From an uncultured Phycisphaerales bacterium (lineage in GTDB: Bacteria > Planctomycetota > B15-G4 > CAYZWU01), in NCBI GenBank assembly GCA_964542475.1, contig CAZIUL010000020.1, positions 540 to 64,539 on the forward strand: DNA of 64,000 nucleotides. The letters run 5' to 3'. The notes under the pieces are model-generated. The model worked only from the letters and a program-made list of their open reading frames with translations, was not told the DNA's origin and ran no database searches. Position numbers and translations under genes: made by a program. Shown piece by piece: positions 1 through 64,000 of the stretch. Numbering within the stretch: the stretch's first letter is position 1; each line of letters starts with the position of its first letter.

Positions 1-1757
1 ACCGTAACGTTACCGGACGGATTGAAGCTGATGGAGCCGTCCGGGTCCACTTTGAACAGCCACACATCCTCGAGGCTCAAGGCAGCGGTTGTGCCGGTGA
101 CGCAATACCCGCTGTTGATGCACTCCTTTGCAGCTCCGGCCAGGTCGTCGCCTGAACCGGCGTAGCTCTTCTCCCACTCCAACACGCCCTCGGGGCTCAG
201 CTTCACGAGCCACAGATCGCGGTCTCCCTCGCCGAAAGAGCAGGTGTCTGCCGCCAGAATGATACCGCCATTTCCATCGACTGAGATGAAACGGCCGTAA
301 TCCTCGAAATCCGTTGCACCGGTGCCGCCGAACGCCTTCTGCCACTCCACATCGCCGTTCAAATCCAGCTTCAGGACCCAGACATCCGGATAGGAGGTGC
401 CGGAGCAATAGGTGTCGCCTGCCACGATGAAACCGCTGTCCGGTGTTTGCGCGATGCTCCGGGCATACTCTTCATAGGTGCTGCCGTAGCTCTTCTGCCA
501 TTCAACATCGCCCGCGGCGCTGAGTTTCAGAATCCAGAAGTCGCCGGCCCCTGCGCCGAAGGAAGAGGTGGTGCCGGCAAGCACGCAGCCTCCGTCATCG
601 GTCGTGGCAGCGGAGAGGGCATAGTCTTCATTGTAGTCGCCGTAGCGCTTCTGCCACTCCACATCGCCGTTCGAATCCAGCTTCAGGACCCAGGCATCCG
701 TGGAGCCCGCCCCGAACGAGGCGGTGGCGCCCACCACGATGTAGCCCCCGTTGCTCGACTTGCATGTAAAAGCGGCAAAATCATAACTAGGGCCGCCATA
801 GGCTTTCTCCCATACGATATTACCCGCCTGATCCAGGTTCAGGATCCAGGCGTCGCTGGCTCCAGCTCCGAAGGCCGTTGTGTTCGCCGCCAGGATCAGG
901 CCGCCTTGCACCGATTCGATGATTGTCTTGCCGTAATCGTCGTAGGCTCCACCGTAGGTCTTCTCCCATTCCACTGCCCCGTCCCTGGCCACTTTCAGGA
1001 CCCAGCAGTCGCTGGGCCCCGCGCCGAAGGAGGAGGTGGTTCCCGCTGCCACGAAGCCCTGGTCTCCCTGGTCAAGGACCGAAACGGCGCTGTCATCGTT
1101 CAGGCCGCAGTAGGCCTTGGCCCACGGGGTCAAGGCTGTCTCACCACCAATGACATCGCTGTAGTCCGACATGCTGCCGTTCTCGTTGTAAGCCCTCAAC
1201 CGGTAAAAATAGAGCGTTTCAGGATCGAGATTTTCGTCCTGATATGACGTGGTATCCGCTGCCAGGTCGGCAATGACCTCGAACTCCATTCTGCCCGTGT
1301 TCCGCTCCAGGCTGTAGCCGTTCTCCATGTCCGAATTGTCCGTCCACTGGAGGTCGATCCGGCTGCTGGAACCGGCCCGGCCCTCCAGGTCCGAGGGCGC
1401 GAAAAGGGTGAAGGCTGTCACACTGTTGCTGTAATCGGATGCATTCTTCGCGTCAAAGGCCCGCACCCGGTAGAGATATTCGGTCTCTGCCTCAGGAACG
1501 TTGTCTTTGCAGGAGGTCTCATCCGCGGCCACAGTGGCTACGACCTTGTAGGTGCCGCCGTTGTCATCGCTGCGCTCGACATCGAAGCCGCTCTCCTTCT
1601 CGGTTTCGTCCGTCCACTCCAGGTACACCTCGGTGCTGGATGCGCCGTAGCCCGTGAGCGTAGGGGGCGTGGTCTTGGCCAGGGAAAATCCGCCGCCGGT
1701 GCTCGAGCGTCTACACCCGCTGCCGAGCAAGGCGATGCCGATGAAAAGAGGGCACAT
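1..1757 (-). CDS. Partial (C-terminus beyond the window start) secreted lipoprotein with two Fn3-like modules followed by SBBP-type beta-propeller repeats (DxWVLKLDxNGxxxWQKxYGG)
   Basis: Manual minus-strand translation from the ATG at 1757 gives MCPLFIGIALLGSGC (signal peptide plus lipobox), then Fn3-like segments (TEVYLEWTD...YRVRA) and at least 6 repeats of about 40 aa such as PDVWVLKLDLNGDVEWQKAFGG. Matching ~120-bp DNA periodicity is visible across 200..1100. The ORF track misses it because no stop codon lies inside the window. Confidence 0.6.
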   Translation of the reverse strand, partial: MCPLFIGIALLGSGCRRSSTGGGFSLAKTTPPTLTGYGASSTEVYLEWTDETEKESGFDVERSDDNGGTYKVVATVAADETSCKDNVPEAETEYLYRVRAFDAKNASDYSNSVTAFTLFAPSDLEGRAGSSSRIDLQWTDNSDMENGYSLERNTGRMEFEVIADLAADTTSYQDENLDPETLYFYRLRAYNENGSMSDYSDVIGGETALTPWAKAYCGLNDDSAVSVLDQGDQGFVAAGTTSSFGAGPSDCWVLKVARDGAVEWEKTYGGAYDDYGKTIIESVQGGLILAANTTAFGAGASDAWILNLDQAGNIVWEKAYGGPSYDFAAFTCKSSNGGYIVVGATASFGAGSTDAWVLKLDSNGDVEWQKRYGDYNEDYALSAATTDDGGCVLAGTTSSFGAGAGDFWILKLSAAGDVEWQKSYGSTYEEYARSIAQTPDSGFIVAGDTYCSGTSYPDVWVLKLDLNGDVEWQKAFGGTGATDFEDYGRFISVDGNGGIILAADTCSFGEGDRDLWLVKLSPEGVLEWEKSYAGSGDDLAGAAKECINSGYCVTGTTAALSLEDVWLFKVDPDGSISFNPSGNVT

Positions 1758-1822
1758 CAAGAGTGTGGTTATCAGCCGGGTATCCATGTTCATCGCTCCT
1801 TTATCCATGTGCAGGATCCCGC

Positions 1823-4800
1823 TCAGGGTTCCAGGGTTATTGTTATCGGGTTCGATGCGAAAAAGGGATTGGGCGCCAGCATGTAGGCGAAATAGATCTT
1901 CGTCCCCGCCATGATGGGGTTAACCGGCCCCATGGTGTCCAGTGTGGCATTGGCCTTCCCCGCGGCATCCAGGATGCCCATGAAGCTCTTGAATATGGGC
2001 GTGCCCAGGGACGACATGACGATTCCGGTGAAAACATCCCATTTCAGGGGCAGCACCTCTCCTCCCGGCAGGGGGATGCCCGGCTCGGTCCCGGTGGCTG
2101 AGCCAAGCACCAGGTATTGTCGATCCCCGTTCGCTTCTCCCGCGTCCAGGTCTAAACCGATAACCGCGCCCTGGGAGAGGGGGATGGAAAAGGCGTCGGC
2201 CCAGAGGGGCGGGGTCTCCCGGAGGCGGAAGACGCAGAGGTCGTCCATCGCCGCTTCCACAGTGCTGTCGTTGGGATAGTCGCTTGCAATGAACCGCACC
2301 TTCACTGCGGAGGTGGCCTGCACGTAGTCCAAGAGCCTGAAGGACTTGAACTTCCACTGGGGATCATGGGTAAGCTCCATAACCTTTACCCAGGTGGCAC
2401 CGTCGTCGTCTGATACCTGCACCTCGAACGGTTCAAAGGCGCCGTTGAACAAATGATAGAACCAGAGGTTTGCTCCGATCATCACATCCTTACCAGCAAG
2501 ATCCAGGGAAGGTGAGGTGAGCATCGTAGGCCCCCCGTCCAGGTCGTCGTCCCAGTAGTAGACGCCCTGGTTCCCGGTGACGAAGCAGTACATGCCCTGC
2601 TCAGTGCAGTCCTCTTCCGGTTGAGCCATGGTACCGTCCGGCTCCCCCCATTCCCATTCACCGGCCTCGATGTTGAAGCTCTCTATGGTCCAGCCGAGAT
2701 CGGACTCGCAGGCGTCCTTCTGAACAATCTCCATGTAGCCCACATCGAAGGCGTATACCTTGTCGGGCGCGTTCAGCGGCAGAGTTACTGTGGAGCCCCC
2801 GCTGCCCTGCAGGCTGAAGTAGAGCTCGGGTTTGGCACCAAGCGGGGTTTTGGGCAGCACCGCTTCGTAGAGGTTGCCTCCAAGATTCGTGAGGGATACC
2901 GTGCCGTACGGATCGCTGGGATCGAACCGGTAGTACATCATCCCTGATCCCGGAACGTAGCTTTCCAGCCCCGGAGTGATTTCCAGGACAATGTGGGCCT
3001 CGTTGCCTGGAAGACGTAGGCCCTTGGGGGGCTCATCGATGAAGCGCCAGGCCAGCGGTGACTGCACGGCCAGGCTCAGGTCCGGGTTGCCCCAGAGGGA
3101 GCTCCACTCGAAGTACTCGTATTCCAGGTCCGCGTAAAAAAGCCCGTAGATGTACATTTCCTGAAGGGCCCACTGGGTGGCGGCGCCCTGGGAGTACTCT
3201 GCCGAGGTCACCTTTGTGGTGAAGAAGTAGTCCATGGACGAACCGCACCCGTTGTAGGGAAAGCTCCACCCGAGGATGCCGTAGGAGACCTTTGTGGCGC
3301 CGAGAAAGCCGACGGATCCCTGCTTGAGCATCATCTTGCCGATGTTTTCCTCGGCAGTGTCCGAGTTGCTGCAGGCGTTGGCAAAGATCACCGAGGGGAA
3401 ATCGTCGTTGAGGCATGTGCAGTCCGCGCTGGAAATGAACGGCGGCGCATAGATGCCGTATATGTGGCTGGAGAAGGGGGATCCATGGCCGGCCCAGTTG
3501 ACAAAGGCGTACTTTCCGTTGGCCCAGGTCTTGGTGGCGTTCTTGTTCAACAGCTCCAGGTCGCAGTCATAGGTCGAAGAGTACTCGCTGTTTTTCTCAT
3601 AGAGCTTCGTGGTGCTCCAATCCTCCATCCAGGGAATGTCGGGATTGAGGCTTGTGTTACTTTTCAGCTCCATTAGCACCGCGTTGTCCGTATCGGGCCA
3701 GAAGAATGCGCCCAGGAGGAGTATGTTCTTCTTGAAAGAGAGATCGTTGCTCAGCTCGAAGTTGACGGACTTCTTGCAGATGTGCTCCACCGTTTCGGGA
3801 TCGCTCCAGGGGATGCGGCCTGTCTTGACCTCGCCGTAAAAGTCGTTGGCGTCCGAGTCCTCCCCCCACTGGAGGTTGTTGTTGCTGTCCCAGGATTGTA
3901 TGTCCGCCTTGGACAGTTCGGAGTAGTAGTAGTCCGTTTCGGGCCGGCCGTAGCCCATATCCTGGGCGACGGTTCGCATAGGCACATCGTTATTGTCGCC
4001 CACGAGGAGCACGTCCTCGATGCCCCATTTCTCCTGGGGGTAGCAGGCCCTGAGAAAACTCCGGATCTTCGCCGCCAGGTCGTACCCTGGATAGTTGATA
4101 AAGATCCAGCTCGTGGTGACCACCTTCACGGTGCGGCCCTTGGCGGTCTCCCAATCCAGCAGGGGCTGTACCGCAGCGGTCAGGGGGCTTGTGGTGATGA
4201 TCACGTAATCGTACAGGCCCCGACCGCCCATGGTGCAATTTCCGGGATACCAGGCCTGTGCTTCATCGTAGTTGTACACGATCTTCCGGGCGAGGGCCTC
4301 GGTGCGGGGCAGGTTGTCAAGGCGGACCACGTCGCCGGGCAGCTCCTCGGGTTGATCGTAGCTCACACGGATCGTGATGCCGGGATAATGCGTCAGCTTG
4401 CCGGTGCCGGGGTTCCAGCTGAAGGGACAGATCCGGACGTCGGCCAGGTTGTATTTCCTGTAACCCGCCTGCCGGAGGTATGTGGCCTGCTGCGCGGGAT
4501 AGGGAGTCCGGCTGCCGTACACCTCGCTGTAGTTAGCCTCGTAAACCCTCAAATCGCGAGCGTAGCATTCAGGATCCTCAGCGCCTGACACCCTCGGAAG
4601 CGGGCAGGGCGGGATCCGGTACGTGCCGGGAAGGACGATCCCGTTCTCCACCTCATAGGTCACGCCCTTGACGGTTGCTCCCGGTGGAACAGCCACCCCG
4701 AAGATGCGGGCGGGCATGTTCGGCTTTCCAGCAACGAGCAGCCGGCCGAAGCCTTCCACAAAGATCTCCCGGCCATCGCCCACAGCCTTGATCTGGTAAG

Positions 4801-4936
4801 GGCCCGGCTTGATCGTCACAGTGACCGTGCCCTCCTCGGCCGCAGCCGATCCTGCAGAAACGAGAAGCGCCGCAGCGGCCAGGAGCAGAATGATCGCCTG
4901 GGATTCAATGCGCATGGTCATCGATCCGTCCTCCAA
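1823..4936 (-). CDS. Gingipain-like cysteine peptidase (family C25) with signal peptide and a C-terminal ~90-aa domain ending ...ITITLEP
   Basis: 1037 aa. His/Cys dyad motifs NWAGHGSPF and FANACSNSD; N-terminal signal peptide; C-terminal domain paralogous to that of 38114..40426. Confidence 0.7.
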   Translation of the reverse strand: MEDGSMTMRIESQAIILLLAAAALLVSAGSAAAEEGTVTVTIKPGPYQIKAVGDGREIFVEGFGRLLVAGKPNMPARIFGVAVPPGATVKGVTYEVENGIVLPGTYRIPPCPLPRVSGAEDPECYARDLRVYEANYSEVYGSRTPYPAQQATYLRQAGYRKYNLADVRICPFSWNPGTGKLTHYPGITIRVSYDQPEELPGDVVRLDNLPRTEALARKIVYNYDEAQAWYPGNCTMGGRGLYDYVIITTSPLTAAVQPLLDWETAKGRTVKVVTTSWIFINYPGYDLAAKIRSFLRACYPQEKWGIEDVLLVGDNNDVPMRTVAQDMGYGRPETDYYYSELSKADIQSWDSNNNLQWGEDSDANDFYGEVKTGRIPWSDPETVEHICKKSVNFELSNDLSFKKNILLLGAFFWPDTDNAVLMELKSNTSLNPDIPWMEDWSTTKLYEKNSEYSSTYDCDLELLNKNATKTWANGKYAFVNWAGHGSPFSSHIYGIYAPPFISSADCTCLNDDFPSVIFANACSNSDTAEENIGKMMLKQGSVGFLGATKVSYGILGWSFPYNGCGSSMDYFFTTKVTSAEYSQGAATQWALQEMYIYGLFYADLEYEYFEWSSLWGNPDLSLAVQSPLAWRFIDEPPKGLRLPGNEAHIVLEITPGLESYVPGSGMMYYRFDPSDPYGTVSLTNLGGNLYEAVLPKTPLGAKPELYFSLQGSGGSTVTLPLNAPDKVYAFDVGYMEIVQKDACESDLGWTIESFNIEAGEWEWGEPDGTMAQPEEDCTEQGMYCFVTGNQGVYYWDDDLDGGPTMLTSPSLDLAGKDVMIGANLWFYHLFNGAFEPFEVQVSDDDGATWVKVMELTHDPQWKFKSFRLLDYVQATSAVKVRFIASDYPNDSTVEAAMDDLCVFRLRETPPLWADAFSIPLSQGAVIGLDLDAGEANGDRQYLVLGSATGTEPGIPLPGGEVLPLKWDVFTGIVMSSLGTPIFKSFMGILDAAGKANATLDTMGPVNPIMAGTKIYFAYMLAPNPFFASNPITITLEP

Positions 4937-5072
4937 AGATAGTTTTCTTGCTATAGAGGGGTTTGTGTTTTTCCGTATTCAAAATCCGGATGCTGTGATA
5001 ATTCGTTTTGAGGCGCTTGTATGGAAAAGACCTCATTTCGAACGCCCAGGATAAAGGATAGGCCCGGATTTC

Positions 5073-5996
5073 TCAAGGACTTATTGGTTTTCTGGTGGAG
5101 AAAGCCGACATGGAATAAACCGCCTTTCCCGCACGCACAAGGCACATCAAGGCAAAAGCCAGAACAACATCGGTCGGCCCGAGCGGCCAGTCCAGCATGT
5201 AGGAAACCATAAAGCCTAAAACCGCTGTTACCAGTCCGATCGCCGAGGCTGTCACATAGAAGCTTGTCATGTTGAAGGCAACCGCCCTGGCCGCAAGAGG
5301 CGGAATCACCAGAAGACCAAAGATAACGAGCGGACCCACTGTGATCACACCCACCGAGATGGATGCGCCCATGAGACAGTATAGGATGACATCCCAGAGA
5401 AGGGGATTTTTGCCGAGGCTCATGGCAGCCTCGCGGTCATAACCCACAAGCAGGAAGTTCCTGTGGAACAGGATGAAGGCAACAAGCACAACACCGAACA
5501 GGATGATTATCGCAAGCAGATCGCTTCCGCTCAATGCCAGGATCTCTCCGCGAAGAAGCACCTGCACATGCCCGGCCCCAAACGCGCCCGCGGAAAGGAA
5601 CAGTATGGTCGCTGCCGCTGCAAAGGAGTAGCCTGCGGCGATGCGGCCTTCCTGTGCGGAGCCATTCCTTTCGCCCAAAAGCGCAAGCACCAGGAGTGCC
5701 CCGAATGTGAACGCAGTGGCCCAGAAGAGATGGAAAGCGAAACCGGCTTCACCGGTCCCGGGACCGTGTGAGTACCCATTAGCCCGCTCGTGGAACCAGG
5801 GGCAGACCATGAAACCGAACGCCACACCGGCTGCTGCGAACTGGGGAACGGCGATCCCCAGAAATACCACCCTGCGCACGAGGAAAAAGACTCCCATCAA
5901 CGGGCAAACCACGCCAACCACAATGGAGCCGTAGAAGCTGTTGGCGAAAAGGGTCAGAATATCGCTGATTGCCTCATTTATGCCTGACATGTTCAC
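5073..5996 (-). CDS. znuB: Metal (Zn/Mn) ABC transporter permease, ABC-3 family (ZnuB/TroC/MntB-like)
   Basis: 307 aa polytopic membrane protein typical of the ABC-3 family; in an operon with an ATPase and a TroA-like binding protein. Confidence 0.75.
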   Translation of the reverse strand: MNMSGINEAISDILTLFANSFYGSIVVGVVCPLMGVFFLVRRVVFLGIAVPQFAAAGVAFGFMVCPWFHERANGYSHGPGTGEAGFAFHLFWATAFTFGALLVLALLGERNGSAQEGRIAAGYSFAAAATILFLSAGAFGAGHVQVLLRGEILALSGSDLLAIIILFGVVLVAFILFHRNFLLVGYDREAAMSLGKNPLLWDVILYCLMGASISVGVITVGPLVIFGLLVIPPLAARAVAFNMTSFYVTASAIGLVTAVLGFMVSYMLDWPLGPTDVVLAFALMCLVRAGKAVYSMSAFSTRKPISP

Positions 5997-6048
5997 AGGT
6001 CCTCAAAACAATCAAAAACTTGGTCCGCGCATCGAGGAAAAAACAGGG

Positions 6049-6828
6049 TTATGCGCCGTACATCTCATTTATCAGCCCCTCGGAAAGAAGAGCGGAGGGA
6101 GAGTCCCGAAGAACACACCCCCTGCTGACCCATAGTATCTCCTTGACCGCCTTTCGCACCACATCAAGCTCGTGGCACACGAGCACGATGGTATGACCTT
6201 CTGTGTTGAGGCGGTTCAAGAGATCCATCAGGCTCTTCTCAGCGTTGTGGTCCGCACCACTCGTGGGCTCGTCCAGGAGAAGAAGATCCGGACTCGTGAA
6301 AAGCGCACGTGCGATCAACACGCGCTGCTTCTGACCCGCGGAAAGACTGCTGAAGAGGCGGCGCGCTTGCTCGCTCATTCCCACATCGGCAAGGCATTGC
6401 TGTAGAAAAGAGAGCTCCTTTCTTCCGGGCCGCCCCAAAAGGCCAAACCGCTTGTACCCCCCCATCAGAACGACTTCCCCGACCGTGAGCGGATAGATGG
6501 GGTCCAGGCTCTGGACCTGCGGCACATAACCGATGACGATGCTTTTTTCGTGTTCCTCCCCCGGTCCAACCCGGATCCTGCCGCTGTCAGGCTTTAAAAC
6601 ACCTATCGCACCGCGAAGAAGCGTTGTCTTGCCCGCGCCGTTCGGCCCTACGAGGCCCAGGAAATCGCCCCTTCGAACGATGAGGTCCACCCCGCTGAGA
6701 ACCGCGGTCCCGCCGTACCCGAGCACGGCTTTTTCGAACCTGAGCAGCACATCCCTTTGCTCGCCCGGTCCGTTTTCATGGCAAGGCGGACGCGCGTTCG
6801 TATTACAATTACGGTCTTCTTCATCCAT
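6049..6828 (-). CDS. znuC: Metal ABC transporter ATP-binding protein (start trimmed to the internal Met MDEEDRN at 6828, just downstream of the znuA stop)
   Basis: Walker A GPNGAGKTTLL and ABC signature LSAGQKQR; the track ORF 6049..7008 overlaps the upstream gene by 175 bp, so the later start at 6828 was chosen. Confidence 0.8.
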   Translation of the reverse strand: MDEEDRNCNTNARPPCHENGPGEQRDVLLRFEKAVLGYGGTAVLSGVDLIVRRGDFLGLVGPNGAGKTTLLRGAIGVLKPDSGRIRVGPGEEHEKSIVIGYVPQVQSLDPIYPLTVGEVVLMGGYKRFGLLGRPGRKELSFLQQCLADVGMSEQARRLFSSLSAGQKQRVLIARALFTSPDLLLLDEPTSGADHNAEKSLMDLLNRLNTEGHTIVLVCHELDVVRKAVKEILWVSRGCVLRDSPSALLSEGLINEMYGA

Positions 6829-6833
6829 ACGTC

Positions 6834-7847
6834 TCAGCGTTCCTCCTGCTCTGTTTCGTTCCCGCTGCCAAGCGCCCTGCTGATCTCTTTTGCCGTGGCA
6901 ACTGGTTTTCCGAGCGCCTTCAACATGGCCTTTATGTTGTGATCGATCAGGCGTATGTAGGTGGATGTCTCCTTTGTACCGCCGCTCATGTTGGGAAGGG
7001 TCAGGCATGTTATGCCTGTCTTTTCCTCAAGAAGTCTCGGGTACCGGTCGGTGAAGTAAGGCTCCCTGATGACCAGCTCGGCTCCTTCCTTCTCTATGCT
7101 CCGGATCAGCCTTACCAGGTGTCTCGCGCTCGGAGGAATGCCAGGCTTCGGTTCGATCTCGCCCACGACCTCGATCCCGAAGCGTTCGACGAAGTAGCTC
7201 CAGGACCTGTGATAGGTCACGACCTTGACTCCTTCGAGCGGCTGTGCAAGGACCTCCCATTCCCTCATCCTTGATTCGAGAAGTTCAATGTATGCATCCC
7301 GGTTTTTCTTGAAAACATTCGCATGCCCGGGGTATGCCCTGCAAAGCCCTTCACAGATCGTGCGCACCATTTGCGGAGCGTTCCCCGGATCCAGGTTGTA
7401 ATGAGGGTTTCCTTCCGGATGAACCATGCCCTCCATGCGGTCAGGGTTGCTGTGTTTTTCCAGAGGCTCTATCCCTGCCGAACAGTTGATAAAACCCGCT
7501 GCTCCCGGCTGTATCTCATCGTTCCTGCAGTTGTACAAAAGGTCCGGAAGCCAGGCATGCTCGTTGTCCAGACCCACCTCGATCAAAACATCCGCCCTGT
7601 TCAGCATGATCAGGTAACTCGGCTTCATGGGTATCGAGTGCATGTCCTCATTGCCGCCGGCTATGCTTTTCACCCTGACGAGCTCGCCACCCACCTCACC
7701 AGCCATGTCAGCCAGGTCCGGAACCGTCGTGACAACGAAGATCTCGTCCGCGCAATCGGCTATGGGAGATAGAATGTAAAACGCGCACAAGAAGTGAAGC
7801 AGCATCAAAATGAAACACGGTCTGATCGTTTTTTTGCTCATCTCCAT
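6834..7847 (-). CDS. znuA: Periplasmic metal-binding protein, TroA/ZnuA-like (cluster 9 substrate-binding protein)
   Basis: 337 aa with signal peptide and ZnuA/TroA-like His/Asp metal-ligand arrangement; first gene of the znuACB-type operon. Confidence 0.7.
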   Translation of the reverse strand: MEMSKKTIRPCFILMLLHFLCAFYILSPIADCADEIFVVTTVPDLADMAGEVGGELVRVKSIAGGNEDMHSIPMKPSYLIMLNRADVLIEVGLDNEHAWLPDLLYNCRNDEIQPGAAGFINCSAGIEPLEKHSNPDRMEGMVHPEGNPHYNLDPGNAPQMVRTICEGLCRAYPGHANVFKKNRDAYIELLESRMREWEVLAQPLEGVKVVTYHRSWSYFVERFGIEVVGEIEPKPGIPPSARHLVRLIRSIEKEGAELVIREPYFTDRYPRLLEEKTGITCLTLPNMSGGTKETSTYIRLIDHNIKAMLKALGKPVATAKEISRALGSGNETEQEER

Positions 7848-7901
7848 CGACTCCTTTGCATCTTGAATCTTGGAACCTGCTCCATTCCATCATCCATCCG
7901 G

Positions 7902-9335
7902 TCACCAGTCTAGCCCGTGCGAGTGGCTTCCCATCACTATGCTCCACTGCAGCATCAGCTCGTGATAATCGCGGCTCGTAATAACATCCCCCCTGTCCTG
8001 ATCGTTGTACCTGTACTGGAACCTGAGCCAGTTGAACGGAGAGATCTTCCAGGTCAAAAAACCGGAATAATCGCGCTTGGCCACATTTGACGCATCCTTG
8101 ATCGAGTAAGCGTCGGCCAGCAGCCCGGTCGACCAGTAAGGGTTCCATTCGTATTCGCACCACAGGTAGCCGCCCAAAGCTTCGTTGTCAACGATCTCGT
8201 GGTGACCGTCGTGTTCGTGCAGGAAAGTGCCGTTCGATACCAGGGCCTCGCCTCCAAGATTAAACGCGCGGCGCGATGCGGGATCCTGCCACTTGTAGGT
8301 CATGTCGAGTGCGCCCACGGCCCGGTGAGTGTGATGACGCTCATCCCCGTGTTCTACCTGGATGTCCGGGGCCCACCACGCGCTGCTCCCGAGCTGGACA
8401 CTGCTCTCTTCAGTGACATCCATGTACGAAGTCACGCGGCCCCCATAGGAAAAGTTGTCGAGATGCCTTTTGGGGAAGTGCTCCCCTTGTTCATCGTGGT
8501 GGTGATGCGCGTGTCCTATTGCGTGCGTGTGCCCCTCGAGCTTGGTGAACACCCCGACCGACCACCTCAGAGGTATCTCGTCGGTCAGCCCGAACCACTG
8601 GTGCAGCTCCATGCCTGTTCCCGTGAGGCTTCCGCCGATAAAGTCGGTCAAAACACCCGGCTTTTCCACGAAGGGGAGCGCATGGTCGTGGCGCTGGCCG
8701 AACTTGGTGACATCCGCAAGAAAACGGCCGCCCTTCAAGCTAAAGTTCGCGGGAAGGCGGTTCATAACTCCTGCCGCTTCGATTACCCTCACGGCCTCGC
8801 CTTCCTGGGCCTCAAACGTTGCATAGGCGTAACCGAAAGGATCAACACGCGCTGAAAGGCTCAGCTCGGCCGCACGAAGCCAGAAGCTGTCCTGGCCGAT
8901 GCGTGACCCCTTGCTCGTGGAACATGTGGCGATCGTGTCCAGGACCACTCCGACTGCCGGGTTGAAGATCCGCGAGAACCGGTCGGTCTGCCCGAGCTCG
9001 CCTATCAATCCGGGAGATGCGCCCATGGTCGGGCCGGCCGAGGGCAGATATTCTCCCGTGTCATTACGGCGCATCCGGCCAGGCCGCTCCTCTGTTCCAT
9101 CCTCCACGCTCTCCACCTTATCCAGTTCCAGCAGTTCAAGGGCCAGTTCGAGAGCTTGAATGCGCTCTTCATATTCTTCTCTCATCTTCGCGATCTCTTC
9201 TTTGAGATCCTCTACGGTTACTTTCTTTTCCTGCGCGGACAAGGATTGAGCCGACGCCAGGCAAAACAGGGCGAAGGCGCACCCTGCAGCCGCTTTTACC
9301 AGGTTCATCGATAAATACCTCCAAAACCCGGGCAC
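7902..9335 (-). CDS. Putative outer-membrane beta-barrel porin with N-terminal coiled-coil and a His-rich loop (GHAHHHHDEQGEH); probable metal-regulated OM channel
   Basis: 477 aa with signal peptide, an N-terminal heptad-like segment (EEIAKMREEYEERIQALELALELLE), then alternating amphipathic beta-strand-like sequence ending in an aromatic C-terminal residue (W); sits immediately upstream of znuACB on the same strand. Confidence 0.5.
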   Translation of the reverse strand: MPGFWRYLSMNLVKAAAGCAFALFCLASAQSLSAQEKKVTVEDLKEEIAKMREEYEERIQALELALELLELDKVESVEDGTEERPGRMRRNDTGEYLPSAGPTMGASPGLIGELGQTDRFSRIFNPAVGVVLDTIATCSTSKGSRIGQDSFWLRAAELSLSARVDPFGYAYATFEAQEGEAVRVIEAAGVMNRLPANFSLKGGRFLADVTKFGQRHDHALPFVEKPGVLTDFIGGSLTGTGMELHQWFGLTDEIPLRWSVGVFTKLEGHTHAIGHAHHHHDEQGEHFPKRHLDNFSYGGRVTSYMDVTEESSVQLGSSAWWAPDIQVEHGDERHHTHRAVGALDMTYKWQDPASRRAFNLGGEALVSNGTFLHEHDGHHEIVDNEALGGYLWCEYEWNPYWSTGLLADAYSIKDASNVAKRDYSGFLTWKISPFNWLRFQYRYNDQDRGDVITSRDYHELMLQWSIVMGSHSHGLDW

Positions 9336-9393
9336 TAAACCAGGAATGCGTGGTTCAAGCTTTAACAGTGTGTGAGTTTTCAGAGTTGTTCCG

Positions 9394-9756
9394 CTATGAA
9401 CGGGCGAACAGCAGGTAGGGCAGCGGGGGTGATCTTATGCTGGGAAACAGGGTCGCAGGGTTCGAAAAGGGGCGTCTGTCCGGACATGCGCTTTCTCCGC
9501 ACAGGTTTTCCCATGCCAGAGGCTGAACATCGGCATCCTGAGGATAAATCACCTGGAGGCTGTTCAGCATCTGGCATTCAGGGCAGTTGTCCTGGTCGTG
9601 TTCCTTTCCATGTTCATGTTCATGTTCATGTTCCGCGTGAAAGATATGAACAACATGGTGAACAGGACCGGCACCCAACAAAAAAACCGAAAGGAGCAGC
9701 AGGACTCCGATCAGCCTTATCAAGGGCACATCTGTTTTTCGGTTATCTTGTTTCAT
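9394..9756 (-). CDS. Small membrane-anchored/secreted His-rich protein (HHVVHIFHAEHEHEHEHGKEHDQDNCPEC), putative metal-binding
   Basis: N-terminal hydrophobic segment; the (HE)n run is encoded by an in-frame (CATGTT)4 hexanucleotide repeat at 9609..9632; first gene of the metal-uptake strand. Confidence 0.45.
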   Translation of the reverse strand: MKQDNRKTDVPLIRLIGVLLLLSVFLLGAGPVHHVVHIFHAEHEHEHEHGKEHDQDNCPECQMLNSLQVIYPQDADVQPLAWENLCGESACPDRRPFSNPATLFPSIRSPPLPYLLFARS

Positions 9757-9840
9757 ATCGCTGCTGGTAAACTACCCGCTCCACTCCCGGATTGTCAAAC
9801 AATAAATGGTTTACCAGGACACTTCCGGGTTGTAGGCTAA

Positions 9841-10013
9841 CCCGCTTATTTCATACTCTTCGTCGCGAGGTAGCTGTAAACTGTGTTGTGGCAAGGCGCA
9901 TGCCAGGAGACGACCGCAGGCCTGTTCCTACAGGCTGAGGATCGTCTCCTGGCATGAAACGCAGCTACAGCGCAGGTTACAGTGCCGCAGCAGATGAGTA
10001 TGAAATAAGCGGG
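9841..10013. repeat. Palindromic MITE-like repeat, family A, copy 1 (~173 bp)
   Basis: Shares termini cccgc(t/a)tatttcat...atgaaataagcggg and the central hairpin caggagacga...tcgtctcctg with copies at 18534..18705 (inverted), 22111..22282 and 53539..53709; flanked by taa / ttaa. Confidence 0.8.
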
Positions 10014-10077
10014 TTAAAGCCTCGAACTCCTTTTCCTTGTCAATGTGACAAGGTTTACCTGTTGAGCCTGCATACAC

Positions 10078-12006
10078 ATGCCAAACCAAACGAAAGTTGA
10101 GCCGGTAACAACTGTAGAGGAGGCTGCTGAACCGGATGTAAGCCTTGCAGCATACCGAACAGGTACCGGCCGGTTCATTGTGCTTCTGCTCACGCTCGTG
10201 CTTCTTCTCCCCTTCCTGACCAAGGCGGTTACCTGCGACGATCCGCTTTTTTTGTGGGTGGCACGGCACATTCATATTCGAAAAGAAGCCCCGCTGTCAC
10301 CGTTTCTCGAAAAAATCCACGACCCGGAAAAAGCGCGCGTACTCAAGGAGCACATACTCAACCCATACGGGTTCGACGGGAACTGGTTCGGCGATACGGC
10401 GCCCATGCATCTGAACATCCAGAACCCGCCGCTCTCATCGTACTGGCTCGCCTTCGCGGGCCTGGCCGGGTGGGACGAGTGGTGGCTGCACCTTGCCATG
10501 CTCGTCTGGCCGCTGCTCGCCGTGGCGGGAACCATGCGCCTGGCTGGGCTGCTCAAGGCTGACCCGGTAAAAGCCGGGCTCCTGACCGTTGGAACGTCGG
10601 CGTTCCTGGTATCCGCCACAAACCTGATGTGCGATGTCATGCTGGTTGCGCTCATGGTCTGGTCCGTGCTCCTGTGGGTCGAGGGGCTCGAAGAAAAGGG
10701 ACGGCGTAAAGCCCGGCGGATCGCCGCGTCCGCGCTGCTCGCAGCCGCTGCCGGGCTCACCAAGTACTTTGGCGCGGCCCTGGTGCCGCTGCTCGCGGCG
10801 TACACCGTATTCCTGTGCCCGCGGGTGAAAAACCGGCTCGCATGCCTGTCAGCCCTGCTCTTTCCTGTTATCGTGCTGGCCGCGTGGGAGATCTGGACCA
10901 TGCATCTGTACGGCATGGGACACATGTTCGGTGCGGCAGAGTACACACAAAAAACAGGGGCTGTCATCTTCGGGTTCGACCGCGTATACGCCTTCCTTAC
11001 CTTTCTCGGCGGGTGCGTCTTGTGGCCGCTCGTGATCGTTCTTTTCGAGGGCGGATGGATCGTGCGCATGGCACTGCTTGTCAGTGGCGCGCTCGGCCCG
11101 CTCGGGCTCTGGCTGATCACCGCAAAACGAACAGCGGGTGCGCCCATGCTCTGGCTTCTTGAAACAGTCAACATGAACCGCAAAATAATATCATTTGAAA
11201 CTTACCTGCTCAGCGCGGTGTTCACAGCCGCGGGCCTGGCAACACTGATTCTCGTTGCGAACCGCCTACGGAAGCGCCGCTCCGACAACCGAGTCCGGCT
11301 TTCCGGGCTCTGGATCCTGGGTGTGCTTGCGTTCGCCGCGTTCATAAACTGGACCGTTGCAGCGCGCACCATCCTCCTTCTCGTGCCACCGCTCGCCATC
11401 CTGGCTGCAACGCACGCTCCTCCGCGCAAGGACAAGGGAGAGGTGCGGAACCGGCATCCGCTGCCGGGTGCGGCCAGCAGCCGAAAAGAGGCCTCGGCCT
11501 GGTGTAGCGCTGCGGTGCTCGGTGTGGCCGTGGCGTTTTGCGCGGCATGGAGCGACTTTGCGTGGGCAAACTCTGTACGCGGTCATGCCCGAGAGATCAT
11601 GCACAGGCACGGGAGGGAAAACCAAAGAGTGCTCTTCTACGGGCACTGGGGCTTCCAGTACTACATGCAGGAGCTCGGCGCGGGGCCGGCCGCCATGGCC
11701 GAAGCGGACAGCGGGTTTTTCCCGGGCGACCTCATCGTGTTCCCAAAGAACAACTACATCGTGCCTTACAAGAGCTTCAAGAAACGGAAAGAGTGGGAGA
11801 TCCTGGAGGAAAAGGCCGCCGAAGGGCTTCCGTACTTATGCCTCACCGATGTTACGGGAGGCGCCGGGTTCTACGGCCACAAGGTCGGTCCGCTGCCGAT
11901 CTGCGTGCCTGAAGAGGAGCCGGATGTCTACGCTGTCATGAGACGCCGCCACAGGTCCGAAGAGCCGGGCAGCACCATGGAACAGGATCAGGGCCGGGAA
12001 AAATGA
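10078..12006 (+). CDS. Polytopic membrane glycosyltransferase, GT39/ArnT/PMT-like (lipid carrier-dependent)
   Basis: 642 aa with about 11 predicted TM helices, a conserved acidic motif near the N-terminus (CDDPLF) and a large C-terminal soluble domain; stop overlaps the start of the next gene (ATGA). Confidence 0.6.
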   Translation: MPNQTKVEPVTTVEEAAEPDVSLAAYRTGTGRFIVLLLTLVLLLPFLTKAVTCDDPLFLWVARHIHIRKEAPLSPFLEKIHDPEKARVLKEHILNPYGFDGNWFGDTAPMHLNIQNPPLSSYWLAFAGLAGWDEWWLHLAMLVWPLLAVAGTMRLAGLLKADPVKAGLLTVGTSAFLVSATNLMCDVMLVALMVWSVLLWVEGLEEKGRRKARRIAASALLAAAAGLTKYFGAALVPLLAAYTVFLCPRVKNRLACLSALLFPVIVLAAWEIWTMHLYGMGHMFGAAEYTQKTGAVIFGFDRVYAFLTFLGGCVLWPLVIVLFEGGWIVRMALLVSGALGPLGLWLITAKRTAGAPMLWLLETVNMNRKIISFETYLLSAVFTAAGLATLILVANRLRKRRSDNRVRLSGLWILGVLAFAAFINWTVAARTILLLVPPLAILAATHAPPRKDKGEVRNRHPLPGAASSRKEASAWCSAAVLGVAVAFCAAWSDFAWANSVRGHAREIMHRHGRENQRVLFYGHWGFQYYMQELGAGPAAMAEADSGFFPGDLIVFPKNNYIVPYKSFKKRKEWEILEEKAAEGLPYLCLTDVTGGAGFYGHKVGPLPICVPEEEPDVYAVMRRRHRSEEPGSTMEQDQGREK

Positions 12007-13646
12007 GCGCTACTGACACCAAAAAACAACGCCTTGTCCTGGGGATATGCGCCTTCCTCGTCGTCTCCACTGTCGCGCTTTACTGGCCGGTGAATAGCTT
12101 CGATTTTTTTGTTCTCGACGACCTCGAGTTCGTTGCTGGAAACCCGAGTGTGAACACCGGCCTGTCCTGGAGCAACACTGCCTGGGCATTCACAAGCGCT
12201 CATGAAGGAAACTGGCAGCCTTTAACATGGCTCTCCCACATGCTTGACTGCGAGCTTTTCGGAATAGAGGATCCGGGTCCGCACCACCTGTCGAACCTCT
12301 TCTTCCATGTGGTTAACGCGCTCCTGCTGTTTCTGCTCCTCGAAAAGATGACAAACAAAACGTGGCGGAGCGGGTTCGTCGCAGCGGTTTTCGCGCTCCA
12401 CCCGCTGCACATTGAATCGGTAGCCTGGGTGTCTGAGAGAAAAGATGTGCTGAGCGCGTTTTTCTGGCTCTTGACAGTGCATGCCTACATCAGCTACACG
12501 GCGCGCCCTGGAAAGGGCAGGTATGCGGCGGTCCTTGTTCTTTACATTTTCGGGCTCATGGCAAAGCCGATGGTGGTCACGCTTCCTTTCGTGCTTCTCA
12601 TCCTCGATTTCTGGCCGCTCAGGAGGTTCGGAATCGTAAAAGGAAAAGCCGCTGTTTCCCTGGTGATGGAAAAGCTGCCACTGATCGTTCTTGCGGCGGC
12701 GCTCGGCGCGGCCACCATCATGGTTCAGCAGAAAGAAGGGCTGATCAACCCCGAGGGCTCTCTCCCGCTCGGCATAAGAGCGGGAAACGCGTTCATCACC
12801 TACCTGGTTTACATCTGGAAGACCATCTGGCCGTCAGGGCTTTCCTTCTACTACCTTCTCAGGCCGGAGGATGTTTCGGTGTGGAAAGCAGCCGGCTCCT
12901 TTTCTGCGATCCTGCTCATCACCGCAGCAGCCCTGTTTTACACGAAACGCAGCGGTTTTTTCGTTGCGGGGTGGTTGTGGTACCTGCTGTCGCTGATCCC
13001 GGTCATTGGCATGATCCAGCTCGTGAACCAGGCAAGGGCTGACCGTTACACGTACATTCCGCTCGTCGGCATCCTCGTGGTTACCGCCTGGGGAGTCCCA
13101 GCACTGGTCGCCGGCCTGCGGTTCCAAAGGGTTTTCCTCGGAGCCTGCATGATCGCAATCATCCCCGCGCTCGCGCTTTCCTCATCCGAACAGCTGCCGC
13201 ACTGGAAAAACAGCGAATCCGTGTGCAGGCGCATGATAGAACTGGACCCGGACCACCACTGGGCACACAACTGCCTAGGCAGGGTGTTGAAGGAAAACAA
13301 CAGGATTGAAGAGGCTGAAGAACACTTTAGAAAAGCCATCGCGATCAGGCCCGGCTATGCCAAGCCGTACAACCACCTCGGTATCATTTCTGCCGAAAGA
13401 AACGAGCTGGACAAGGCAGCGGAGTATTTCCGAAAAGCCGCCGAAAGAAAGCCCGACTACATCGAGGCATGGCGCAACCTGGGAGCAGCCTACGCGTGCA
13501 TCGGGGATCCGGCGGCTGCTTATTCATGCTTCTGCAAGGCGATCGAGTTGGACCCATCAAACGCAGGCTTGCGCGCGGACCTGGAAAAAGTGATGATCCA
13601 AGGAAAAGGCCCTGCTCAAGTGCAGCCCGAAGATGCGGAAAAATGA
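12003..13646 (+). CDS. TMTC-like protein: DUF1736-type transmembrane domain plus C-terminal TPR repeats (putative protein O-mannosyltransferase-like)
   Basis: Motifs FVLDDLEFVAGNP, HPLHIESVAWVSERKD and a C-terminal TPR array (AIAIRPGYAKPYNHLG...); translationally coupled to the GT39-like gene. Confidence 0.7.
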   Translation: MSATDTKKQRLVLGICAFLVVSTVALYWPVNSFDFFVLDDLEFVAGNPSVNTGLSWSNTAWAFTSAHEGNWQPLTWLSHMLDCELFGIEDPGPHHLSNLFFHVVNALLLFLLLEKMTNKTWRSGFVAAVFALHPLHIESVAWVSERKDVLSAFFWLLTVHAYISYTARPGKGRYAAVLVLYIFGLMAKPMVVTLPFVLLILDFWPLRRFGIVKGKAAVSLVMEKLPLIVLAAALGAATIMVQQKEGLINPEGSLPLGIRAGNAFITYLVYIWKTIWPSGLSFYYLLRPEDVSVWKAAGSFSAILLITAAALFYTKRSGFFVAGWLWYLLSLIPVIGMIQLVNQARADRYTYIPLVGILVVTAWGVPALVAGLRFQRVFLGACMIAIIPALALSSSEQLPHWKNSESVCRRMIELDPDHHWAHNCLGRVLKENNRIEEAEEHFRKAIAIRPGYAKPYNHLGIISAERNELDKAAEYFRKAAERKPDYIEAWRNLGAAYACIGDPAAAYSCFCKAIELDPSNAGLRADLEKVMIQGKGPAQVQPEDAEK

Positions 13647-13884
13647 TATTTATTTTACTTTTTTTCCACTTTTTTATGGAAACAATCACATACCTGATAT
13701 GATATCATCTGTTTTTGTGTTAGTAAGTCGACCGAGCGGACAAGGTATGCGACAGTTCTCTTTTGTTTCTGCCCAGACCACAACCTCGCCTTCGTCTTTG
13801 CTGACATTTAGGGGCTGTTTAACAGCCGCTTTCCCGGTTCAGGGGAAGGTATTAGTTTTTTCAAATGGTTAGCTGGAGATTGTT

Positions 13885-14187
13885 ATGGGTAAGAAACTGT
13901 ATGTCGGAAATATCAGCTACGATCTTGATGATGCAGCACTGAAAGAGATGTTCAGTGCCCACGGAACCGTTGAGGATTCTCAGGTTATTGTGGACCGCTA
14001 CACAAGCAAGAGCAGAGGTTTCGGGTTCGTGGAAATGAGCAGCGATGAAGAAGCACAGGCTGCTATTGAAGCGTTGGACGGCCAGGAGATTTCGGGCCGG
14101 GCCATCAAGGTCAACGAGGCCAGGCCACGCAAGGATCGCGATGACCGCGGAGGCGGCGGCGGAGGCGGCGGCAATCGCCGTTATTGA
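13885..14187 (+). CDS. RRM-type RNA-binding protein with Gly-rich tail
   Basis: RNP-2 LYVGNISY and RNP-1 RGFGFVEM, with a C-terminal RGGGGGGGGNRRY tail; preceded by a 230-bp AT-rich leader. Confidence 0.9.
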   Translation: MGKKLYVGNISYDLDDAALKEMFSAHGTVEDSQVIVDRYTSKSRGFGFVEMSSDEEAQAAIEALDGQEISGRAIKVNEARPRKDRDDRGGGGGGGGNRRY

Positions 14188-14215
14188 TAGACTGACAGTA
14201 CATTTACGATTCGAA

Positions 14216-14250
14216 AAAGAGACCTTGGATTTTTCAAGGTCTCTTTTTTT
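14216..14250 (+). terminator. Rho-independent terminator after the RRM gene
   Basis: Hairpin aagagaccttg / caaggtctctt followed by a run of 7 T. Confidence 0.8.
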
Positions 14251-14282
14251 AGGCACCCTTCTTTTTTACACCGGTATTATCT

Positions 14283-15320
14283 TTACCCTGGAATTATCCC
14301 GGTTAGTCCCTTCAGCAGCATGCGCCCCATCACGGACTTGACACTCATCAAAGGGTTGGAGCTGTAGAACCCCAGCCTGTCCAGGTAGTAGTCGATCACC
14401 ATGTCATCCAGGGCCTCTTCCAAAGGATAGCCTCCCTTTCCGTCATGGATGCGTACGAGCATCCTGAAAAGGCCTACACGCTTCATTTCATCCATCATCG
14501 AAGTGACACTCGATCCGCTTTTTACTCCCCCCATCAGTGCGGTTTCATCTTCATTAAGATCCCAGGCCGCGTCACCGATCCTGAAGCCTTTGCACGAGCC
14601 GTCCGCCACAACCGGCTCCAGAAGCCCGCCATCCTCCCCGCCCGCATGCGAAGCATCGGTCACATCCCAGTTGCCGCCCGACAGCACAAAGCTCCCTCTG
14701 CTGTAGTCCCTCGGTTCGTGAACACGGCCTGTCCTGTTGTTGGAGAGCGTAAAGCTTCGGCAGACGGTTCCCTTTGCCTTGTCGGTTTTTTTGCGGCGGG
14801 CGGATGTTATCCTGCTGCAGCGAAGCAGAGTCTTCAGCGTTGCTATCGAGTGGTACTTGTACGCCGAATGATGAAACTCCACGTGTTCCGGATCACCAGG
14901 AACACAGCGCAAAGTCTCCATGTACAAGAAATCGAAACAGGGAAGCGCTATGCAGTCTTCAGCTGCCCACGCGTTTTTGAACCTTTGGAAAAAGCCCGCG
15001 TGGCAGAAGTGCTTGAAAAGGAGCGCCGGCGTTTCAATCAGCAGATCGATCCCTGACACGTCATGAGCACACAATGTTTTCAGCACACGCGGAAAGTTCG
15101 GCTTTGTCACAGCCACGTACACGAGGTCAACCCCGTCCAGGTCCGATCCGCTGAAAAGGTCCATGTCCGCGGGTTCGATCTTCGCTCCCTTGAACTCCAG
15201 CGCATCGCTGTCCTTGGAAAAGACCTTTTGTATCGAATAACACCGGCTCAGCCTCTCCAGCACGGGCAGGGTCGTGGAGCGCACCCTGCCCCCCGAGCCG
15301 ATCATCAGTATCTTTTTCAT
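14283..15320 (-). CDS. Hypothetical protein with N-terminal Rossmann NAD(P)-binding motif (Gfo/Idh/MocA-like?)
   Basis: MKKILMIGSGGRVRS... GxGxxG-like N-terminus; no clear further homology visible by eye. Confidence 0.4.
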   Translation of the reverse strand: MKKILMIGSGGRVRSTTLPVLERLSRCYSIQKVFSKDSDALEFKGAKIEPADMDLFSGSDLDGVDLVYVAVTKPNFPRVLKTLCAHDVSGIDLLIETPALLFKHFCHAGFFQRFKNAWAAEDCIALPCFDFLYMETLRCVPGDPEHVEFHHSAYKYHSIATLKTLLRCSRITSARRKKTDKAKGTVCRSFTLSNNRTGRVHEPRDYSRGSFVLSGGNWDVTDASHAGGEDGGLLEPVVADGSCKGFRIGDAAWDLNEDETALMGGVKSGSSVTSMMDEMKRVGLFRMLVRIHDGKGGYPLEEALDDMVIDYYLDRLGFYSSNPLMSVKSVMGRMLLKGLTGIIPG

Positions 15321-15336
15321 CTGTTGCTCCGATGCA

Positions 15337-17022
15337 CTATTCGGGTCCTAAAACATTGCTTTCGAGATGTCTCGCAAGCCTGATGGAAAGCGCGACCATG
15401 GTATAGGTAGGGTTGGCGCACCCGCTAGTCGGGAAGACCGATCCGCCGGCCATGTAGACGTTGTCCACATCGTGAAGGCGGCAGTCCCTGTTCACCACTG
15501 ATTCGCGCGGGTCAATGCCCATCCGCGTGGTGCCCATGTGATGCGAGGCATCCAGGTCGATGGGCCAGCTCTTTTCCTCGCGCAGGTTTGATACCATGTG
15601 CCCGAAGCTGTTTTGCGACAGCTCATCCTTGAGAACATCATGCAGCGCTATCATCGAACGCTTGTCCAGCTCCGTGCACTCGTGCCGCACCACGGGGAGG
15701 GGCCGGCCGTAAACATCGTTCTCGCCGCCCAGCATCACCCGGTTCTCCGGCCGCGGCTCCATCTCCATGAAGTTCCTGAGCCTGATCGTTTTTATCCTGG
15801 GCGCGCTCCTTGCAACAAGCCTGAAATACAGGTATCTCAGGACCTGTGGAAAGTTGATAAAAACCGTGATAAAAAGCATTACCCATGCGTAAACGGTCTT
15901 CCTCTCGTTCTGCAGCTCGGTGTCATCCCCGGTTTCGGAATAGTCCCTCAAGGAGACAAGTTTCCCCTGCTTCGACTTCTTCCAGCGGCTCATCAGAAAC
16001 CGGCACTGTTTCGCCAGAAAAACCAGGGCTTCGACGCCTCTGTTGTCCGACCACGGAAAAAGCGGCTCGAAACGCAGGTAAGAGTTGAGCACACCTTTTT
16101 CCTTTTGGACCTTTTGGTCGAGCTTGAGTCCCGCATAGCCCGCGTAACCCTGATACATGCAACCGAAGTAGTAGGGAAGCTCTTTTATGGGCTGGTTCAG
16201 CCTGATAATGCCATAGTAGTTTTTCGGGTGGTTCATGAAGTAGCGGCCGACACAGCCGTGCCCGTTGCCGAGCCCCTGCTCGCACAGGTCGTTAGAATTC
16301 AGGAGGATCCTCGCGTTTTCGATGCCGCCGGTCGCCAGGATATAAACCCGGGCTTTCACCTCGAAAGTCCGCCCGGCACTCGTCCTGATGATACCCGAAT
16401 CAGCCCTTTGCCCGCTCTTGTCGCATTGAATGCGGATCAGGGTTGCATCGAGGTAGAGGTCGAGCGGCGCCTGCTTCGATTCGAAAATGTGCTTGTACTC
16501 GCTGCCGAAGTTCTGCGGCTCCTGGGCGGACATGAACACCTTCTCCGTCACCTCATTCCACGAGAGCTGCAAATCGCCCTTTTTCTTGACCGGATTCAGC
16601 CCCCCGGACAGGAAAAGGCTGAGAGGAGGGAACCGGTAACGTTTTGAAGCCGCCTCGTAGAACGGCAGGAGCTCATCGCGCGAAATCGGCCAGCCCTCCA
16701 CCCCGCCGGTCCCGACCGAAGGCCTCGGTTTCATCTCCGCCTCGTCCAGGGGGCTGGAAAGCGCCGACCATGTGGTGGAGGCTCCGCCGAGGACGCGCTC
16801 GCGTGAGTACTCCTTTATGCGGATACCTTCGCTTTCAACCTTTCGGAGCCCATCACCGTGCTTCGTGGGTTTCAGGCCCCCGCTTTCAAGAACACATATC
16901 CTTATACCAGAGTCCCTGAGCTCGTTCGCCACGGTCATACCTGACGGACCCGACCCCACGATCACGAGGTCATATTCAGGCAGTGTGGTGTTTTTCGAAC
17001 TGTTGAGATCTGAAATCATCAT
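15337..17022 (-). CDS. GMC-family FAD-dependent oxidoreductase (choline/glucose dehydrogenase-like); start trimmed to MMISD at 17022
   Basis: N-terminal FAD-binding YDLVIVGSGPSG and a C-terminal GMC signature region (HHMGTTRMG...VDNVYMAGGSVFPTSGCANPT). Confidence 0.8.
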   Translation of the reverse strand: MMISDLNSSKNTTLPEYDLVIVGSGPSGMTVANELRDSGIRICVLESGGLKPTKHGDGLRKVESEGIRIKEYSRERVLGGASTTWSALSSPLDEAEMKPRPSVGTGGVEGWPISRDELLPFYEAASKRYRFPPLSLFLSGGLNPVKKKGDLQLSWNEVTEKVFMSAQEPQNFGSEYKHIFESKQAPLDLYLDATLIRIQCDKSGQRADSGIIRTSAGRTFEVKARVYILATGGIENARILLNSNDLCEQGLGNGHGCVGRYFMNHPKNYYGIIRLNQPIKELPYYFGCMYQGYAGYAGLKLDQKVQKEKGVLNSYLRFEPLFPWSDNRGVEALVFLAKQCRFLMSRWKKSKQGKLVSLRDYSETGDDTELQNERKTVYAWVMLFITVFINFPQVLRYLYFRLVARSAPRIKTIRLRNFMEMEPRPENRVMLGGENDVYGRPLPVVRHECTELDKRSMIALHDVLKDELSQNSFGHMVSNLREEKSWPIDLDASHHMGTTRMGIDPRESVVNRDCRLHDVDNVYMAGGSVFPTSGCANPTYTMVALSIRLARHLESNVLGPE

Positions 17023-17068
17023 GCCATCCCGTATTCGAACACGAACGCGCAAGCAAAGCGGTTCATCA

Positions 17069-18427
17069 TCAGTTGATGTCGTTGTCGTTGTTGCCGTTGT
17101 TTTTGTTGAGAACGATCTGTAACGTGGGCACGACCGGTTCCGGAGGCGGTCTTGCACCGGCTGTCTCGCCGAGTACATCCAGGTCTCCGTCTCCATCCAT
17201 GTCTACCAGTGTAAGGTGATGGAGCGCTGCAAGGTCAGAGCGCACCCTGCATTCGGCCCAGACACGCCCGCCGTTTCTATCGGTTTTGCCCGCGAAGATC
17301 ACAAGTGTCCCGTCCCTGTCGTTCCAGGAGGGGTTATCCACGCTCCCGGGCGTCTTTCGCCAGTTCATCGCTCCGGTGACCACATCAAGCACATCGTTGC
17401 CGTCCAGGTCCGCCACCCCAAGGTTTTCGGGATCCTGCTCCACGGTGCCGAGCACCTTTGCCCGCCCCCTGATCTCGGCGCCCGGCCCGGTCCTGTTGAA
17501 CCAGATCCCTATTCTGGACGAACCCACGCGGTGCGAGTGCCCCTCCGAGAAAACGAGGTCCGCGTCTTTGTCACCATCCATGTCAGTAGCCACGATGTTC
17601 GACGGGGAAAAGTTCGTTGTCCAGGAAAAACCGGTCCAGGCCTCATCCAGCTTTCCTTTCGGGTTCAGCCAGACCGTTCTGTACTGAACAATGTCATTGA
17701 AACCGTCCCCATCGATGTCAGCCGCGCACAAACCGAAATCCACAGGCCGCACAAACCCATCCGGGCCCGTGATCGGAACCCTGCGCCATATCGCGCGCGT
17801 CCCCTGGTTTTCGAGCTTGTAAACAGCCAGCCAATCGTTCTCCCTGTCCGTGCTTTCGATATAAGCGGCTCCGCGCGGAGCAATGATCTCGGGCACACCG
17901 TCGTTGTCCAGGTCCGAGGCAACAATGTCGTGCAGGAAGTTTCCTGGAACGGGATCGAGAACGAAGCGCTCCCATTCGTCCGCTCTGACACCCGGATTCT
18001 TCCACCAGAACAGAAGGCCGGGCATGGTCCTGTTGTCCGCACCTCCCCCGCCTGCTGAAACCAGGTCCGGCAGTCCGTCCAGGTCCATGTCCAGCACGAG
18101 CAGTCCGTTCGCGCACCCTTCGCAATCGATTGTATGGCGGCAAAAGCACAGGCCTTTGTTCTCCCGCTCCAGCCAGAAAACCATGTCAGGCCCGACTGCG
18201 GCGATATCCAGGTCGTCATCGAGGTCAAGATCGCATGCGCTCACAGCGCCGGGCAATGACCAGGTGCGCGAATCCAGCACCACTACAGAATCCCCATTCC
18301 ACGCGCCCTCGAGGAAAACAACCGAATCAGGCGGCTCGATCCCCGGGCCGCACCCCACAGCTTGCGCCAGGAGCAAGATGACCGGAAAAACCAGCCTGAA
18401 GGTTTCCAGCGTCATACGGTAAAACAC
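17069..18427 (-). CDS. FG-GAP/VCBS-repeat lipoprotein (integrin-alpha-like beta-propeller)
   Basis: Signal peptide plus lipobox AVGC; multiple DxDGDGxxD calcium-binding-like FG-GAP repeats. Confidence 0.6.
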   Translation of the reverse strand: MFYRMTLETFRLVFPVILLLAQAVGCGPGIEPPDSVVFLEGAWNGDSVVVLDSRTWSLPGAVSACDLDLDDDLDIAAVGPDMVFWLERENKGLCFCRHTIDCEGCANGLLVLDMDLDGLPDLVSAGGGGADNRTMPGLLFWWKNPGVRADEWERFVLDPVPGNFLHDIVASDLDNDGVPEIIAPRGAAYIESTDRENDWLAVYKLENQGTRAIWRRVPITGPDGFVRPVDFGLCAADIDGDGFNDIVQYRTVWLNPKGKLDEAWTGFSWTTNFSPSNIVATDMDGDKDADLVFSEGHSHRVGSSRIGIWFNRTGPGAEIRGRAKVLGTVEQDPENLGVADLDGNDVLDVVTGAMNWRKTPGSVDNPSWNDRDGTLVIFAGKTDRNGGRVWAECRVRSDLAALHHLTLVDMDGDGDLDVLGETAGARPPPEPVVPTLQIVLNKNNGNNDNDIN

Positions 18428-18533
18428 GATTCACTCCAGGCATCGCTTCACATTACGATCAGATAACATTCCAATATCACTCTATCAGCCCTGCTGTTTG
18501 TTTTCGGGCGCTTTTTGACTTCTGCTGTCCTAA

Positions 18534-18705
18534 CCCGCATATTTCATCCTCTTCTGCTGCGGCACCGTAACCTGCACTGTGGCTGCGTTTCATGCCAGGA
18601 GACGATCCTCAACCTGTAAGAACAGGCCTGCGGTCGTCTCCTGACATGCGCCTTGCCACATCACAGTTTACGGCACCTCGCGACGAAGAGTATGAAATAA
18701 GCGGG
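18534..18705. repeat. Family A palindromic repeat, copy 2 (inverted orientation relative to copy 1)
   Basis: Same arms and central hairpin as copy 1; flanks cctaa / ctaat. Confidence 0.8.
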
Positions 18706-18818
18706 CTAATAATAGATTTTGTTGGCCGGTATTTAATGGCAAATCTGCAGGCAATAGTGTCATTTCTTATGCTTATCAAGAAAGGTCTTGACCTCTTTTT
18801 TAACACGGAGCATCAGCA

Positions 18819-21380
18819 GTGAAAAAACACCGAGTACACCTGATCTGCAACGCGCACCTCGATCCTGTGTGGCAGTGGCGCTGGGAGGAGGGATGCGCGG
18901 AAGCAATGGCAACCTTCCAGACCGCTGCCGACCTGCTCGATGAACACCCGGACCTGATCTTCAATCACAACGAGGCGCTGCTATACAGGTGGGTCGAAAA
19001 ATACGATCCGCGGCTTTTCCTGCGGATCCGGGAGCTCGTTAAACAGGAGCGCTGGCACATCAGCGGCGGCTGGTTCCTGCAGCCGGACGCGAACCTGCCG
19101 GGCGTCGAATCGTACTTCCGCCACATCCGGGAAGGGAGGCTTTACTTCCTCGACCGCTTCGGCGTGACACCGCGGGTGGCTTACAACTTCGACTCGTTCG
19201 GCCACTGCTGGGGTCTTCCGCAGGTGCTTCGGCTCTGCGGGTACGACATGTACATCCACATGCGGCCGGGAAGGGACGGGCTCGACCTTCCATCCGAGCT
19301 GTACCAGTGGGAAGGGGCGGACGGAACGAGGATCCCCGCGCTCAGGATCGAGGTCGGCCTTTACCACACCGAGCGCGACAACATCGAGGACCGCCTCAGG
19401 CAAGGCGTTGAGGCCGCCCTGAAACAGGGAAGGGATGTGCCGGTTTTCTGGGGGCTCGGAAACCACGGCGGAGGCCCCACCAGGGAAGACCTGAAAAAGA
19501 TCGATGAGTTCATGGGCAATGAAAAGCGCGTCTCGATAATCCACAGCACGCCGGAGTCGCTGTGCGAGGCCCTTGCTGTGCACGCCCGTGTGGCGCCGAT
19601 CAAAAAAGGAGACCTGCAACGCGCTTTCACAGGGTGCTACACATCGCTTTCGCGCTTGAAGCGAAGAGCGCGTAAAAGCCTGGGCCGCCTGAAACAGGCT
19701 GAGGCCATGGCTGCGGCGGCATGGTGGGCCGAAGGCGCGGATTATCCGGATGAGAGCATTGAACAGGCATGGAGGGACCACCTTTTCAACGATTTTCACG
19801 ATATCCTGCCCGGAACATGCATCCAGCCCGCTGAGCAGGATTCGCTCGACATATACGGAAAGGCTGCCGAATGTGCGCGGAACCTGCGTCTGGGCGCCAT
19901 TGCATCGCTCACCCGCGGACCGGGGAGGCAGGGCTCTGCGCTTCCCGTAACCGTGATGAACACCTCCCCGTCGACAAGGCTCGTACCTGTTGAAGTGGAG
20001 TTCATGGCTGACTACCGGCCGTATTGGAAAGGCGACTGGAGAATGAGCCTCCGGACACCCTCCGGAAAAAAGCCGCTTTTTCAGGAGGAAAAACCGGAGT
20101 CCCTCCTACCGTTCAACGACTGGCGCCGAAAGGTCTGTTTCATGGCTGATCTGCCGGGGCTGGGCATCGCGCACTACCTGCTTGAAGCCCATGAAAAAAA
20201 AGCTGAAGCATCAATGCCCGGACAGGCGGCAGGACGAGCGGATGCCGCTCCGCTTGATGAGGACACGCCGGTCTGCTGCTCGACCGACCCATCGACCGGA
20301 CTGATCACCGGGATGCGCACAAGCACCGGAAAAGAGTGCGTATCAGGACCTCTGCTCCAACCTGTCGTGGTCCTGGATCACGGCGATTCATGGGGTACCG
20401 GGCTGGACAGGTACAACGAAGAGGCCGGCCGGTTCGAGGCAATGAAGGGCTCTGTGAAAACCGTTCAGCGCGGCCCGGTAAGGAGCATCATCGAATCTGT
20501 CCACACCTACGGATCGAGCAGGATCGTCATGCACACGATCACCTACACCATGTGGCCTGTTGTAGAGCTCCGTTTCCGCGTTCTCTGGAACGAGGCATCG
20601 AAAAGGCTGAAGCTCGGTATCCCGACGGTGTTTTCGGACGGGACTCTCGATTGCGAGATCCCCGGAGGTGTAATAACCAGACCTGCTGACGGACGGGAAC
20701 ATGTTCACGGCCGCTGGATGATAATTGGGGAAAAAAACGGAACAGCAGCGCTCGGCATCGTGAACTCCGGACAGCACGGAATCGATTTCCAGCAAGGCCG
20801 CGCGCACCTGTCTGTCCTCAGGGGCCCTGCTTACTGCCACGAGCAAGGGCTGGATTTGACAGACCGTGAGGTAAAACATATGGATCAAGGCGTTCACCAG
20901 TTCCGCCTCCTTGCCGTTGCTGGAGAAGCGGGAGAGCTCGCTGTAAAGCTGCCGGGGCTTGCCGACTGGCTCGACGCACCCCCCATTGCAATCGCACACC
21001 TGCCCGCGGGCAAGCTGTTCGACCCCCCACAACCCAAAGGGTCAAGCGTTCGGCAGGCAAGGCTGTTCCCAGGTGAACTGCTTTCACTGTCGCCTGGAAA
21101 CGTGCGCATGACCGCTTTCAAGCGTTCACAGGACAAAAAGGGACTCACCATCAGGCTGCAGGAATCCGCGGGAAAGAAATGCAATGCACGCATTCTTTTA
21201 AGAAAAAAGGGACAAGAAGAGGGAGCAGATTACCCGAAAGATATAAAAGACAGATATGACCGGATCAACAGCGACTCGGTCATCGATGCGCAGATGATCT
21301 TTAACCCTTTTGAAATCAAAACGTTACGCCTTAACCGTTCCGGAAGTTGGCATGAGACCGACCCGGTTCTAGAATTGTGA
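18819..21380 (+). CDS. Glycoside hydrolase, alpha-mannosidase-like (GH38-type N-terminal domain)
   Basis: 853 aa; the N-terminus HLICNAHLDPVWQW resembles the GH38 catalytic N-domain, but the family assignment is by eye only. Confidence 0.5.
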   Translation: MKKHRVHLICNAHLDPVWQWRWEEGCAEAMATFQTAADLLDEHPDLIFNHNEALLYRWVEKYDPRLFLRIRELVKQERWHISGGWFLQPDANLPGVESYFRHIREGRLYFLDRFGVTPRVAYNFDSFGHCWGLPQVLRLCGYDMYIHMRPGRDGLDLPSELYQWEGADGTRIPALRIEVGLYHTERDNIEDRLRQGVEAALKQGRDVPVFWGLGNHGGGPTREDLKKIDEFMGNEKRVSIIHSTPESLCEALAVHARVAPIKKGDLQRAFTGCYTSLSRLKRRARKSLGRLKQAEAMAAAAWWAEGADYPDESIEQAWRDHLFNDFHDILPGTCIQPAEQDSLDIYGKAAECARNLRLGAIASLTRGPGRQGSALPVTVMNTSPSTRLVPVEVEFMADYRPYWKGDWRMSLRTPSGKKPLFQEEKPESLLPFNDWRRKVCFMADLPGLGIAHYLLEAHEKKAEASMPGQAAGRADAAPLDEDTPVCCSTDPSTGLITGMRTSTGKECVSGPLLQPVVVLDHGDSWGTGLDRYNEEAGRFEAMKGSVKTVQRGPVRSIIESVHTYGSSRIVMHTITYTMWPVVELRFRVLWNEASKRLKLGIPTVFSDGTLDCEIPGGVITRPADGREHVHGRWMIIGEKNGTAALGIVNSGQHGIDFQQGRAHLSVLRGPAYCHEQGLDLTDREVKHMDQGVHQFRLLAVAGEAGELAVKLPGLADWLDAPPIAIAHLPAGKLFDPPQPKGSSVRQARLFPGELLSLSPGNVRMTAFKRSQDKKGLTIRLQESAGKKCNARILLRKKGQEEGADYPKDIKDRYDRINSDSVIDAQMIFNPFEIKTLRLNRSGSWHETDPVLEL

Positions 21381-21591
21381 ACAGGCAACAGAACCGTTTT
21401 GACCCGGAGTACGTCAAAAAAATGTATGTGTTCTCAGGCATGAACTCCATTGAATACATCAAGTTTGTGGTATTATCGAAACTCGATAGAAAGCCTGAAC
21501 ACAAGCACACGTTTAAACCTACACGGGTATAACAGCTTAAAAATAAGCGGGTGAACCGGTTCTTAACCTAACGCCGGGACAGGACATCAGA

Positions 21592-22110
21592 TTGAACAAC
21601 CATCGCACATCTTCGAACGGGTTGTACGACTTAATCGTCAGCCACGGGTTCGCTTGCGACTCCATGCTGAAGGGGCTCGCCCGCTGGCTCCGGGCCGCGG
21701 GTTATGATGCGTGGTGGTCGTATAACATCGATGATGCCGAGCTGATCCGCTTCGCAAAAGAAGAAAAACGAGTCCTGGTCACCAGCGACTCGGGCATTAT
21801 GAAAACCCTCGCTGCATCTAACGGCGAGTTCCCCTCGCTTTTCATCCCCAGGGAAATGAACGTGCCGGAGCAGGTAAAGCACGTGTTCACCGAGTTCGAA
21901 CTTAACCGCCTTCAGCCGCGCTGCATGAAGTGCGGCGGTCATCTCGCATGGATTCCCAAGGCATCGGTCAGAGAAGAAGCGCCATCCAAAACCTACTGCT
22001 GGCTCGATGATTTCTACAGGTGCCTGCGTTGCGGCCAGCTCTTCTGGAAAGGCACACACTGGATCAAGATCCAGGACCGCCTCCGCGACGTGGTTCCGTT
22101 CACGTCCTAG
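21592..22110 (+). CDS. Mut7-C (DUF82) PIN-like RNase domain protein with C-terminal zinc ribbon
   Basis: DSMLKGLARWLRAAGYDA... followed by CxxC...CxxC (CMKCGG...CLRCGQ). Confidence 0.6.
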   Translation: MNNHRTSSNGLYDLIVSHGFACDSMLKGLARWLRAAGYDAWWSYNIDDAELIRFAKEEKRVLVTSDSGIMKTLAASNGEFPSLFIPREMNVPEQVKHVFTEFELNRLQPRCMKCGGHLAWIPKASVREEAPSKTYCWLDDFYRCLRCGQLFWKGTHWIKIQDRLRDVVPFTS

Positions 22111-22282
22111 CCCGCATGTTTCATACTCATCGTAGCGAGGCGCTGTAAACTGTGTTGTGGCAAGGCGCATGGCAGGAGACGACCGCAGGCCTGTTCCTAC
22201 AGGTTGAGGATCGTCTCCTGGTATGAAACGCAGCATGAACGCAGTTTACGGTGCCGCAGCAGATGAGGATGAAAAATGCGGG
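22111..22282. repeat. Family A palindromic repeat, copy 3, starting immediately after the TAG stop of the Mut7-C gene
   Basis: Sequence identity to copies 1, 2 and 4. Confidence 0.8.
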
Positions 22283-22336
22283 CCAGGTCAGTCCTCTTCC
22301 TCCGCATCCTCCTTGTCCACCGTGGTTCTCTTTCCT

Positions 22337-23131
22337 TTACTCTTTTTCGTGAGGAATCCTCGCAATCAAAGAAGGGATGAAATCCAGGTAGTCGCATGAT
22401 GCCAGGTGGTAGCTGACCCCCTTGCGCACTCCAAGAAACGAACATCCCGGAGAAGGCACGGCTTTATGCAGATGGCCGAACACGCAGTGGTGGATGCCTG
22501 CTTCTTCCATCAGGCGTGAAGCTCTCGTCTCTTCGAAATCGATGGAAATGGGAGGAAAATGGACCATTGCTATCCTCAGCTCCGCCCTTGAATTCATGTC
22601 CGCAAGAGCCATTTTCAGCCGGTTGAGCTCCCGTGTAAAGATCTTTTCATCCCTTTCCGGATCTTGCATTACAGGCGGTTTTTCACCTTTTGCGCGCGAA
22701 GCAGGCGGCAGATCCAGATCCTCTCTTTGAGGAAGGCCCAGCCCCGGCATCCGGATATCTTCCCACAGCCTCGTTCCAGCGATGGCCACACCATCGATGA
22801 AGAGCGCGTCGTGATGAAGGGCAAACACGTTGTCAGGCAGCGCGGACCTGACCTTTGCGACAGAGCTCCACCAGTAGTCGTGGTTGCCGCGAACCAGCAC
22901 TTTCCTGCCTGGTAGGCCGGCGATGTACTCGATGTCTGGACGGGCATTGTCGAGCTTCATGGCCCACGATATATCACCCGCAATGAGAAGTATGTCTTTG
23001 TCTCCCACGACCTCTTTTGAGCGCTGTTCGATTTTCCGCTCGTGGTCGTTCCAGTACCTTCCAAAGGCCGACATGCTTTTCCCGGGCACTCCCGCTGAAA
23101 GATGCAGGTCTGAAATCGCGAAAATATTCAT
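22337..23131 (-). CDS. Calcineurin-like metallophosphoesterase
   Basis: Motifs SDLHLS, GDISW, GNHDYW and GHLH. Confidence 0.7.
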   Translation of the reverse strand: MNIFAISDLHLSAGVPGKSMSAFGRYWNDHERKIEQRSKEVVGDKDILLIAGDISWAMKLDNARPDIEYIAGLPGRKVLVRGNHDYWWSSVAKVRSALPDNVFALHHDALFIDGVAIAGTRLWEDIRMPGLGLPQREDLDLPPASRAKGEKPPVMQDPERDEKIFTRELNRLKMALADMNSRAELRIAMVHFPPISIDFEETRASRLMEEAGIHHCVFGHLHKAVPSPGCSFLGVRKGVSYHLASCDYLDFIPSLIARIPHEKE

Positions 23132-23160
23132 GATCGAATATCAACGAAGCAGCAAAGGGA

Positions 23161-23481
23161 TCAATCCCAGAAATCGCTCCGGTCCTCCGACTCTTCCTCG
23201 TTGTCCTTGTTTTTCGCTTTATCCCGGGCATCCTTGAACAGGCTGTCGAGCCCTTTTTTTCTGCCCGACACCTTTTTCATGGCATCCGCAAAAGTCGAAT
23301 CGCCCTTTCCCTTTTTGTCGGCGACCTTGCCAAGCGCGTCGTCGAAACCGCCGGGATCCGGTTTGTCGTCTTCACCGCGCTTGTCCGCTTCGAAATGGCG
23401 TATGATCTTGCCGTTTCTTGCATCGATGATGATGATGCCGTTGCACACGGGACAATGGACCTTGAACTCCAGGACTGTCAT
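23161..23481 (-). CDS. Small zinc-ribbon protein with Lys/Asp-rich disordered tail
   Basis: CPVCNG...CxxC-type N-terminus; strong SD caggagggtg upstream. Confidence 0.45.
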   Translation of the reverse strand: MTVLEFKVHCPVCNGIIIIDARNGKIIRHFEADKRGEDDKPDPGGFDDALGKVADKKGKGDSTFADAMKKVSGRKKGLDSLFKDARDKAKNKDNEEESEDRSDFWD

Positions 23482-23496
23482 ATAAGCACCCTCCTG

Positions 23497-23690
23497 TTAA
23501 CCTTAATGCGTCAAAAGCTTCGGCATAAAACGCTTCGCTTGGCCGATAGCACGCCATCTACAACATAAAACCAATTTTCCGTCTCCTCACATAAGATGCA
23601 CTTAAGTTCCGGGACAAAAAACCGATTTTATGCTGTAGCTGATGCACTCTTGGCCATTTCTGCTCGAAGCTTTTGACGCATTAAGGTTAA
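23497..23690. repeat. Family B element: 194 bp bounded by perfect 26-bp terminal inverted repeats ttaaccttaatgcgtcaaaagcttcg
   Basis: Perfect TIRs at 23497..23522 and 23665..23690; the core ccttaatgcgtca recurs as inverted termini at 53815..54040. Confidence 0.7.
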
Positions 23691-23691
23691 G

Positions 23692-23750
23692 CCGCACATT
23701 TCACTCTCATATGCTGCGGCATCGTAAACTGCCGACGCGCATTTTTCCAG
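23692..23750. repeat. Degenerate single arm of the family A repeat, in the trkH 3' region
   Basis: gccgcacatttcactctcatatgctgcggcatcgtaaactg... resembles the family A arm but is diverged. Confidence 0.4.
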
Positions 23751-23754
23751 GAGA

Positions 23755-25272
23755 TCATCTTTTCCATGCAAGGGGAAAGAACAGAATCAGCACCGCATAG
23801 ATCTCGAGCCTCCCAATAAGCATGCACATGGCAAGTATGATCTTGCCGACCGCGGGGATGTGGGCGTAGTTTTCAACGGCGCCCACTCGTCCAAGGCCGG
23901 GGCCGATGTTCGAGATGCAGGCAAGCACCGATGAAAACGCTGTCTCCAGGTCCAGCCCGAGCAAATGCATAAAAACAGAGCATATACCAAAGAGAAGAAA
24001 ATAAAGGATCAAAAAGCCGGCGGTGTTGCCTATCACCTCTTCCGGAATTGTTCTTTGACGGATCTTTACGTTGAAGACGGCTCTCGGTCTTATGATACGC
24101 CTGATCTCCCTGAAACCGGTTTTGAATGCGATGAGGAGCCGCACCACCTTGATTCCTCCGCCGGTAGATCCGGCACTCGCTCCGATCACCATCAAAACGA
24201 TCAGCAGAAAACGGCACACGTGGGGCCACGCGTTGAAGTCCTCGGTGCAGAAGCCGGTAGTGGTCATTACAGCAACCGACTGAAAAACCGCGTCCCTGAC
24301 CGCTTTACCCGGGACGTCGTACCCGGCGCCATCCTTGTAGGTTTCAGGCCCGGCGAACCTTTCCGGAGGGCAAAAATAGAGATGAAGCCCGATTATCGCT
24401 ATGGCTACGACGAGTATTCCAACATAGAGCCTGAACTCACTGTTCCTGTAAACAGGCTTGAAGCGCGCGCGGATCAAGTGGAAATAAAGCACAAAGTTGA
24501 CGCCTGCCAGAAACATGAAAACGATGATCACCCACTGGATCGCCGGACCGTAGAATCCGATGCTCACGTTCTTGGTGGAGAATCCGCCGGTAGCCATGGT
24601 GCCGAATGCATGGCAGAACGAATCCAGCAGGGGCATTCCCAGAATCCATAAAACCAGCGTTTCACCGAGTGTGAGCGCTGTATAGATCATCCACAGGATC
24701 TTGGCCGTATCCGCGATCCTGGGACCCAGCTTGTCCGTTGTAGGGCCCGGCACCTCAGCCCTGAACAGGATGTTGCCTCCCGCTCCCAGAGCTGGAAGCA
24801 CAGCAATGGAAAGCGCAACGATCCCCATGCCGCCGAGCCAATGCGTCAGCGAGCGCCAGAACAGGATTCCCGAAGGAAGGCTTTCGATGCCGTCCGGAAG
24901 GGTATCGGATTTTGCGAAAATGGTTGCCCCTGTTGTTGAGAAGCCGGACATGGTCTCGAAAACCGCATCGACCACGCTGGTACAGACGCCTGACAAGTAG
25001 AACGGGATGGCGCCAAGCAGGGTCAAGAGCACCCAGGACAGGGTTACGGTTGCAAAGCCTTCACAAAGCCCGAAGCCGCTGGAATCGAACTTGAACTTCC
25101 GCTTGAAAAACAGCCCGATCAGGACCGAAGCCAGAACAGCAACCAGAAACGCGCGGACCTCCCGCGTGGGCCCTTGACCGCAGAACAGGGCGATTCCCAG
25201 GGGGATCAACAAAAACAGGCCGAGCAGCAAAGCCAGCCAACCCAGGATGTGCAGCACTGAACGGATGTTCAC
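23755..25272 (-). CDS. trkH: TrkH/KtrB-family potassium uptake protein
   Basis: 505 aa polytopic protein with the repeated pore-loop architecture typical of TrkH; overlaps trkA by 4 bp. Confidence 0.85.
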   Translation of the reverse strand: MNIRSVLHILGWLALLLGLFLLIPLGIALFCGQGPTREVRAFLVAVLASVLIGLFFKRKFKFDSSGFGLCEGFATVTLSWVLLTLLGAIPFYLSGVCTSVVDAVFETMSGFSTTGATIFAKSDTLPDGIESLPSGILFWRSLTHWLGGMGIVALSIAVLPALGAGGNILFRAEVPGPTTDKLGPRIADTAKILWMIYTALTLGETLVLWILGMPLLDSFCHAFGTMATGGFSTKNVSIGFYGPAIQWVIIVFMFLAGVNFVLYFHLIRARFKPVYRNSEFRLYVGILVVAIAIIGLHLYFCPPERFAGPETYKDGAGYDVPGKAVRDAVFQSVAVMTTTGFCTEDFNAWPHVCRFLLIVLMVIGASAGSTGGGIKVVRLLIAFKTGFREIRRIIRPRAVFNVKIRQRTIPEEVIGNTAGFLILYFLLFGICSVFMHLLGLDLETAFSSVLACISNIGPGLGRVGAVENYAHIPAVGKIILAMCMLIGRLEIYAVLILFFPLAWKR

Positions 25273-26669
25273 GTTTCAATCCGGTTGTTGTTGTTATTGG
25301 AATCAACAAAGGTAATGCGTTTTCTTCCGGCCATCAGTTTTTCCAGCTTTTCCCCAACTGTCGGAAGAGCGAACGCCACTATCGTGTCCCCCTGCATTAT
25401 CGTGCTGTTCCCATCGGGTATGATGGCCACTCCGTTGCGGTATATCGCGCCAACGAGCGAGCCTTCCGGGAGCCTGAGCTCTCTCAGTGTTTTGCCGACG
25501 GCTTTTGAACCTTTACCGACCAGCAGTTCGATGATTTCCGCGCTGCCGTCTCCGATCTTCTTGACCGAAAGGACCTTTCCCGGTTTTACGAAACGAAGTA
25601 TTTCCCCCACCGCAATGAGACGCGAGTTGACCACGACATCCACGTCCAAAGTGCCCAGGATCGGCACTATATCGGGGTCCCTGGTTATGATAGCTGTCCG
25701 CTTTGCCCCTTTTTTCTTGGCAAGCAGCGCGTAGATGAGGTTCTTGCTGTCATCATCGTGGGACGCGATAAAGAAATCCGCGCCGCCAAGATTAATCTCG
25801 TGGGCCACATCATCTTCAAGCGGATTGCCTTCCACGACCAGCGACTTCTTCAGCACCTTCGAGGCGTTTTCGCACAGATCCGTGTTCACATCCATCAGTG
25901 CAACGGTATCGATCCTGTGTTCAAGTCTCCTGGCAAGGGTCAGGCCGATCCTGCCCGCACCCGATATCACTACCTTTCTCGGTTTTTCCTTAACCGACGG
26001 TAAAAGCTCCTGAAAATGGGGGAAAACATCCCTGGTCATCAGCAGGTATATAGTATCGCCGGGCTTGAGCACATCCGAACCCTTTGGGATTATCATCGCA
26101 TCGTCACGGTTTATCGCAACGATCAGAAACGAAAAATCGCTGAACTTCTTCTTGAGAACGGCAAGCTCCTGGTCATGGATATCTTCATCGCCGGTCAGGT
26201 GGAACCCGCGCAGGATTATCTCACCTCCTGCGAAATCCCCCGCATCCGACGCGCCGGGCGTGTCGAGAACCTTCAGAATATAATCGATCGTGATCTGGTC
26301 CGGGTTGATGATCCGGTTGATGTGAAAATCACGCTTGGAAATCACCGGATCCTTCCGGGTAAAACTCCGGTTCCTCACCCTTGCTATCTTTCGGCGGACA
26401 TTAAACGCGTGCGCCATCATGCAGGTTACCTGGTTCACCTCATCGATGTTGGTCACCGCGATGAGAAAATCCGCGCCCTCGACCTTGGCTTCCTTCAGGC
26501 TTGTGACATTGGTGCCGGATCCCTGGATCACCTGCACATCGAGCTTGTCCTTCAGGCGCTTGATCAGCATCGGATCGTTCTCGATCACAGCGATATCATG
26601 CTTCTCGCGGGATAGCTCTGTTGCAAGGTTGAATCCGACAGCACCGGCACCGACTATCACGATCCTCAT
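25269..26669 (-). CDS. trkA: Trk system potassium uptake protein TrkA (two RCK_N plus two RCK_C)
   Basis: MRIVIVGAGAVG and a second Rossmann segment VVISGAGRIG; 466 aa. Confidence 0.85.
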   Translation of the reverse strand: MRIVIVGAGAVGFNLATELSREKHDIAVIENDPMLIKRLKDKLDVQVIQGSGTNVTSLKEAKVEGADFLIAVTNIDEVNQVTCMMAHAFNVRRKIARVRNRSFTRKDPVISKRDFHINRIINPDQITIDYILKVLDTPGASDAGDFAGGEIILRGFHLTGDEDIHDQELAVLKKKFSDFSFLIVAINRDDAMIIPKGSDVLKPGDTIYLLMTRDVFPHFQELLPSVKEKPRKVVISGAGRIGLTLARRLEHRIDTVALMDVNTDLCENASKVLKKSLVVEGNPLEDDVAHEINLGGADFFIASHDDDSKNLIYALLAKKKGAKRTAIITRDPDIVPILGTLDVDVVVNSRLIAVGEILRFVKPGKVLSVKKIGDGSAEIIELLVGKGSKAVGKTLRELRLPEGSLVGAIYRNGVAIIPDGNSTIMQGDTIVAFALPTVGEKLEKLMAGRKRITFVDSNNNNNRIET

Positions 26670-29101
26670 CCGACACCACCCTTTCCGCTGTCATCGGAGG
26701 GAACGCCTTTCCCGTCATCCGGGTCCTCATCCGGCTGTACTTCAGGCTGTGGTTTCACCTCTGTGCCACCCTCCTTGTCGCCTCCCGGCTCCGGAGGTGC
26801 CGGTACAGGTTCCTTTGGCGGTTCCTTAACCTCCTCAACAACAGGTGCGGCCTTTTCCTTCAGCGCTTTGAACCGCTTGACGAGCTCTTCCGGCATTGCT
26901 CCAGCTCCAGGCCCTTCCACGGGAAATCCGTTCAGCAGCGCAAGCACAGCCGCATTATCTTTGAGTGCCAATGAGCACTCGGCAGCCTCGATCTTGATCA
27001 GCCACAGCTCGGCCGGTTTGTCCGCCGGATACCGGGCAATCAGCTTCCCGTAGGTCGCCGCCCCTGCCTGGAAATCCTCGGCCTTGACGAGAACACGCGC
27101 GTATTCGAGGAGGTAGCCGTTGTCTTCAGGTGCGATCTCGGTGAGCAGCCGGGCCTGTTCCACCGCCTTTTTAATCTCCCCGGAGCCCATGTAGATCTTG
27201 TACCAGGAATCGGCTTTCAGTATCTTGACCCTCTCTATCGCGCCGTTATGGCCGTTTTTTTCCTGGGCACGGGACAAGAAGCTGTCCGAGCAGGAACCGG
27301 CCAGGACATAGTGTCCATCGTTGGAAAAGATCTCCACCGCCTGCTGCCAGAGGTTGATGTCATCTCCGCAGATGTCCGAGCATGCGCGGCGCGCCTCTTC
27401 AACGAACTCCTTATCCGCGGCTTCTCCTTCCCGCGCCGTGGAAAGAGCCTTGCTGATGACCGCAAGCCCGTCCGCCTGATGGATCATGCCGAGCGCCTTG
27501 ACGCACCAAAGCCTCACCTTGGCGTCTTTCTCGACACGCAGATGTTCTTGGATGATAGCCACACCGTCCGGGGGTGCGAGCGTGCCCAGCTCCCGGATCA
27601 CGGTCTCCCTGACAAAAGATTCCTTGTCCACCAGGCCGCGTTTGAGCGCCTCCACAGCCTTGGCTTTCAGGCCGTTTTCAGGCGTCCCAGCCTTTCCTAT
27701 CCTGGCAAGGCTCCCGGTAACCTCGAAACGAACTTCGCTTTCAGGATCCTCGATAAACGCCTTCAAGAGCAAATCCACGGCCTTCTCACTCGTGCAGGCG
27801 CCAAGGGCCTTGACCGCTTTCCCGCGGATTCCCTTGTCGTTTTTGAGACCAAGAAAAGGCGTTATTAGAGCGCAATCGTTTACATGATCGAACATGGTAA
27901 GAAGGTCAAGAAGGCACAACTTCAGCTCAGCGCGGCCCCTTTCATCTTTCAATTCTCCGAGCAGGTCTCCCACAGCCTTGCAGACCTCGGGTGTTTTGTG
28001 TTGCTGTAGGCTTTTTGCAGCCCTGACCTTGATGACATCCCTTGGATCATCGCGCATGTAAAGAAGCAGGATTTCCTGGGCGCGTTTTTCCTCGCTTGTG
28101 CCGCTCCCCACAAGATCGAGCAGCAGGAGCAGTGTTTTCTCGTCGTTCTCTCCGTTTTGGAGGTGGGAGATGAGCTGTTCCATGATCCCCTTGACCAGCT
28201 CTTCCGAACGGTTCTCGGTGATCACCTCTGCCGCCCGCCGCCTCACACCGGCGTCATCCCACGAAAGAAAATCGACCGCCCTTTGGGGAACGCTTTCAAT
28301 CATCTGCAGGGCAAGCGCGGACTGCTGGGCTTCTAGCTCTTGCATCTTTTTTTCCAACCCGGCTATCCGTGCCTTCAGAACCGGTTCGATGATATGATCT
28401 CTGCTAAGATGTTTGTTGCCGTCCCACCAGCTCTTCCATGCCCCTGCATCCTCTCCGAACCCCTGATAGGTGAGAGACACCAGGGATTTATTCGCGCGTG
28501 CGCGAACGCCTGCGTCGGTGTGCTTCACAAAAGGTATCAGGATATCCACGGCAGCAAGATCGCGGGCGTATCCGAGAGCGGAAATGGACGCAAGGAGGAG
28601 TTCGTTGGATACTCCCTCCCCGGAGCATGTCGCCAGCACCTTCTTGATGGTGGGTACACGCGTCTTCGGCTTCTCCAGAAAAGCGGCAAGCGCTTTCTCG
28701 CAGCGCTCCCTGACCTGCTCCCTGGAATCCGCCACCGAAAGGATAAGAACCTGTGTAAGGGCCGAGATGTCGTCATTGACCTCGAACGCGGTGACAACGG
28801 CTAAAACGCCGGCTTCCGATAGCTGACCGTCGACAAGCTTTGAACACAGCCATTCCTGATCTCCGAACTTGATGAGTTCGGTGGCGCTTATGGCCAATGC
28901 CCCGGCATCCGTGTTATCAGCGCTGAAGGGAGCTCGATGCTTCTTCAACAGAGCCGGGATTTCCTGTTCGGGCGGCTTCGGTTTCTTTTCAGCCACCGGC
29001 TTTTCCTTCTCAGCAGGATCGGCCTGACGGGCAGCGACATGAAACGGCGCAGCCAGCATGATGATGGCAACGATGGCATGTATTAATACGTTTTTTTTCA
29101 T
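26666..29101 (-). CDS. Secreted HEAT/armadillo-repeat protein with C-terminal TPR-like region (start trimmed to MKKNVLIH at 29101)
   Basis: Signal peptide followed by long alpha-helical repeat arrays; translationally coupled (ATGA) to trkA. Confidence 0.5.
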   Translation of the reverse strand: MKKNVLIHAIVAIIMLAAPFHVAARQADPAEKEKPVAEKKPKPPEQEIPALLKKHRAPFSADNTDAGALAISATELIKFGDQEWLCSKLVDGQLSEAGVLAVVTAFEVNDDISALTQVLILSVADSREQVRERCEKALAAFLEKPKTRVPTIKKVLATCSGEGVSNELLLASISALGYARDLAAVDILIPFVKHTDAGVRARANKSLVSLTYQGFGEDAGAWKSWWDGNKHLSRDHIIEPVLKARIAGLEKKMQELEAQQSALALQMIESVPQRAVDFLSWDDAGVRRRAAEVITENRSEELVKGIMEQLISHLQNGENDEKTLLLLLDLVGSGTSEEKRAQEILLLYMRDDPRDVIKVRAAKSLQQHKTPEVCKAVGDLLGELKDERGRAELKLCLLDLLTMFDHVNDCALITPFLGLKNDKGIRGKAVKALGACTSEKAVDLLLKAFIEDPESEVRFEVTGSLARIGKAGTPENGLKAKAVEALKRGLVDKESFVRETVIRELGTLAPPDGVAIIQEHLRVEKDAKVRLWCVKALGMIHQADGLAVISKALSTAREGEAADKEFVEEARRACSDICGDDINLWQQAVEIFSNDGHYVLAGSCSDSFLSRAQEKNGHNGAIERVKILKADSWYKIYMGSGEIKKAVEQARLLTEIAPEDNGYLLEYARVLVKAEDFQAGAATYGKLIARYPADKPAELWLIKIEAAECSLALKDNAAVLALLNGFPVEGPGAGAMPEELVKRFKALKEKAAPVVEEVKEPPKEPVPAPPEPGGDKEGGTEVKPQPEVQPDEDPDDGKGVPSDDSGKGGVG

Positions 29102-29282
29102 TTTATGGCATACCGGTCCAACAGCGCCTTTGAAAACCACATCATCGTAGTGCACTTGTTCCAGCAATGATACTGAATGTTAATACGCACCACCCGCAAT
29201 GTCATCGATCAATTAATATGGAACAGGAAAAAAATACAAGATTAAAACAGGTTCAAAGGTTAAAGGTTCAGAGGCTCAGGGT

Positions 29283-30101
29283 TTAGGATTTATGGGTATG
29301 GTTATCCTTGCGTAGGTTCCGGAGTTCCTGAAGCCTTGGCACCAGGTTTTCAAGCTGCTTGAACGTGAGAGCCTGGTTCAGATCGCAAAGCGCTGTTTCA
29401 GGCGCAGGATGCACTTCGAGGAGCAGGGCATCAGCGCCCACCGCCACTGCAGCCATTGCCAGATCCGGCACAAGCTCCGAATCGCCCGCCGCGTGACTCG
29501 GGTCCACAACAACCGGAAGGTCGCTCCTGCGGGCGATCACAGGCACGGAAGATATATCCAGTGTGAAACGGGTGGCGCCTTCAAAGGTGCGGATCCCTCT
29601 TTCGCAAAGCAGAACGCCGTCGTTTCCAGCCTCCCGGATGTACTCCGAAGCCATGAGAAATTCGTCCAAAGTGCTGCTCAGCCCGCGTTTCAACAGAACA
29701 GGAGTTTTTTGCCTGCCGAGTGTCTTGAGAAGGCATGTGTTGTACATGCTTCTCGCGCCGACCTGAATCATGTGGGAATATCGGCGGGCTATCTCGAACT
29801 CGGCAGTGTCCATCACCTCGGTCACTACCTTGAGCCCGAACTTGTCGGCGGCGCTGCGCAGAATCTTCAGACCATCCTCTCCCAGCCCCTGAAATGCGTG
29901 CGGGCTTGTGCGCGGTTTGAAAGCTCCGCCCCTCATGATTCTAATGCCCAACCTTTTCAGAACGCGCGCCACCTTCTCTACCTGGGCAGCGCTTTCCACG
30001 GCGCACGGCCCTGCTATCAGCACAAGTTCACCGACCCCCCCGACCGGCACATCATCCACCAGAATGGTCCGGGTTGCCTTTTTTTTGGATTCTTGCCTCA
30101 T
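29283..30101 (-). CDS. 3-deoxy-7-phosphoheptulonate (DAHP) synthase, type I-beta
   Basis: Motifs IAGPCAVES and FKPRTSPHAFQGLG; the start was taken as the internal Met (MRQESKK) because the track ORF begins upstream at a GTG codon. Confidence 0.8.
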   Translation of the reverse strand: MRQESKKKATRTILVDDVPVGGVGELVLIAGPCAVESAAQVEKVARVLKRLGIRIMRGGAFKPRTSPHAFQGLGEDGLKILRSAADKFGLKVVTEVMDTAEFEIARRYSHMIQVGARSMYNTCLLKTLGRQKTPVLLKRGLSSTLDEFLMASEYIREAGNDGVLLCERGIRTFEGATRFTLDISSVPVIARRSDLPVVVDPSHAAGDSELVPDLAMAAVAVGADALLLEVHPAPETALCDLNQALTFKQLENLVPRLQELRNLRKDNHTHKS

Positions 30102-30358
30102 TTCGGAACCGTTTCGGAAAAAATCAGATTTCCCCTGACTGGATGAGAATCTGCAATGGAGCATTTTTAGCACGAACTAATTAACAAACAGCTAGTATAC
30201 CACATCTGTTTCTGTAAAATCTATAATTCAATGAGACGAAATTCAGGATCGGGATCGGGCGGGCGGTTCACGAACCGATCCCGCATAGCCGATGGAAGGT
30301 TTACGTTTTTCTTGTTGGGGCACCCCCCGTGGTTGCCCTCCGGTCCTGTCGGGTTTTC

Positions 30359-31498
30359 CTATTCCCCTTCCCCCAGGAATGCCCGGACAGCACGTTCGGC
30401 AGCCGTGCTCAGATGAACAGGCGCGTTCGCCATGGCATCTTCAAGCGCAACGGATCCGGTGCAAATCGGATAAAGCCCGGCAAAACCGGCGGCATGAAGC
30501 TCGTCCATGTCCGCCTCATCCACGTTTCCGCAGACAGCAATGCATTTGACAGACTTTTTTCCCGCCAGGGAGCAAACCCCGGCAGGAGCCTTGTGAAAAA
30601 GCGTCTGCCTGTCGATTACGCCCTCGCCTGTGATTACCAGGTCAGCGCTGTCGAGCGCCAGGTCAAGCCTCACCAGATCCAGAACGAGATCTACGCCGGT
30701 CACGAGCTCCGCTCCGAGGAAAACATGGAGCCCGGCTCCGAGCCCGCCTGCTGCGCCGCCGTGCCTGAGCGCGGTCACATCAGCTCCAAGGTCATCCCTC
30801 ATGCGGCAGGCAAGGTTCGCCAGACCGCTCTCGAGCATACACACCTGGGCCGGAGCCGCACCCTTCTGAGGGGCGTAAACGCGTGCAGCGCCCCGTTCAC
30901 CGAGAAGAGGGTTACAAACATCGCACGCCGCCTTGATCTGCATCCCTTTCAGCGCTGGATTCAGGCCGGACGGATCGATCCCTGCTATTGCTTCGAGGCT
31001 GCCGCCCGTGGGATCCAGATCCCTTCCCTCTTCGTCGTGAAACCGTACCCCGAGCGCGGATGCCATTCCTGTTCCTCCATCGCATGTTGCGCTCCCGCCG
31101 ACACCGATTATCATCTGCCTGGCGCCAAGCTCGAGAGCTTGCGCCACAAGCTCGCCTGTGCCGGCGGTGGAGGTTCGCATGGGATCCTGTTCGTGCTCAT
31201 GGAGGAGCGCGAGACCTGATGCCTCGGCCATTTCGACCACGGCGAGCGATCGGCCGGCAACCCAGCAGAACCGGGCCTTGACCGGGCGGCCCAGGGGATC
31301 GCTGACCTGTCGGCTCAGGATCTCCCCTCCCAGAACAGGACAGAGGACATCCACCAGTCCGTCCCCCCCATCGGAAACAGGAACGGTGTGGATATCGGCG
31401 CCTGGCGCTGCTCGCCTCACGCCTTCAGCAATGGCAGCGGCGGCATCGCTCGCGCACAGGCTCCCCTTGAAGGAATCCGGTGCCACGATGATCTTCAT
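30359..31498 (-). CDS. glxK: Glycerate kinase (GlxK/GarK family)
   Basis: N-terminus MKIIVAPDSFKGSL, 379 aa. Confidence 0.85.
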   Translation of the reverse strand: MKIIVAPDSFKGSLCASDAAAAIAEGVRRAAPGADIHTVPVSDGGDGLVDVLCPVLGGEILSRQVSDPLGRPVKARFCWVAGRSLAVVEMAEASGLALLHEHEQDPMRTSTAGTGELVAQALELGARQMIIGVGGSATCDGGTGMASALGVRFHDEEGRDLDPTGGSLEAIAGIDPSGLNPALKGMQIKAACDVCNPLLGERGAARVYAPQKGAAPAQVCMLESGLANLACRMRDDLGADVTALRHGGAAGGLGAGLHVFLGAELVTGVDLVLDLVRLDLALDSADLVITGEGVIDRQTLFHKAPAGVCSLAGKKSVKCIAVCGNVDEADMDELHAAGFAGLYPICTGSVALEDAMANAPVHLSTAAERAVRAFLGEGE

Positions 31499-32451
31499 GG
31501 ATTCACCACATTCACCGGGTTGTTCTCGACGTACGCTTTCAGGTTCTCGACAACAACATCCATCAACCGCTGCCTTGCCGCCTTGCTCGCCCAGGCGATG
31601 TGCGGCGTGACAGAACAGTTCTTTGCATTGAGAAGCGGGTTGTCGCGGGAAGGCGGTTCAATGGAAAGCACGTCCAGGCCCGCACCGGCGATACCCCCCC
31701 GGTTGAGAGCATCGGCCAGGGCCTGCTCGTCCACAAGTTGACCGCGGCTGGTGTTTATCAGGAAGGCGGATCTCTTCATCAACGCCAGCCTATCGCGGTT
31801 CACGAGACGATCCGTTTCAGGGGTTAGCGGGCAGTGAAGGCTCACCACATCGCTTTGCCTGAAAAGTTCGTCCAGGCCGGACCTTTGCGCGCCTTCGGGG
31901 AGTTCCTGCGGTAAATCCGTGTCGCAGACGAGCACCCTCATGCCGAAGGAAAGGGCGATGCGCGCGGCGGCACTGCCGATGCGGCCGTAGCCGATGATGC
32001 CAATGCAGAGCCCTGACAGCTCGATCAAAGGGTGATCCCAGTAGCAGAAATCATCGCTTTCGCACCATTTTCCGTTGCGAACCGTCTTTGCGTGCCCGGC
32101 GCAATGCTGTGTCAGGTCGAGCAGGTGCGAAAACACCATCTGCGCCACCGACATGGTCCCGTACGAGGGCACGTTGGTCACAACGATCCCGCGCGCGCGC
32201 GCCGCAACAACATCCACCACGTTGTAGCCGGTGGCGAGAAGGCCGATGTATTTCAGCCCGTCCAGCGCGGCCATGTCATCCCTGGAAACCGGGGTCTTGT
32301 TCGTGAGAAGCGCGGCAGCGCCTTCGGCCCGCTCCACAACCATGCCGGGCAATGTGCGCTCGTGCACGGTCAGCTCGCCGAACTCTTCCACTCCCTCCCA
32401 GGTCAGGTCACCCGGGTTCAGGCAATAGCCGTCAAGTACTACGATCTTCAT
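31495..32451 (-). CDS. D-isomer-specific 2-hydroxyacid dehydrogenase (glycerate dehydrogenase/hydroxypyruvate reductase-like)
   Basis: NAD-binding GIIGYGRIG, catalytic R/E/H arrangement; 4-bp overlap with the glycerate kinase gene. Confidence 0.8.
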   Translation of the reverse strand: MKIVVLDGYCLNPGDLTWEGVEEFGELTVHERTLPGMVVERAEGAAALLTNKTPVSRDDMAALDGLKYIGLLATGYNVVDVVAARARGIVVTNVPSYGTMSVAQMVFSHLLDLTQHCAGHAKTVRNGKWCESDDFCYWDHPLIELSGLCIGIIGYGRIGSAAARIALSFGMRVLVCDTDLPQELPEGAQRSGLDELFRQSDVVSLHCPLTPETDRLVNRDRLALMKRSAFLINTSRGQLVDEQALADALNRGGIAGAGLDVLSIEPPSRDNPLLNAKNCSVTPHIAWASKAARQRLMDVVVENLKAYVENNPVNVVNP

Positions 32452-32637
32452 GTTTTGCCTTTTTCAGAATCGGGATAGTATGGACGACCGGCTTCACGCC
32501 CCTGCACAGCTTCATCACGATTTCGAGGTCCCAACTGGTTTGAATTTCTTTTCACCTTGCGAAGAAGTTTGGGCTTCATAATATATAAGGGATTTCAAAC
32601 CATGCGTCAACCTGAACAGAAATTGAAGGAGCCATGT

Positions 32638-34188
32638 ATGAACACCAGCACGGACACAAGTCACGGGAACAGCCTTGCCGGGATAAACCAGGGCAGGCTC
32701 TTTTTCGGAAGCTGCATGTCATTGATTTCCACGGCTGTGGTCTTCGGCGTGGTGACATCCATGATGGGCGACCTGAAAAACGTTTTCGCACTGACAAACA
32801 CCGAAGTGGGGTGGGTGGCCGGCGCCACTATCTGGGGGTTCACCATCTCCATCTTCGTTTTCGGCCCGCTCTGTGACGCCATCGGAATGCGAAGGCTTTT
32901 GCGCTTCGCTTTCATCTGCCACATAATCGGACCGCTGCTCATGATCTTCGCGCAGAACTTCGGCCAGGGATTCTGGGCGCTCTTTGCGGGAGCATTGATA
33001 ACATCGCTTGGCAACGGCACCGTGGAAGCGGTGTGCAATCCGCTGGTGGCCACGGTATACCCCGACCGCAAAACGGAAAAGCTGAACCAGTTCCATGTGT
33101 GGTTCCCGGGCGGCATCGTGATCGGCGGCCTTGCGGCGTTTTTTCTTGGTCAGGTCGAAGCCGGGTTCTGGGAGGGATTCCCCCTTGCATGCTGGCAGAC
33201 CAAGCTGGCCCTGGTTTTCGTACCAACGCTGATCTACGGCGTCTTGTTCACCGGGCAGAGCTTTCCAGCCACCGAACGGGTCCAGTCCGGCTTGTCAGCC
33301 GGCGACATGTTCAAGGCTACCTTTTTCAGGCCGCTCTTCCTGGTTCTCTTCTTCTGCATGGGCATCACCGCATCGCTGGAGCTCGGTCCCGGCCGCTGGA
33401 TGGAAACTGTTATGGGTAAGACCATGGAAATCACCTTTTCCATGGAAAACGCGGGCATACTCATTCTGGTCTTCGGAAGCACTCTGATGGCGGTCCTTCG
33501 CTTCTTTGCCGGTCCCGTGGTGCACAAGCTGTCCCCCACAGGGCTTCTCGTGCTCTCGGTGATCCTGTCCGGTTTGGGACTTTTCATGCTTAGCTATGCA
33601 AGCGGTCCCATTGCGATCATCGCCTCCGCCACCGTCTTTTACGTGGGTGTGTGCTACTTCTGGCCCACCATGCTCGGGGTGACATCCGAGAGGGTTCCCA
33701 AGGGCGGAGCTCTGGCGCTAGGGCTCATGGGCGGCTGGGGCATGGCTGTTGTGGGCATCATCACGGTGCCGGTCATGGGATGGATAATCGATGTGTACGG
33801 CCACGAAAAGATCCCTTTCCAAGAGGCAAAAACATGCATCCAACAGGCTGCCGAACTCCTGCCCCAGGTCTTGGAAAGCGAAGGCGAAAAAGCTGACAGA
33901 GCCATCGAACCAGCCATCGAACTGGTAAATGAGGTCAACACAAGCATCGAAGAGAAAGGTCTCCTTCCCGAGGTACAGACAGCAAAAGCGCTCAGATCGA
34001 TCTCCAAGTACGCTGCAGACAGCGAAGCAGGCGGAAAAGCTGAGGAGCTAGTAAAGCGCGCCGATGAATACGGTGCGCCTTTCTCGTTCAGATGGGTGGC
34101 GTGCTCTGCAGCCGTCCTGATCCTGTTGTTCGGGGGCATGTACCTGCGCGACCGCGCAAAAGGGGGCTACCAGGCCGAGAAGATATAG
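32638..34188 (+). CDS. MFS transporter with C-terminal hydrophilic extension (start taken at MNTSTD)
   Basis: 12 TM-like segments; SD aaggag lies 10 nt upstream of the ATG at 32638. Confidence 0.7.
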   Translation: MNTSTDTSHGNSLAGINQGRLFFGSCMSLISTAVVFGVVTSMMGDLKNVFALTNTEVGWVAGATIWGFTISIFVFGPLCDAIGMRRLLRFAFICHIIGPLLMIFAQNFGQGFWALFAGALITSLGNGTVEAVCNPLVATVYPDRKTEKLNQFHVWFPGGIVIGGLAAFFLGQVEAGFWEGFPLACWQTKLALVFVPTLIYGVLFTGQSFPATERVQSGLSAGDMFKATFFRPLFLVLFFCMGITASLELGPGRWMETVMGKTMEITFSMENAGILILVFGSTLMAVLRFFAGPVVHKLSPTGLLVLSVILSGLGLFMLSYASGPIAIIASATVFYVGVCYFWPTMLGVTSERVPKGGALALGLMGGWGMAVVGIITVPVMGWIIDVYGHEKIPFQEAKTCIQQAAELLPQVLESEGEKADRAIEPAIELVNEVNTSIEEKGLLPEVQTAKALRSISKYAADSEAGGKAEELVKRADEYGAPFSFRWVACSAAVLILLFGGMYLRDRAKGGYQAEKI

Positions 34189-34271
34189 CCTGTACCAGTG
34201 GCAACGGATTCGGCTGAAACCGGCCGGTTCGTGAGTTGATGCGCGAACTCTTTTGAAAGGCGTGCCACTCA

Positions 34272-35564
34272 GTGACTGATGGAAAAAAAGAGGTCCGGAT
34301 CAAAAGGGACAGGTGGTACTACGCCCTTGACACCGAAACCCGCAGAGAAGGCCCGTTCACCCGGGAGGAGCTCCTGGAACAGCTTCCCTTTGTGGATGGC
34401 CCTGACACCTGGGTCAAGGGTCCGGGTGTTCTCTCCTGGAGACGCGCCAAGGATATTCAGATCCTTGGACTCTCCGATGAGCAAGGCGATGAACAGCCCA
34501 ACCAAGCGTTCTGGCTGACCTATCTCTTTTTCAGGCCCGCCACCTTCTTCCGGTATTTCGTGATAAAACCCTCGCCTGTGCTCACTGTGCTTTGCGCATG
34601 GACATACGGCGTTGCAACGGTGATTGGCCGGATGGACATGGAATCGATCAGGAGTACGGAGATCCCGTACGGAGATACGTGGGAATCGTACTGGACCTAC
34701 GCCGCTTTGATGGGTGTTATCGGCGGCCTTTTCTTCTTCATCATAGGCGGCTGGTGGTACACGATGCGCCTCAGCTGGTCGGACGCCAAGGGGGTGGACC
34801 CCTCTTTGGCCCGCCGCGTGTACCTGTTCGCCTCACAGGTGTGGGCGGTGCCGGCCCTGATGGCCACATTGATCGAAACCGGCAAATACTCCAGCCCTGA
34901 AGCGGCAGCAACCGGCGAGATCACCTTCTGGCATCTCCTACTCTTGATCTTTCCGTTCTGGTCGGCATGGAGCAGCTACGTGGGCGTACGCACCGCGTTC
35001 CTTGTCAAGCGCAGCAAGGCCATGCTGTGGTTCCTAATCCTTCCCTGCCTTTACTATCTGCTCGTGTTCACAGCCGCGATGGGAACCGCGGACCTTCTCG
35101 CCGGAAAGACCGCTCCGGATCTGGATGCGCCTAAGACATATCAGTCGAACACATTTTCCTTTTCCTACCCCGGCGACTGGATGGTCGGCCGGGATGACAT
35201 GGCTTTCGATCCGGATTCCAGCGTCTTTGTCGAACCGGTGCGCGAGGACGCCGTAATACACATCTTGCTATACGAGTCAGAAAACAACATCGAGGAAGAC
35301 ATCGAAGCCACAACAACCAAGCTCAAGCAGCATCTGCCCGATATGAGCAGATCATCACAGTTCACCAAGATGGGGGCTTTCAAGGGGGCCGGCATTGAAT
35401 ACACCGGAACCATGAACAACAGGTCGTACACGGTTCGCATTTTCATTTCACCGCTCGAGAACAACGTCGTTCTCGAAACGAACGAAATCGTCCACGATGC
35501 GGTTAAATCCGTTATCCTTCCCGGTATCGAGCTGATCCGATCAACGCTGAAAGTTGATCTGTAA
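34272..35564 (+). CDS. Membrane protein with N-terminal GYF-like (DUF4339) domain, Yip1-like TM core and C-terminal periplasmic domain
   Basis: WYYALDTETRREGPFTREELLEQL motif followed by 5 TM helices. Confidence 0.5.
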   Translation: MTDGKKEVRIKRDRWYYALDTETRREGPFTREELLEQLPFVDGPDTWVKGPGVLSWRRAKDIQILGLSDEQGDEQPNQAFWLTYLFFRPATFFRYFVIKPSPVLTVLCAWTYGVATVIGRMDMESIRSTEIPYGDTWESYWTYAALMGVIGGLFFFIIGGWWYTMRLSWSDAKGVDPSLARRVYLFASQVWAVPALMATLIETGKYSSPEAAATGEITFWHLLLLIFPFWSAWSSYVGVRTAFLVKRSKAMLWFLILPCLYYLLVFTAAMGTADLLAGKTAPDLDAPKTYQSNTFSFSYPGDWMVGRDDMAFDPDSSVFVEPVREDAVIHILLYESENNIEEDIEATTTKLKQHLPDMSRSSQFTKMGAFKGAGIEYTGTMNNRSYTVRIFISPLENNVVLETNEIVHDAVKSVILPGIELIRSTLKVDL

Positions 35565-35702
35565 GAGCTTTTCATCCCTGTAATCGGCAAAAATAAATTT
35601 CGAAATATCTAGAGATTCGGCGCAGGAAAACGGGTTGTATGCCGATCCGTTTCATGGTATGATTATTTGCACTTGATCCCGGTTCGTTCGACTTTTCATT
35701 CA

Positions 35703-35710
35703 AAGGGAGA
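35703..35710 (+). promoter_or_regulatory. Shine-Dalgarno (aagggaga) for the lipoprotein ORF starting at 35717
   Basis: 6-nt spacer to the ATG. Confidence 0.6.
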
Positions 35711-35716
35711 ACAGTC

Positions 35717-36469
35717 ATGACGAAAAGATATCTCCTATTCGCCTTGCTGCTGGCAGGAGTCTTCTCGTTCTTTTACCAGTCAGCGAGCTGCCAGTGATGC
35801 GGAGGTGGTGGCGGCTCGAAAGCTAGAGTCTCACCCGCGGCAAAGGTTGCCGAACTCAAAAGAAACTTCTCCCCGCTTGAATCACGAACCGTCTCCGAAA
35901 TGCTGAACGAACAAAAGCAGCAGGATGCGGAGGATGGCGCCCCGGAGAAACCTTACCTTCTTTATGTAACCACAAGCGACCAGAAACAGGCGAAGAAACT
36001 GAAGATATGGGAAGAGTCGCGGCTGGTCGACGACAAGCTGTTCAGCGCGGTAAAGCCCTTTCAATGTCACATCGTGGATGACGAGGCGCTTCCTGATGAC
36101 CATCCCATCAAAGGGATCATGCGCAAACACAAACCACCGGCCTTTGTAGTGTTTCACGAGGGTGATATGCTCTACGGCACCAAACCCAGCCCATCCTCAT
36201 CAACTGTGTATTCGATACTGAAAAAAAGTGTATCAAGGATATACAGCGCTTCCCTGGACAGGATCGTCAAGAAAGGCCGGGAGATCAAGCTCAAACTCGA
36301 CATGATCAAGGATGCAATGAAAGTGCTTGACGAGAAGATCGCCGGGTTGGATGAAAAAGACGCGCGTAAACGCGCCAAGTACGGCGAGGAAAGGAAAGAG
36401 CTCGAAAAAGAGAAGCAGGAGCTCGAACAGGAGGAAGAGAAGCTCTACGATCTCGGGAACAAGGCTTGA
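35717..36469 (+). pseudogene. Lipoprotein gene interrupted by a single in-frame TGA at 35795..35797 (signal peptide MTKRYLLFALLLAGVFSFFYQSASCQ*CGGGGGSKA... continues in frame into the track ORF 35900..36469); pseudogene, recoding or sequencing error
   Basis: Good SD plus signal peptide upstream of the TGA; downstream reading frame stays open and in frame for 224 codons and ends in a coiled-coil-rich protein. Confidence 0.5.
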
Positions 36470-36553
36470 GAAAGAGCGCTGTAAATTGAGACAAATCCAG
36501 AGGGCAACCCCAAAAGGGGTTGCCCTTATATTTTCTTTCTGAAAACCGGATTC

Positions 36554-37927
36554 CTATTCGATTTTTATCTCGAGCTGTGACTTCACGGATTCCAGCGTCG
36601 CTTTGTGCTTCTCGACCTTCTTCATGATATCGGCTATCACATCCGGATGTTTTTCCGCTACATCGAACCTTTCGGACGGGTCATGCTCCAGGTGGTACAG
36701 GGCGGGCGGATCATGGGAAACAGGTTTTTCCCCGTATCCGGCCTGGGTTATAAAATGCGCTTTCCACGGCCCGCTTCGAACAGCCATCAGCCTGGTACCC
36801 CGGTAAAAGAACATGCTGTCCCGCCTGCTGTTTCCATCACCTGCCAGAATCGGTATCGCATCCACACCGTCGATCACGCGGTCCGTTGGCAGCTTGGCAC
36901 CGGCCATCAGAAGAGAAGTCGTAAAAATGTCCATTGTACATGCGGGTTGTGCGCTCACTGACCCTGCCTCGATGGTGCCCGGCCACCAGGCTATACATGG
37001 CTCGCGCATCCCTCCCTCCCAGGTGCTGCCCTTCCCCCCGCGCAGGAGGCCGGCTGATCCGCCCCTGAGCCCGCAGATAAGCCACGGGCCGTTGTCGCTT
37101 GTAAAATATACGAGCGTGTCCTGGGCAAGCCCGAGCCCGCGCAAGGTGTCAAGAATCCTGCCCACGCTCCAGTCGAGCTCCTCCACAACATCCCCGTACA
37201 GCCCGCGCCTGCTCGTGTCGCGATACGCATCGGACGCGTATAGGGGAACATGGGGAAAGGTGTGGGCGAAATACAGGAAAAAGGGGGCATCCGCGTTTTC
37301 ACGAATAAAACGTAACGCCTCGTCAGTGTACCGCTCTGTGAGCGTGTCCTGGTCCGCGGGCTCCTCTATCTGCTCTTCGTTTCGCAGCAGCGGACAAGGT
37401 TTCATGTCGTTGCTGTACGGGATGCCGAAGTAATGATCGAAACCTCGCCCGCGTGGAAGGTACTCCGGCAAGTGCCCCAGGTGCCACTTGCCCACGCATG
37501 CGGTGGCATACCCCTCTTTTTTAAGCGCTGAAGCGATCGTGATCTCCGATTCGGGCAACCCGCCCGCCGAATCCGGAAACAGGACGCGCCGCTTGTCGCT
37601 GCACATCCCGGATCTGACAGGGAGCCTGCCGGTAAGCAGGGCCGCGCGGCTTGGCGTGCACACCGATGCCGCCGAATAGAACTGGGTGAGCTTCATGCCC
37701 TCCAAAGCCATCCTGTCCAGGTTTGGGGTCTTGATGGTGGGGTGGCCCAGGCATCCCAGGTCACCGTAGCCCAGGTCATCAGCAAAGATCAAAACAATGT
37801 TCGGCTTTTCCCGGCGGGTAGAACAGTCAAGCGCCCTGCAGCCCGATCCAAGCGGAACAAAAGCCGCGGAACCGGCAAGACATACAAAACCCTGTCCCGT
37901 GGCCTTTAAAAAAGTCCGTCTGTTCAT
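36554..37927 (-). CDS. Arylsulfatase (formylglycine-dependent), Tat-type signal peptide
   Basis: Sulfatase signature CTPSRAALLTGR; MNRRTFLKATG twin-Arg leader; start taken at the internal Met with SD ggagga. Confidence 0.85.
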   Translation of the reverse strand: MNRRTFLKATGQGFVCLAGSAAFVPLGSGCRALDCSTRREKPNIVLIFADDLGYGDLGCLGHPTIKTPNLDRMALEGMKLTQFYSAASVCTPSRAALLTGRLPVRSGMCSDKRRVLFPDSAGGLPESEITIASALKKEGYATACVGKWHLGHLPEYLPRGRGFDHYFGIPYSNDMKPCPLLRNEEQIEEPADQDTLTERYTDEALRFIRENADAPFFLYFAHTFPHVPLYASDAYRDTSRRGLYGDVVEELDWSVGRILDTLRGLGLAQDTLVYFTSDNGPWLICGLRGGSAGLLRGGKGSTWEGGMREPCIAWWPGTIEAGSVSAQPACTMDIFTTSLLMAGAKLPTDRVIDGVDAIPILAGDGNSRRDSMFFYRGTRLMAVRSGPWKAHFITQAGYGEKPVSHDPPALYHLEHDPSERFDVAEKHPDVIADIMKKVEKHKATLESVKSQLEIKIE

Positions 37928-38113
37928 TTCTCCTCCCTTGAAAAAAACGCCCGGCCTGTTTTTTTTCGATGTAAGCCCTGGCTTTGCAAACAGATGCAAC
38001 TGCTTTGAGAGATGCACATTATAATTATGAACTTGCAAGAACCATAATGTTTTTATATTATATGCCGAAAAGTCATATCACAGCTCAAGCCAAACATTTG
38101 AAAGGTAGAAACC

Positions 38114-40426
38114 ATGAAATCATTGCGTACCGTGCTGATCGTGCTTTTTCTCTCGTCCGCTGTCTTTGCATCAGATTGGGTGTCGCTTGCGCCAGGCAGC
38201 CAGGAAGGCGCGACACCAGTGATCAAGGTGCTGTCCTGCGACGTTCATCAGACACAGGTGCAAATCACACTGCCCGGTTTCTTCGTATCGCGCACCCCGG
38301 ATGGTGACCTCATTTCTGTCCCCGGGTGCGGCTCAAAAGGCGACGTGGGCCTCCCCGCGATTCCAGCAGTGTGTTATCTCCTGGCGCTTCCGGAAGGCGG
38401 GGCTGTGGAGATCGAAGTCGATGAGCTTTCCGTGATGTTGCTTGACGGGTACGACATCCTCATGCAGAAGGAGCCGGAAACAGACGCGGCAGCAGCAGCC
38501 CCGAGTCCGAAGCCGCTGCCCTGGCAGAGAAAGTTCCCCTCGGTTTCAGCGGAACAGGGAAGCAGCGGTTACATCAGCGAGCTGCCTGTCTGCTCGATCA
38601 GGACCTATCCGTTTCGCGTCGATGCGGTATCAGGCTCTCTTTCCGTTTGCTCGCGAATGAACGTGACCGTGAAACACGAGTGCGGGACGCCAAACTGGCC
38701 CGCGCCAGCGCTTTCGAGCAGGCTGGTAAAGCGCTGCTCGGACAGCGTTGTCAACTTCGAGTTCGTTCCCAAGGGTTCACCTTCGCGCGGCTCCGACACC
38801 AGGTACCTGATAATCACCACACCAGCGCTTGGATCCGCTGTACAGCCGCTCGCCGAGTGGAGGAACAAGAGCGGCCTCAAAACCGAGGTGGTGACGGTCT
38901 CAACGGGTTCGCAGCAGACGGTGAAAAACATAATCTATCAGTACCCGGACCTCGAATATGTTCTGCTCGTGGGCGATTCGGGAGACATCCCCCTGGCGTA
39001 CTTTTCCGGTAAATACGGTGACCACTGGTACGCATGCACAACCGGCGGAGGAAACCCCGATTTATACGCCGACCTTTCAATAGGCCGGCTTTGCGGATCC
39101 TACTCATCGCGCATCACACCGCAGATCAATCACATCCTGGACTACGAAAAAAGCCCGCTGCTTGGAAACTGGCTCAAAACAACGGTGCTCGTGGCCCACA
39201 AAGAGAACTATCCGTACAAGTATACAGAGTGCAAGAACGAGATCGCGGCAGCGCTTAACTCCTCGAGCAACTGGTCCATCAAGAAGTGCTACGGCGGTGA
39301 AAGCGGTGTAAGCAACGCCACGCTCACCCAAATGATCGAGGACGGCGTCAACCTGCTCAACTACCGCGGCCACGGCGATGTCACCGAGTGGTGGAGCTGG
39401 AACAACTACGGTGAAAGCTACACGAACAACGATGTTGAACAGCTCCAATACACCAACATGCGGCCCATAGTATTCAACATCGCCTGTTATAACGGCGACA
39501 TCTCGAGCTACTGCATGTGCGAGTGCTGGATGGATGCGGACGGCGGCGCAGTGGCGGCCCTCGGCGCAACCGACCCTTCCTACACCATTCCGAACCACGA
39601 CTTCGACAAGAAGCTCTACGAGGCGATCTTCTCCGTGGGGCTTACCGATATTGGAGGCGCCCTCGACTATGCTTCAGATTACATCATCAACAACCACGGC
39701 TGGCTAGGTGAGGACAACGCGAAGATGTACCTGTGGTGCGGCGATCCCGCCATGCGCGTGTGGCTCGACAGCCCATCGGCTTCGATGAGCGCGTCGTATG
39801 ACACGCAGATCGTCGCGGGCTCCCAGAGCTTCGAGGTCGTTGTCACGGACAGCGGCTCACCGGTCCAGGGCGCAACAGTTTGCCTATACCTGGAGGGAGA
39901 GGTTTTCGAGACCGGTGAAACAGGCGCAAACGGCGCTGTCTCGCTCGACATCTCCCCGGCCAGTTCGACCTGCATGTACGTCACAATCACCCATCCCGGC
40001 TACCTGCCCCACGAGGGCGAGGTCTTTATCGGTGGGGGCTCGTTGATGATCGATACGAACAAGATATCAGCGCGCTACGGCGGCACGGTCAACTTCACTC
40101 TGGATGCGGGAGCAGGCCATGCAAACAGGAACTACGTCATGCTCGGAAGCGTCACAGGCACCTCGCCGGGCACCCCGCTTCCAGGCGGCATCGTTACCCT
40201 GCCCATCAACTTCGACATCTTCTCAAACATCGTTATCGCACTTATGAACACAGCGATCTTCACCGATTTCATGGGTACTCTGGACGGATCCGGACAGGGA
40301 TCAGCGCAGCTCAACGCTGTGCCTGTTTCCGGATCACTCGTTGGGGTGAACCTGTACTTTGCATACGGGCTGAAAGGACCATGGAACTACGCGTCAGACC
40401 CGGTAACGATCACAATCGAGCCGTGA
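38114..40426 (+). CDS. Gingipain-like C25 cysteine peptidase, paralog of 1823..4936, with the same C-terminal domain ending ...VTITIEP
   Basis: NYRGHGDVTEW and IVFNIACYNGD catalytic motifs; signal peptide. Confidence 0.7.
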   Translation: MKSLRTVLIVLFLSSAVFASDWVSLAPGSQEGATPVIKVLSCDVHQTQVQITLPGFFVSRTPDGDLISVPGCGSKGDVGLPAIPAVCYLLALPEGGAVEIEVDELSVMLLDGYDILMQKEPETDAAAAAPSPKPLPWQRKFPSVSAEQGSSGYISELPVCSIRTYPFRVDAVSGSLSVCSRMNVTVKHECGTPNWPAPALSSRLVKRCSDSVVNFEFVPKGSPSRGSDTRYLIITTPALGSAVQPLAEWRNKSGLKTEVVTVSTGSQQTVKNIIYQYPDLEYVLLVGDSGDIPLAYFSGKYGDHWYACTTGGGNPDLYADLSIGRLCGSYSSRITPQINHILDYEKSPLLGNWLKTTVLVAHKENYPYKYTECKNEIAAALNSSSNWSIKKCYGGESGVSNATLTQMIEDGVNLLNYRGHGDVTEWWSWNNYGESYTNNDVEQLQYTNMRPIVFNIACYNGDISSYCMCECWMDADGGAVAALGATDPSYTIPNHDFDKKLYEAIFSVGLTDIGGALDYASDYIINNHGWLGEDNAKMYLWCGDPAMRVWLDSPSASMSASYDTQIVAGSQSFEVVVTDSGSPVQGATVCLYLEGEVFETGETGANGAVSLDISPASSTCMYVTITHPGYLPHEGEVFIGGGSLMIDTNKISARYGGTVNFTLDAGAGHANRNYVMLGSVTGTSPGTPLPGGIVTLPINFDIFSNIVIALMNTAIFTDFMGTLDGSGQGSAQLNAVPVSGSLVGVNLYFAYGLKGPWNYASDPVTITIEP

Positions 40427-40504
40427 CAACGGAGTATAAGCGAAACGCCCCGCTTCCCTTCTGGGAGCGGGGCGTTTTTGTGCGGTGAGGGGATGGGGCT
40501 GGGG

Positions 40505-42409
40505 CTATCTCCCTTCCATCCTGTCGAGGATATCCTCCATCTTGTCCATCGCCTTGTTCATGGCGCGCATGGTCACTGTGAACGGCTCGTCGCTTGTCAT
40601 GTCAACACCCGCGACCTTGAGCTCCTCCACCGGGGGCATGGATCCGCCGAGCGTGAGGAACCGGCGGTAGTCCTCGACCGCGCCGGGTTTTCCCTCGAGT
40701 ATCCTCTGTGAAATAGCCGTGGAAGCTGTGATCGATGTGGAATACGAGTAAACATAGAAGTTGTAGTAGAAGTGCGGGATGTAAGCCCACTCAACGTAGC
40801 AGATGGGGTTGATCTCCGTGATTCCCTCTTTTACGCCGTAGTAGTCGTTGATTATCCCGGCGTAGACCTCGTTCAGCTTATCCCCGGTAAGCGCCTCCCC
40901 TTCTTCGACCATCTCGTGAATCGTCATCTCGAACTCGGCGAACTGTGTCTGCCTGAACAGGGTCTGGCGGATACCGTCAATGTAGCTGCCGAGAAGGAAC
41001 AGCTTTACCGCATCGTCCTGCGTGTTCTCGAGCATGTAGTTCATGAGCAGGTGCTCGTTGCAAGTGCTCGCAACCTCTGCCACGAAAATCGTGTAGCCGC
41101 ACGAGGGATAGGGCTGTATCTGGTTCGAGTAGTAGCTGTGCATGGCGTGCCCGACCTCGTGTGCCAGCGTGGACACCTCCTCGTAGGTTCCGGTGAAGTT
41201 CAGAAGCACGTAGGGATGCACGCCGTAAGCCGAACCGCTCGAATACGCGCCGCTCCGCTTGCCCGGCGTGGGGTGCCAGTCGATCCAGCGGTTGTCCAGC
41301 CCGTTCCCGAGCACCTCCACGTAGTCGCTGCCGAGAGGGGCCACACCCGCAAGCACGAGCTTCTTCGCCTCATCCACCGTGTAACTGATGTCCACGTCTT
41401 TTATGATGGAAGCGTAAAGGTCGGAGTAGCGAAGCTGCTCGAGACCCATCATCCGCTTGCGGAGCTTCAGGTAGCGCCACAGGGTGGGCAGGTTGCTGCG
41501 CACGTTCCTGATGAGGTTCTTGTACACCTCCACAGGAACGTTCGAGCCGTTCAGCGCGGAAGCCAGGCAGTTCTCGTACCCTCTTGCCTTGGCCCGGAAC
41601 AGGTTCTTTTTCACCTCCCCGTTGAGCAGGGTTCCGTAAAGCCCCCTGAAACCGTTCAGGTTCCCGAAAAACGCCTGAAACACCTGTTCGCGGTCCCACC
41701 TGTTCTGGACGCCTCGGTAAAACGTGTACGCTGCCGCGTCCAGGTATACCTCCTCGCCGTCGCTCAGCGTTACCGTGGCGCGCGGGATGTCCGCGTTGCT
41801 GAAGATGCTGAACGCCGACTGTGCGTTGCCCGTTATCAGCCCCGCGTCCGCCATGATCTTCTCCTCGTCCGGCGAAAGGGTGTACGGTTTCATGCGCAAG
41901 GTATCATCGATCACAGGCCGGTAGATCTCGAGCCCCGGCTCTTCCTTGTAAAAGCCCTCGATCTTATCCTCTGGAATCGAAAGGATCTCGGGATCTATCC
42001 AGGAAAGCCTGGCTCCGAACTCCGCGCCGAGCGGGGCAAGCGACTGCTTGAGCCCCATGGCTTTCGAGTTCCGCAGGTCAAGGTCGGAAATCTTGCCCGC
42101 GTAAGATGCAAGGCGGGAGAACTTCTTCCTGAGCTCGAATACCAGGTTCATGCAGTTCAGCAGCTCGCCGGCCGAATCACCGAGCTTGCCCTTGTAGGCC
42201 GCAACCTCCGGAATCCTATTCGCCAACTCCTCTTTAGCAGCGGACCATGCCTCTTCGTCGGGATAGAGATCGGTGAGGTTCCATTTCTCTTGCTCCGGGA
42301 TCTTATCGCGGTCTTTCGCGTTTGACGACGGTCCGGCAAGGCAAATGACAGCCATGAGGGTTGCAAGCAGGGTCAAGTGAATCGATCGCATTTCAGGTCT
42401 CCTTATCAA
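40505..42409 (-). CDS. pepF: Oligoendopeptidase F (M3B family), secreted
   Basis: HEVGHAMH zinc motif and overall M3B architecture; 634 aa. Confidence 0.8.
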   Translation of the reverse strand: MIRRPEMRSIHLTLLATLMAVICLAGPSSNAKDRDKIPEQEKWNLTDLYPDEEAWSAAKEELANRIPEVAAYKGKLGDSAGELLNCMNLVFELRKKFSRLASYAGKISDLDLRNSKAMGLKQSLAPLGAEFGARLSWIDPEILSIPEDKIEGFYKEEPGLEIYRPVIDDTLRMKPYTLSPDEEKIMADAGLITGNAQSAFSIFSNADIPRATVTLSDGEEVYLDAAAYTFYRGVQNRWDREQVFQAFFGNLNGFRGLYGTLLNGEVKKNLFRAKARGYENCLASALNGSNVPVEVYKNLIRNVRSNLPTLWRYLKLRKRMMGLEQLRYSDLYASIIKDVDISYTVDEAKKLVLAGVAPLGSDYVEVLGNGLDNRWIDWHPTPGKRSGAYSSGSAYGVHPYVLLNFTGTYEEVSTLAHEVGHAMHSYYSNQIQPYPSCGYTIFVAEVASTCNEHLLMNYMLENTQDDAVKLFLLGSYIDGIRQTLFRQTQFAEFEMTIHEMVEEGEALTGDKLNEVYAGIINDYYGVKEGITEINPICYVEWAYIPHFYYNFYVYSYSTSITASTAISQRILEGKPGAVEDYRRFLTLGGSMPPVEELKVAGVDMTSDEPFTVTMRAMNKAMDKMEDILDRMEGR

Positions 42410-42545
42410 AGCTTCTCATGAACGGAAAACACATATAAAACCTTTTTACTCTACTCTTCGCAATAAAAAACAACGACAGATGGAGCAAGAGCGTATCATT
42501 AGCAATTAGCAATTGACAATTAACAATTAATCACCATCCTTTGAA

Positions 42546-44183
42546 TTGGCGCTTGGATCTGCCCTGAAAAGGCTCTTCCGGTTTCGAACGGGATCGTATA
42601 TGAACAAAACAGGAACTGTTGGATCAGGCTCTATCCGGGGAAACGTCCGCGTGGCAATCATGGCGGCCGCGGGCCTTGTGATAGTAGCCGCCGCCTTTTT
42701 TTTTGTGCCGTCTTTCGGAGAGGACAAGCCCAACATAATCATAATCTCCATCGACACATTGAGGCACGACCACCTCGGGTACAGGGGCTACACTCCTGAA
42801 AACAAGAGCCCGTCCCCGTTCATAGACACGCTTGCACGCGAAGGAGCGGTTTTCACCCGCGCGAGCAGCACTACCACGTGGACACTTCCGGGGCACTGCG
42901 CCATGCTGACCGGTACCCCGGACCAGGTTCACGGCGTGGTCGACGACCGCATCCCCTACGACGCGAGGATCACGACGATCACCCAGGCCCTGAACGACCT
43001 GGGATATGCGACAGGGGGGTTTTTCTCAGCACCGTACATGCACCGGTTCTTCGGATTCTCGCGCGGTTTCGACAAGTACTGGTCCTGTATGTCAGAGGAC
43101 ACCATGTACGACAGGCTGAACGAATGGAAGGATATGTCCAAGGAGCAGGCCTCTGAGGAGGTGGCGATCAGGGAGGTGAAGTCGCACCTCGATGTCACGA
43201 GCGACACAGTGACGAACAAGGCGCTCTTCTTCGCAAAAACCCACAAGGACGAACCGCTTTTCCTGTTTCTGCACTACTTCGATGTTCACAACGACTATCT
43301 GCCCAGGCCTCCGTTCGACAAACGTTTCGATCCAGGGTACAGCGGGTGGGTGGATGGAAGAGCGGTGCTGCGGAATCCTGACATCAAGCCGGACATGGAT
43401 CCCGCGGATCTGAAGCATCTGATAGCGCTCTACGACGGCGAAATCGCGTGGGTGGACCACAACATCTCAAAGCTCTTCGAATCGATCGATTCGGAAATCC
43501 TGGAAAACAGCATCGTGGTGATCACGTCGGACCACGGGGAGGAGTTTTTCGAGCACGGTATGGTTGGCCATCGCGGCAACCTGTACGACCCCACCCTTAG
43601 AATACCGCTTCTTTTCTGGTCGCCGGGCAGGATCCCCCAAGGCATGAGCCTGGATGCGCCTGCCAGGATTTACGACATCTTTCCCACGGTTTTCGACCTC
43701 GCCGGTTACACAGCGCCTGACACGGTCTACGGCACATCGCTCGCGCCGCTGTTAAGAAACGAACCGTTCAAACCGGAGCCGGTGATGGCTGAGCTCGTCG
43801 ATCTGCCTCCCGAGGCGCGGCAGACCGGTGAATTCAGGAAATATTTATCCTATCAAAACAACAGCTTCAAGCTGATCAAGATCGAGAGGAGAAAGTGGTC
43901 GCCCGATAATGCCATCGATTTCAACGGAGAGCTGCTCGAGGAAAGCTATGAGCTATACAACATCGATGACGACCCGAATGAGCTGAATAACCTGTACTCC
44001 AGCGCTCCGGAGATGGCAGAGGTCGTCATGAGGGCGTACGAAAAGGAGCTCGATCGCATGGCGATCCACCGCGCGAAGATAAACGAAGCGGGGCCCATCA
44101 ACCGCTCCTCTCAAGATCTTCCCGAGTGGATGACAGACAGGCTAGAGCAGCTCGGCTACGGAACAGGTTCAAAAACCAGGTAA
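42546..44183 (+). CDS. Sulfatase-family (alkaline phosphatase superfamily) membrane-anchored enzyme with Thr/His in place of the Cys/Arg of the sulfatase signature (TWTLPGH...AMLTG)
   Basis: N-terminal SIDTLRHDHLGY metal-binding motif; the nucleophile position is Thr, which suggests a phosphotransferase/phosphatase-type member rather than a true sulfatase. Confidence 0.65.
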   Translation: MALGSALKRLFRFRTGSYMNKTGTVGSGSIRGNVRVAIMAAAGLVIVAAAFFFVPSFGEDKPNIIIISIDTLRHDHLGYRGYTPENKSPSPFIDTLAREGAVFTRASSTTTWTLPGHCAMLTGTPDQVHGVVDDRIPYDARITTITQALNDLGYATGGFFSAPYMHRFFGFSRGFDKYWSCMSEDTMYDRLNEWKDMSKEQASEEVAIREVKSHLDVTSDTVTNKALFFAKTHKDEPLFLFLHYFDVHNDYLPRPPFDKRFDPGYSGWVDGRAVLRNPDIKPDMDPADLKHLIALYDGEIAWVDHNISKLFESIDSEILENSIVVITSDHGEEFFEHGMVGHRGNLYDPTLRIPLLFWSPGRIPQGMSLDAPARIYDIFPTVFDLAGYTAPDTVYGTSLAPLLRNEPFKPEPVMAELVDLPPEARQTGEFRKYLSYQNNSFKLIKIERRKWSPDNAIDFNGELLEESYELYNIDDDPNELNNLYSSAPEMAEVVMRAYEKELDRMAIHRAKINEAGPINRSSQDLPEWMTDRLEQLGYGTGSKTR

Positions 44184-44226
44184 GAAAAGAGCCCCGCCTT
44201 CAAAAGAAGACGAGGCTCTTGCTTTC

Positions 44227-44304
44227 TGGTAGCCCCAAGGGGATTCGAACCCCTGTTTGATGGCTGAGAACCACCCGTCCTGGACCAGGCTAGACTATGG
44301 GGCC
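44227..44304 (-). tRNA. tRNA-Glu (anticodon CUC), CCA encoded
   Basis: Manual fold: acceptor GGCCCCA/TGGGGCT, D-arm GTCT..GGAC, anticodon stem GGTGG/CCATC with loop TTCTCAG, T-arm AGGGGTTCGAATCCCCT; close to the E. coli tRNA-Glu scaffold. Confidence 0.75.
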
Positions 44305-44310
44305 TTAATC

Positions 44311-44370
44311 GCTGTTTTCGATAACTTTTTCTGAAAGCACATCAAAGCCAAGGAGTTTATCGAAAACAGC
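44311..44370. repeat. Perfect 14-bp inverted repeat (gctgttttcgataa / ttatcgaaaacagc) with 32-nt spacer, next to the tRNA 5' flank
   Basis: Seen directly in sequence; lies within the 370-bp AT-rich intergenic island. Confidence 0.6.
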
Positions 44371-44675
44371 CCTACATTCAAGAAAAAAGAACAGCAAATT
44401 TCAGCAGGCGAGGTAAATAAATCGATAACAGGTTAGATTAAAAGCGGATATGCTGCCGCTTTCTCTGCGACTTCCGCCTTTTCAAGCCATTTTTTGGAGG
44501 CGGGCCACATTTATCTCGTGCTGAAAAGGATATAATACGTAATAATTTCATAGGACTCGGGGCCACCCCTCATAATGGGCTATTCGAGCCGCGAGCTTGA
44601 CGAACAGGGCCTGTCAGCAGTAAACGCCTGACCGGCGGAATCGATCCTGAACTTTCTTGTTTCGGTACATCTCGC

Positions 44676-46610
44676 ATGAATACACGCGAAAAAACAGTTT
44701 TAGCCGTTGTTTTCACGGTCGGTCTCATCCTGCTGGCAGCAGCCGGTTACTACCTCTTTCTGGGCGACACGTCAGGGCCCGACCCCGTAGAAATCGTTTC
44801 CGGAGAGCAGCCTGATGAAGTGGAGACCTTGATAATAAAAGATATCGAGGGTGACCGGGGAGAGTTCATCGAAACGGCGATCCCTAAAAAGGAAGAGAAG
44901 GACATCGGCGCCCTGTTCGGGCTTGTGACTGATGCGGATGAAGAACCGCTGGCGGACGCTGATGTGGCGGTGTTCAGATCCAGCAGACCGATCTCGTTTA
45001 TTTCCGGCACTGTCAAGCCGCTCTACACGACAACAACAGACAAGCACGGAAAATACAGGTTTGAACCGCTCTATACCGGAAGCGGTTACCGGCTTGTTGT
45101 CAAGCATCACGAGTACATGCACAAGAAGCTCGACAACATCCGTATAACACAGGGAGGAGACACCGAGGCGCCCAACATAATGCTGATTCCCGGTAAAACC
45201 GTTACCGGCAAGGTGAGGGATATGAAAAACCATCCCATCAGCGGCGCAGTCATAGCTGTCTTGAACCCGGTCACTGTTTCGTCAAAAGGGTCAACTGGGC
45301 CGGGAGACAACGAGCCGTTAGCTCTTACGAGAACAAACGATGACGGCGAATACTCAATACCCAACATCAACGACAGCAACTTCAAGGTTCGTGCCTCAGC
45401 CCCCGGTTACGCGACACAGTTGAAGCGGAACGAACAGGTTTTCACGAAAATAACCGTGTTCGAGTTCGATTTCCATCTCGACAAAGCGCTGTGCATCGAA
45501 GGAGTGGTGGCGGATGAAAAAGACAACCCTTTGCCGGGAGCCCGGGTCCATGCGCACAAAATGAAAAGCAAGAACCGCCTCCAGGCCTCAGCGACAACCG
45601 ACAAAAAAGGCCGCTTTGTCATCGAAAGCCTGTCCGAGGGCATATACTACGTGGCTGCCACGCACGAGCTCTATTCAACCGAGCCGATGCCGGGAGTGGA
45701 AGCCGGCACTGATAACCTGCGTTTTTATCTGCCCCACAGGAGCGGAATCGCCGGGCAGGTCACCGACTCCGGAAATGTCCCGGTGGCTTCGTTCTGGCTC
45801 AACATCGAGCGCGAGAACGCTCCCCCGGACGGTTGGACCCAGCAGGAGATGCGGAAGAAGTTCTTTCACAAGGAGGGCCGTTTTGTCATCGACGGTGTGG
45901 AACCGGGAAAGTACACGGTCGAGGTGATGGCATCCGGATTCGCCCCGTTCAAAACCGAAAACATAGAGGTGATCAAGGAGGTCTACACAAGCGGCCTTTC
46001 AATCGTGCTGAACAGGGGGGGTACGTTATCCGGATGCGTGCTGAGTCCGGACTCGAAACTGCTCAGCAATGTCACGGTCCGGCTGAGAAGAAACCGCTAC
46101 AAGCCGAACCCCATAGAAAAGTACTTCGGCATAATACGGGACAACCGGACACCAGCGGTGCAGACAGACAAGGACGGGCTCTACAAAATAAAGAACATAG
46201 TTCCGGGCACCTACCAGCTTGAGTTCACGCACAAAACATATCCTTCACTTCATCTTCGCGATGTAAAGGTGAACCTCGACCAGAACACCGAGGTTCCCAA
46301 GCAGTGGATGGAAACCGGGGCCACGCTCCAGGGAACGGTCTACAACGAAACCAATCTGGCTCTGCCCGGAGTGACGGTCAACATCAGAAAAAGCGACACC
46401 ACATTCCACCACACCGAAACAACGAACGCGATGGGCTTCTACAAGATCACCCCTATTCCAGCGGGCATCTACACGGTCGAGCCCTTGGGAAACATAAAAC
46501 AGACCAAAAGCCCGTTCTCGATGATTGGATCCGTTATCAGGAGTCAGGTCAAGAACGTGGAAATCTTCGAGGGTGAGGTCAAGGAACTCAACCTCGTGAT
46601 CTACGATTGA
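44676..46610 (+). CDS. Membrane-anchored protein with 5-6 carboxypeptidase-regulatory-like (CarboxypepD_reg/Cna-B-like) beta-sandwich repeats
   Basis: N-terminal TM anchor; repeated GxVxDxxGxPLxGAxV-type modules. Confidence 0.55.
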   Translation: MNTREKTVLAVVFTVGLILLAAAGYYLFLGDTSGPDPVEIVSGEQPDEVETLIIKDIEGDRGEFIETAIPKKEEKDIGALFGLVTDADEEPLADADVAVFRSSRPISFISGTVKPLYTTTTDKHGKYRFEPLYTGSGYRLVVKHHEYMHKKLDNIRITQGGDTEAPNIMLIPGKTVTGKVRDMKNHPISGAVIAVLNPVTVSSKGSTGPGDNEPLALTRTNDDGEYSIPNINDSNFKVRASAPGYATQLKRNEQVFTKITVFEFDFHLDKALCIEGVVADEKDNPLPGARVHAHKMKSKNRLQASATTDKKGRFVIESLSEGIYYVAATHELYSTEPMPGVEAGTDNLRFYLPHRSGIAGQVTDSGNVPVASFWLNIERENAPPDGWTQQEMRKKFFHKEGRFVIDGVEPGKYTVEVMASGFAPFKTENIEVIKEVYTSGLSIVLNRGGTLSGCVLSPDSKLLSNVTVRLRRNRYKPNPIEKYFGIIRDNRTPAVQTDKDGLYKIKNIVPGTYQLEFTHKTYPSLHLRDVKVNLDQNTEVPKQWMETGATLQGTVYNETNLALPGVTVNIRKSDTTFHHTETTNAMGFYKITPIPAGIYTVEPLGNIKQTKSPFSMIGSVIRSQVKNVEIFEGEVKELNLVIYD

Positions 46611-46885
46611 GAATCAGGCTGTAGGCTTAACTAGGATAATTTTTATATAGCGGTTCTCTTCTTCCGTTCCTGATATCGATTTCGATTCTACATCCCAAAC
46701 CAGAACTCCCTCTTCTTGAACACCGAACACTTCCCCGTACTTAATCGTATCCAGCTAGTGGAAATTTCATTCTTTTTTTTGCATGGTATCTATCTTGCAC
46801 ATCGCCTGAAACAGCGGGTGTTGCCTCGGTGCCGCGCATGCAACGGCTTACGTAACGTAAAACCTGACCGAAAGGAACCGGACAG

Positions 46886-48454
46886 ATGGCCAAGGTGCTT
46901 TTCATTTTTCCGAGCATCAACGCACAGGAGGGTTTCAGCCACGGGATCGCTTCCCTTTCCGGGGCGCTCGAGGCCATGGGCTGTGAGACAAAACTGATCC
47001 ATCTGAGCGACTCGCTCTTCGACCTCCCCACCGCTGACGAGCTCGCCTCGAAGGTCATGGATTTCGATCCTCACCTGATCTGTTTCTCAGCCATGTCTCA
47101 GCAGTACAAGTACGCGCTTGAAATCGCGCGCGAGCTCAAGAAAAGGTTCCCTTTCCCGATAGCCATCGGCGGGGTTCACGCAACAATGGTCCCGGACGAG
47201 GTTGCTTCGGATGATGTGTTCGATTTCATAGGCATCGGAGAGTGCGACAAAGCATTGCCGGCGCTCATGGAAGCGCTGACAAACGACACAGGCTTTACTT
47301 CCATTCCAAACATCTGGGCAAAGACCGATTCCGGGTATAAAAGGAACACGGTTGCCGCCTACCCGGATCTCGAACTTCTGCCGGAAAAGAACCACGAAAT
47401 CTTCGCGCTCGACGAGATGCTTCCCAAGATGAACGGCTGGATGTCGATCATCACCTCCCGCGGGTGTCCCTACAGCTGCTCCTACTGCTTCAACCACCAG
47501 ATCAGAGAGCTTTACAAGCGCGACGCGGGGCAAACCCCATCGGATTACATCAGGCGCTACCCGATAAAACGCGTCATCCGTGAAATGAAAACCATCAAGG
47601 AGATGCATCCCTCGCTCAAGGTCTTCATCGTTGATGACGACCTTTTCACGCTCAACGAGGAGTACGTGCTGTCCTTCTGCGAGGCTTACGCGTCATCCGG
47701 CCTTGACCTCCCGTTCGTGGTGAACGGGCACGTACAGGCGTTCAACCGCCGCATGGCAAAGGCTCTCAAGGCTGCCGGGTGCATGATCCTGAAGTTCGGT
47801 GTGGAGAGCGGCTCCGAAAGGATCCGCAAGGATGTGCTCAAAAGACAGATGAAGGACAAGGCCATATACGAGGCGTTCGAGACGGCGCACGAGGAAGGGC
47901 TGCACACATCAGCGTTCATCATGATCGGACTTCCCACCGAAGGGCGAAAGGATGTCGACGACACGATCGACATGCTGGCCGGGATCGCGCCCGGAAGGTT
48001 CCGCTGGGCCGTTTTCTACCCTTTTCCAGGCACTTCCATACACCGCTTCTGCCTGGACAAGCAGTTGATCGACCTGAAAAGGATGGCGGCTCTTGACAAC
48101 TTCTACGAGGCATCTCCTCTCTGCTTCGATCCGGCCCAGGAGCTTTTGATCAAAAAGCTCCAGCGCGCGTTTCACTGGTACGTGAACGCTCGTTCAAGCT
48201 TTGGCAGCGCTCCTTTGTATGCAAAAGAGGTGGAAGCGATCGAAAACGCATCAGAACAGGAATGGGCTGCAAGGTCTGAACGGTTCATGGACGAGGACAG
48301 AAAAATGTCCGAAAAAATGACCGCGCAATCACGGCTTCATTACTCAATCCGGTTCACCCAGGTGATGGCAGTAAGGTCCGATTTCCAGGAAGCCGGAACA
48401 GAGACCTCACTGCCGGCCAAGGAGTGGAAATCAAAACCCCGGAAATCGTTGTGA
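46886..48454 (+). CDS. Cobalamin-binding (class B) radical SAM enzyme
   Basis: N-terminal B12-binding-like Rossmann domain, CxxxCxxC motif SRGCPYSCSYC, followed by the TIM-barrel region; 522 aa. Confidence 0.75.
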   Translation: MAKVLFIFPSINAQEGFSHGIASLSGALEAMGCETKLIHLSDSLFDLPTADELASKVMDFDPHLICFSAMSQQYKYALEIARELKKRFPFPIAIGGVHATMVPDEVASDDVFDFIGIGECDKALPALMEALTNDTGFTSIPNIWAKTDSGYKRNTVAAYPDLELLPEKNHEIFALDEMLPKMNGWMSIITSRGCPYSCSYCFNHQIRELYKRDAGQTPSDYIRRYPIKRVIREMKTIKEMHPSLKVFIVDDDLFTLNEEYVLSFCEAYASSGLDLPFVVNGHVQAFNRRMAKALKAAGCMILKFGVESGSERIRKDVLKRQMKDKAIYEAFETAHEEGLHTSAFIMIGLPTEGRKDVDDTIDMLAGIAPGRFRWAVFYPFPGTSIHRFCLDKQLIDLKRMAALDNFYEASPLCFDPAQELLIKKLQRAFHWYVNARSSFGSAPLYAKEVEAIENASEQEWAARSERFMDEDRKMSEKMTAQSRLHYSIRFTQVMAVRSDFQEAGTETSLPAKEWKSKPRKSL

Positions 48455-48518
48455 ACGGTTCGGGGAAACCGCGAACAGCTTTGTATGCAAAGCCGTTTTT
48501 TTTCGGTGTTGGACACGA

Positions 48519-49022
48519 ATGAGAATAACACGTTTTATAAGCGAAGACCTGATAAAGCTCGACATGGAGACATGCCGGGATCCGGAGATCGATGATTCGC
48601 TCGAAGGCGACAGACTCATCGCCTGCTACCGCGAACGAGTCATCGGGGAGGTGGCGGACCTGCTCTGCGAATCCGGCAAGGTCGGCAACAGGCAGAAGCT
48701 CTTCACCGATCTTTTGAACCGGGAAAAAAGGGCATGCACTGCCATCGGCCAAGCGTTCGCAATCCCACACGTGCGAACTCTTCAGGCAAAAGACACGATC
48801 ATCGGGTTCATGCGCTCCTGGCGGGGAGTGCCCTTCGGAGCTGCGGACGGGCTGGATGTGCAGGTGTTCATTCCCATTGTCGGGCCGCCTTACAACGACA
48901 AGCTGTACCTGAAAATCTACAGGCGCCTGGGTGAGCTGTTTTCGGAAGAAGGCGTGATCGACCGTTTCATGGACATCGAACAGCCCGGAGAGGTGATCAG
49001 AATCCTGGGCAGCATTTCCTGA
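48519..49022 (+). CDS. PTS EIIA-Ntr (PtsN)-like regulatory protein
   Basis: GQAFAIPHVRT active-site His motif; about 167 aa. Confidence 0.65.
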   Translation: MRITRFISEDLIKLDMETCRDPEIDDSLEGDRLIACYRERVIGEVADLLCESGKVGNRQKLFTDLLNREKRACTAIGQAFAIPHVRTLQAKDTIIGFMRSWRGVPFGAADGLDVQVFIPIVGPPYNDKLYLKIYRRLGELFSEEGVIDRFMDIEQPGEVIRILGSIS

Positions 49023-49056
49023 CCCGGGGCGCATCTACAAAAAGGAGAAAAAAGGA

Positions 49057-49248
49057 ATGGAATGCAACAAGGAAGAGAACGCCAAGAGCTGCGCGTGCAC
49101 CTATTCGAGCTGCGACAAACGCGGCCTTTGCTGCGCCTGCGTGGTCTACCATCGCGACCGTGGAGAGCTGCCGGGGTGCTTTTTCACAAAAAAGGGTGAA
49201 CGCACATACGACCGGTCCATCAAGAACTACATGAAGAATCACTTGTAA
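49057..49248 (+). CDS. 63-aa cysteine-rich small protein (8 Cys: C-x8-C-x-C-x4-C-x5-CC-x-C-x12-C)
   Basis: SD aaaggag 9 nt upstream; high GC3 in this frame; the Cys spacing is non-random. Confidence 0.5.
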   Translation: MECNKEENAKSCACTYSSCDKRGLCCACVVYHRDRGELPGCFFTKKGERTYDRSIKNYMKNHL

Positions 49249-49253
49249 TGGAG

Positions 49254-49273
49254 GGTCGGGTTCCTTCCCGACC
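49254..49273. terminator. Candidate bidirectional hairpin (ggtcggg-ttcctt-cccgacc) between convergent operons; no T tract
   Basis: 7-bp GC stem seen in sequence. Confidence 0.25.
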
Positions 49274-49297
49274 GCAAGATCCGGGCGCCAAGACAGG

Positions 49298-51082
49298 CTA
49301 TGGCATCTCAACCGCCGCGGCAGCGCCGTTCTTTCCGGAAAAGAACAGGTATGTGTGTTTTTCCGGTTTCAGTGCCCGCATCTCGTCAACGGTCACGATC
49401 GGCCAGAGCTTTTTCATGTCGAAATCAAAGCTCTCCTCCCGCGCCCCTTCGGGTCTTGGCTTCCCTACGAGCGCGCCCTTGTCGAGGATCCGGTTGTGCT
49501 GCGGGTCGGTTGTGATGCAGTTGACATCGAGCGCGTCCGTAAACACCGCGCTCTCGGAAGTCACGGACCTTCTCGAATAGATGTAACGCAAGAGCTCCCT
49601 CATGTGCCTCGACAGATCCGCCAATCCCTTCGTCGCAAAAAGCCCGGCAGCGCTCTCCTCGAACAGATCAGCCAAACGATCGAGCAGCTCTTCATCCACC
49701 CTGTTGCTGTGCAGCTCTGAGAGGCTTTCGTGAAGCCCGGCGTTGTACGCGTGCCACGCCCACATCTCGATCAGATCGCCGGCCGGAACCCCTGTAAGCT
49801 TCGAAAGCCGGTAAAAAATCGGCTGCATCTGCCTGTTCCAGTCCGTCATCGCCTTTCCGATCATTACCTGATCCGCGGGAAAGGTGGAGTTGGACACGAT
49901 CTCGTGGCTGGAGCCTGCCCCGCCCTCCTCGATCCCGAACCGCTTCGCTTCCGTGTGAAGCATCGTTCGAGGCAGAACCTCCAGGTTGAACGCAAAAACA
50001 TTAGTGGGCTCCTTTGAATAGACCCAGCTTAGCGACTCCTTGAAGCTCTCGAGGTCATCCCCCGGTAGACCCATTATGATCTCGAGTCCGAGAAGGCAGC
50101 TCTTGTTCACCGCTAGCCGGTCGAGAAGGGCTCCGATCCGGTCGGGGTCCCATTTCCTGTTTATGTTCTCCATTGCCTTGTGGCTCAAGGTCTGGAGCCC
50201 CAGCCCGAGATAGGTGAGCCGGGTTTTGCCGACCGCTTCGACAAAAGCCTCGTCCAGCAGGTTCGGGTGCGCTTCGATCCACAGCGCAGCATCAAGCGAT
50301 ATCTCCGCCATCCGGTCGAGCAGACGCTTCGCCCGCTTCCTGTCGAGGTTGAACGTGGAGTCCACGCAAAAAACCTTTTCAGCCCCGTGGGCCTTGAAAA
50401 AATCGAGCTCAGCTTCCGCCCTGGACAGGGAAAACGCGGCAACGGGGCGGTTCCCCCCGTAGTCACAGTATGCGCACTTGAACGGGCATCCCCTGGTGGT
50501 CTGGAAATAAACACCGCCCTGAACCTCGTCCACGCCGAGAACATTGCTCAGGTATGGAGATTCGTAACAATCGAGATCCTTTGCGGGCATCCTGGTCTTC
50601 GAGAGAAAAGGGCTGCCGTCATCCTTTCGGACAGCGATCCCGGGCACATTCCCGGGCTTCCCGTCTTTCAGCAGCTCGTGCAGGATCCCGCGGAAATTCT
50701 CCTCTCCCTCCCCCACCGACACAAAATCCACACCCGGATTCTCCCGAAGCACTTCCTCGTAGTGGTAATCGACCTCGGGGCCGCCGAGAAAAACGAGCTG
50801 GCCCGGTGTGATCCTCTTGAGCTGCTTCACGATATCGAGAACCCGTGGCGTGTTCCACACGTAGCATCCGAAGCAAACCAGGTCCGGGCCTTCCGCCGCA
50901 ACCTCTTCCGCTATCTGCGCCGCCTCTTTAATGCGTGTGTCGTAATATTGGTGATCGATGCGCAACCGGTCCGAAAGCTCTTTGTCAGCGAGGGCATGCG
51001 CATGGATGTAGCCCAGCCCCAGGAACTTCCTGTGGAAGGTGAAGGGCGTTGGATACGAGGCTGATGCAAGGAGGACCTTCAT
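49298..51082 (-). CDS. Cobalamin-binding (class B) radical SAM enzyme, second paralog-class member
   Basis: CxxxCxxC motif TTRGCPFKCAYC; N-terminal B12-binding-like domain; 594 aa; downstream of iorAB on the same strand. Confidence 0.75.
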   Translation of the reverse strand: MKVLLASASYPTPFTFHRKFLGLGYIHAHALADKELSDRLRIDHQYYDTRIKEAAQIAEEVAAEGPDLVCFGCYVWNTPRVLDIVKQLKRITPGQLVFLGGPEVDYHYEEVLRENPGVDFVSVGEGEENFRGILHELLKDGKPGNVPGIAVRKDDGSPFLSKTRMPAKDLDCYESPYLSNVLGVDEVQGGVYFQTTRGCPFKCAYCDYGGNRPVAAFSLSRAEAELDFFKAHGAEKVFCVDSTFNLDRKRAKRLLDRMAEISLDAALWIEAHPNLLDEAFVEAVGKTRLTYLGLGLQTLSHKAMENINRKWDPDRIGALLDRLAVNKSCLLGLEIIMGLPGDDLESFKESLSWVYSKEPTNVFAFNLEVLPRTMLHTEAKRFGIEEGGAGSSHEIVSNSTFPADQVMIGKAMTDWNRQMQPIFYRLSKLTGVPAGDLIEMWAWHAYNAGLHESLSELHSNRVDEELLDRLADLFEESAAGLFATKGLADLSRHMRELLRYIYSRRSVTSESAVFTDALDVNCITTDPQHNRILDKGALVGKPRPEGAREESFDFDMKKLWPIVTVDEMRALKPEKHTYLFFSGKNGAAAAVEMP

Positions 51083-51094
51083 TCGCTCAAACGC

Positions 51095-51883
51095 TTAAAT
51101 CGCACCCTTATCAAGGAGTTCCAATGCCCTGGCTGTGGTACCGGAGATCTTCTCCCCATCCGCTTCGGCTTTTGACGCAAGCCCGGGATGCTTCTTGAAG
51201 ATCTCCTTCCACACAGGCAGCGAGTCGTCTTCTAGGTCGCGTGGATCCAGAACCGCTGCCAGGACGCGGACATCCGCGGGCAACAACCCCTTCTCCAGCG
51301 CGGCTCGGAAATACCCGCTCATACGGGCCCCGAAATCGAAAGCGTTCCTGTTCACATCAACAGCCTTTTCCCCCTTTGATTTGAAGAGTGCGTCAACGAA
51401 CTCCAGGCATGTCTCGGTGCTGAACGGCAGAAGGGGCGCAGCCGCTCCGAGCATGACCATGTTCTGCGCCTTCGCGCTGCCCGCGAGCTTCGCAAGCGCG
51501 CCCGAATCGAGAAGAACGTGCCTTTCGAGCAGTGCTATCTTTTCGTAAAGCCCGCCCGGCTCGGGGTAATCTGAAATGTTCCTGAAAGGTGTCGAGCTGG
51601 AGATTACAACGCCGTCCGGTTTCAAATATTGGACGTAACGGAGCGCCTCCAACGGATCCACGCTCAACACGAGGTCCGCGGAGCCCTCTGCGATAAGATC
51701 GCTCCAGATCTCGTTCTTGCTGAACCGGATATGGGACTGGACAGCCCCGCCCCGCTGGGACATCCCGTGAACCTCCGCCTGCTTGAACCGATATCCCTCC
51801 TTCATGGCCGCGTTGTCCAGCACAAAGGCGATGGAAAGGATGCCCTGGCCGCCCACGCCCGAAACAATGATGTTCATATCCAT
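51095..51883 (-). CDS. iorB: Indolepyruvate:ferredoxin oxidoreductase, beta subunit
   Basis: MNIIVSGVGGQGIL N-terminus; start trimmed to avoid a long overlap with iorA. Confidence 0.75.
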   Translation of the reverse strand: MDMNIIVSGVGGQGILSIAFVLDNAAMKEGYRFKQAEVHGMSQRGGAVQSHIRFSKNEIWSDLIAEGSADLVLSVDPLEALRYVQYLKPDGVVISSSTPFRNISDYPEPGGLYEKIALLERHVLLDSGALAKLAGSAKAQNMVMLGAAAPLLPFSTETCLEFVDALFKSKGEKAVDVNRNAFDFGARMSGYFRAALEKGLLPADVRVLAAVLDPRDLEDDSLPVWKEIFKKHPGLASKAEADGEKISGTTARALELLDKGAI

Positions 51884-51894
51884 CTGATCCTCCG

Positions 51895-53472
51895 TTACTT
51901 TCTGATCTGGATGCACGGCCGTGTGGGAATGATGACCGAGAGCCCGCTGTAGGCTATCTCGCTCTTGAACAGGGCCACGTTTTCCGCGTGGTGTTTCGGC
52001 AATGGATTTATCACGTGCAGATGCTCGGGATCGACCCCCGCCCCCTTCAGAAGCGAAACCAGCCCGTCTCCTGTTAGCGCGGTTTCCTGTCGGCCCGTCA
52101 TCGCCGTTATCGAGTTGTCAACGATGACGAGCACCATGTTTGTGTCGTTGGCGACCGCGTCGATGAGCGGTGTTATGCCCGAGTGCGCAAAGGTTGAATC
52201 ACCGAGAAGAGCCAGGCACGGGTGGATGCCCGCGGCAGCCGCCCCGTTCGCCATGCTCACGCTGGCACCCATGTCCACGCAGGAGTGAATTGCATTGTAC
52301 GGGGGCAGGGCGCCGAGCGTATAACACCCGATGTCCGAGAACACCCGCGCTTCGGGGTACTCCTTCAGAATCTCGCCGATCGCCTTGTAGGTGTCGACGT
52401 GCGGGCACCCCTTGCAGAGCGCCGGCGGACGGCCGGCCAAAGGCTCGATCACGCTCGAGGCGGCGGGCAGGGGATCCAGCCCGAGCGACGCGCGAACGAT
52501 CGTGGGCGTCAGTTCGCCTGTGCGCGGCAGGCTGCCGTCGAGCTTGCCGTGAACCGGTACAGGCGCCGAATCCATGAAGCCGCGAATGGAGGACTCGATG
52601 AAGGGATAACCGTCTTCGAGTATGAGAACCTCGTCGCAGAAATCGAGTAGCTTTGCGATGAGCGGGCGCGGCATGGGAAAGGTACCCGCCTTGAGAAACG
52701 AAACATCGTCGGCTCCATGGCGCGCGTTCTCCATGAAATAGTTGAAGGCCACACCGGATGCAATCACGCCGAGCTTTTTTCCTTTCAAATCGAGCCGGTT
52801 GAACGGAAGCTCCCAGAGTCTCTTCTCCACATCCGCCCACCTGTTGCAAAGCCTGGCGAAGCTTCGCCTGGCGTTCACCGGAAGAAGCGTGAAAATGCCT
52901 CGATCCTCGCTCTTCGGAAGCTCCTGCCTGGCCTGCTTTTTCTTGCCGGTGACAAGGCTCCGGCTGTGCGCAAGACGTGTGACCAGACGGATCATGATCG
53001 GAAGGCCCAGCTCCTCGGAAAGGCTGAACGCCTCGTAGGTCATGTCGTACGCTTCCTGCTGGTTGCTCGGTTCGAGGCACGGCACATGGCCGAAAGTAGA
53101 ATAGTAACGGCTGTCCTGCTCGTTCTGCGAGCTGTGCATTCCCGGATCGTCCGCAACACACACTACCAACCCGCCGTTGACACCCGTGATGCCGGAGTTC
53201 ATGAAAGGGTCAGCCGCCACGTTGAGACCCACATGCTTCATGGACACCGTGCAGCGCCTGCCGGCATAGGACATGCCCAGCGCCTCTTCGTAAGCCACCT
53301 TCTCGTTGGTGGACCATTTCGTGTAAATCCCGCTGCCCTTGGGCTTTCGCGCCATGACATACTCGAAGATCTCGGTGGCAGGGGTTCCCGGGTATGAAAA
53401 AGCGCCGCTGATTCCCGCGTCGATCGCAGCCTGCGCCACAGCCTCGTCACCCATCAAAATCATCTGACTCAT
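51895..53472 (-). CDS. iorA: Indolepyruvate:ferredoxin oxidoreductase, alpha subunit (TPP-binding)
   Basis: Overall 2-oxoacid:ferredoxin oxidoreductase alpha architecture; 525 aa. Confidence 0.75.
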   Translation of the reverse strand: MSQMILMGDEAVAQAAIDAGISGAFSYPGTPATEIFEYVMARKPKGSGIYTKWSTNEKVAYEEALGMSYAGRRCTVSMKHVGLNVAADPFMNSGITGVNGGLVVCVADDPGMHSSQNEQDSRYYSTFGHVPCLEPSNQQEAYDMTYEAFSLSEELGLPIMIRLVTRLAHSRSLVTGKKKQARQELPKSEDRGIFTLLPVNARRSFARLCNRWADVEKRLWELPFNRLDLKGKKLGVIASGVAFNYFMENARHGADDVSFLKAGTFPMPRPLIAKLLDFCDEVLILEDGYPFIESSIRGFMDSAPVPVHGKLDGSLPRTGELTPTIVRASLGLDPLPAASSVIEPLAGRPPALCKGCPHVDTYKAIGEILKEYPEARVFSDIGCYTLGALPPYNAIHSCVDMGASVSMANGAAAAGIHPCLALLGDSTFAHSGITPLIDAVANDTNMVLVIVDNSITAMTGRQETALTGDGLVSLLKGAGVDPEHLHVINPLPKHHAENVALFKSEIAYSGLSVIIPTRPCIQIRK

Positions 53473-53538
53473 GTCTCATCCCTGTATCAAAAGTGTTGAA
53501 AAGAGATCGAAACTCCCAGTGCATGGTAATTCGGTAAG

Positions 53539-53709
53539 CCGCTTATTTCATATTCTTCGTCGCGAGGTAGCTGTAAACTGTGATGTGGCAAGGCACATGT
53601 CAGGTGACGACCGCAGGCCTGTTCTTACAGGTTGAGGATCGTCACCTGGCATGAAACGCAGCCACGGCGCAGTTTACGGTGCTGCAGCAGAAGAGGATGA
53701 AATATGCGG
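53539..53709. repeat. Family A palindromic repeat, copy 4
   Basis: Identity to copies 1-3; flanks gtaag / tttaac. Confidence 0.8.
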
Positions 53710-53814
53710 TTTAACTTTAATCGATGTGGAAAGGGTTGTCAAGGGGAGGCAAATAAGGCTTTGGGAAAAGGAGGAGGAAGAGAAAGAAAGAAGATTATCC
53801 ATCAATAACAATTG

Positions 53815-54040
53815 ACCCTAATGCGTCATTTTTTCAAACGCAAACTCGCAGCCAGGCGCGCAGGGAGGGGGTCGACGGCGAGTTCCGCAGCGTGCCGCCC
53901 AGCCTTTATCCGTCACCTTACGTGGCCGGTAGAATCGAGCATTATGGCCGGCACGCGAGGATGTTTGAGCCCGGAGCGCCCCCTTCCTGCGCGCCTGAAC
54001 CAGCTTCAACCGGAACTGTTTTTTTGACGCATTAAGGTTG
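53815..54040. repeat. Family B-like element bounded by inverted ccttaatgcgtca termini (second locus)
   Basis: Left cctaatgcgtcatttttt, right tttttttgacgcattaagg; interior unrelated to the 23497..23690 copy. Confidence 0.5.
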
Positions 54041-54121
54041 GTTGCTAATAATTGTCTCAAATAATTCCCCAAAATATGGATATGAACGCGGATTTTCAGG
54101 CCCTCGCCTGAATCAGAACCG

Positions 54122-55822
54122 ATGAATTGTAAACCTCGATTTTTCAAAACCCTGTTTACACGGTCACGCACAATGAACGAAACATACCGCTATCGCAAGC
54201 TTCTGCACTTCGGAACCCTTCTTCTCCGCGAATCAACACCCGGAGATCTCCAGAAAAACCTGCTCGAGCTCCTGCCCGAGGTTATCGAAATCGACGCGGC
54301 CGCGCTTTTCACCCGCTCTGAAAAAGGTTTCTGGTCAGCAGAAGCCTCACCAGCGAGCGGCAAACTTCTCGACAGTCTCGGACCCAAGCTCAAACGTTAC
54401 GCGGGCAAGATGAACAGCAGGCATCCGGGACAGAAAGCCATGGTCAATCCGTTGATCATCGGCCCGGCGGAAGAGAACGGCCCCACGCGCTTTCCCGTGA
54501 TCGCGGCGTTTCCTCTCGTGGTAATGGGAGAGATCACAGCGTTCATCGTCGCGGCAAGGCGGTCAAGGGAATCGTTCAGCACCGACGACTTCAACAGGCT
54601 CGACAATGTGTCAGCCATCCTTTCCACCTGCATGGAGAACCAATCAGGCATAAAACGGGCCAGGCTTCACGCGGACAATCTCGAGGCACACAACCGCATT
54701 CTCGTCGAAACACTGCCTGACGGATTGGTCAGGGTGAACAACAGGTTCGAGGTGCTGGAGGCGAACAGGTACGCGAGCGAACTTCTTCAACTGAAGCCCG
54801 AAGAGATAATCGGAATGAAGTGCTTTGATACCGTTTGCAACGAAAAGCGGTCAACCTGCCCCGTGTTCAGCAGCGAACGCGACCACCTGACTTTTGAGAG
54901 CACGCTGCCCGTCCACAACGGGCAAGGCTGTAATGAAGTACATGTCCTGAAAAGCACGCGCCGCTACAGCCTGGGAGGCGAAAAGTTCGCCATCTGCACG
55001 TTCAAGGACATCTCGAAGCTCAAGCTCATGGATCAAAAGCTCAAGGACTACGCGGAGAACCTGGAAAAGAAGGTTGAAGAGCGGACAGCAGACCTCAAAG
55101 AGGCGCAGCGCCACCTGCTGCAGTCCGAAAAGCTGGCAGCCACCGGGCGCCTCGCAGCCTCCATCGCCCACGAAATCAACAGCCCGGTCTACGGAATCAA
55201 GGGATGCCTGCAGTCCATCCGCGACGAGCTTTCCCTGGATGCGGATTTGCGAGGATTCGTGGATCTTTCCCTCGAGGAAACGGACAGGATCTCGGACCTG
55301 ATAAGAAAGATGCAGAACCTGAACCGCGTGTCGGACGGAAAACGCTCCGTTCAGGACATCAAATCGGTTCTCAAGGATATGCTCGTTCTCTGCAACCCGT
55401 ATCTCCAGGAAAAAAGAATATCGCTCCAGACCAGCTTCGACCGGAAGATGTATCGCGCCTTGGTCTGCGAGGATGAGATCAAACAGGTCTTCATCAACCT
55501 GATAAACAACGCGGTCGAAGCGATGCAGGACGGCGGAAAGCTCATCATCTCCACGCGAATGCGCGGGGCAACCATGGAGATCGCTTTCGAGGACTCGGGG
55601 TGCGGCATGTCAACAGAGGTGAAAAAAAGGGTGTTCGACGCTTTCTTCACGACCAAGTCCGCTGTGAAAGGCGTTGGGCTCGGCCTGCCAATGTGCTGGG
55701 GAATAGTTCGCAGGCACGGCGGAAACATCCTGGTGGACAGCAAACCCGGCAAAGGCTCCACCTTTGTCGTGATCCTGCCCGCGGCAGGGAAAACCCGCGA
55801 AAAAATTCCTCACAAAGTGTAA
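54122..55822 (+). CDS. Sensor histidine kinase (GAF, PAS, HisKA, HATPase_c), orphan
   Basis: H-box SIAHEINSPV, N/G boxes NLINNAVEA and GVGLGL. Confidence 0.8.
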   Translation: MNCKPRFFKTLFTRSRTMNETYRYRKLLHFGTLLLRESTPGDLQKNLLELLPEVIEIDAAALFTRSEKGFWSAEASPASGKLLDSLGPKLKRYAGKMNSRHPGQKAMVNPLIIGPAEENGPTRFPVIAAFPLVVMGEITAFIVAARRSRESFSTDDFNRLDNVSAILSTCMENQSGIKRARLHADNLEAHNRILVETLPDGLVRVNNRFEVLEANRYASELLQLKPEEIIGMKCFDTVCNEKRSTCPVFSSERDHLTFESTLPVHNGQGCNEVHVLKSTRRYSLGGEKFAICTFKDISKLKLMDQKLKDYAENLEKKVEERTADLKEAQRHLLQSEKLAATGRLAASIAHEINSPVYGIKGCLQSIRDELSLDADLRGFVDLSLEETDRISDLIRKMQNLNRVSDGKRSVQDIKSVLKDMLVLCNPYLQEKRISLQTSFDRKMYRALVCEDEIKQVFINLINNAVEAMQDGGKLIISTRMRGATMEIAFEDSGCGMSTEVKKRVFDAFFTTKSAVKGVGLGLPMCWGIVRRHGGNILVDSKPGKGSTFVVILPAAGKTREKIPHKV

Positions 55823-55876
55823 AATAAACAAGCCATGCGAACATACGGAGAGCGCTCGGTTTGAAAGGATCGGTCC

Positions 55877-56707
55877 ATGAATCCGGATAAAGAAGCTGCG
55901 CATCCGAGCCGCGGCACATCTCCCCTGCCGCTGAAGGCGATCATAGGAGTTTTACACCTGAACCCTCTGCCGGGCAGCCCAGGCTACCCGGGCGCAGGCG
56001 GCCTTGAAGCGGCAAAAGAAGCTGTGCTCGCGGATGCCGGTGCCCTGGAGCAGGGAGGAGTGGACGCGCTTCTGCTGGAAAACTACGGAGACACGCCGTT
56101 TTTACCAGGCCGGGTCGAGCCGCACACGGTGGCGCTCATGTCCGTGATCCTGAAGGAGATCTCGACCAGGAGCAGCCTCCCGCTCGGGGTAAACGTGCTC
56201 AGAAACGATGCTTATGCCGCGCTCGGCATCGCCCTGGCAACAGAAGCCTCCTTCATGAGGGTCAACGTGCTCACCGGCGCATGCACAACGGACCAGGGCA
56301 TCATCCACGGCGAGGCGCACAAGGTGCTCAGGTACAGAAAAAGCTTGAACTCGAGCACTGCGATACTCGCGGATGTGCACGTGAAACACGGCCGTCCGCT
56401 TGCCGCGGGCGAAAGCATCGAAGAAGCGGCGAGGGATGCTTTTTACAGGGGACATGCCGACGGCCTGATCGTAACAGGCCCGGCGACCGGCACAGCCATC
56501 GACCTCAATGATATAGACAAGGTCAAGTCCGCGGTCATTGAAGCGCCGGTTTTTGCGGGAAGCGGTGTGTGCGAGAAGAACGTCAAAGAGATCCTCGCGC
56601 TGGCTGACGGAGTCATCGTTGGAACGTCGCTCGAGCGAGAAGGCAAAACAGGTGCGCCGGTGGATATCAGCCGGGTCGAAAAGCTCGTTCGCGCGGCACG
56701 CGACTAA
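55877..56707 (+). CDS. BtpA/SgcQ-family TIM-barrel protein
   Basis: GVLHLNPLPGSPGY N-terminus typical of the BtpA family. Confidence 0.6.
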   Translation: MNPDKEAAHPSRGTSPLPLKAIIGVLHLNPLPGSPGYPGAGGLEAAKEAVLADAGALEQGGVDALLLENYGDTPFLPGRVEPHTVALMSVILKEISTRSSLPLGVNVLRNDAYAALGIALATEASFMRVNVLTGACTTDQGIIHGEAHKVLRYRKSLNSSTAILADVHVKHGRPLAAGESIEEAARDAFYRGHADGLIVTGPATGTAIDLNDIDKVKSAVIEAPVFAGSGVCEKNVKEILALADGVIVGTSLEREGKTGAPVDISRVEKLVRAARD

Positions 56708-56765
56708 CCCGCATATTTCATCCTCTTCAGCTGCGGCACCGTAACCTGCACTGTGGCTGCGTTAA
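56708..56765. repeat. Single truncated arm of the family A repeat wedged between the BtpA stop and the stop of the next convergent gene
   Basis: cccgcatatttcatcctcttcagctgcggcaccgtaacctgcactgtggctgcgtt is identical to the first arm of copy 2. Confidence 0.7.
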
Positions 56766-56768
56766 CGC

Positions 56769-58691
56769 TCACTCCTGTTTCGCCGCAACAAGCACGATGC
56801 GCCTGGTATCAGGCGATTCCCACTCGATCACGAGCTTCCTGAACGCTTCGTACTCGTCCGGCGGTATGCAGCGCTTCACAGACAGAGCCCTTCTAATGTG
56901 AAGCACTCCCTGATCTTCCCACGCTCTCGACAGCATGCTGCCGGCCGGGCTGCTGAACTCCATGGGAGGAGGCAGCTCAGCCACTGAAATCGATTCGGGC
57001 AGATCAATGGCAACGCTCAGATCTTCGCTCACGCCGCGCGGCATTTCCAGCGGGGTGGTCCGCGTGTAAAGAGCCACGGGAACATTCATCTCCATCAGAC
57101 CGCCCGGGCATCCGGGCGCCTCGTACACGAAAAAGTCGCCTTCCTTCTTCAGGGGAGACGAGGATCGCGCCCTGGCCTTGAGGATCGACCTCTTCTCCCC
57201 GAGGAGCACAATCCCTGTCTCGCTGAGGTCAGCCCCGGAAAGAAGCTTTTTGAAACAGCGCCCGGCCCAGCCCTCGAAACCGCGTGCCAGCTCGACGTTT
57301 TCGTTCAAAGAGCCCTCCACCTCAACATGCAGCCCGCCGCTCAATGTGTGCTTGCTCTTGTCAAGGGCAAGACTGAGCTCAGCCCTTACCTTGTTCTTTG
57401 CATGGCCCTGCGCCTCGACCGGCAGGAGCTGGTTGTTGAGAAGGGACGGCCTGAACAGCGTGCGGCCGGCCAGCCTGTCATTCTTTGTACCGCTCACTAT
57501 CCGGTTCGTGCTCAGCAGGAGCGGTTCTTCATAAAGGAGCGGCTCGCTGAGCTTCTTGCGCAGGGAACACAACACCCTGCACTCGCTGAACTGCAGCCAG
57601 GATGGGACATCCCTGGCGACCTCCCGGTGCCTGGACACGAGCACGGGCTCAGCGAAAAACCCGGCGCTCCTGAGCATGACCACCAGAAGGCAGGCCTTGT
57701 CAAGACGGCTGCCAACGCTGTGCTGAAAGACATCCTCCGCCCTGAGAACGGAGTAGCCCGTATGCTCCGGCTGCACATCCGCGAGCGCCACTCCCCCGTT
57801 CACAAAGCTGTTGATCGCGAACACCCGCTCCAGCGAACCGGTCTTTTCCGAGAGGACCTCCTTCAGCTTTTTCTCGCACTCCTCGTCGAGCCATGCGGCA
57901 GCCGTGAAACGCCTGTTCAGGCTCCTGGCGGCATCGGTCCATGACGAACAGGTGGAAAAAACGAGCAGGGGCTTGTAATCCGCGGGGCTGCGCGCCATCG
58001 GCTCGGGAAGCGTTGCGGGCATGGCGCTCAGCTCCCAGGTGTAGGAAGTAAACCCGTCCAGCTTCGCGATAACGGGTTCGATGCCGCCGCTGTTCAACAT
58101 GCCGTGGTTCAGCTCCACATTCTTTGGAACCTTCACAACAACGGTTTTCTTTTCCACAGGGTGAACCGAGGAGAACAGCTCCTCACCCATCAGGTACGGG
58201 AAAAACCCCGGCTTCGACCGCACCTCGTGGTCAAGGTGAATCACTGCGCCGACCTCGAGACCGAGGTGCGTGATGACTGTCTCGCGAAGGTAATTGTATG
58301 GTGGCGCGTTCCTGCAAAAGCCGGGAAGCAGCTCGTTGATCGCGTTTGGCGTGCACGGGACTTCTTTTCCATCAGCCATGACGGTGACCGCGCGGTTTAT
58401 CTTCAGCTCCTGAAATCGCGGGTCGTGCACCAGGAAGCTTTCTCCCAGCAGCCTGTTGAACGCGTAATGGGTCAGGAGCTTCACCCTGTGTTCGTGTCGG
58501 TGCAGGGTCGAGCCGTCCTCGAACAGCGTGTACTCGTCGAGCACATCCAGGTATACGGCGTCAGCTTTTTGCAGAGCAGCATCCCCGGCAAAAGCGCACG
58601 GAAAAAGAGCCGCTGACAGAAACAGCACAGCGCATGCAATCGATCTTGATTTCATCTCTAAATCACTCCGTGAATCATCGGCCAAGCACAA
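56769..58691 (-). CDS. Secreted DUF3857-like/transglutaminase-like protein lacking the catalytic Cys (pseudo-enzyme)
   Basis: Aligns to the neighbouring paralog over ...DKAxxLxxMLRxAGF, but the Cys position is Arg (SRLDKAC vs VCKDKAG). Confidence 0.5.
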   Translation of the reverse strand: MCLADDSRSDLEMKSRSIACAVLFLSAALFPCAFAGDAALQKADAVYLDVLDEYTLFEDGSTLHRHEHRVKLLTHYAFNRLLGESFLVHDPRFQELKINRAVTVMADGKEVPCTPNAINELLPGFCRNAPPYNYLRETVITHLGLEVGAVIHLDHEVRSKPGFFPYLMGEELFSSVHPVEKKTVVVKVPKNVELNHGMLNSGGIEPVIAKLDGFTSYTWELSAMPATLPEPMARSPADYKPLLVFSTCSSWTDAARSLNRRFTAAAWLDEECEKKLKEVLSEKTGSLERVFAINSFVNGGVALADVQPEHTGYSVLRAEDVFQHSVGSRLDKACLLVVMLRSAGFFAEPVLVSRHREVARDVPSWLQFSECRVLCSLRKKLSEPLLYEEPLLLSTNRIVSGTKNDRLAGRTLFRPSLLNNQLLPVEAQGHAKNKVRAELSLALDKSKHTLSGGLHVEVEGSLNENVELARGFEGWAGRCFKKLLSGADLSETGIVLLGEKRSILKARARSSSPLKKEGDFFVYEAPGCPGGLMEMNVPVALYTRTTPLEMPRGVSEDLSVAIDLPESISVAELPPPMEFSSPAGSMLSRAWEDQGVLHIRRALSVKRCIPPDEYEAFRKLVIEWESPDTRRIVLVAAKQE

Positions 58692-60687
58692 CCGAATTGT
58701 CCATCATGTGTTTTACACCCTTGACCGCTTTTGCAAAGTTCTTGTAGTCGCAAGCGTCATATATCCTTTTTCGAAGCTCCAGGCGGGCCTCGAACGAGAT
58801 CGAACCCTCTTTTGCTTCATACCCTCCTTCGAACGATGCTGCTTCACCTTTCACCGCGCCGTACGACGGCAGGCTTGCGGCGCTGAACCCGTCGGGCAGC
58901 TCGATCGTCTCCGACAGCTCCACGAGACGCGAGGTGCGCGCGCGGAACGGGTATTTCCGCTCCTTCAGATCCAGGTTCATCCTGAGAAAAGATGCCGTGT
59001 CGGAAAACGGGTACGCGGCCACGCACGGCACGAAACGCATCTCATCGCCCACAACGGTCGCGTACCGCGGGATTCTGTACTCGATCGACACCTTGGTCGG
59101 CTCCGAAAGATCGTAAGGATCGTTGCGCACGACCGACCTGATTTCGGCCCGCGGAGAGATGGCGTGCATGACACGGCAGAAGTACTCGTGCCACATCGCC
59201 TTCATTCTCCTGCGGACCATGTTCGACCTGATGGAAGCGCCCGACTGACCCTCCGCCTTCAAGGTAAAGGATCCTTCGAGCTCGCCGTCCGCGTGCAGGC
59301 GGGACGAGCCATTGATCCTGAAGTAGTGGTTCTCGGGAGGGCTCAGCTGAGTGATCTGCAGGTCAGCCCCTTCAGGCACGCCAGGAAGGTAGTTCTGCTG
59401 CTGCTCAGCGCTGGACCAGAGCTCCCGCATGAAAGGGACCCACGTTGGATCAAGCAGCTTGTAGTCGCCGTAACCGGGGCATGTATCCAGGTAGTCCGCG
59501 TTCTTGATCAGTGTGACGCAGTGGTTGAACTGGTCCGCGGGGATGTAATCGATGCGCGAGCCCGCCATTGTCATGGCAGGGTACGATTCGAAGCCCGCTG
59601 CCCTGAGCATCGTGATGAGCATGCCCGCCTTGTCCTTGCAAACCCCGCAGCGGTCGTGAAGGTCCATCTCGCCCGTGTGAAGGGTGAAACCCTCGCCTTC
59701 TCCCATGGAGATGCCCGAATACCTTATGTTGTCGGCAACCCAGTGAGTCAGTATCCACACCTTCTCCTTGTCGCTTTCCACGCCTAGCAGAAGCTCATCC
59801 ACCTTGGCCTGGACCTTCGGGGTCACCTCGAAGCTTCCGTAATCTTCGTTCACGTTGTAAAACCACAGGCTTTTGGCTATCCAGTCCGGCGAGGTGGACA
59901 GGAGAAGCTTGGTGCCCACATCCGACCTGGAAACCATGTTCGATTCGCTCTTAAACGGCTCGATCCCCTCCTTTGTCCAGTTGTATTCGACCTTGTCCCC
60001 GTGAAAACGGATCGATGAGGCGACCTCACCGTTGTAGACCTCGTACTGCAGGGGCTTGTCCTTGGGCATTATCGCTGTGTAGCTCTTCTCGATCACATGG
60101 TTCGAGCTGTAGAACTCCACGATGTCGTAGAAGTGTCCTCGCATCGGAGGGATGAAACGTTCATCCTCTTCCCCTTCGCCTTCGCGAAGCAGCGCGTACG
60201 TGAACCCCTTCTTGAACGATTCCACGTAGACCCCGTCACCCGCCTCCAAGCGGCCGATGGGAAGCATCACCTGGCGCATGCCCCAGTAGATGGCGCGCGC
60301 CGGGGCGGGGTAGTCCATGGCTTCCTGCGGCGCGATCTCCTTCACGGTCCCGTCCTTCCTGATGATCCTGGCGCGCTTGATCTCCACGTGACCGGAGAGT
60401 GGATCGTAATCAAAGGTGATTGCGCGCAGGTTGAGCCCGCCGGACTCGGCCAGGACCTTCCACAACCGCTTCTGAGTGACGTAGGCCAGCCCGCTCGGCT
60501 GCACATCCGAGACGGTACGGTCGAAAACGAGCACGGAGCCCGACCCGGAGTACTTTCCCGCATCCCCTGCATCCGTTATCATCCGCCTCAATTCATCGGC
60601 TTCCTGTGCGCGCCCGCCGGAAGATGAAGCAGCGAAGATCAGCAGTACGGAAAATAAGAGGACAGGGTTTGGCAATCTACGTTTCAT
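58675..60687 (-). CDS. Secreted DUF3857-like/transglutaminase-like cysteine protease-fold protein (catalytic Cys present: GVCKDKAGM)
   Basis: Transglutaminase-core motif; signal peptide; 17-bp overlap with the downstream paralog. Confidence 0.55.
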   Translation of the reverse strand: MKRRLPNPVLLFSVLLIFAASSSGGRAQEADELRRMITDAGDAGKYSGSGSVLVFDRTVSDVQPSGLAYVTQKRLWKVLAESGGLNLRAITFDYDPLSGHVEIKRARIIRKDGTVKEIAPQEAMDYPAPARAIYWGMRQVMLPIGRLEAGDGVYVESFKKGFTYALLREGEGEEDERFIPPMRGHFYDIVEFYSSNHVIEKSYTAIMPKDKPLQYEVYNGEVASSIRFHGDKVEYNWTKEGIEPFKSESNMVSRSDVGTKLLLSTSPDWIAKSLWFYNVNEDYGSFEVTPKVQAKVDELLLGVESDKEKVWILTHWVADNIRYSGISMGEGEGFTLHTGEMDLHDRCGVCKDKAGMLITMLRAAGFESYPAMTMAGSRIDYIPADQFNHCVTLIKNADYLDTCPGYGDYKLLDPTWVPFMRELWSSAEQQQNYLPGVPEGADLQITQLSPPENHYFRINGSSRLHADGELEGSFTLKAEGQSGASIRSNMVRRRMKAMWHEYFCRVMHAISPRAEIRSVVRNDPYDLSEPTKVSIEYRIPRYATVVGDEMRFVPCVAAYPFSDTASFLRMNLDLKERKYPFRARTSRLVELSETIELPDGFSAASLPSYGAVKGEAASFEGGYEAKEGSISFEARLELRKRIYDACDYKNFAKAVKGVKHMMDNSVVLGR

Positions 60688-60753
60688 TGTGCTTTCCTCG
60701 AAGATGCTGATGAAGGTTCAGAGGTTCAGGGGTTTGTTCAACCGGGCCTCCCG

Positions 60754-62448
60754 TCATTTCAGTGTCTCTTCGATGGGAAAAACCGGCCTTATGTCTATGG
60801 GCACGTTTTCGATCCGCTTCAACGCGGCCTCGGTTTCGGGGCTGAGGATGCGGTACTTTTCTATGAGCTGTTTTGCACCCTCGTAGTCGCCCTCGGCTTC
60901 GATGACCAGAACATCGTGCGAAAGACCGCGAACAGCCTCCCGGATCGCGTCGTCGTTCACGAAAAAGCAGCCGTTTTCATCCACGCCTATGCCGCCCTTT
61001 TCCATGATGTAGTTGAGCTGGATAGCCATGCCCCCTCCGTGCGCCTCGTGAATCCCGAAGCGGATCGAGCGGAACATGCCCCCGACATAGGTCGAATACA
61101 GGGTTTGTTCCATCTCCTTTGGCAGGACACCCCGGTCCACGAGAAACTGGACGTTGTAAACCCCGAGTATGTCGGCCTTGCACTCCTCGATCGTGGAATA
61201 GATCTCCTTGAGCTCCTTGTTGACCGTTGTTTCCGTTCCGTCGATCGTGATCCTCCCGGGCCCGAGGCCGTGGCTGACCTCGTGCAGGAGAATGTGGGTG
61301 AACCATACGTCGAAGGAGATGCGCTCCAGCTCTTTCTCGGCGAGCACCTCTTTAACGATGGGCATGTAGATCTTTTCGTACTTGGCCTTCAGGATGTTTT
61401 TCAGCATGACCTTCTTGGAGCCCTTTGCCTCGCGCACCCGCTCGTCATTGGGCAGGTTGAAGGCAATGGTCTGGATACCGGCCTTGGTGTCGCCGGCCGT
61501 GAACACCTCGTTGACGACCTTGATGGGCGATGATGACCCGCGGTCGAAGTTCTTGTGCTCCTCCGGGTTGGGAAGGTTCTTCTCCATCTCGTCGAGGCTC
61601 TCGCCTATCTTTTCCAGCTTGGCGCTCTCTTCGGCGTCCACCACGCACACGAACGACTCGAACGCGGCCTTGTATCCGAAAAGGCCGTCCTCGTACACTT
61701 CGTACGGCCCGATCACAACCTCGATATCACCGGAAAGGTCCATCCAGTCCATGTCGCTCTGATAGTAGTCATCCGACAGAAAAGCGTCCGCCCTGCTTTT
61801 CAGGAAGACACCGAGGGTCGGGTCGTTCGTCGTTTCCGCGGCTTTGCGGAGCAGTGCAGCTGCCGGCTCGAGCTGTTCAGCAAAAAACTCGGAATAGGGA
61901 ATCGCCGCAAGACCGTCATCTTTTCGGCGAATCACGGTGAAGTTGCTCTCAAAGGCCTCGCGATCCCCGGGGTGTTCCTCCAGCCAGTTCTTGAACTCAT
62001 CCTTTGTCATGTCCAGTGGATAAAAGTTGGCGCCCTCGGGTTTGGCAGCGTCGTTGATAAATGGGTGCTCCTCATCGAGCCTGTCCCAGGGACCGAACAT
62101 GGTCTTGAAGTATTCGAGATGGACTCCTGCATCCTTTTCAGGCCGGCTGGAAAGCTCCTCCTTTATTGCCGGGTTATCGCCGCTTACCTGCAAAAGGAAG
62201 GCGCTGTCCATGTACTTTGCAGCCTTCACGAGAAGCTCCAGGGTTTCCCTTTCGGATTCGGGCAAAGAGGAAATATCGCAGGAAAGGATCACCGGAACGA
62301 GCTTGTCGAGCTGGATTTTCACTTTCTGGGCCGGTTGTTTCGTCTTGACCAAATCTTTGGAGGTGCCTGATCCCTTGTTGCCTGCGGGACATCCCAGAAA
62401 AACGAAAAGGGCAAGAACCATCAGTACTGCTTCGAAACGCAAAAACAT
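60754..62448 (-). CDS. Lipoprotein Zn-metallopeptidase related to DPP III (M49-like): HEVSHG plus downstream EECKAD motif
   Basis: Lipobox LGC; HExxH pentapeptide instead of the canonical M49 HExxGH hexapeptide, with the second-ligand motif EECKAD. Confidence 0.55.
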   Translation of the reverse strand: MFLRFEAVLMVLALFVFLGCPAGNKGSGTSKDLVKTKQPAQKVKIQLDKLVPVILSCDISSLPESERETLELLVKAAKYMDSAFLLQVSGDNPAIKEELSSRPEKDAGVHLEYFKTMFGPWDRLDEEHPFINDAAKPEGANFYPLDMTKDEFKNWLEEHPGDREAFESNFTVIRRKDDGLAAIPYSEFFAEQLEPAAALLRKAAETTNDPTLGVFLKSRADAFLSDDYYQSDMDWMDLSGDIEVVIGPYEVYEDGLFGYKAAFESFVCVVDAEESAKLEKIGESLDEMEKNLPNPEEHKNFDRGSSSPIKVVNEVFTAGDTKAGIQTIAFNLPNDERVREAKGSKKVMLKNILKAKYEKIYMPIVKEVLAEKELERISFDVWFTHILLHEVSHGLGPGRITIDGTETTVNKELKEIYSTIEECKADILGVYNVQFLVDRGVLPKEMEQTLYSTYVGGMFRSIRFGIHEAHGGGMAIQLNYIMEKGGIGVDENGCFFVNDDAIREAVRGLSHDVLVIEAEGDYEGAKQLIEKYRILSPETEAALKRIENVPIDIRPVFPIEETLK

Positions 62449-62515
62449 GTCGCTACTCCTGAACTCTTTCTTCGGTTACGGCGCCGACAGAGCGGCGCCC
62501 TCCAGATCCTCTGTC

Positions 62516-62932
62516 TCATTTTTTAGCCATTAAAAGCTCTTCCAGGGCGCTCAAAAGATCCAGCGCGGAAAGGATCCCCACGAGCTCGCCTTTCTTGTTC
62601 TGAACCGGCAAGGCCCCGTAACGCTGCTCGCGAAAAAGCACAACCGCCTTCCTTATCTTGTCGTAGGTGTGAACCACCTCCGGGTTTTTGGTCATCACAT
62701 CAGCTACTGAAATGTCTTCGTTGATGTCGTAATACGATGTCCAGTCATCGACGTTTTCCGCCCACTTGGGACGCCTCAGGTCCCTGTCGCTTATGATGCC
62801 CGCGAGCTTATCCCCCTCCACAACAGGAAGGTGCCGCACCCTGTGGGTCTGCATCACCAGGAACGCGTCCTTGACCGACATGCCCGGCTTGACCGTGATC
62901 AGTTTGGTTGTCATGTACTTGCTGATCTTCAC
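62516..62932 (-). CDS. CBS-pair domain protein
   Basis: Two CBS motifs; 138 aa. Confidence 0.75.
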   Translation of the reverse strand: MKISKYMTTKLITVKPGMSVKDAFLVMQTHRVRHLPVVEGDKLAGIISDRDLRRPKWAENVDDWTSYYDINEDISVADVMTKNPEVVHTYDKIRKAVVLFREQRYGALPVQNKKGELVGILSALDLLSALEELLMAKK

Positions 62933-62983
62933 TTCTTATCTCCGTTCTTGAATGTCATCCCTGATTAAAGATGAAAGCCTATC

Positions 62984-64000
62984 CTACCGTCTCCTCCTCC
63001 TGCCGCCCTTGCGGCTGTCCCCGCGGCCGTCCCTGCGGCTGTCCCTGCGGCCGTTTCTATCACCTCCTCGCCCACGGTCTTGCGTACGCTGTCCCCCGGA
63101 TGACGATCCGCTTTTCTCCGCATCATGCTCATCGTTTCTCAGGTAAAGCGGCTTGTGCAGCGTCTCCTGGTAGAACCTGTCGAACAGCATGGCCAGAACT
63201 TCCGTGGACTCGTTTCGCTCGCTTACATTCTTGGCCAATGGAATGAATCGACAAAGCCGCTCGCGGTCCAGGTGGTCGAGCCCGCGGTATTTCTCCTCGA
63301 GCATCACGAGGAGCCGCGCGGCAACTCGTTCTTCCAGCTCCTCATCCGTTGGCAGCTCCTTCCTTATCAGCACGAGCCCGTGGCGCTTGGCCCTTTTTTC
63401 GAGCTCCACCTCCTCGAGCTGGGAAACGAGGCTGATGGCGACTCCACCCTCGCCCGCTCGCCCGGTGCGGCCCGCGCGGTGGATGTAGTGGTCGTGCGCC
63501 TGCGGCAGGTTGTAGAGGATGACATACCCGAGATCGCTGATGTCGATCCCGCGGGCAGCCACATCGGTTGCCACGAGAAAACGCAGCTTGCCGCTTCTGA
63601 TCCGCTTCATGACCTTGTCCCGCTCCTTCTGAGACAGGTCGCCGCTCAGAAAGTCGCCGTCGTACCCGAAGTTCCTCAGAAACACCCCGAGGTACTCGAC
63701 CTCTCGCTTGGTGTTGCAGAAGATCAGCGCGGCCTCGGGGTTCTCCATCTCGATGATCTTCAAAAGCGCGCGATCCTTGTACATGGCGTCCGTGACATAG
63801 TATGTGTGATCAACCTCTTCCACGTGCATGATATCGCTGCTCAGCGATACGTGTTTCGGTTCCCTTGTGAAACGCTCCGAAAGCCTGACCACGCCTGGCG
63901 GAAGCGTGGCTGAAAAAAGGGCTGTCCTGCGCCTTTTCGGAAGGAAGGAAAGGATCTTGGTTATCGAGGGGTAGAAGCCCATGGACAGCATCTCATCCGC
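62984..64000 (-). CDS. DEAD-box RNA helicase, C-terminal part (N-terminus beyond the window end), with Arg/Gly/Asp-rich tail
   Basis: SAT, helicase motifs ARGID and HRAGRTGR; open frame continues to the window edge. Confidence 0.8.
   Translation of the reverse strand, partial: ADEMLSMGFYPSITKILSFLPKRRRTALFSATLPPGVVRLSERFTREPKHVSLSSDIMHVEEVDHTYYVTDAMYKDRALLKIIEMENPEAALIFCNTKREVEYLGVFLRNFGYDGDFLSGDLSQKERDKVMKRIRSGKLRFLVATDVAARGIDISDLGYVILYNLPQAHDHYIHRAGRTGRAGEGGVAISLVSQLEEVELEKRAKRHGLVLIRKELPTDEELEERVAARLLVMLEEKYRGLDHLDRERLCRFIPLAKNVSERNESTEVLAMLFDRFYQETLHKPLYLRNDEHDAEKSGSSSGGQRTQDRGRGGDRNGRRDSRRDGRGDSRKGGRRRRR

Follow-up and report, generated by a model that had tools for sequence, protein, structure and literature searches.

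We identified four full copies and two half copies of a hairpin-forming repeat of ~173 bp in the 64-kb stretch of DNA analysed here (the window), using BLAST, profile search and alignment (Table 1). The repeat is probably a family of non-autonomous DNA transposons (MITEs) of the Correia/ERIC/RUP kind. By sequence it appears to be a member of none of these three families and to be previously uncatalogued. A first-pass annotation of this DNA had described the repeats as palindromic and MITE-like, a reading upheld by copies outside the window, TA in 10 of 12 flanks and conserved terminal repeats. MITEs are a common form of selfish DNA, and the finding leaves the current understanding of them unchanged. 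What it contributes is a MITE family with a clear-cut TA/TAR target rule, which explains why some insertions fall exactly on stop codons; the lineage that carries it is deep-branching and uncultivated.

BLASTN of copy 1 against the window recovered the other three full copies at 89.6-93.1% identity (E 1e-62 to 1e-70; 1e-62 to 1e-88 over the four copies). Pairwise identity among the four is 86-93%, and the mean column identity of their alignment is 91%. An invariant central 19-mer occurs four times in the window, against 0.02 expected occurrences. BLAST with copy 1 also matches a 56-nt partial at 56708-56763 (87.5% identity) and a 41-nt partial at 23692-23732, the second of which was stretched to 23692-23770 by a profile built from seven copies. 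The four full repeats of the first-pass annotation are therefore confirmed by BLAST and alignment, with the limits of copy 4 refined. The truncated arm that it placed beside BtpA and the diverged arm that it placed in the trkH 3' region are also genuine, the latter being longer than the 23692..23750 first given. A solo terminus proposed at 21541-21551 proved to be a mere 11-nt match, and the profile finds nothing there. The window is ~90% coding, and all six copies fall within the non-coding 10%.

Table 1. Copies of the repeat and open reading frames derived from it. Coordinates are window positions unless a locus outside the window is named; flanks are written as base-TA-base (see text).
Feature	Coordinates	Strand	Length or extent	Left flank	Right flank	Detection	Remarks
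Full copy 1	9841-10013	+	173 nt	C-TA-A (TA 9838-9839)	T-TA-A (TA 10015-10016)	alignment, BLAST, profile	
Full copy 2	18534-18705	- (inverted)	172 nt	T-TA-G	T-TA-G	alignment, BLAST, profile	
Full copy 3	22111-22282	+	172 nt	C-TA-G (TAG 22108-22110)	C-CA-G, degenerate (CA 22284-22285)	alignment, BLAST, profile	
Full copy 4	53538-53710	+	173 nt	G-TA-A	T-TA-A	alignment, BLAST, profile	termini GCCGC...GCGGT
Half copy	56708-56763	-	element positions 118-173 only			BLAST, profile (E 3.5e-13)	
Diverged partial copy near trkH	23692-23770	-	profile positions 89-172			profile (E 1.6e-7)	
Copy at L019			full copy	T-TA-G	C-TA-G		upstream of, and antisense to, an ARMT1-like gene
Copy at L020			partial copy				contig begins inside the copy
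Copy at L030			full copy	T-CA-G	C-TA-G		88.5% identical to copy 1; 93.7-kb contig
Copy at L031	370-426 of locus		half copy				
Copy at P0125							diverged, known from peptide alone; 12.9-kb contig from a different sample series (JGI 3300042731)
Spurious ORF starting inside copy 2	18592-18822	+					identical to database protein P0002
Repeat-derived ORF	9928-10275	-					
Repeat-derived ORF	9954-10100	+					
Repeat-derived ORF	21631-22236	-					only the N-terminus derives from the repeat

The element is bounded by terminal inverted repeats of ~21 nt with the consensus (R)CCCGCWTATTTCATMCTCTTC. Each of the eight ends of the full window copies carries the pattern CCCGCWTATTTCATMCTCTTC with no more than two mismatches, in agreement with the conserved termini described earlier. 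This pattern has nine matches in the window against 0.01 expected, the ninth being the outer end of the 56708 half copy. The central stem reported in the first-pass annotation is likewise present, as CAGGAGACGA-N28-TCGTCTCCTG. The whole element is an imperfect palindrome, and either strand is able to fold to a hairpin of ~70 bp (predicted fold -97 to -117 kcal/mol, z about -13). For copy 1, one strand folds at -115.2 kcal/mol (z = -12.9) and the opposite strand at -97 kcal/mol (z = -11.2). Seven copies together give a consensus fold of 68 pairs in seven helices, with the core CAGGAGACGA / TCGTCTCCTG enclosing an inner hairpin. Rfam 15 at the gathering threshold gives a single match in the window, to a tRNA, and none in the repeat. 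A permissive Rfam scan of copy 1 returned only generic hairpin matches, at 16-24 bits against thresholds of 67-100.

At 172-173 bp and with no credible ORF, the element is small enough for the MITE class, for which we required a length well under 500 bp and no transposase or other real coding. In six-frame translation, two frames are open over most of the element (53-55 codons) and stops close both ends. Both of these frames are closed by the TAA/TAG flank, and neither contains an ATG ahead of its last two codons. In the remaining four frames, a stop lies near the element centre.

We compared the flanks of the six full copies for which both sides are known (copies 1-4, L019 and L030), written as x-TA-r1 to the left and y-TA-r2 to the right of CCCGC...GCGGG. 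The two flanks that lack TA carry CA instead. TA has a frequency of 2.4% across the window and of 4.2% in the intergenic part; relative to this background the excess in the flanks has P about 1e-12, and it bears out the TA-type target duplication proposed in the first-pass annotation. Five copies with a single known flank likewise have TA-A. The base after TA is the same on both sides (r1 = r2) in all six full copies. Under a model of 2-bp TA duplication, the inverted repeat is one base longer and r1 pairs with y in five of six copies. Under a 3-bp TAR model, the triplet TAA or TAG is the same on both sides in four of six, the other two having CAG against TAG. The flank sequences fit a duplication of either 2 bp (TA) or 3 bp (TAA/TAG). 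A 4-bp duplication does not fit them, with x = y in only two of six copies. The inferred pre-insertion targets are CTAA, TTAG, CTAG, GTAA, TTAG and TTAG, or NTAR (the last assumes that the CA of L030 was TA).

These targets allow comparison with two transposase groups. IS630 elements use a CTAG target and duplicate TA, and the NTAR targets resemble this rule. Tourist-like MITEs (PIF-Harbinger) and IS5-group insertion sequences make a short fixed 3-bp duplication that contains TA; their usual target is the palindromic TNA or TWA, as opposed to the TAR of the 173-bp element. No IS5-family transposase was seen among the window genes, and Pfam identifies no transposase, integrase or RAYT domain among them.

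In the mechanism we favour, a DDE transposase encoded elsewhere in the genome would bind both terminal repeats and excise the element, mobilising it in trans. The element would then be pasted into a YTAR site, with duplication of TA or TAR. Transposition would follow an IS630/Tc1-like rule if TA is duplicated and an IS5-group rule if TAA/TAG is duplicated. TAA and TAG are both duplicated targets and stop codons, so an insertion exactly at a gene stop would rebuild the stop and be harmless, which would account for the copies that touch gene ends. Insertions would otherwise persist solely in intergenic DNA, and the element would probably be neutral for its host.

The window region is represented by contigs from at least nine samples, which match it at 99.7-100% identity and have the same insertions in place. 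Outside this clone, the closest homologue of the flanking GH38 gene has 57-59% identity, and there is therefore no orthologous empty site to compare; a search for empty sites that went through homologues of the flanking genes (GH38, BtpA and others) and the members of their clusters found none, the sequences being either this clone or relatives below 60% identity. Mobility is accordingly something that we infer and have not observed.

The ORFs inside the repeats were expected from the first-pass annotation to give near-identical peptides. They do so, and public databases carry these peptides as 'proteins'. Artefact ORFs of this origin are deposited as 'hypothetical proteins' P0001-P0003 and P0124-P0126, and another is found at L024:15635-15799. 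The database tables hold no Pfam matches for the repeat-derived ORFs. At least six spurious public 'proteins' trace to the repeat, and masking it would clear them.

We used the accidental peptides of the repeat as probes for further copies in a protein database. The outward frame (MPGDDPQPV...EEYEISGL) retrieved three database 'proteins', including the window ORF at 18592-18822, and the other two matches led to the new loci L019 and L020. The inward frame (LTRIFHPLLLRH...ILNL) retrieved three further 'proteins', which led to L030, L031 and P0125. The L030 copy is flanked by genes for a secretin and a HAD hydrolase. At least 11 distinct sites are now known, and the neighbouring genes differ at each. 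The first-pass annotation had held that confinement of the copies to the window would count against its reading; L019, L020, L030, L031 and P0125 all lie outside. In P0125 the arm peptide is conserved and the central-stem peptide differs (DFVAYHDSILNM vs GCVSCQETILNL). This difference, known at the peptide level, hints that the other sample series contains a subfamily with its own core.

Public contigs covering this region terminate inside copies of the repeat: L017 ends in copy 2, L018 ends in both copy 1 and copy 2, and L028 ends in the 56708 half copy. Contig ends of this kind are expected for a multi-copy element. Breaks inside the repeat occur in independent JGI, ENA and Logan metagenome assemblies, including the ends of L019 and L020. 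The repeat fragments the metagenome assemblies of its host population.

Nucleotide scans of wider collections were also made. At least 16 matches to the invariant 19-mer GACGACCGCAGGCCTGTTC in a genome collection were rejected as chance: they lie in unrelated G+C-rich genomes and extend over 19-24 nt only. A metagenome scan with CAGGNGACGACCGCAGGCCTGT gave no match, and that collection evidently lacks the source samples (the sequence is present in JGI 3300009128, L017). A scan of metagenome and viral contigs for the terminal-repeat pattern gave two chance matches (L021 and L023) and, at the end of a contig, one match that may be a copy (L022) but is not significant.

Several observations are good evidence that the complementarity of the two arms is maintained, to the extent that an alignment of seven copies related by descent can indicate it. 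First, 96.7% of paired cells in the seven-copy alignment are standard pairs. Second, seven base pairs show double changes that preserve pairing; shuffling the columns gives 3.0 +/- 1.1 such pairs, and none of 500 shuffles attains seven. Finally, when partners are slid by 1-3 columns, no compensatory pairs appear. Compensatory changes in the central stem include A-T to T-A (copy 4) and A-T to G-C (L030), and half-changed states are found at the same stem position (A.A in L019, T.T in L020). In all seven sequences (six full copies and the partial copy L020), one of the two strands has the better fold, by 16-21 kcal/mol. Arm mismatches on this better-folding strand have G-U:A-C ratios of 4:1, 7:1, 5:2, 8:2 and 5:3. 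There is thus a weak hint that the relevant molecule is RNA of one polarity. Compensatory changes deep in the central stem are unneeded for transposase binding, and hint at an extra constraint beyond the plain MITE model. Master-copy selection, hairpin-templated repair or gene conversion between copies could be the source of the covariation pattern.

An addition to the MITE explanation, rather than a replacement for it, is that the element is a MITE by origin whose long hairpin is kept by selection for a role in RNA. We regard this as possible and on balance unlikely. By analogy with other repeats, a hairpin co-transcribed within a 5' or 3' UTR could serve as an RNase III-type determinant of processing or stability, or give rise to small RNA: RNase III cuts Correia elements, and ERICs change mRNA decay (PMC10969869). 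The seven double-substituted pairs, two different ones of which lie in the central stem far from the termini, are consistent with such a role, as are the strand-biased fold in 7/7 sequences and the predominance of G-U mismatches on that strand. However, the copies share descent and their counts are not independent, the A.A and T.T states are uncompensated, and hairpin-templated repair or gene conversion could yield the same pattern in the absence of an RNA function. Orientation relative to genes is informative in two or three copies and is inconsistent, the L019 copy being antisense to its downstream gene.

A stronger version, which we consider doubtful, holds that the hairpin is itself selected and the element partly domesticated. 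It would then be a structured, strand-specific RNA module, acting as an sRNA precursor or as a signal for processing or stability, which spreads by transposition and uses TAA/TAG targeting to dock exactly on stop codons at no cost to the genes. If this were true, the recurrent survival of a single arm would reflect directional hairpin-driven deletion or a residual function of the arm. The hairpin constraint is open to RNA-level tests on the adjacent operons, which encode a GH38 mannosidase, an IOR/POR-type oxidoreductase and a histidine kinase.

The first-pass annotation placed the repeats directly against gene ends and compared them with terminators or mRNA stabilisers. Pfam agrees with its gene names, including Mut7-C, BtpA and TrkH. 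Its statement on position stands for copy 3 and both half copies, and fails for copies 2 and 4 and probably copy 1, which lie between divergent 5' ends. Copy 3, between the convergent Mut7-C (+) and Metallophos (22337-23131, -) genes, does begin directly past the Mut7-C stop codon, as claimed. The BtpA stop TAA (56705-56707) adjoins the outer terminus of the 56708 half copy, the inner end of which is 5 nt from the stop of a convergent DUF3857 gene (56769-58691, -). In the 23692-23770 partial copy, TTAA precedes the outer terminus and the trkH stop codon (23755-23757) lies within the partial. The trkH stop, and possibly the last few codons, is in element-derived sequence (23755-23770), and the Pfam TrkH match ends six residues before the C-terminus.

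The remaining window copies are found at the starts of genes. Copy 1 is 65 nt upstream of the ATG of a 642-aa gene (10078-12006, +) and has a hypothetical ORF (9394-9756, -) on its other side. Copy 2 is between the 5' ends of an FG-GAP gene (17069-18427, -) and a GH38 alpha-mannosidase gene (18819-21380, +), and copy 4 is between the 5' ends of a POR/IOR-type gene (51895-53472, -) and a histidine kinase gene (54122-55822, +). Five of the six full copies with known context sit upstream of genes and not at 3' ends.

The claimed terminator or mRNA-stabiliser role is unsupported by these positions and by the sequence of the copies. Terminator-like sites were absent from the three copies scanned (copies 1, 2 and 4), as were sigma-70-like promoters. 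Reading by eye past the right terminus of copies 1-4 showed no T-run, only YTAR followed by unrelated flank. The three half copies (56708, 23692 and L031) have no significant fold of their own, including the two at gene ends. We therefore consider a role of the copies in transcription termination or in 3' stabilisation of mRNA, as the reason for a position at gene ends, very unlikely. In its favour, the hairpin is highly stable and copy 3 and both window half copies do adjoin stop codons, but the hairpin is not followed by a T-run, copies 2, 4 and probably 1 lie between divergent starts, and L019 and L030 are upstream of genes. At L030, moreover, the upstream secretin gene has its own hairpin-plus-T-run terminator ahead of the element. 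Docking on stop codons is better explained as a by-product of target choice, with no sign of a 3'-end function. Just outside copy 4 there is a sigma-70-like site (53714-53742, -; TTGACA-17-TAAAGT, 10/12 matches). This site points through copy 4 to the POR/IOR-type operon and, if used, would place copy 4 in the 5' UTR of that operon.

Bacterial MITEs such as Correia, ERIC and RUP elements are recognised by TA at their termini, by terminal repeats, by a target duplication and by a long hairpin (PMC2229807, PMC10969869). RUP, a 107-bp element of pneumococcus, is thought to be mobilised in trans by IS630-Spn1 (PMC2229807). Like RUP, the repeat described here is short, non-coding, intergenic and multi-copy, with terminal inverted repeats and TA insertion (PMC2229807). 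Unlike RUP, with which it has no sequence similarity, it is 173 bp long, G+C-rich and palindromic throughout, and its duplication may be 3 bp.

Correia (NEMIS) elements of Neisseria are ~107-155 bp long, with TA termini, a target duplication and terminal inverted repeats of ~24-26 bp (PMC2229807). They form a long hairpin in transcripts and are often just upstream of genes (PMC2229807, PMC10969869). The present repeat shares with them the terminal TA with target duplication, terminal inverted repeats, a long predicted hairpin and a frequent position upstream of genes. It differs in its unrelated sequence and host, and in the lack of a sigma-70-like promoter inside the scanned copies.

ERIC/IRU (127 bp) and YPAL/RU-2 (~168 bp) are enterobacterial intergenic imperfect palindromes that form long stem-loops (PMC2229807). 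As in the 173-bp element, they contain accidental short ORFs and can adjoin gene ends; ERIC shares the TA termini, and YPAL is likewise not A+T-rich (PMC2229807). YPAL differs in lacking TA termini and in its variable duplications of 3-26 bp, as opposed to the fixed TA/TAR of the 173-bp element. A blastn search (word size 11, E <= 0.01) against 5,426 complete genomes of E. coli, where ERIC is present, gave no match, and blastn against 72,556 plasmids and 50,697 phage records found nothing similar.

The first-pass label 'Correia/REP-like' is apt in its first half, as Correia (and also ERIC and RUP) elements are good analogues. REPs are a poor comparison by size, duplication and transposase: they are ~35 nt long, make no target duplication and depend on RAYT. 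It is hardly credible that the copies are attC-like folded sites (integron cassettes or CALIN, clustered attC sites with no integrase) or REP/BIME sequences moved by a tyrosine recombinase or RAYT instead of a DDE enzyme: they are imperfect palindromes with a strand-biased fold, some have TAAC...GTTA ends as in attC R''/R' cores (copy 1) and one directly follows a stop codon, but nothing matches E. coli REP/BIME, the window has no integrase or RAYT, and the copies lie 3.4-31 kb apart in both orientations among large housekeeping-type genes. For attC sites we looked for R'' (RYYYAAC) and R' (GTTRRRY) cores in a one-orientation cassette array; the core triplets instead vary (AAC, AGC or AAG on the left, GTT, GCC or GCT on the right), and there is no cassette array.

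Pairwise identity between copies is 86-95% (5-14% divergence). This divergence, together with three decayed half copies, indicates that the family is no longer young and has had no very recent burst. The same arm, at element positions ~117-173, is kept in each of the three half copies (56708, 23692 and L031). Two of them end at the base of the central hairpin, and the diverged 23692 copy extends to approximately the central loop (profile position 89). The 56708 arm shares 98% identity with the corresponding arm of copy 2, a similarity that suggests recent conversion or a recent origin of this half copy.

We also identified a second, unrelated palindromic element of 194 bp at 23497-23690, with perfect 26-nt terminal inverted repeats (TTAACCTTAATGCGTCAAAAGCTTCG). 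Its predicted fold has -101 kcal/mol (z = -12.7); the window contains one copy, and none is present in the 33 loci examined. Its TTAA end adjoins the outer terminus of the diverged 23692 half copy. It probably represents a second MITE family that inserted at TTAA beside the remnant.

The host belongs to a poorly sampled lineage, and no window protein has a homologue of >60% identity outside its own clone. The best named matches of the GH38 gene are labelled Calditrichaceae (Calditrichia) and Aminicenantes, at 53-54% identity. Sulfatases, C25 peptidases and the GH38 mannosidase are abundant in the window (36554-38038, 42546-44183, 1823-4921, 38114-40426 and 18819-21380). This gene content suggests that the host may be a polymer-degrading heterotroph. 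Six tandem units of ~156 nt, 60-76% identical, are found at 160-1059 inside a coding region, for which the public gene call is a large fn3-type protein. They look like a repeated protein domain unrelated to the MITE family.

Follow-up and report, generated by a model that had tools for sequence, protein, structure and literature searches.

What could bring together, in one planctomycete locus, two cobalamin-type radical SAM enzymes (rSAM1 and rSAM2), a PtsN-like EIIA, a Cys-rich mini-protein and the two subunits of an indolepyruvate:ferredoxin oxidoreductase (IOR)? We analysed a stretch of 64,000 nt, hereafter the window, from an uncultured Phycisphaerales bacterium (GCA_964542475.1, contig CAZIUL010000020.1, positions 540 to 64,539, forward strand). 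The six ORFs named in a preliminary description were all present at the coordinates given below. In our best reading the locus represents an operon-level module restricted to one lineage, a clade of uncultured Phycisphaerae (Planctomycetota). Its core consists of rSAM1-EIIA and iorAB, with the mini-protein gene and rSAM2 as accessory members; the rSAM1-EIIA-iorAB neighbourhood is real and previously undescribed.

Genes of the convergent locus

The plus strand carries the core gene rSAM1 (46886-48454, 522 aa; RGCPYSCSYC, cluster Cys194/198/201), and the minus strand rSAM2 (49298-51082, 594 aa; RGCPFKCAYC, Cys199/203/206, CYVWN with W76). The N-terminal B12-binding-like domain and CxxxCxxC motif described for both were recovered by Pfam (PF02310 at 52.5 and PF04055 at 73.3 bits in rSAM1, 66.5 and 57.1 bits in rSAM2); the proposed DUF4070/PF13311 C-terminal domain gave no match in either. 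The best NCBIfam match of rSAM1 was ApyD (147.7 bits, cutoff 750), and of the lipid radical SAM families neither HpnJ (103 bits versus 578) nor the ladderane family (86 versus 360) reached its cutoff. Judged by its sequence, rSAM1 is an orphan class-B-type enzyme (B12-binding domain plus radical SAM) with putative cobalamin binding. A weak profile alignment places Gln at the position of TokK Trp76, as in enzymes other than radical methylases (PMC12931638). rSAM2 matched TokK (100 bits) and CysS (84 bits) in the PDB with CYVWN aligned, a motif whose Trp sits under the cobalamin in radical methylases (PMC12931638), and scored 153.5 bits against KedN5 (NF033712, cutoff 700). It is probably a cobalamin radical SAM C-methyltransferase of the TokK/CysS/KedN5 type. 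Just 28 further proteins share 40% identity or more with rSAM2, the labelled ones nearly all from Planctomycetota, and its 54%- and 44%-identical homologues lie in unrelated contexts.

Downstream of rSAM1, EIIA (48519-49022, plus strand, 167 aa) encodes a stand-alone PTS_EIIA_2 protein; its earlier assignment as EIIA(Ntr)-like held (PF00359 at 80.7 bits, conserved His84). The top PDB matches are the PtsN structures 2A0J and 3URR, in which the active-site His aligns with His84, and this residue is invariant, together with the motif AIPHVRT, among seven EIIA orthologues, making it a putative phospho-acceptor. Genes for EI or HPr/NPr were not found within the window. The 64-nt spacer between rSAM1 and EIIA contains a terminator-like plus-strand hairpin, GCTTTGTATGCAAAGC followed by T8 (48478..48503), so that rSAM1 may not always share a transcript with the two downstream genes. 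Such sites are about as frequent in the region as expected from shuffling (9 found, 8.5 expected), and this one is not conserved: in relatives the two genes either overlap at ATGA or lie 36-42 nt apart.

The plus-strand genes end with a 63-aa ORF (49057-49248), preceded by AAAGGAGAAAAAAGGAATG. Its eight Cys were confirmed, with His32 in addition, but it does not belong to PF04071, as had been considered; it matches PF20095/DUF6485 (31.7 bits, cutoff 24). Sequence comparison identifies it as a genuine gene: orthologues are 61-76% identical with numerous synonymous changes, and codon differences are mostly at third positions (for example 17/12/36 versus L064). The product, presumed to bind a metal or Fe-S cluster, is without the ferredoxin-type CxxCxxCxxxCP motif and has a predicted compact fold (pLDDT 85). 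The GC hairpin reported between the convergent stop codons is present (GGTCGGG-TTCCTT-CCCGACC, 49254-49273, 7 bp, in a gap of 49 nt) and could be a candidate bidirectional terminator; since it has no T-run and an unexceptional fold energy (z = -0.59), we count it as structure only.

On the minus strand, iorA (51895-53472, 525 aa, C-terminus RPCIQIRK; PF01855 and PF02775) encodes the IOR alpha subunit and iorB (51095-51883, 262 aa as called, with the mechanical ORF extending to 51916; PF01558) the beta subunit, which ends in a Cys-free extension of ~70 aa. rSAM2 follows iorB after 12 nt in the window and after 12-13 nt in the window and L067 taken together. The window IorA does not have the C-terminal 2x[4Fe-4S] ferredoxin domain; single-cluster oxidoreductases of this superfamily (OFORs) without it exist in archaea.

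Conservation of the module across related genomes

The convergent arrangement recurs with rSAM2 in L067/L068 and the P0122 contig, and without it in L064/L065, the P0012 contig and L072; of the related contigs, three have rSAM2 and three do not. A sister clade (L004-L007), also devoid of rSAM2, has the co-directional order rSAM1-EIIA-(DUF6485)-iorA-iorB, in which the rSAM1 stop and EIIA start overlap as ATGA, indicating translational coupling of the two genes. Identity between the clades is 56-59% for rSAM1, 61-64% for EIIA and about 41% for IorA, and the IorA architecture differs, with or without the ferredoxin domain. As the IOR type differs between the clades and yet is adjacent in both, the link of rSAM1 to IOR outlasts a change of IOR. 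In evolutionary terms, the convergent and co-directional arrangements provide only about two independent observations.

Each of the five lineages whose IorA has no ferredoxin domain carries DUF6485. It is absent in L004-L006, although rSAM1-EIIA-iorAB is kept there, and these lineages likewise do not have the truncated IorA; in L007 a full-length IorA and DUF6485 occur together. The idea of a replacement ferredoxin is hence based on one clade.

Around the module, synteny with the closest relatives extends over a long range (CarboxypepD_reg protein, histidine kinase, BtpA, DUF3857), and the first three of these are mostly not kept at L004-L007. Divergent from iorA lies a PAS-HisKA-HATPase sensor kinase gene (54122..55822, plus strand), syntenic in the closest relatives only and absent within ±10 kb at L004-L007. 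It is followed by a gene for a BtpA/SgcQ-family TIM-barrel protein (55877..56707, plus strand; PF03437, 288 bits), a recurrent neighbour also found near rSAM1 in L006, L007, L067 and the distant L018/L153. Module membership is uncertain for both. In the remainder of the window, genes for sulfatases, C25 peptidases, GH38 and TrkAH mark an ordinary stretch of chromosome.

rSAM1 itself reaches far beyond the module. Its homologues were collected at 60 species-representative MAG loci, and those at 45-48% identity come from many Planctomycetota MAGs, mostly labelled Phycisphaerae or Planctomycetales. Near homologues of ≤51% identity (about 50 loci) no EIIA, DUF6485 or IOR was found and the contexts are unrelated, which argues that the function of the rSAM1 family is independent of such partners.

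On the whole, the preliminary interpretation was partly supported. Both radical SAM enzymes score below every curated family cutoff, the small ORF and EIIA are kept in related genomes and the iorAB linkage persists through rearrangement, so an unusual gene combination still stands. A regulated modification system and a link to an aromatic substrate, both proposed earlier, are still candidate roles. The two radical SAM genes are not an obligate pair, given the lineages without rSAM2, and the Cys-rich ORF is no cluster-specific substrate peptide: DUF6485 proteins form a family of stand-alone mini-proteins with 52-77% identity across phyla.

Functional readings of the locus

The explanation we consider best, and hold with somewhat less than even confidence, is a clade-restricted module in which electrons from IOR reduce the radical SAM enzymes, EIIA regulates and rSAM2 methylates. 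We infer a phospho-dependent regulator in EIIA and, in IOR, a source of low-potential electrons or aryl-acyl substrates. IorAB would oxidatively decarboxylate arylpyruvates and so yield low-potential electrons. As the ferredoxin domain is lost from IorA in the window subclade, these would be handed to a separate carrier, perhaps DUF6485 or else a standard ferredoxin, and the carrier would then reduce the neighbouring radical SAM enzymes at their [4Fe-4S] and cobalamin centres. Flavodoxin or ferredoxin reduced by an OFOR is a physiological reductant of radical SAM enzymes. Carbon or nitrogen status might be conveyed by a PTS(Ntr)-type relay that phosphorylates His84 of EIIA, which could then bind one of its neighbours and tune its activity, much as PtsN does with AceE. 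rSAM2 would most likely C-methylate a small molecule. Several observations speak against this reading: the rSAM1 homologues without such partners, the small number of independent arrangements, the missing EI and HPr/NPr genes, the hairpin between rSAM1 and EIIA and, as regards DUF6485 as a carrier, its missing ferredoxin motif and its different neighbours in other phyla, where it adjoins RidA, MalQ or PabA-like genes.

Two other readings we regard as unlikely, to about the same degree. IorAB could make arylacetyl-CoA or handle an arylpyruvate, and the compound would then be modified by rSAM1, rSAM2 or both; C-methylation by rSAM2, for example, could lead to an altered aromatic acid or lipid head-group. 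The short distance between iorB and rSAM2 in one operon is consistent with such coupling, as are the methylation of small molecules by TokK and CysS, the nearest solved relatives of rSAM2, the pantetheinylated substrates in CysS crystal structures and the predicted co-transcription of rSAM1-EIIA-iorAB in L004-L007. However, no CoA ligase, acyl carrier, transferase or exporter lies beside the genes, half of the lineages with iorAB beside rSAM1 have no rSAM2, its 44-54%-identical homologues have no IOR nearby, and the substrate specificity of this IOR is itself putative. Alternatively, the genes might be neighbours by descent without direct coupling, perhaps with no more in common than their regulation, for instance under anoxia or during amino-acid fermentation, and with rSAM1 in a family-wide housekeeping role independent of EIIA and IOR. 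The entirely different neighbours of most rSAM1 homologues, the long-range synteny of the closest relatives, expected under common descent, and the ordinary surroundings all fit this reading. Against this, the core outlasts inversion and loss of flanking synteny, the ATGA coupling is found in four species-level lineages and IOR, despite its differing type, is adjacent in both clades.

Less probable still is modification of an envelope glycolipid (LPS/lipid A or polysaccharide) by rSAM1-family enzymes, an activity that EIIA and IOR would only tune to nutrient status in this clade. A GT9 heptosyltransferase gene is divergent from the rSAM1 homologue in three of three Acidobacteriota, one of which (L152) additionally has WaaA-like, Kdo-kinase, LpxD-PP and KAS genes, and VanZ-like and Bac_transf genes adjoin the homologue in L018, L037 and L038. 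Such contexts are confined to a few lineages, though; the window locus has no envelope-biosynthesis gene, and rSAM1 scores below the cutoffs of the known lipid families.

A RiPP system with the 63-aa peptide as precursor, resembling SCIFF/ranthipeptides or a methylated peptide, we consider highly improbable. It is suggested by the small Cys-rich ORF adjoining two radical SAM genes, by the RiPP enzyme ApyD topping the rSAM1 matches, and by an independent contig (L126) on which DUF6485 immediately precedes a B12-radical SAM gene of 33% identity. The ApyD score is, however, five-fold under its cutoff, and 78 of the 80 metagenome loci with DUF6485 have no radical SAM or IOR neighbour. This stand-alone, cross-phylum occurrence argues that DUF6485 is not a RiPP precursor, as do its predicted compact fold, its invariant residues along the whole length without leader/core split and its absence in L004-L006, where the other module genes are kept. 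No protease, exporter, RRE/PqqD domain or other RiPP or natural-product hallmark was found at the locus or in the window, and we rejected a RiPP or natural-product cluster.

Comparison with known systems

SCIFF peptides are not known to occur without their SPASM-type maturase. The window locus shares with SCIFF/ranthipeptide systems a short conserved Cys-rich ORF beside radical SAM genes, but the window enzymes are B12-type without SPASM domain, and DUF6485 adjoins a radical SAM gene at just 2 of the 80 loci. Like canonical IorAB, the window pair has an IorB above the NCBIfam equivalog cutoff (NF005324, 248.2 bits, cutoff 222) and an IorA in which POR_N, the ThDP-binding domain and CKGCPH...GC, the Cys motif of the proximal cluster, are all present. 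It differs in the IorB extension and in the truncated IorA, which covers positions 3-535 of the 595 in TIGR03336 and stays below the cutoff (505.8 bits versus 650.9), whereas the sister-clade IorA is canonical (L004: 679.7 bits, positions 2-595, with CINCGMCRKTGCP...CNVCAQVCP).

With PtsN, the window EIIA has in common the PTS_EIIA_2 fold family, the His of A-I-P-H and the absence of an EIIB/EIIC partner. PtsN is known to bind enzymes and thereby regulate them, among them AceE, a ThDP enzyme and the pyruvate dehydrogenase subunit whose activity is reduced on binding of non-phosphorylated EIIA(Ntr) (PMC3312210). The window protein nevertheless scores under the PtsN equivalog cutoffs (35.3 versus 138.7 and 28.4 versus 221 bits) and the FruA cutoff, slightly favours fructose-IIA domain models, has a 37-aa N-terminal extension and has its gene between those for a radical SAM enzyme and IOR, not beside rpoN, hpf or npr.

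The rSAM1 model (AF2, pLDDT 91) superposes at TM about 0.6 on the class I B12-radical SAM folds of TsrM, MgmA/QCMT and OxsB, on TokK and on the cobalamin-free AprD4, the last being closest in sequence to its radical SAM core (83-100 bits); identities are nonetheless just 12-19%. rSAM2 shares with TokK, CysS and KedN5, its best PDB and NCBIfam matches, a cobalamin Rossmann domain at the N-terminus ahead of the radical SAM barrel, as well as CxxxCxxC and CYVWN, with the Trp that in TokK (Trp76) sits beneath the corrin. The similarity is weak and limited to residues 58-380, the C-terminal ~200 aa being unrelated, and rSAM2 belongs to a planctomycete iorAB operon instead of an antibiotic biosynthetic cluster.

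The six genes and their families

All six ORFs named in the preliminary description were found, each at the same position. On the plus strand lie rSAM1 (46886-48454, 522 aa, with RGCPYSCSYC), an EIIA ORF (48519-49022, 167 aa, PTS_EIIA_2) and an ORF of 63 aa that contains 8 Cys and is preceded by a strong Shine-Dalgarno sequence (49057-49248). They converge with the minus-strand gene rSAM2 (49298-51082, 594 aa, with RGCPFKCAYC) and, upstream of it on the same strand, iorB and iorA (51095-53472), with a spacing of only 12 nt between iorB and rSAM2. The GC hairpin reported from the convergent gap is present within its 49 nt (7 bp, 49254-49273), but it has no T-run and its fold is no better than that of shuffled sequence (z = -0.59); as a noteworthy terminator it was dismissed for lack of statistical support. 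A terminator-like hairpin followed by T8 is located inside the rSAM1-EIIA spacer (48478-48503, plus strand), and since hairpin-T8 sites are equally common in shuffled sequences, it is only a caveat on co-transcription of these two genes. Promoter and terminator scans gave counts not above the shuffled expectation.

JGI and Logan metagenome contigs encode proteins identical to those of the window. Outside the module, the window is an ordinary Phycisphaerae-like chromosome with C25 peptidases, sulfatases, GH38, a Znu-type ABC transporter, TrkAH, DAHP synthase, glycerate kinase and an M49 peptidase, and no hallmarks of a biosynthetic cluster were found in it. The first reading implied a value for mining, which is low given that the genes do not form a natural-product cluster. 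Two large gingipain-like proteins (Peptidase_C25) are encoded at 1823-4936 (minus) and 38114-40426 (plus), several sulfatases at 36554-38038 and 42546-44183, and an M3 peptidase is present in addition to the M49 enzyme; together they suggest a life of polymer degradation, as is typical of Phycisphaerae.

Both rSAM proteins match the B12-binding family PF02310 and the radical SAM family PF04055 above the gathering scores and carry CxxxCxxC, in line with their earlier assignment to class B. For rSAM1 the scores are 52.5 bits (PF02310, cutoff 32.1) and 73.3 bits (PF04055), and the three cluster cysteines, C194, C198 and C201, are invariant in 22 homologues; rSAM2 reaches 66.5 bits (cutoff 32.1) and 57.1 bits, respectively, with its motif at C199/C203/C206. 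The proposed C-terminal DUF4070 domain (PF13311) had no match in either protein at E <= 0.01 and was found only in the distant homologues P0151-P0153.

Members of the large rSAM1 family occur in numerous MAGs of uncultured Planctomycetota, most of which are labelled Phycisphaerae or Planctomycetales. rSAM1 comes near no curated family cutoff (ApyD, NF050148, 147.7 vs 750 bits; HpnJ, 103 vs 578; AprD4, 96 vs 500). A confident AF2 model (pLDDT 91) matches class I B12-rSAM structures and resembles TsrM, MgmA, AprD4, TokK, OxsB and CysS about equally, with TM ~0.6 at 12-19% identity. The best sequence match for the radical SAM core is AprD4, and AprD4-like proteins have the B12-binding domain but no cobalamin (PMC12931638). 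In TokK, Trp76 lies under the lower face of cobalamin, and a hydrophobic residue at this site marks radical methylases (PMC12931638); rSAM1 has Gln72 at this position, in a weak 48-bit profile alignment only, and may not be a methylase. Among solved structures, rSAM2 is closest to TokK (100 bits) and CysS (84 bits), both iterative cobalamin-dependent radical SAM C-methyltransferases, and all three share an aligned CYVWN motif that includes Trp76. Because this motif is kept but the score lies far under the cutoff of the KedN5 family (NF033712, 153.5 vs 700 bits), we treat rSAM2 as B12-radical-methylase-like and assign it to no named family. Just 28 other proteins share 40% identity or more with rSAM2, the next match falling to 31%; where labelled by organism they are Planctomycetota, except for one Acidobacteriota (Polarisedimenticolia) fragment.

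The EIIA had been called PtsN-like, and this name is appropriate: the protein matches PF00359 with 80.7 bits, and its His84 aligns with the active-site His of the PtsN proteins 2A0J and 3URR, the best solved EIIA relatives. His84, the putative phospho-acceptor, is embedded in A-[IL]-P-H-V-R-T and invariant in 7 orthologues of 61-74% identity. The scores stay under the PtsN equivalog cutoffs (TIGR01419, 35.3 vs 138.7 bits; NF008145, 28.4 vs 221 bits) and under that of FruA as well, hence PtsN-like and not PtsN. No EI, HPr/NPr or rpoN domains were detected in a scan of 39 proteins of the window. The potassium-uptake pair trkH-trkA is located 20 kb from the EIIA gene (23755-26669, minus); PtsN is known to bind TrkA in E. 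coli, and we claim no connection here.

Arrangements of the module in related genomes

The 120 best matches to rSAM1 are 45-100% identical, and nearly all cover at least 95% of the query. Homologues carry the label of Phycisphaerae or Planctomycetota MAGs. A scan of species-representative genomes provided 60 rSAM1 loci (here and below, loci are numbered with L; P denotes library proteins and their contigs), whose neighbours were traced by targeted phmmer and tblastn searches, together with contigs of closer relatives. Greedy ORF clustering of the 60 loci yielded no neighbour conserved outside the clade, the clusters being polluted by long antisense ORFs of GC-rich genomes.

Three arrangements of the module were found among the loci compared. 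In arrangement A, iorA-iorB-rSAM2 is convergent with rSAM1-EIIA-DUF6485, the last being the family of the 63-aa protein; besides the window it comprises L067/L068 (rSAM1 64% identical) and the P0122/P0004 contig (66%). Arrangement B has the same layout minus rSAM2 and is present in L064/L065 (64%), the P0012 contig (61%) and L072. In arrangement C (L004-L007, 56-59%), which represents the sister clade, the genes are co-directional in the order rSAM1-EIIA-iorA-iorB, with DUF6485 inserted before iorA in L007 only, and rSAM2 is again missing. The two rSAM enzymes had been read as a pair; this was rejected, as rSAM1 stays in arrangements B and C where rSAM2 is absent. Within arrangement A the divergence of rSAM2 (62-66%) tracks that of rSAM1, which indicates vertical inheritance in this subclade, and homologues 54% and 44% identical to rSAM2 have unrelated gene contexts.

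In contrast to the window with its 64-nt spacer and hairpin, the rSAM1 stop and EIIA start overlap as ATGA in all four arrangement-C species (L004 11569-11572, L005 4750-4753, L006 6463-6466, L007 11566-11569); judged from gene structure, rSAM1 and EIIA are translationally coupled in the sister clade. The genes flanking the module in the window (a CarboxypepD_reg protein, a histidine kinase and BtpA) are mostly lost within ±10 kb in arrangement C. Homologues of rSAM1 at or below 51% identity (L008-L063, L066, L151-L153) have none of the module partners nearby. As the partners are kept in arrangements A-C and absent at this distance, the core consists of rSAM1-EIIA plus an IOR in one clade only. 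This core is conserved across the inversion and clade-restricted, with DUF6485 and rSAM2 as accessory genes.

A BtpA/SgcQ-family TIM-barrel gene recurs near rSAM1 (window 55877-56707, plus; L006 9258-10151; L007 19102-19875; L067 721-1527), including one distant Phycisphaerae lineage with rSAM1 at 48% identity (L153 5716-6525). With one occurrence in about 50 distant loci we do not claim BtpA as an obligate partner, and its link to the module is too sparse to claim. In E. coli sgcQ shares an operon with the EIIA_2 gene sgcA.

The DUF6485 mini-protein and IorA

The small ORF had been tentatively associated with PF04071, to which there is no match at E <= 0.01; its family is PF20095 (DUF6485, 31.7 bits, cutoff 24). 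Its status as a gene stands: orthologues in the clade are 61-76% identical and codon changes are biased to third positions, which together argue for a real gene. The source annotation pipeline missed it in L067 (9911-10117, minus) and L068 (9183-9362, minus), where it is nevertheless present, and such under-annotated small ORFs would bias neighbourhood statistics. DUF6485 is a stand-alone family of 62-76 aa with 52-77% identity to the window protein across phyla, among them Edwardsbacteria, Omnitrophota and Actinobacteria. The family shows no variation at C3, C12, C14, C25, C26, H32 and C41 or in a PGC.F..E..YDR motif, and conservation reaches at least 90% at C19 and C28. An exhaustive profile search gave 527 representatives at 50% identity, the best 150 of which (50-132 aa) contain no fusions to larger enzymes; the sole multi-domain architecture among these 150 is P0254 (128 aa) with two tandem DUF6485 domains. 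A sequence search against the PDB gave no match even at E <= 10; the family has no solved fold, and no mention of it was found in the literature searched.

We inspected the neighbourhoods of DUF6485 in the 80 best metagenome loci (L071-L150). A B12-rSAM or IOR neighbour occurs in only two, L072, from the same clade as the window and with iorBA adjoining DUF6485, and L126. The latter is an independent short contig on which DUF6485 (34-213) is followed 50 nt on by a B12-rSAM gene (265-1356) whose product is 33% identical to rSAM1. Other neighbours are RidA, MalQ-like, PabA/TrpG-like, TRAP or Mpl genes. In other phyla the same-strand gene 3' of DUF6485 is RidA/YjgF-like in 14 loci (at about 21 nt), a MalQ-like 4-alpha-glucanotransferase in 14 and a PabA/TrpG-like amidotransferase in 9 (for example L133 6203-6583, L100 3391-4950 and L071 5207-5776), as assigned by reading representative sequences and not by Pfam. 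The earlier suggestion that the Cys-rich ORF might be a modified peptide substrate does not agree with this distribution: with two relevant loci in 80 and DUF6485 absent from L004-L006, a cluster-specific precursor peptide is excluded.

IorB passes its equivalog cutoff (NF005324, 248.2 bits, cutoff 222), and in the window, L064, L067 and L072 its C-terminus is extended by about 70 residues, none of them Cys. Window IorA does not reach the TIGR03336 cutoff (505.8 vs 650.9 bits); it covers profile positions 3-535 of 595 and ends with RPCIQIRK without C-terminal Cys motifs, and thus has no C-terminal 2x[4Fe-4S] domain. The same truncation is found in L064, L067 and L072 (ending RPC[IV]QIRK) and, by length, on the P0012 contig, all of which have DUF6485. 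Arrangement-C IorA (L004-L007) is canonical, full-length and about 41% identical to the window protein; it passes the cutoff, in L004 with 679.7 bits over positions 2-595, and carries CINCGMCRKTGCP...CNVCAQVCP. On alignment evidence, the truncated IorA has lost its ferredoxin domain. Its co-occurrence with DUF6485 is suggestive and limited to one clade; in L007 full-length IorA and DUF6485 are both present. That the type of IOR differs between arrangements and yet IOR stays linked is, in our view, the best argument for selected linkage.

Possible function of the module

The neighbourhood is real and, within the searches made, its gene combination is undescribed: no literature report was found of Phycisphaerae with radical SAM plus B12-binding proteins, or of IOR linked to cobalamin radical SAM clusters. 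The module combines proteins that are uncharacterised but belong to known superfamilies, within a narrow lineage, and four of the six genes (rSAM1, rSAM2, the non-canonical EIIA and DUF6485) are from families without a characterised member close enough for function transfer. The conserved partners offer a concrete handle for assigning function to the rSAM1 family, and the module is the first testable context for DUF6485; these practical gains are modest.

As the best explanation, which we hold tentatively, we favor a lineage-restricted, operon-level module in which IorAB would pass low-potential electrons to the radical SAM enzymes via an external carrier, possibly DUF6485, and/or would supply aryl-acyl substrates, with the EIIA as regulator. 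A PTS(Ntr)-type relay would phosphorylate the EIIA at His84, and the EIIA would bind and tune a neighbour. It is improbable that DUF6485 is a new small Fe-S or other redox-metal electron carrier which replaces the lost ferredoxin domain of IorA and wires the 2-oxoacid oxidoreductase directly to the cobalamin radical SAMs, all gated by a dedicated PtsN-like EIIA; if true, the module would give radical SAM chemistry a self-contained 'power supply' that is nutrient-sensed.

Coupling at the substrate level, through arylpyruvate or arylacetyl-CoA, seems unlikely to us, and to the same degree so does an explanation by synteny or co-regulation only. That rSAM1 acts on an envelope glycolipid is less probable still. 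Outside the clade, in all three Acidobacteriota loci, the rSAM1 homologue and a GT9 heptosyltransferase gene are divergently oriented (L152, identical to L026, 5576-12794; L044 8739-9980; L060 8540-9775), and L152 also has WaaA-like, Kdo-kinase, LpxD-PP and KAS (ketoacyl-synthase) genes, an LPS/lipid A setting that may give a hint of the substrate of the rSAM1 family. A RiPP or natural-product system, the most exciting reading, lacks support. We rejected it as very improbable on the distribution and context of DUF6485, which rarely neighbours a B12-rSAM or IOR gene and is absent in L004-L006 while rSAM1 stays. Moreover, DUF6485 conservation is even along the whole peptide with no leader/core organisation, the neighbouring genes called in the window and its relatives include no protease, exporter or recognition element, and rSAM1 falls below the ApyD cutoff.

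Returning to the favored module with the EIIA as regulator, the translational coupling of a stand-alone EIIA to a radical SAM enzyme beside an OFOR is undescribed as far as our searches show. If true, the EIIA-rSAM-OFOR link would bring anaerobic radical or low-potential redox metabolism of Planctomycetota under PTS(Ntr)-type regulation. A precedent for control of a ThDP-dependent 2-oxoacid enzyme through binding of an EIIA is given by P. putida, where non-phosphorylated EIIA(Ntr) binds AceE and thereby lowers pyruvate dehydrogenase activity (PMC3312210).

Follow-up and report, generated by a model that had tools for sequence, protein, structure and literature searches.

A 63-residue DUF6485 protein encoded between two B12-binding radical SAM genes is probably a Cys8His metal-binding mini-protein of a widespread prokaryotic family

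Cysteine-rich RiPP precursors that are modified by radical SAM enzymes include the sactipeptides, the ranthipeptides and the proteusin-type peptides methylated by B12-radical SAM enzymes. Small cysteine-rich proteins and domains may also be organized around metal clusters. The CXC or tesmin-TSO1 domain, as in LIN54 (PDB 5FD3), contains a Zn3Cys9 cluster, and CXC domains have little regular secondary structure. The bacterial metallothioneins SmtA and BmtA hold a Zn4Cys9His2 cluster. A further group of small cysteine-rich proteins is catalogued in Pfam as DUF6485 (PF20095), and a literature search for both names found no publication. The gene analysed here encodes a protein of this last group and is located next to B12-binding radical SAM genes.

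The gene is located in a stretch of 64,000 nucleotides, referred to as the window. A first-pass annotation of the DNA had singled out a 63-residue reading frame with eight cysteines, located between a PtsN-like gene and a convergent B12-radical SAM gene. It proposed that the product is either a RiPP precursor on which the adjacent radical SAM enzymes act or a small zinc-ribbon or Fe-S carrier of a type found with radical SAM proteins. The features of the locus are as follows, in window coordinates.

46886..48454, plus strand: second B12-binding radical SAM gene, upstream (Pfam)
48478..48503, plus strand: terminator-like hairpin GCTTTGTATGCAAAGC followed by CGTTTTTTTT (T8 run); consensus match only
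48519..49022, plus strand: gene for a PTS_EIIA_2 protein of 167 aa, with an AIPH motif holding the putative phospho-acceptor His (PF00359, E = 1.4e-22)
49043..49047, plus strand: Shine-Dalgarno-like AGGAG, 9 nt 5' of the ATG at 49057 (read from the sequence)
49057..49248, plus strand: DUF6485 coding sequence, stand-alone, 63 aa (ORF, Pfam, homologues, codon statistics, AlphaFold2)
C3, C12, C14, C19, C25, C26, C28, H32 and C41 of the 63-aa product: putative metal ligands (conservation)
49254..49273, no strand assigned: 7-bp hairpin rich in G+C, GGUCGGG-UUCCUU-CCCGACC, within the 49 nt that separate the convergent stop codons
49298..51082, minus strand: B12-binding radical SAM gene, convergent, downstream (Pfam)

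The 63-codon ORF at 49057..49248 encodes MECNKEENAKSCACTYSSCDKRGLCCACVVYHRDRGELPGCFFTKKGERTYDRSIKNYMKNHL, with the cysteine spacing C-x8-C-x-C-x4-C-x5-CC-x-C-x12-C; coordinates, length and cysteine pattern are exactly those first reported. At the cysteine frequency of the window (1.4%), the probability of finding eight or more cysteines in 63 residues is 3.6e-6. The ribosome-binding site claimed for the gene is indeed present at a suitable distance from the start codon. Codon usage was scored with a table built from 16 long window genes. GC3 of the frame was 0.758, these reference genes averaging 0.722, and the log-odds of +0.308 bits/codon fell within the range of true genes (+0.25 to +0.47), in agreement with the coding-like third positions noticed earlier. 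A first homologue search retrieved the identical protein on 11 public contigs together with 37 homologues of 52-77% identity, covering many phyla, and it is chiefly this conservation at the protein level that establishes the ORF, beyond chance, as a genuine, coding gene.

The first-pass annotation had kept open an alternative product of 45 aa, read in the +1 frame from an ATG at 49062, and had proposed to compare codon usage and GC3 of the two frames. In that comparison only the 49057 frame was gene-like. The +1 frame scored -0.356 bits/codon, similar to out-of-frame reads of true genes (-0.30 to -0.55), and it was dismissed on these codon statistics; the frame preferred from the start was the correct one. 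The shortness of the ORF and an AAGGA close to the ATG at 49062 might raise the suspicion that the ORF is spurious or that the +1 frame gives the true product, but with gene-like statistics confined to the 49057 frame and homologues of that frame numbering thousands, this explanation is vanishingly improbable.

The protein matches DUF6485 with 31.7 bits against a gathering cutoff of 24 (E = 2.2e-07), residues 7-59 aligning with profile positions 2-62 of 70. Searches of NCBIfam, PADLOC and PHROGs with the peptide gave no match. Length, stand-alone architecture, Cys/His pattern and the YDRS motif are all those of the family. The first-round homologues were 62-76 aa long without exception, carried PF20095 alone in nearly all cases, and several are named 'DUF6485 family protein'. 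All 38 first-round members matched DUF6485, with no other Pfam family even at E <= 5. The identical sequence is present in NCBI, JGI, ENA and Logan records with PF20095 precomputed. The gene belongs to an already catalogued, uncharacterised family, for which its annotation is ordinary.

The family is widely distributed. When 1.84 billion representatives were searched with a profile, the matches formed 531 clusters at 50% identity, and domain fusions were sought among the best 150 of these, which were all 50-132 aa long. With a word-indexed profile search, at least 7,869 clusters at 90% identity were counted; those among the matches listed were all 63-82 aa with PF20095 only. Counted as one genome per species, at least 159 species genomes carry DUF6485, which is a lower bound obtained with the single peptide pattern GELPGCFF. 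Bacterial carriers are found in Elusimicrobia, Gastranaerophilales, Bacillota, Anaerolineae, Planctomycetota, Nitrospirota, Omnitrophota, Patescibacteria and Thermodesulfobacteriota, with cultured isolates of Desulforudis and Desulfothermobacter among the Bacillota, and archaeal carriers in Bathyarchaeota, Methanosarcinales and Thermoplasmatota. Identity between bacterial and archaeal members exceeds 50%, the reduced Patescibacteria genomes included. Compared with these proteins, the window copy is a typical member without extension and is unusual only in its neighbours. One Planctomycetota isolate, ELA013 (JBAWVO01), has two DUF6485 loci on different contigs (L076 and L082), so the gene is not always single-copy.

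The longer representatives examined look like mis-called starts or read-through, except for two tandem duplicates and one probable chimera. The DUF6485 domain is duplicated in tandem in P0043 (128 aa) and P0156 (114 aa). In P0156 the repeats end after the last cysteine, which suggests that residues 3-41 may be the metal-binding core and the YDRS helix an add-on. In P0135 (117 aa), a DUF6485 domain is joined to thioredoxin sequence that covers the C-terminal two thirds (positions 40-101 of 103 in the Pfam model). Judged from this coverage, the N-terminal region with the active site is absent, and P0135 is probably a chimeric gene call with an adjoining thioredoxin gene.

Conservation within the family is very strong. 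Among 156 members of 55-75 aa, conservation is at least 99% for each of the eight cysteines and 100% for H32; taken together, the Cys/His ligands and the residues Y51-D52-R53-S54 are each conserved to 92-100%. Conservation of 87-99% was found for N8, Y16, G23, R33, G36, E37, P39, G40, F43, E48, Y51, D52, R53 and S54, and likewise for an aromatic residue at position 58. The conserved motifs in the 63-aa product are GELPGCFF and E-x2-YDRSI. Invariant residues span positions 3 to 55, and conservation extends along the whole length. The same 156 members have a median pI of 8.46 and a net charge of about +3, and no signal peptide, membrane or hydrophobic segment was found in DUF6485 members.

AlphaFold2 gave a confident, mostly helical model of the 63-aa protein (mean pLDDT 86.2, pTM 0.64). 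The predicted helices comprise residues 5-10, 25-33, 45-48 and 55-62, and there are zero strands. C28-x3-H32 is located on one helical face, and the sole CxxC-spaced pair, C25/C28, falls in the predicted helix 25-33. A Foldseek search with the model against solved and viral structures gave no match (best PDB hit, E = 5.2), and sequence searches of the PDB, with the single protein and with the profile, found nothing below E = 2.

We examined the linkage of DUF6485 to radical SAM genes at 80 species-level loci, searching 6-kb flanks by phmmer with both radical SAM proteins of the window and with EIIA. A B12-radical SAM homologue occurred within 6 kb at a single locus (L013, about 4 kb away) and an EIIA homologue at none of the 80. 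Precomputed Pfam neighbours in seven further divergent homologue contexts (hisG/surE, lptD/BFN, epimerase/GATase, panD/def, gltX/GATase, argC/NAPRTase and Mur ligase/RidA) likewise included no adjacent B12-radical SAM gene (0/7); the sole radical SAM genes near them were a non-B12 DUF2344-type gene 2.6 kb off and a BioB-type gene 3 kb off. A Pfam scan of 104 immediate neighbours at 57 non-Elusimicrobia loci gave 134 families, each seen at most three times, and Radical_SAM was not among the families seen at least twice. The reciprocal test covered four contexts of homologues of the downstream radical SAM protein. DUF6485 was absent from three of the four; near the homologues of 54%, 48% and 45% identity, the EIIA and IOR genes were absent as well. 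No relatives of the upstream radical SAM gene turned up in a metagenome scan. The homologue search and co-localisation check proposed earlier have thus yielded thousands of homologues and a B12-radical SAM neighbour at 1 of 80 loci. A widespread family unlinked to radical SAM genes is the outcome that the first-pass annotation had itself named as speaking against its proposal, and its suggestion of a domain associated with radical SAM proteins does not survive these counts.

Where neighbours do recur, they are limited to lineages. Clustering of ORFs within 3 kb revealed recurrent neighbours in a group of 23 loci only (L012-L078, e.g., L026 6302..6682), the labelled ones all being Elusimicrobia; outside this group, no neighbour recurred in more than 4 of 57 loci. 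At the 23 loci a RidA gene (Ribonuc_L-PSP) lies directly downstream at a median distance of 20 nt, and in most a Mur-ligase gene lies upstream. The two unlabelled contigs of P0015, including L095 (481..1064), have DUF6485 and RidA overlapping by 4 nt. The lineage-wide pairing of the two genes could hint at translational coupling. In Thermodesulfobacteriota-type loci, rplM-rpsI-argC recurs. In four separate contexts (L014, L059, L092/L093 and L009/L010), the gene directly downstream encodes a class-I glutamine amidotransferase (GATase/Peptidase_C26) of about 190 aa; the copies in L014 and L059 are 81% identical and come from bins with different phylum labels. All recurrent neighbours are lineage-limited, and a conserved gene neighbour for the family as a whole is absent.

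In the window, the EIIA gene precedes DUF6485 on the same strand with a gap of 34 nt, in which no terminator-like site was reported, and the two genes are probably co-transcribed, to judge from this arrangement. The first-pass term 'PtsN-like' is right as to the EIIA_2 domain and too specific as to PtsN: the protein passes only the general Pfam PTS_EIIA_2 model and stays below the cutoffs of the equivalog models for PtsN (TIGR01419, 35.3 vs 138.7 bits; NF008145, 28.4 vs 221) and FruA. The hairpin at 48478..48503 is located in the 64-nt gap from the upstream radical SAM gene to EIIA. Six terminator-like sites were observed in the region against 3.4 expected in shuffles, and this one, if functional, would leave EIIA-DUF6485 as a transcription unit separate from the upstream radical SAM gene, as its position suggests. 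The hairpin at 49254..49273 has no U-tract. Its centroid energy is -14.7 kcal/mol, but the z-score of the 66-nt stretch is only -0.59; folding predictions thus point weakly to a structure that could act as a transcription stop for DUF6485 and the downstream radical SAM gene alike.

Both flanking radical SAM proteins contain B12-binding and Radical_SAM domains only, and the convergent gene downstream was found as first described. For the upstream protein, the best NCBIfam match is the RiPP enzyme ApyD, far below threshold at 147.7 bits (cutoff 750). The downstream protein matches the PADLOC candidate defence model PDC-M51A with 170 bits (E = 1.2e-50) over profile positions 55-398 of 420, and the upstream protein matches this model with 5.7e-06 only; this is probably generic B12-radical SAM similarity, and five neighbouring proteins gave no match to PADLOC models. 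The other neighbours of DUF6485, besides EIIA, encode two IOR/POR subunits, a histidine kinase and a CarboxypepD_reg repeat protein, and no SPASM, RRE/PqqD, protease or exporter genes were found nearby.

The downstream radical SAM gene is part of a minus-strand operon (49298..53472) that consists of an iorA-like gene with POR_N and TPP_enzyme_C domains (51895..53472), an iorB-like POR gene (51095..51916) and the B12-radical SAM gene. The first two overlap by 22 nt, the third follows after 12 nt, and the same order is kept in the relative L096 discussed below. It is unusual for a B12-radical SAM enzyme to be paired with a 2-oxoacid:ferredoxin oxidoreductase. Located 5' of the first radical SAM gene, 44676..46610 (plus strand) encodes a protein of 644 aa with about six CarboxypepD_reg/prealbumin-like beta-sandwich repeats. 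The sole RNA gene detected in the 64-kb window is a tRNA-Glu (anticodon CTC; 44227..44304, minus strand). An Rfam search of the window gave no riboswitch, including no cobalamin riboswitch near the B12-radical SAM genes. A Glu-rich ORF of 54 aa at 53651..53815 (plus strand), MKRSHGAVYGAAAEEDEICGL...EKEEEEKERRLSINNN, is a called gene in the matching public contig and had no match in Pfam or PADLOC.

The relative L096 has a homologue of the downstream radical SAM protein (62% identity) with DUF6485 adjoining. Here DUF6485 is an uncalled 63-codon gene (7917..8102, minus strand) directly after EIIA, at a place where the source table shows an empty gap of 372 nt. This indicates that small DUF6485 genes are under-annotated and that counts from called proteins are lower bounds. 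The EIIA and DUF6485 genes are 38 nt apart in L096, with a GGAG at the same distance from the ATG as in the window, and the proteins of the pair are 66-71% identical between the two loci. The collinear block comprises at least eight genes of 39-72% protein identity, at a GC content of 45.9% vs 56.6%, in the order histidine kinase, iorA-like, iorB-like, radical SAM, DUF6485, EIIA, radical SAM, CarboxypepD_reg repeat protein. Protein identity is 62-72% in the part from radical SAM/EIIA/DUF6485 to the convergent radical SAM and IOR genes; the repeat protein has kept its position with an identity of only 39%. Because the collinearity extends over at least eight genes, the adjacency of DUF6485 and radical SAM genes in L096 represents general synteny of the lineage.

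A Cys-rich RiPP precursor, methylated or thioether-crosslinked by one or both flanking B12-radical SAM enzymes, would agree with the physical position of the gene between the two, with the distant ApyD similarity of the upstream enzyme and with the arrangement kept in L096. But linkage is absent across the family (1/80 and 0/7, with no Radical_SAM among recurrent neighbours), and the L096 synteny includes unrelated genes over its length of at least eight. The downstream enzyme is convergent and encoded at the end of a closely packed operon, behind two oxidoreductase genes of IOR/POR type, while a terminator-like site lies between the upstream enzyme and EIIA-DUF6485; the SPASM, PqqD/RRE, protease and exporter genes are missing. 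The protein itself speaks against it as well: conservation covers the whole length across phyla and domains, without a leader and variable core, autonomous folding is predicted (pLDDT 86), and the window copy is typical and without extension. Comparative context and conservation pattern both argue against the precursor proposed by the first-pass annotation, which we regard as extremely unlikely and have rejected. A clade-specific accessory role is unlikely. DUF6485 might work with the co-transcribed EIIA-type regulator, as a target of EIIA or as its metal- or redox-sensing partner, or might provide the nearby radical SAM and IOR enzymes with a small Fe-S or electron carrier. The 34-nt gap without terminator, and the survival of the pair in L096 (38-nt gap) despite 66-71% identity and a 10-point difference in GC content, are consistent with such a role. 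It rests on two members of one lineage, however, and EIIA is missing from all 80 other loci. General collinearity, which brings the histidine kinase and the CarboxypepD_reg protein into the L096 block too, explains the adjacency, and the window copy is indistinguishable from members in unrelated contexts.

The small size, the many cysteines and the one CxxC-spaced pair contained in CCxC would suit a known metal-binding fold. A classical zinc ribbon, a rubredoxin-like knuckle or a ferredoxin-type 4Fe-4S mini-protein is very unlikely: the model has four short helices and zero beta strands, Foldseek against the PDB finds none of these folds (best E = 5.2), and none of the 38 members matches a zinc-ribbon, rubredoxin, Fer4 or metallothionein Pfam family at E <= 5. 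For the zinc ribbon, two knuckles would be needed, and the only CxxC pair (C25/C28) is helical; for the ferredoxin type, the motif CxxCxxCxxxCP is absent from the sequence and no Fer4 match was found at E <= 5. Both were rejected. We hold it to be highly doubtful that DUF6485 is a prokaryotic relative of the eukaryotic CXC domain (tesmin/LIN54, EZH2, MSL2), with three Zn, nine ligands in a Zn3Cys9-type arrangement and DNA contact. The nine invariant Cys/His ligands, the CxC motifs, the mildly basic character and a stretch K-x-C-x-C-T-x-S-x-C-x-K that aligns with the start of LIN54 CXC1 would be in line with it. Yet hhalign against LIN54 (its sequence confirmed identical to PDB 5FD3) aligned only 12 columns with a probability of 1.5%, no member of the 38 matched Pfam TCR/CXC or Pre-SET at E <= 5, Foldseek retrieved neither 5FD3 nor EZH2, and the helical model contrasts with the scant regular secondary structure of CXC domains. 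Homology to CXC/LIN54 was rejected on the hhalign, Pfam and Foldseek results; by analogy, a cluster-type metal site akin to that of CXC is possible in DUF6485.

The reading that we favour, and with good confidence, is that of a genuine DUF6485 gene for a cytoplasmic Cys8His metal-binding mini-protein that probably serves as a housekeeping or regulatory adaptor and is unlinked to the flanking B12-radical SAM enzymes. By the standard of cytoplasmic Cys-rich mini-proteins in general, a soluble protein of 63 residues with nine invariant Cys/His ligands is almost certainly metal-holding. Because eight cysteines and one histidine are invariant in a cytoplasmic protein, the metal or Fe-S mini-protein of the first-pass annotation stays plausible and is preferred; its zinc-ribbon variant does not fit a helical model that has no strands and no match among known folds. 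From the sequence pattern we infer that the nine side chains would hold metal in the reducing cytoplasm and that a protein this small would owe its fold to the metal. The site could comprise two tetrahedral Zn sites, a Zn-thiolate cluster in which the CxC and CCxC pairs act as bridging ligands, or an Fe-S cluster; these pairs suggest thiolate bridges or sites that lie close together. Most carriers come from lineages that are largely anaerobic, which would fit an Fe-S centre, whereas Zn would agree with carriage by Nitrospira and Planctomycetaceae.

The polar and aromatic residues that are also invariant indicate a specific surface for binding rather than simple metal storage, and for that reason a small metal-stabilised adaptor or regulator is favoured. 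Y16, R33, GELPG, F43, E48 and Y51-D52-R53-S54, together with the mild positive charge, may form a surface for binding a macromolecule. DUF6485 would then probably be no enzyme but a small adaptor with a housekeeping or regulatory role. For the flanking B12-radical SAM enzymes it would serve neither as substrate nor as dedicated partner. A bolder proposal, to which we give slightly less than an even chance, is that a helical fold of about 60 residues built on a Cys8His centre, either a multinuclear Zn-thiolate or an Fe-S centre, would make DUF6485 an unrecognised type of small metalloprotein without a solved structural relative and with a housekeeping or regulatory function. The nine invariant ligands, the confident model without Foldseek match and the lack of papers found point partly in this direction.

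For annotation, the standard label of the window gene is 'DUF6485 family protein', and a new radical-SAM RiPP cluster is unsupported. The small Cys8His proteins of DUF6485, which gene callers sometimes miss, form a large family in bacteria and archaea with very strong conservation. PDB searches and neighbourhood surveys found no structure and no conserved gene partner for it. The family is a good candidate for studies of structure and metal content, for which cultured carriers are available among the Desulforudis and Desulfothermobacter isolates, such as Desulforudis sp. Tu-874 and Desulfothermobacter acidiphilus.

Compared with the described systems, the window protein is closest to the other members of PF20095, with which it shares a length of about 65 aa, the stand-alone architecture, the invariant Cys8His set and the YDRS motif; the protein shows no difference from them, and only its EIIA and two B12-radical SAM neighbours, common to one related lineage, set the locus apart. 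With radical-SAM RiPP precursors it has in common that it is short and Cys-rich and, in the window, adjoins B12-binding radical SAM genes. Unlike these precursors, the family lacks conserved co-localisation with radical SAM genes, a leader/core split and core variability, is confidently modelled as a folded protein, occurs in both bacteria and archaea, and has no SPASM, RRE, protease or exporter genes nearby. The CXC/tesmin-TSO1 domain of LIN54 is likewise small and Cys-rich, has CxC motifs and nine potential ligands, and contains a locally similar C-x-C-T-x-S-x-C, whereas the cysteine spacing of DUF6485 departs from it after the first three cysteines, one ligand is a histidine and the predicted fold is helical. 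SmtA/BmtA resembles DUF6485 in being cytoplasmic and about 60 aa long, with a fold that in DUF6485 would also rest on a Cys/His metal-thiolate cluster. DUF6485 differs in having no match to Pfam metallothionein families and in the very strong conservation of its non-ligand residues across phyla, which suggests an interaction surface rather than metal buffering.
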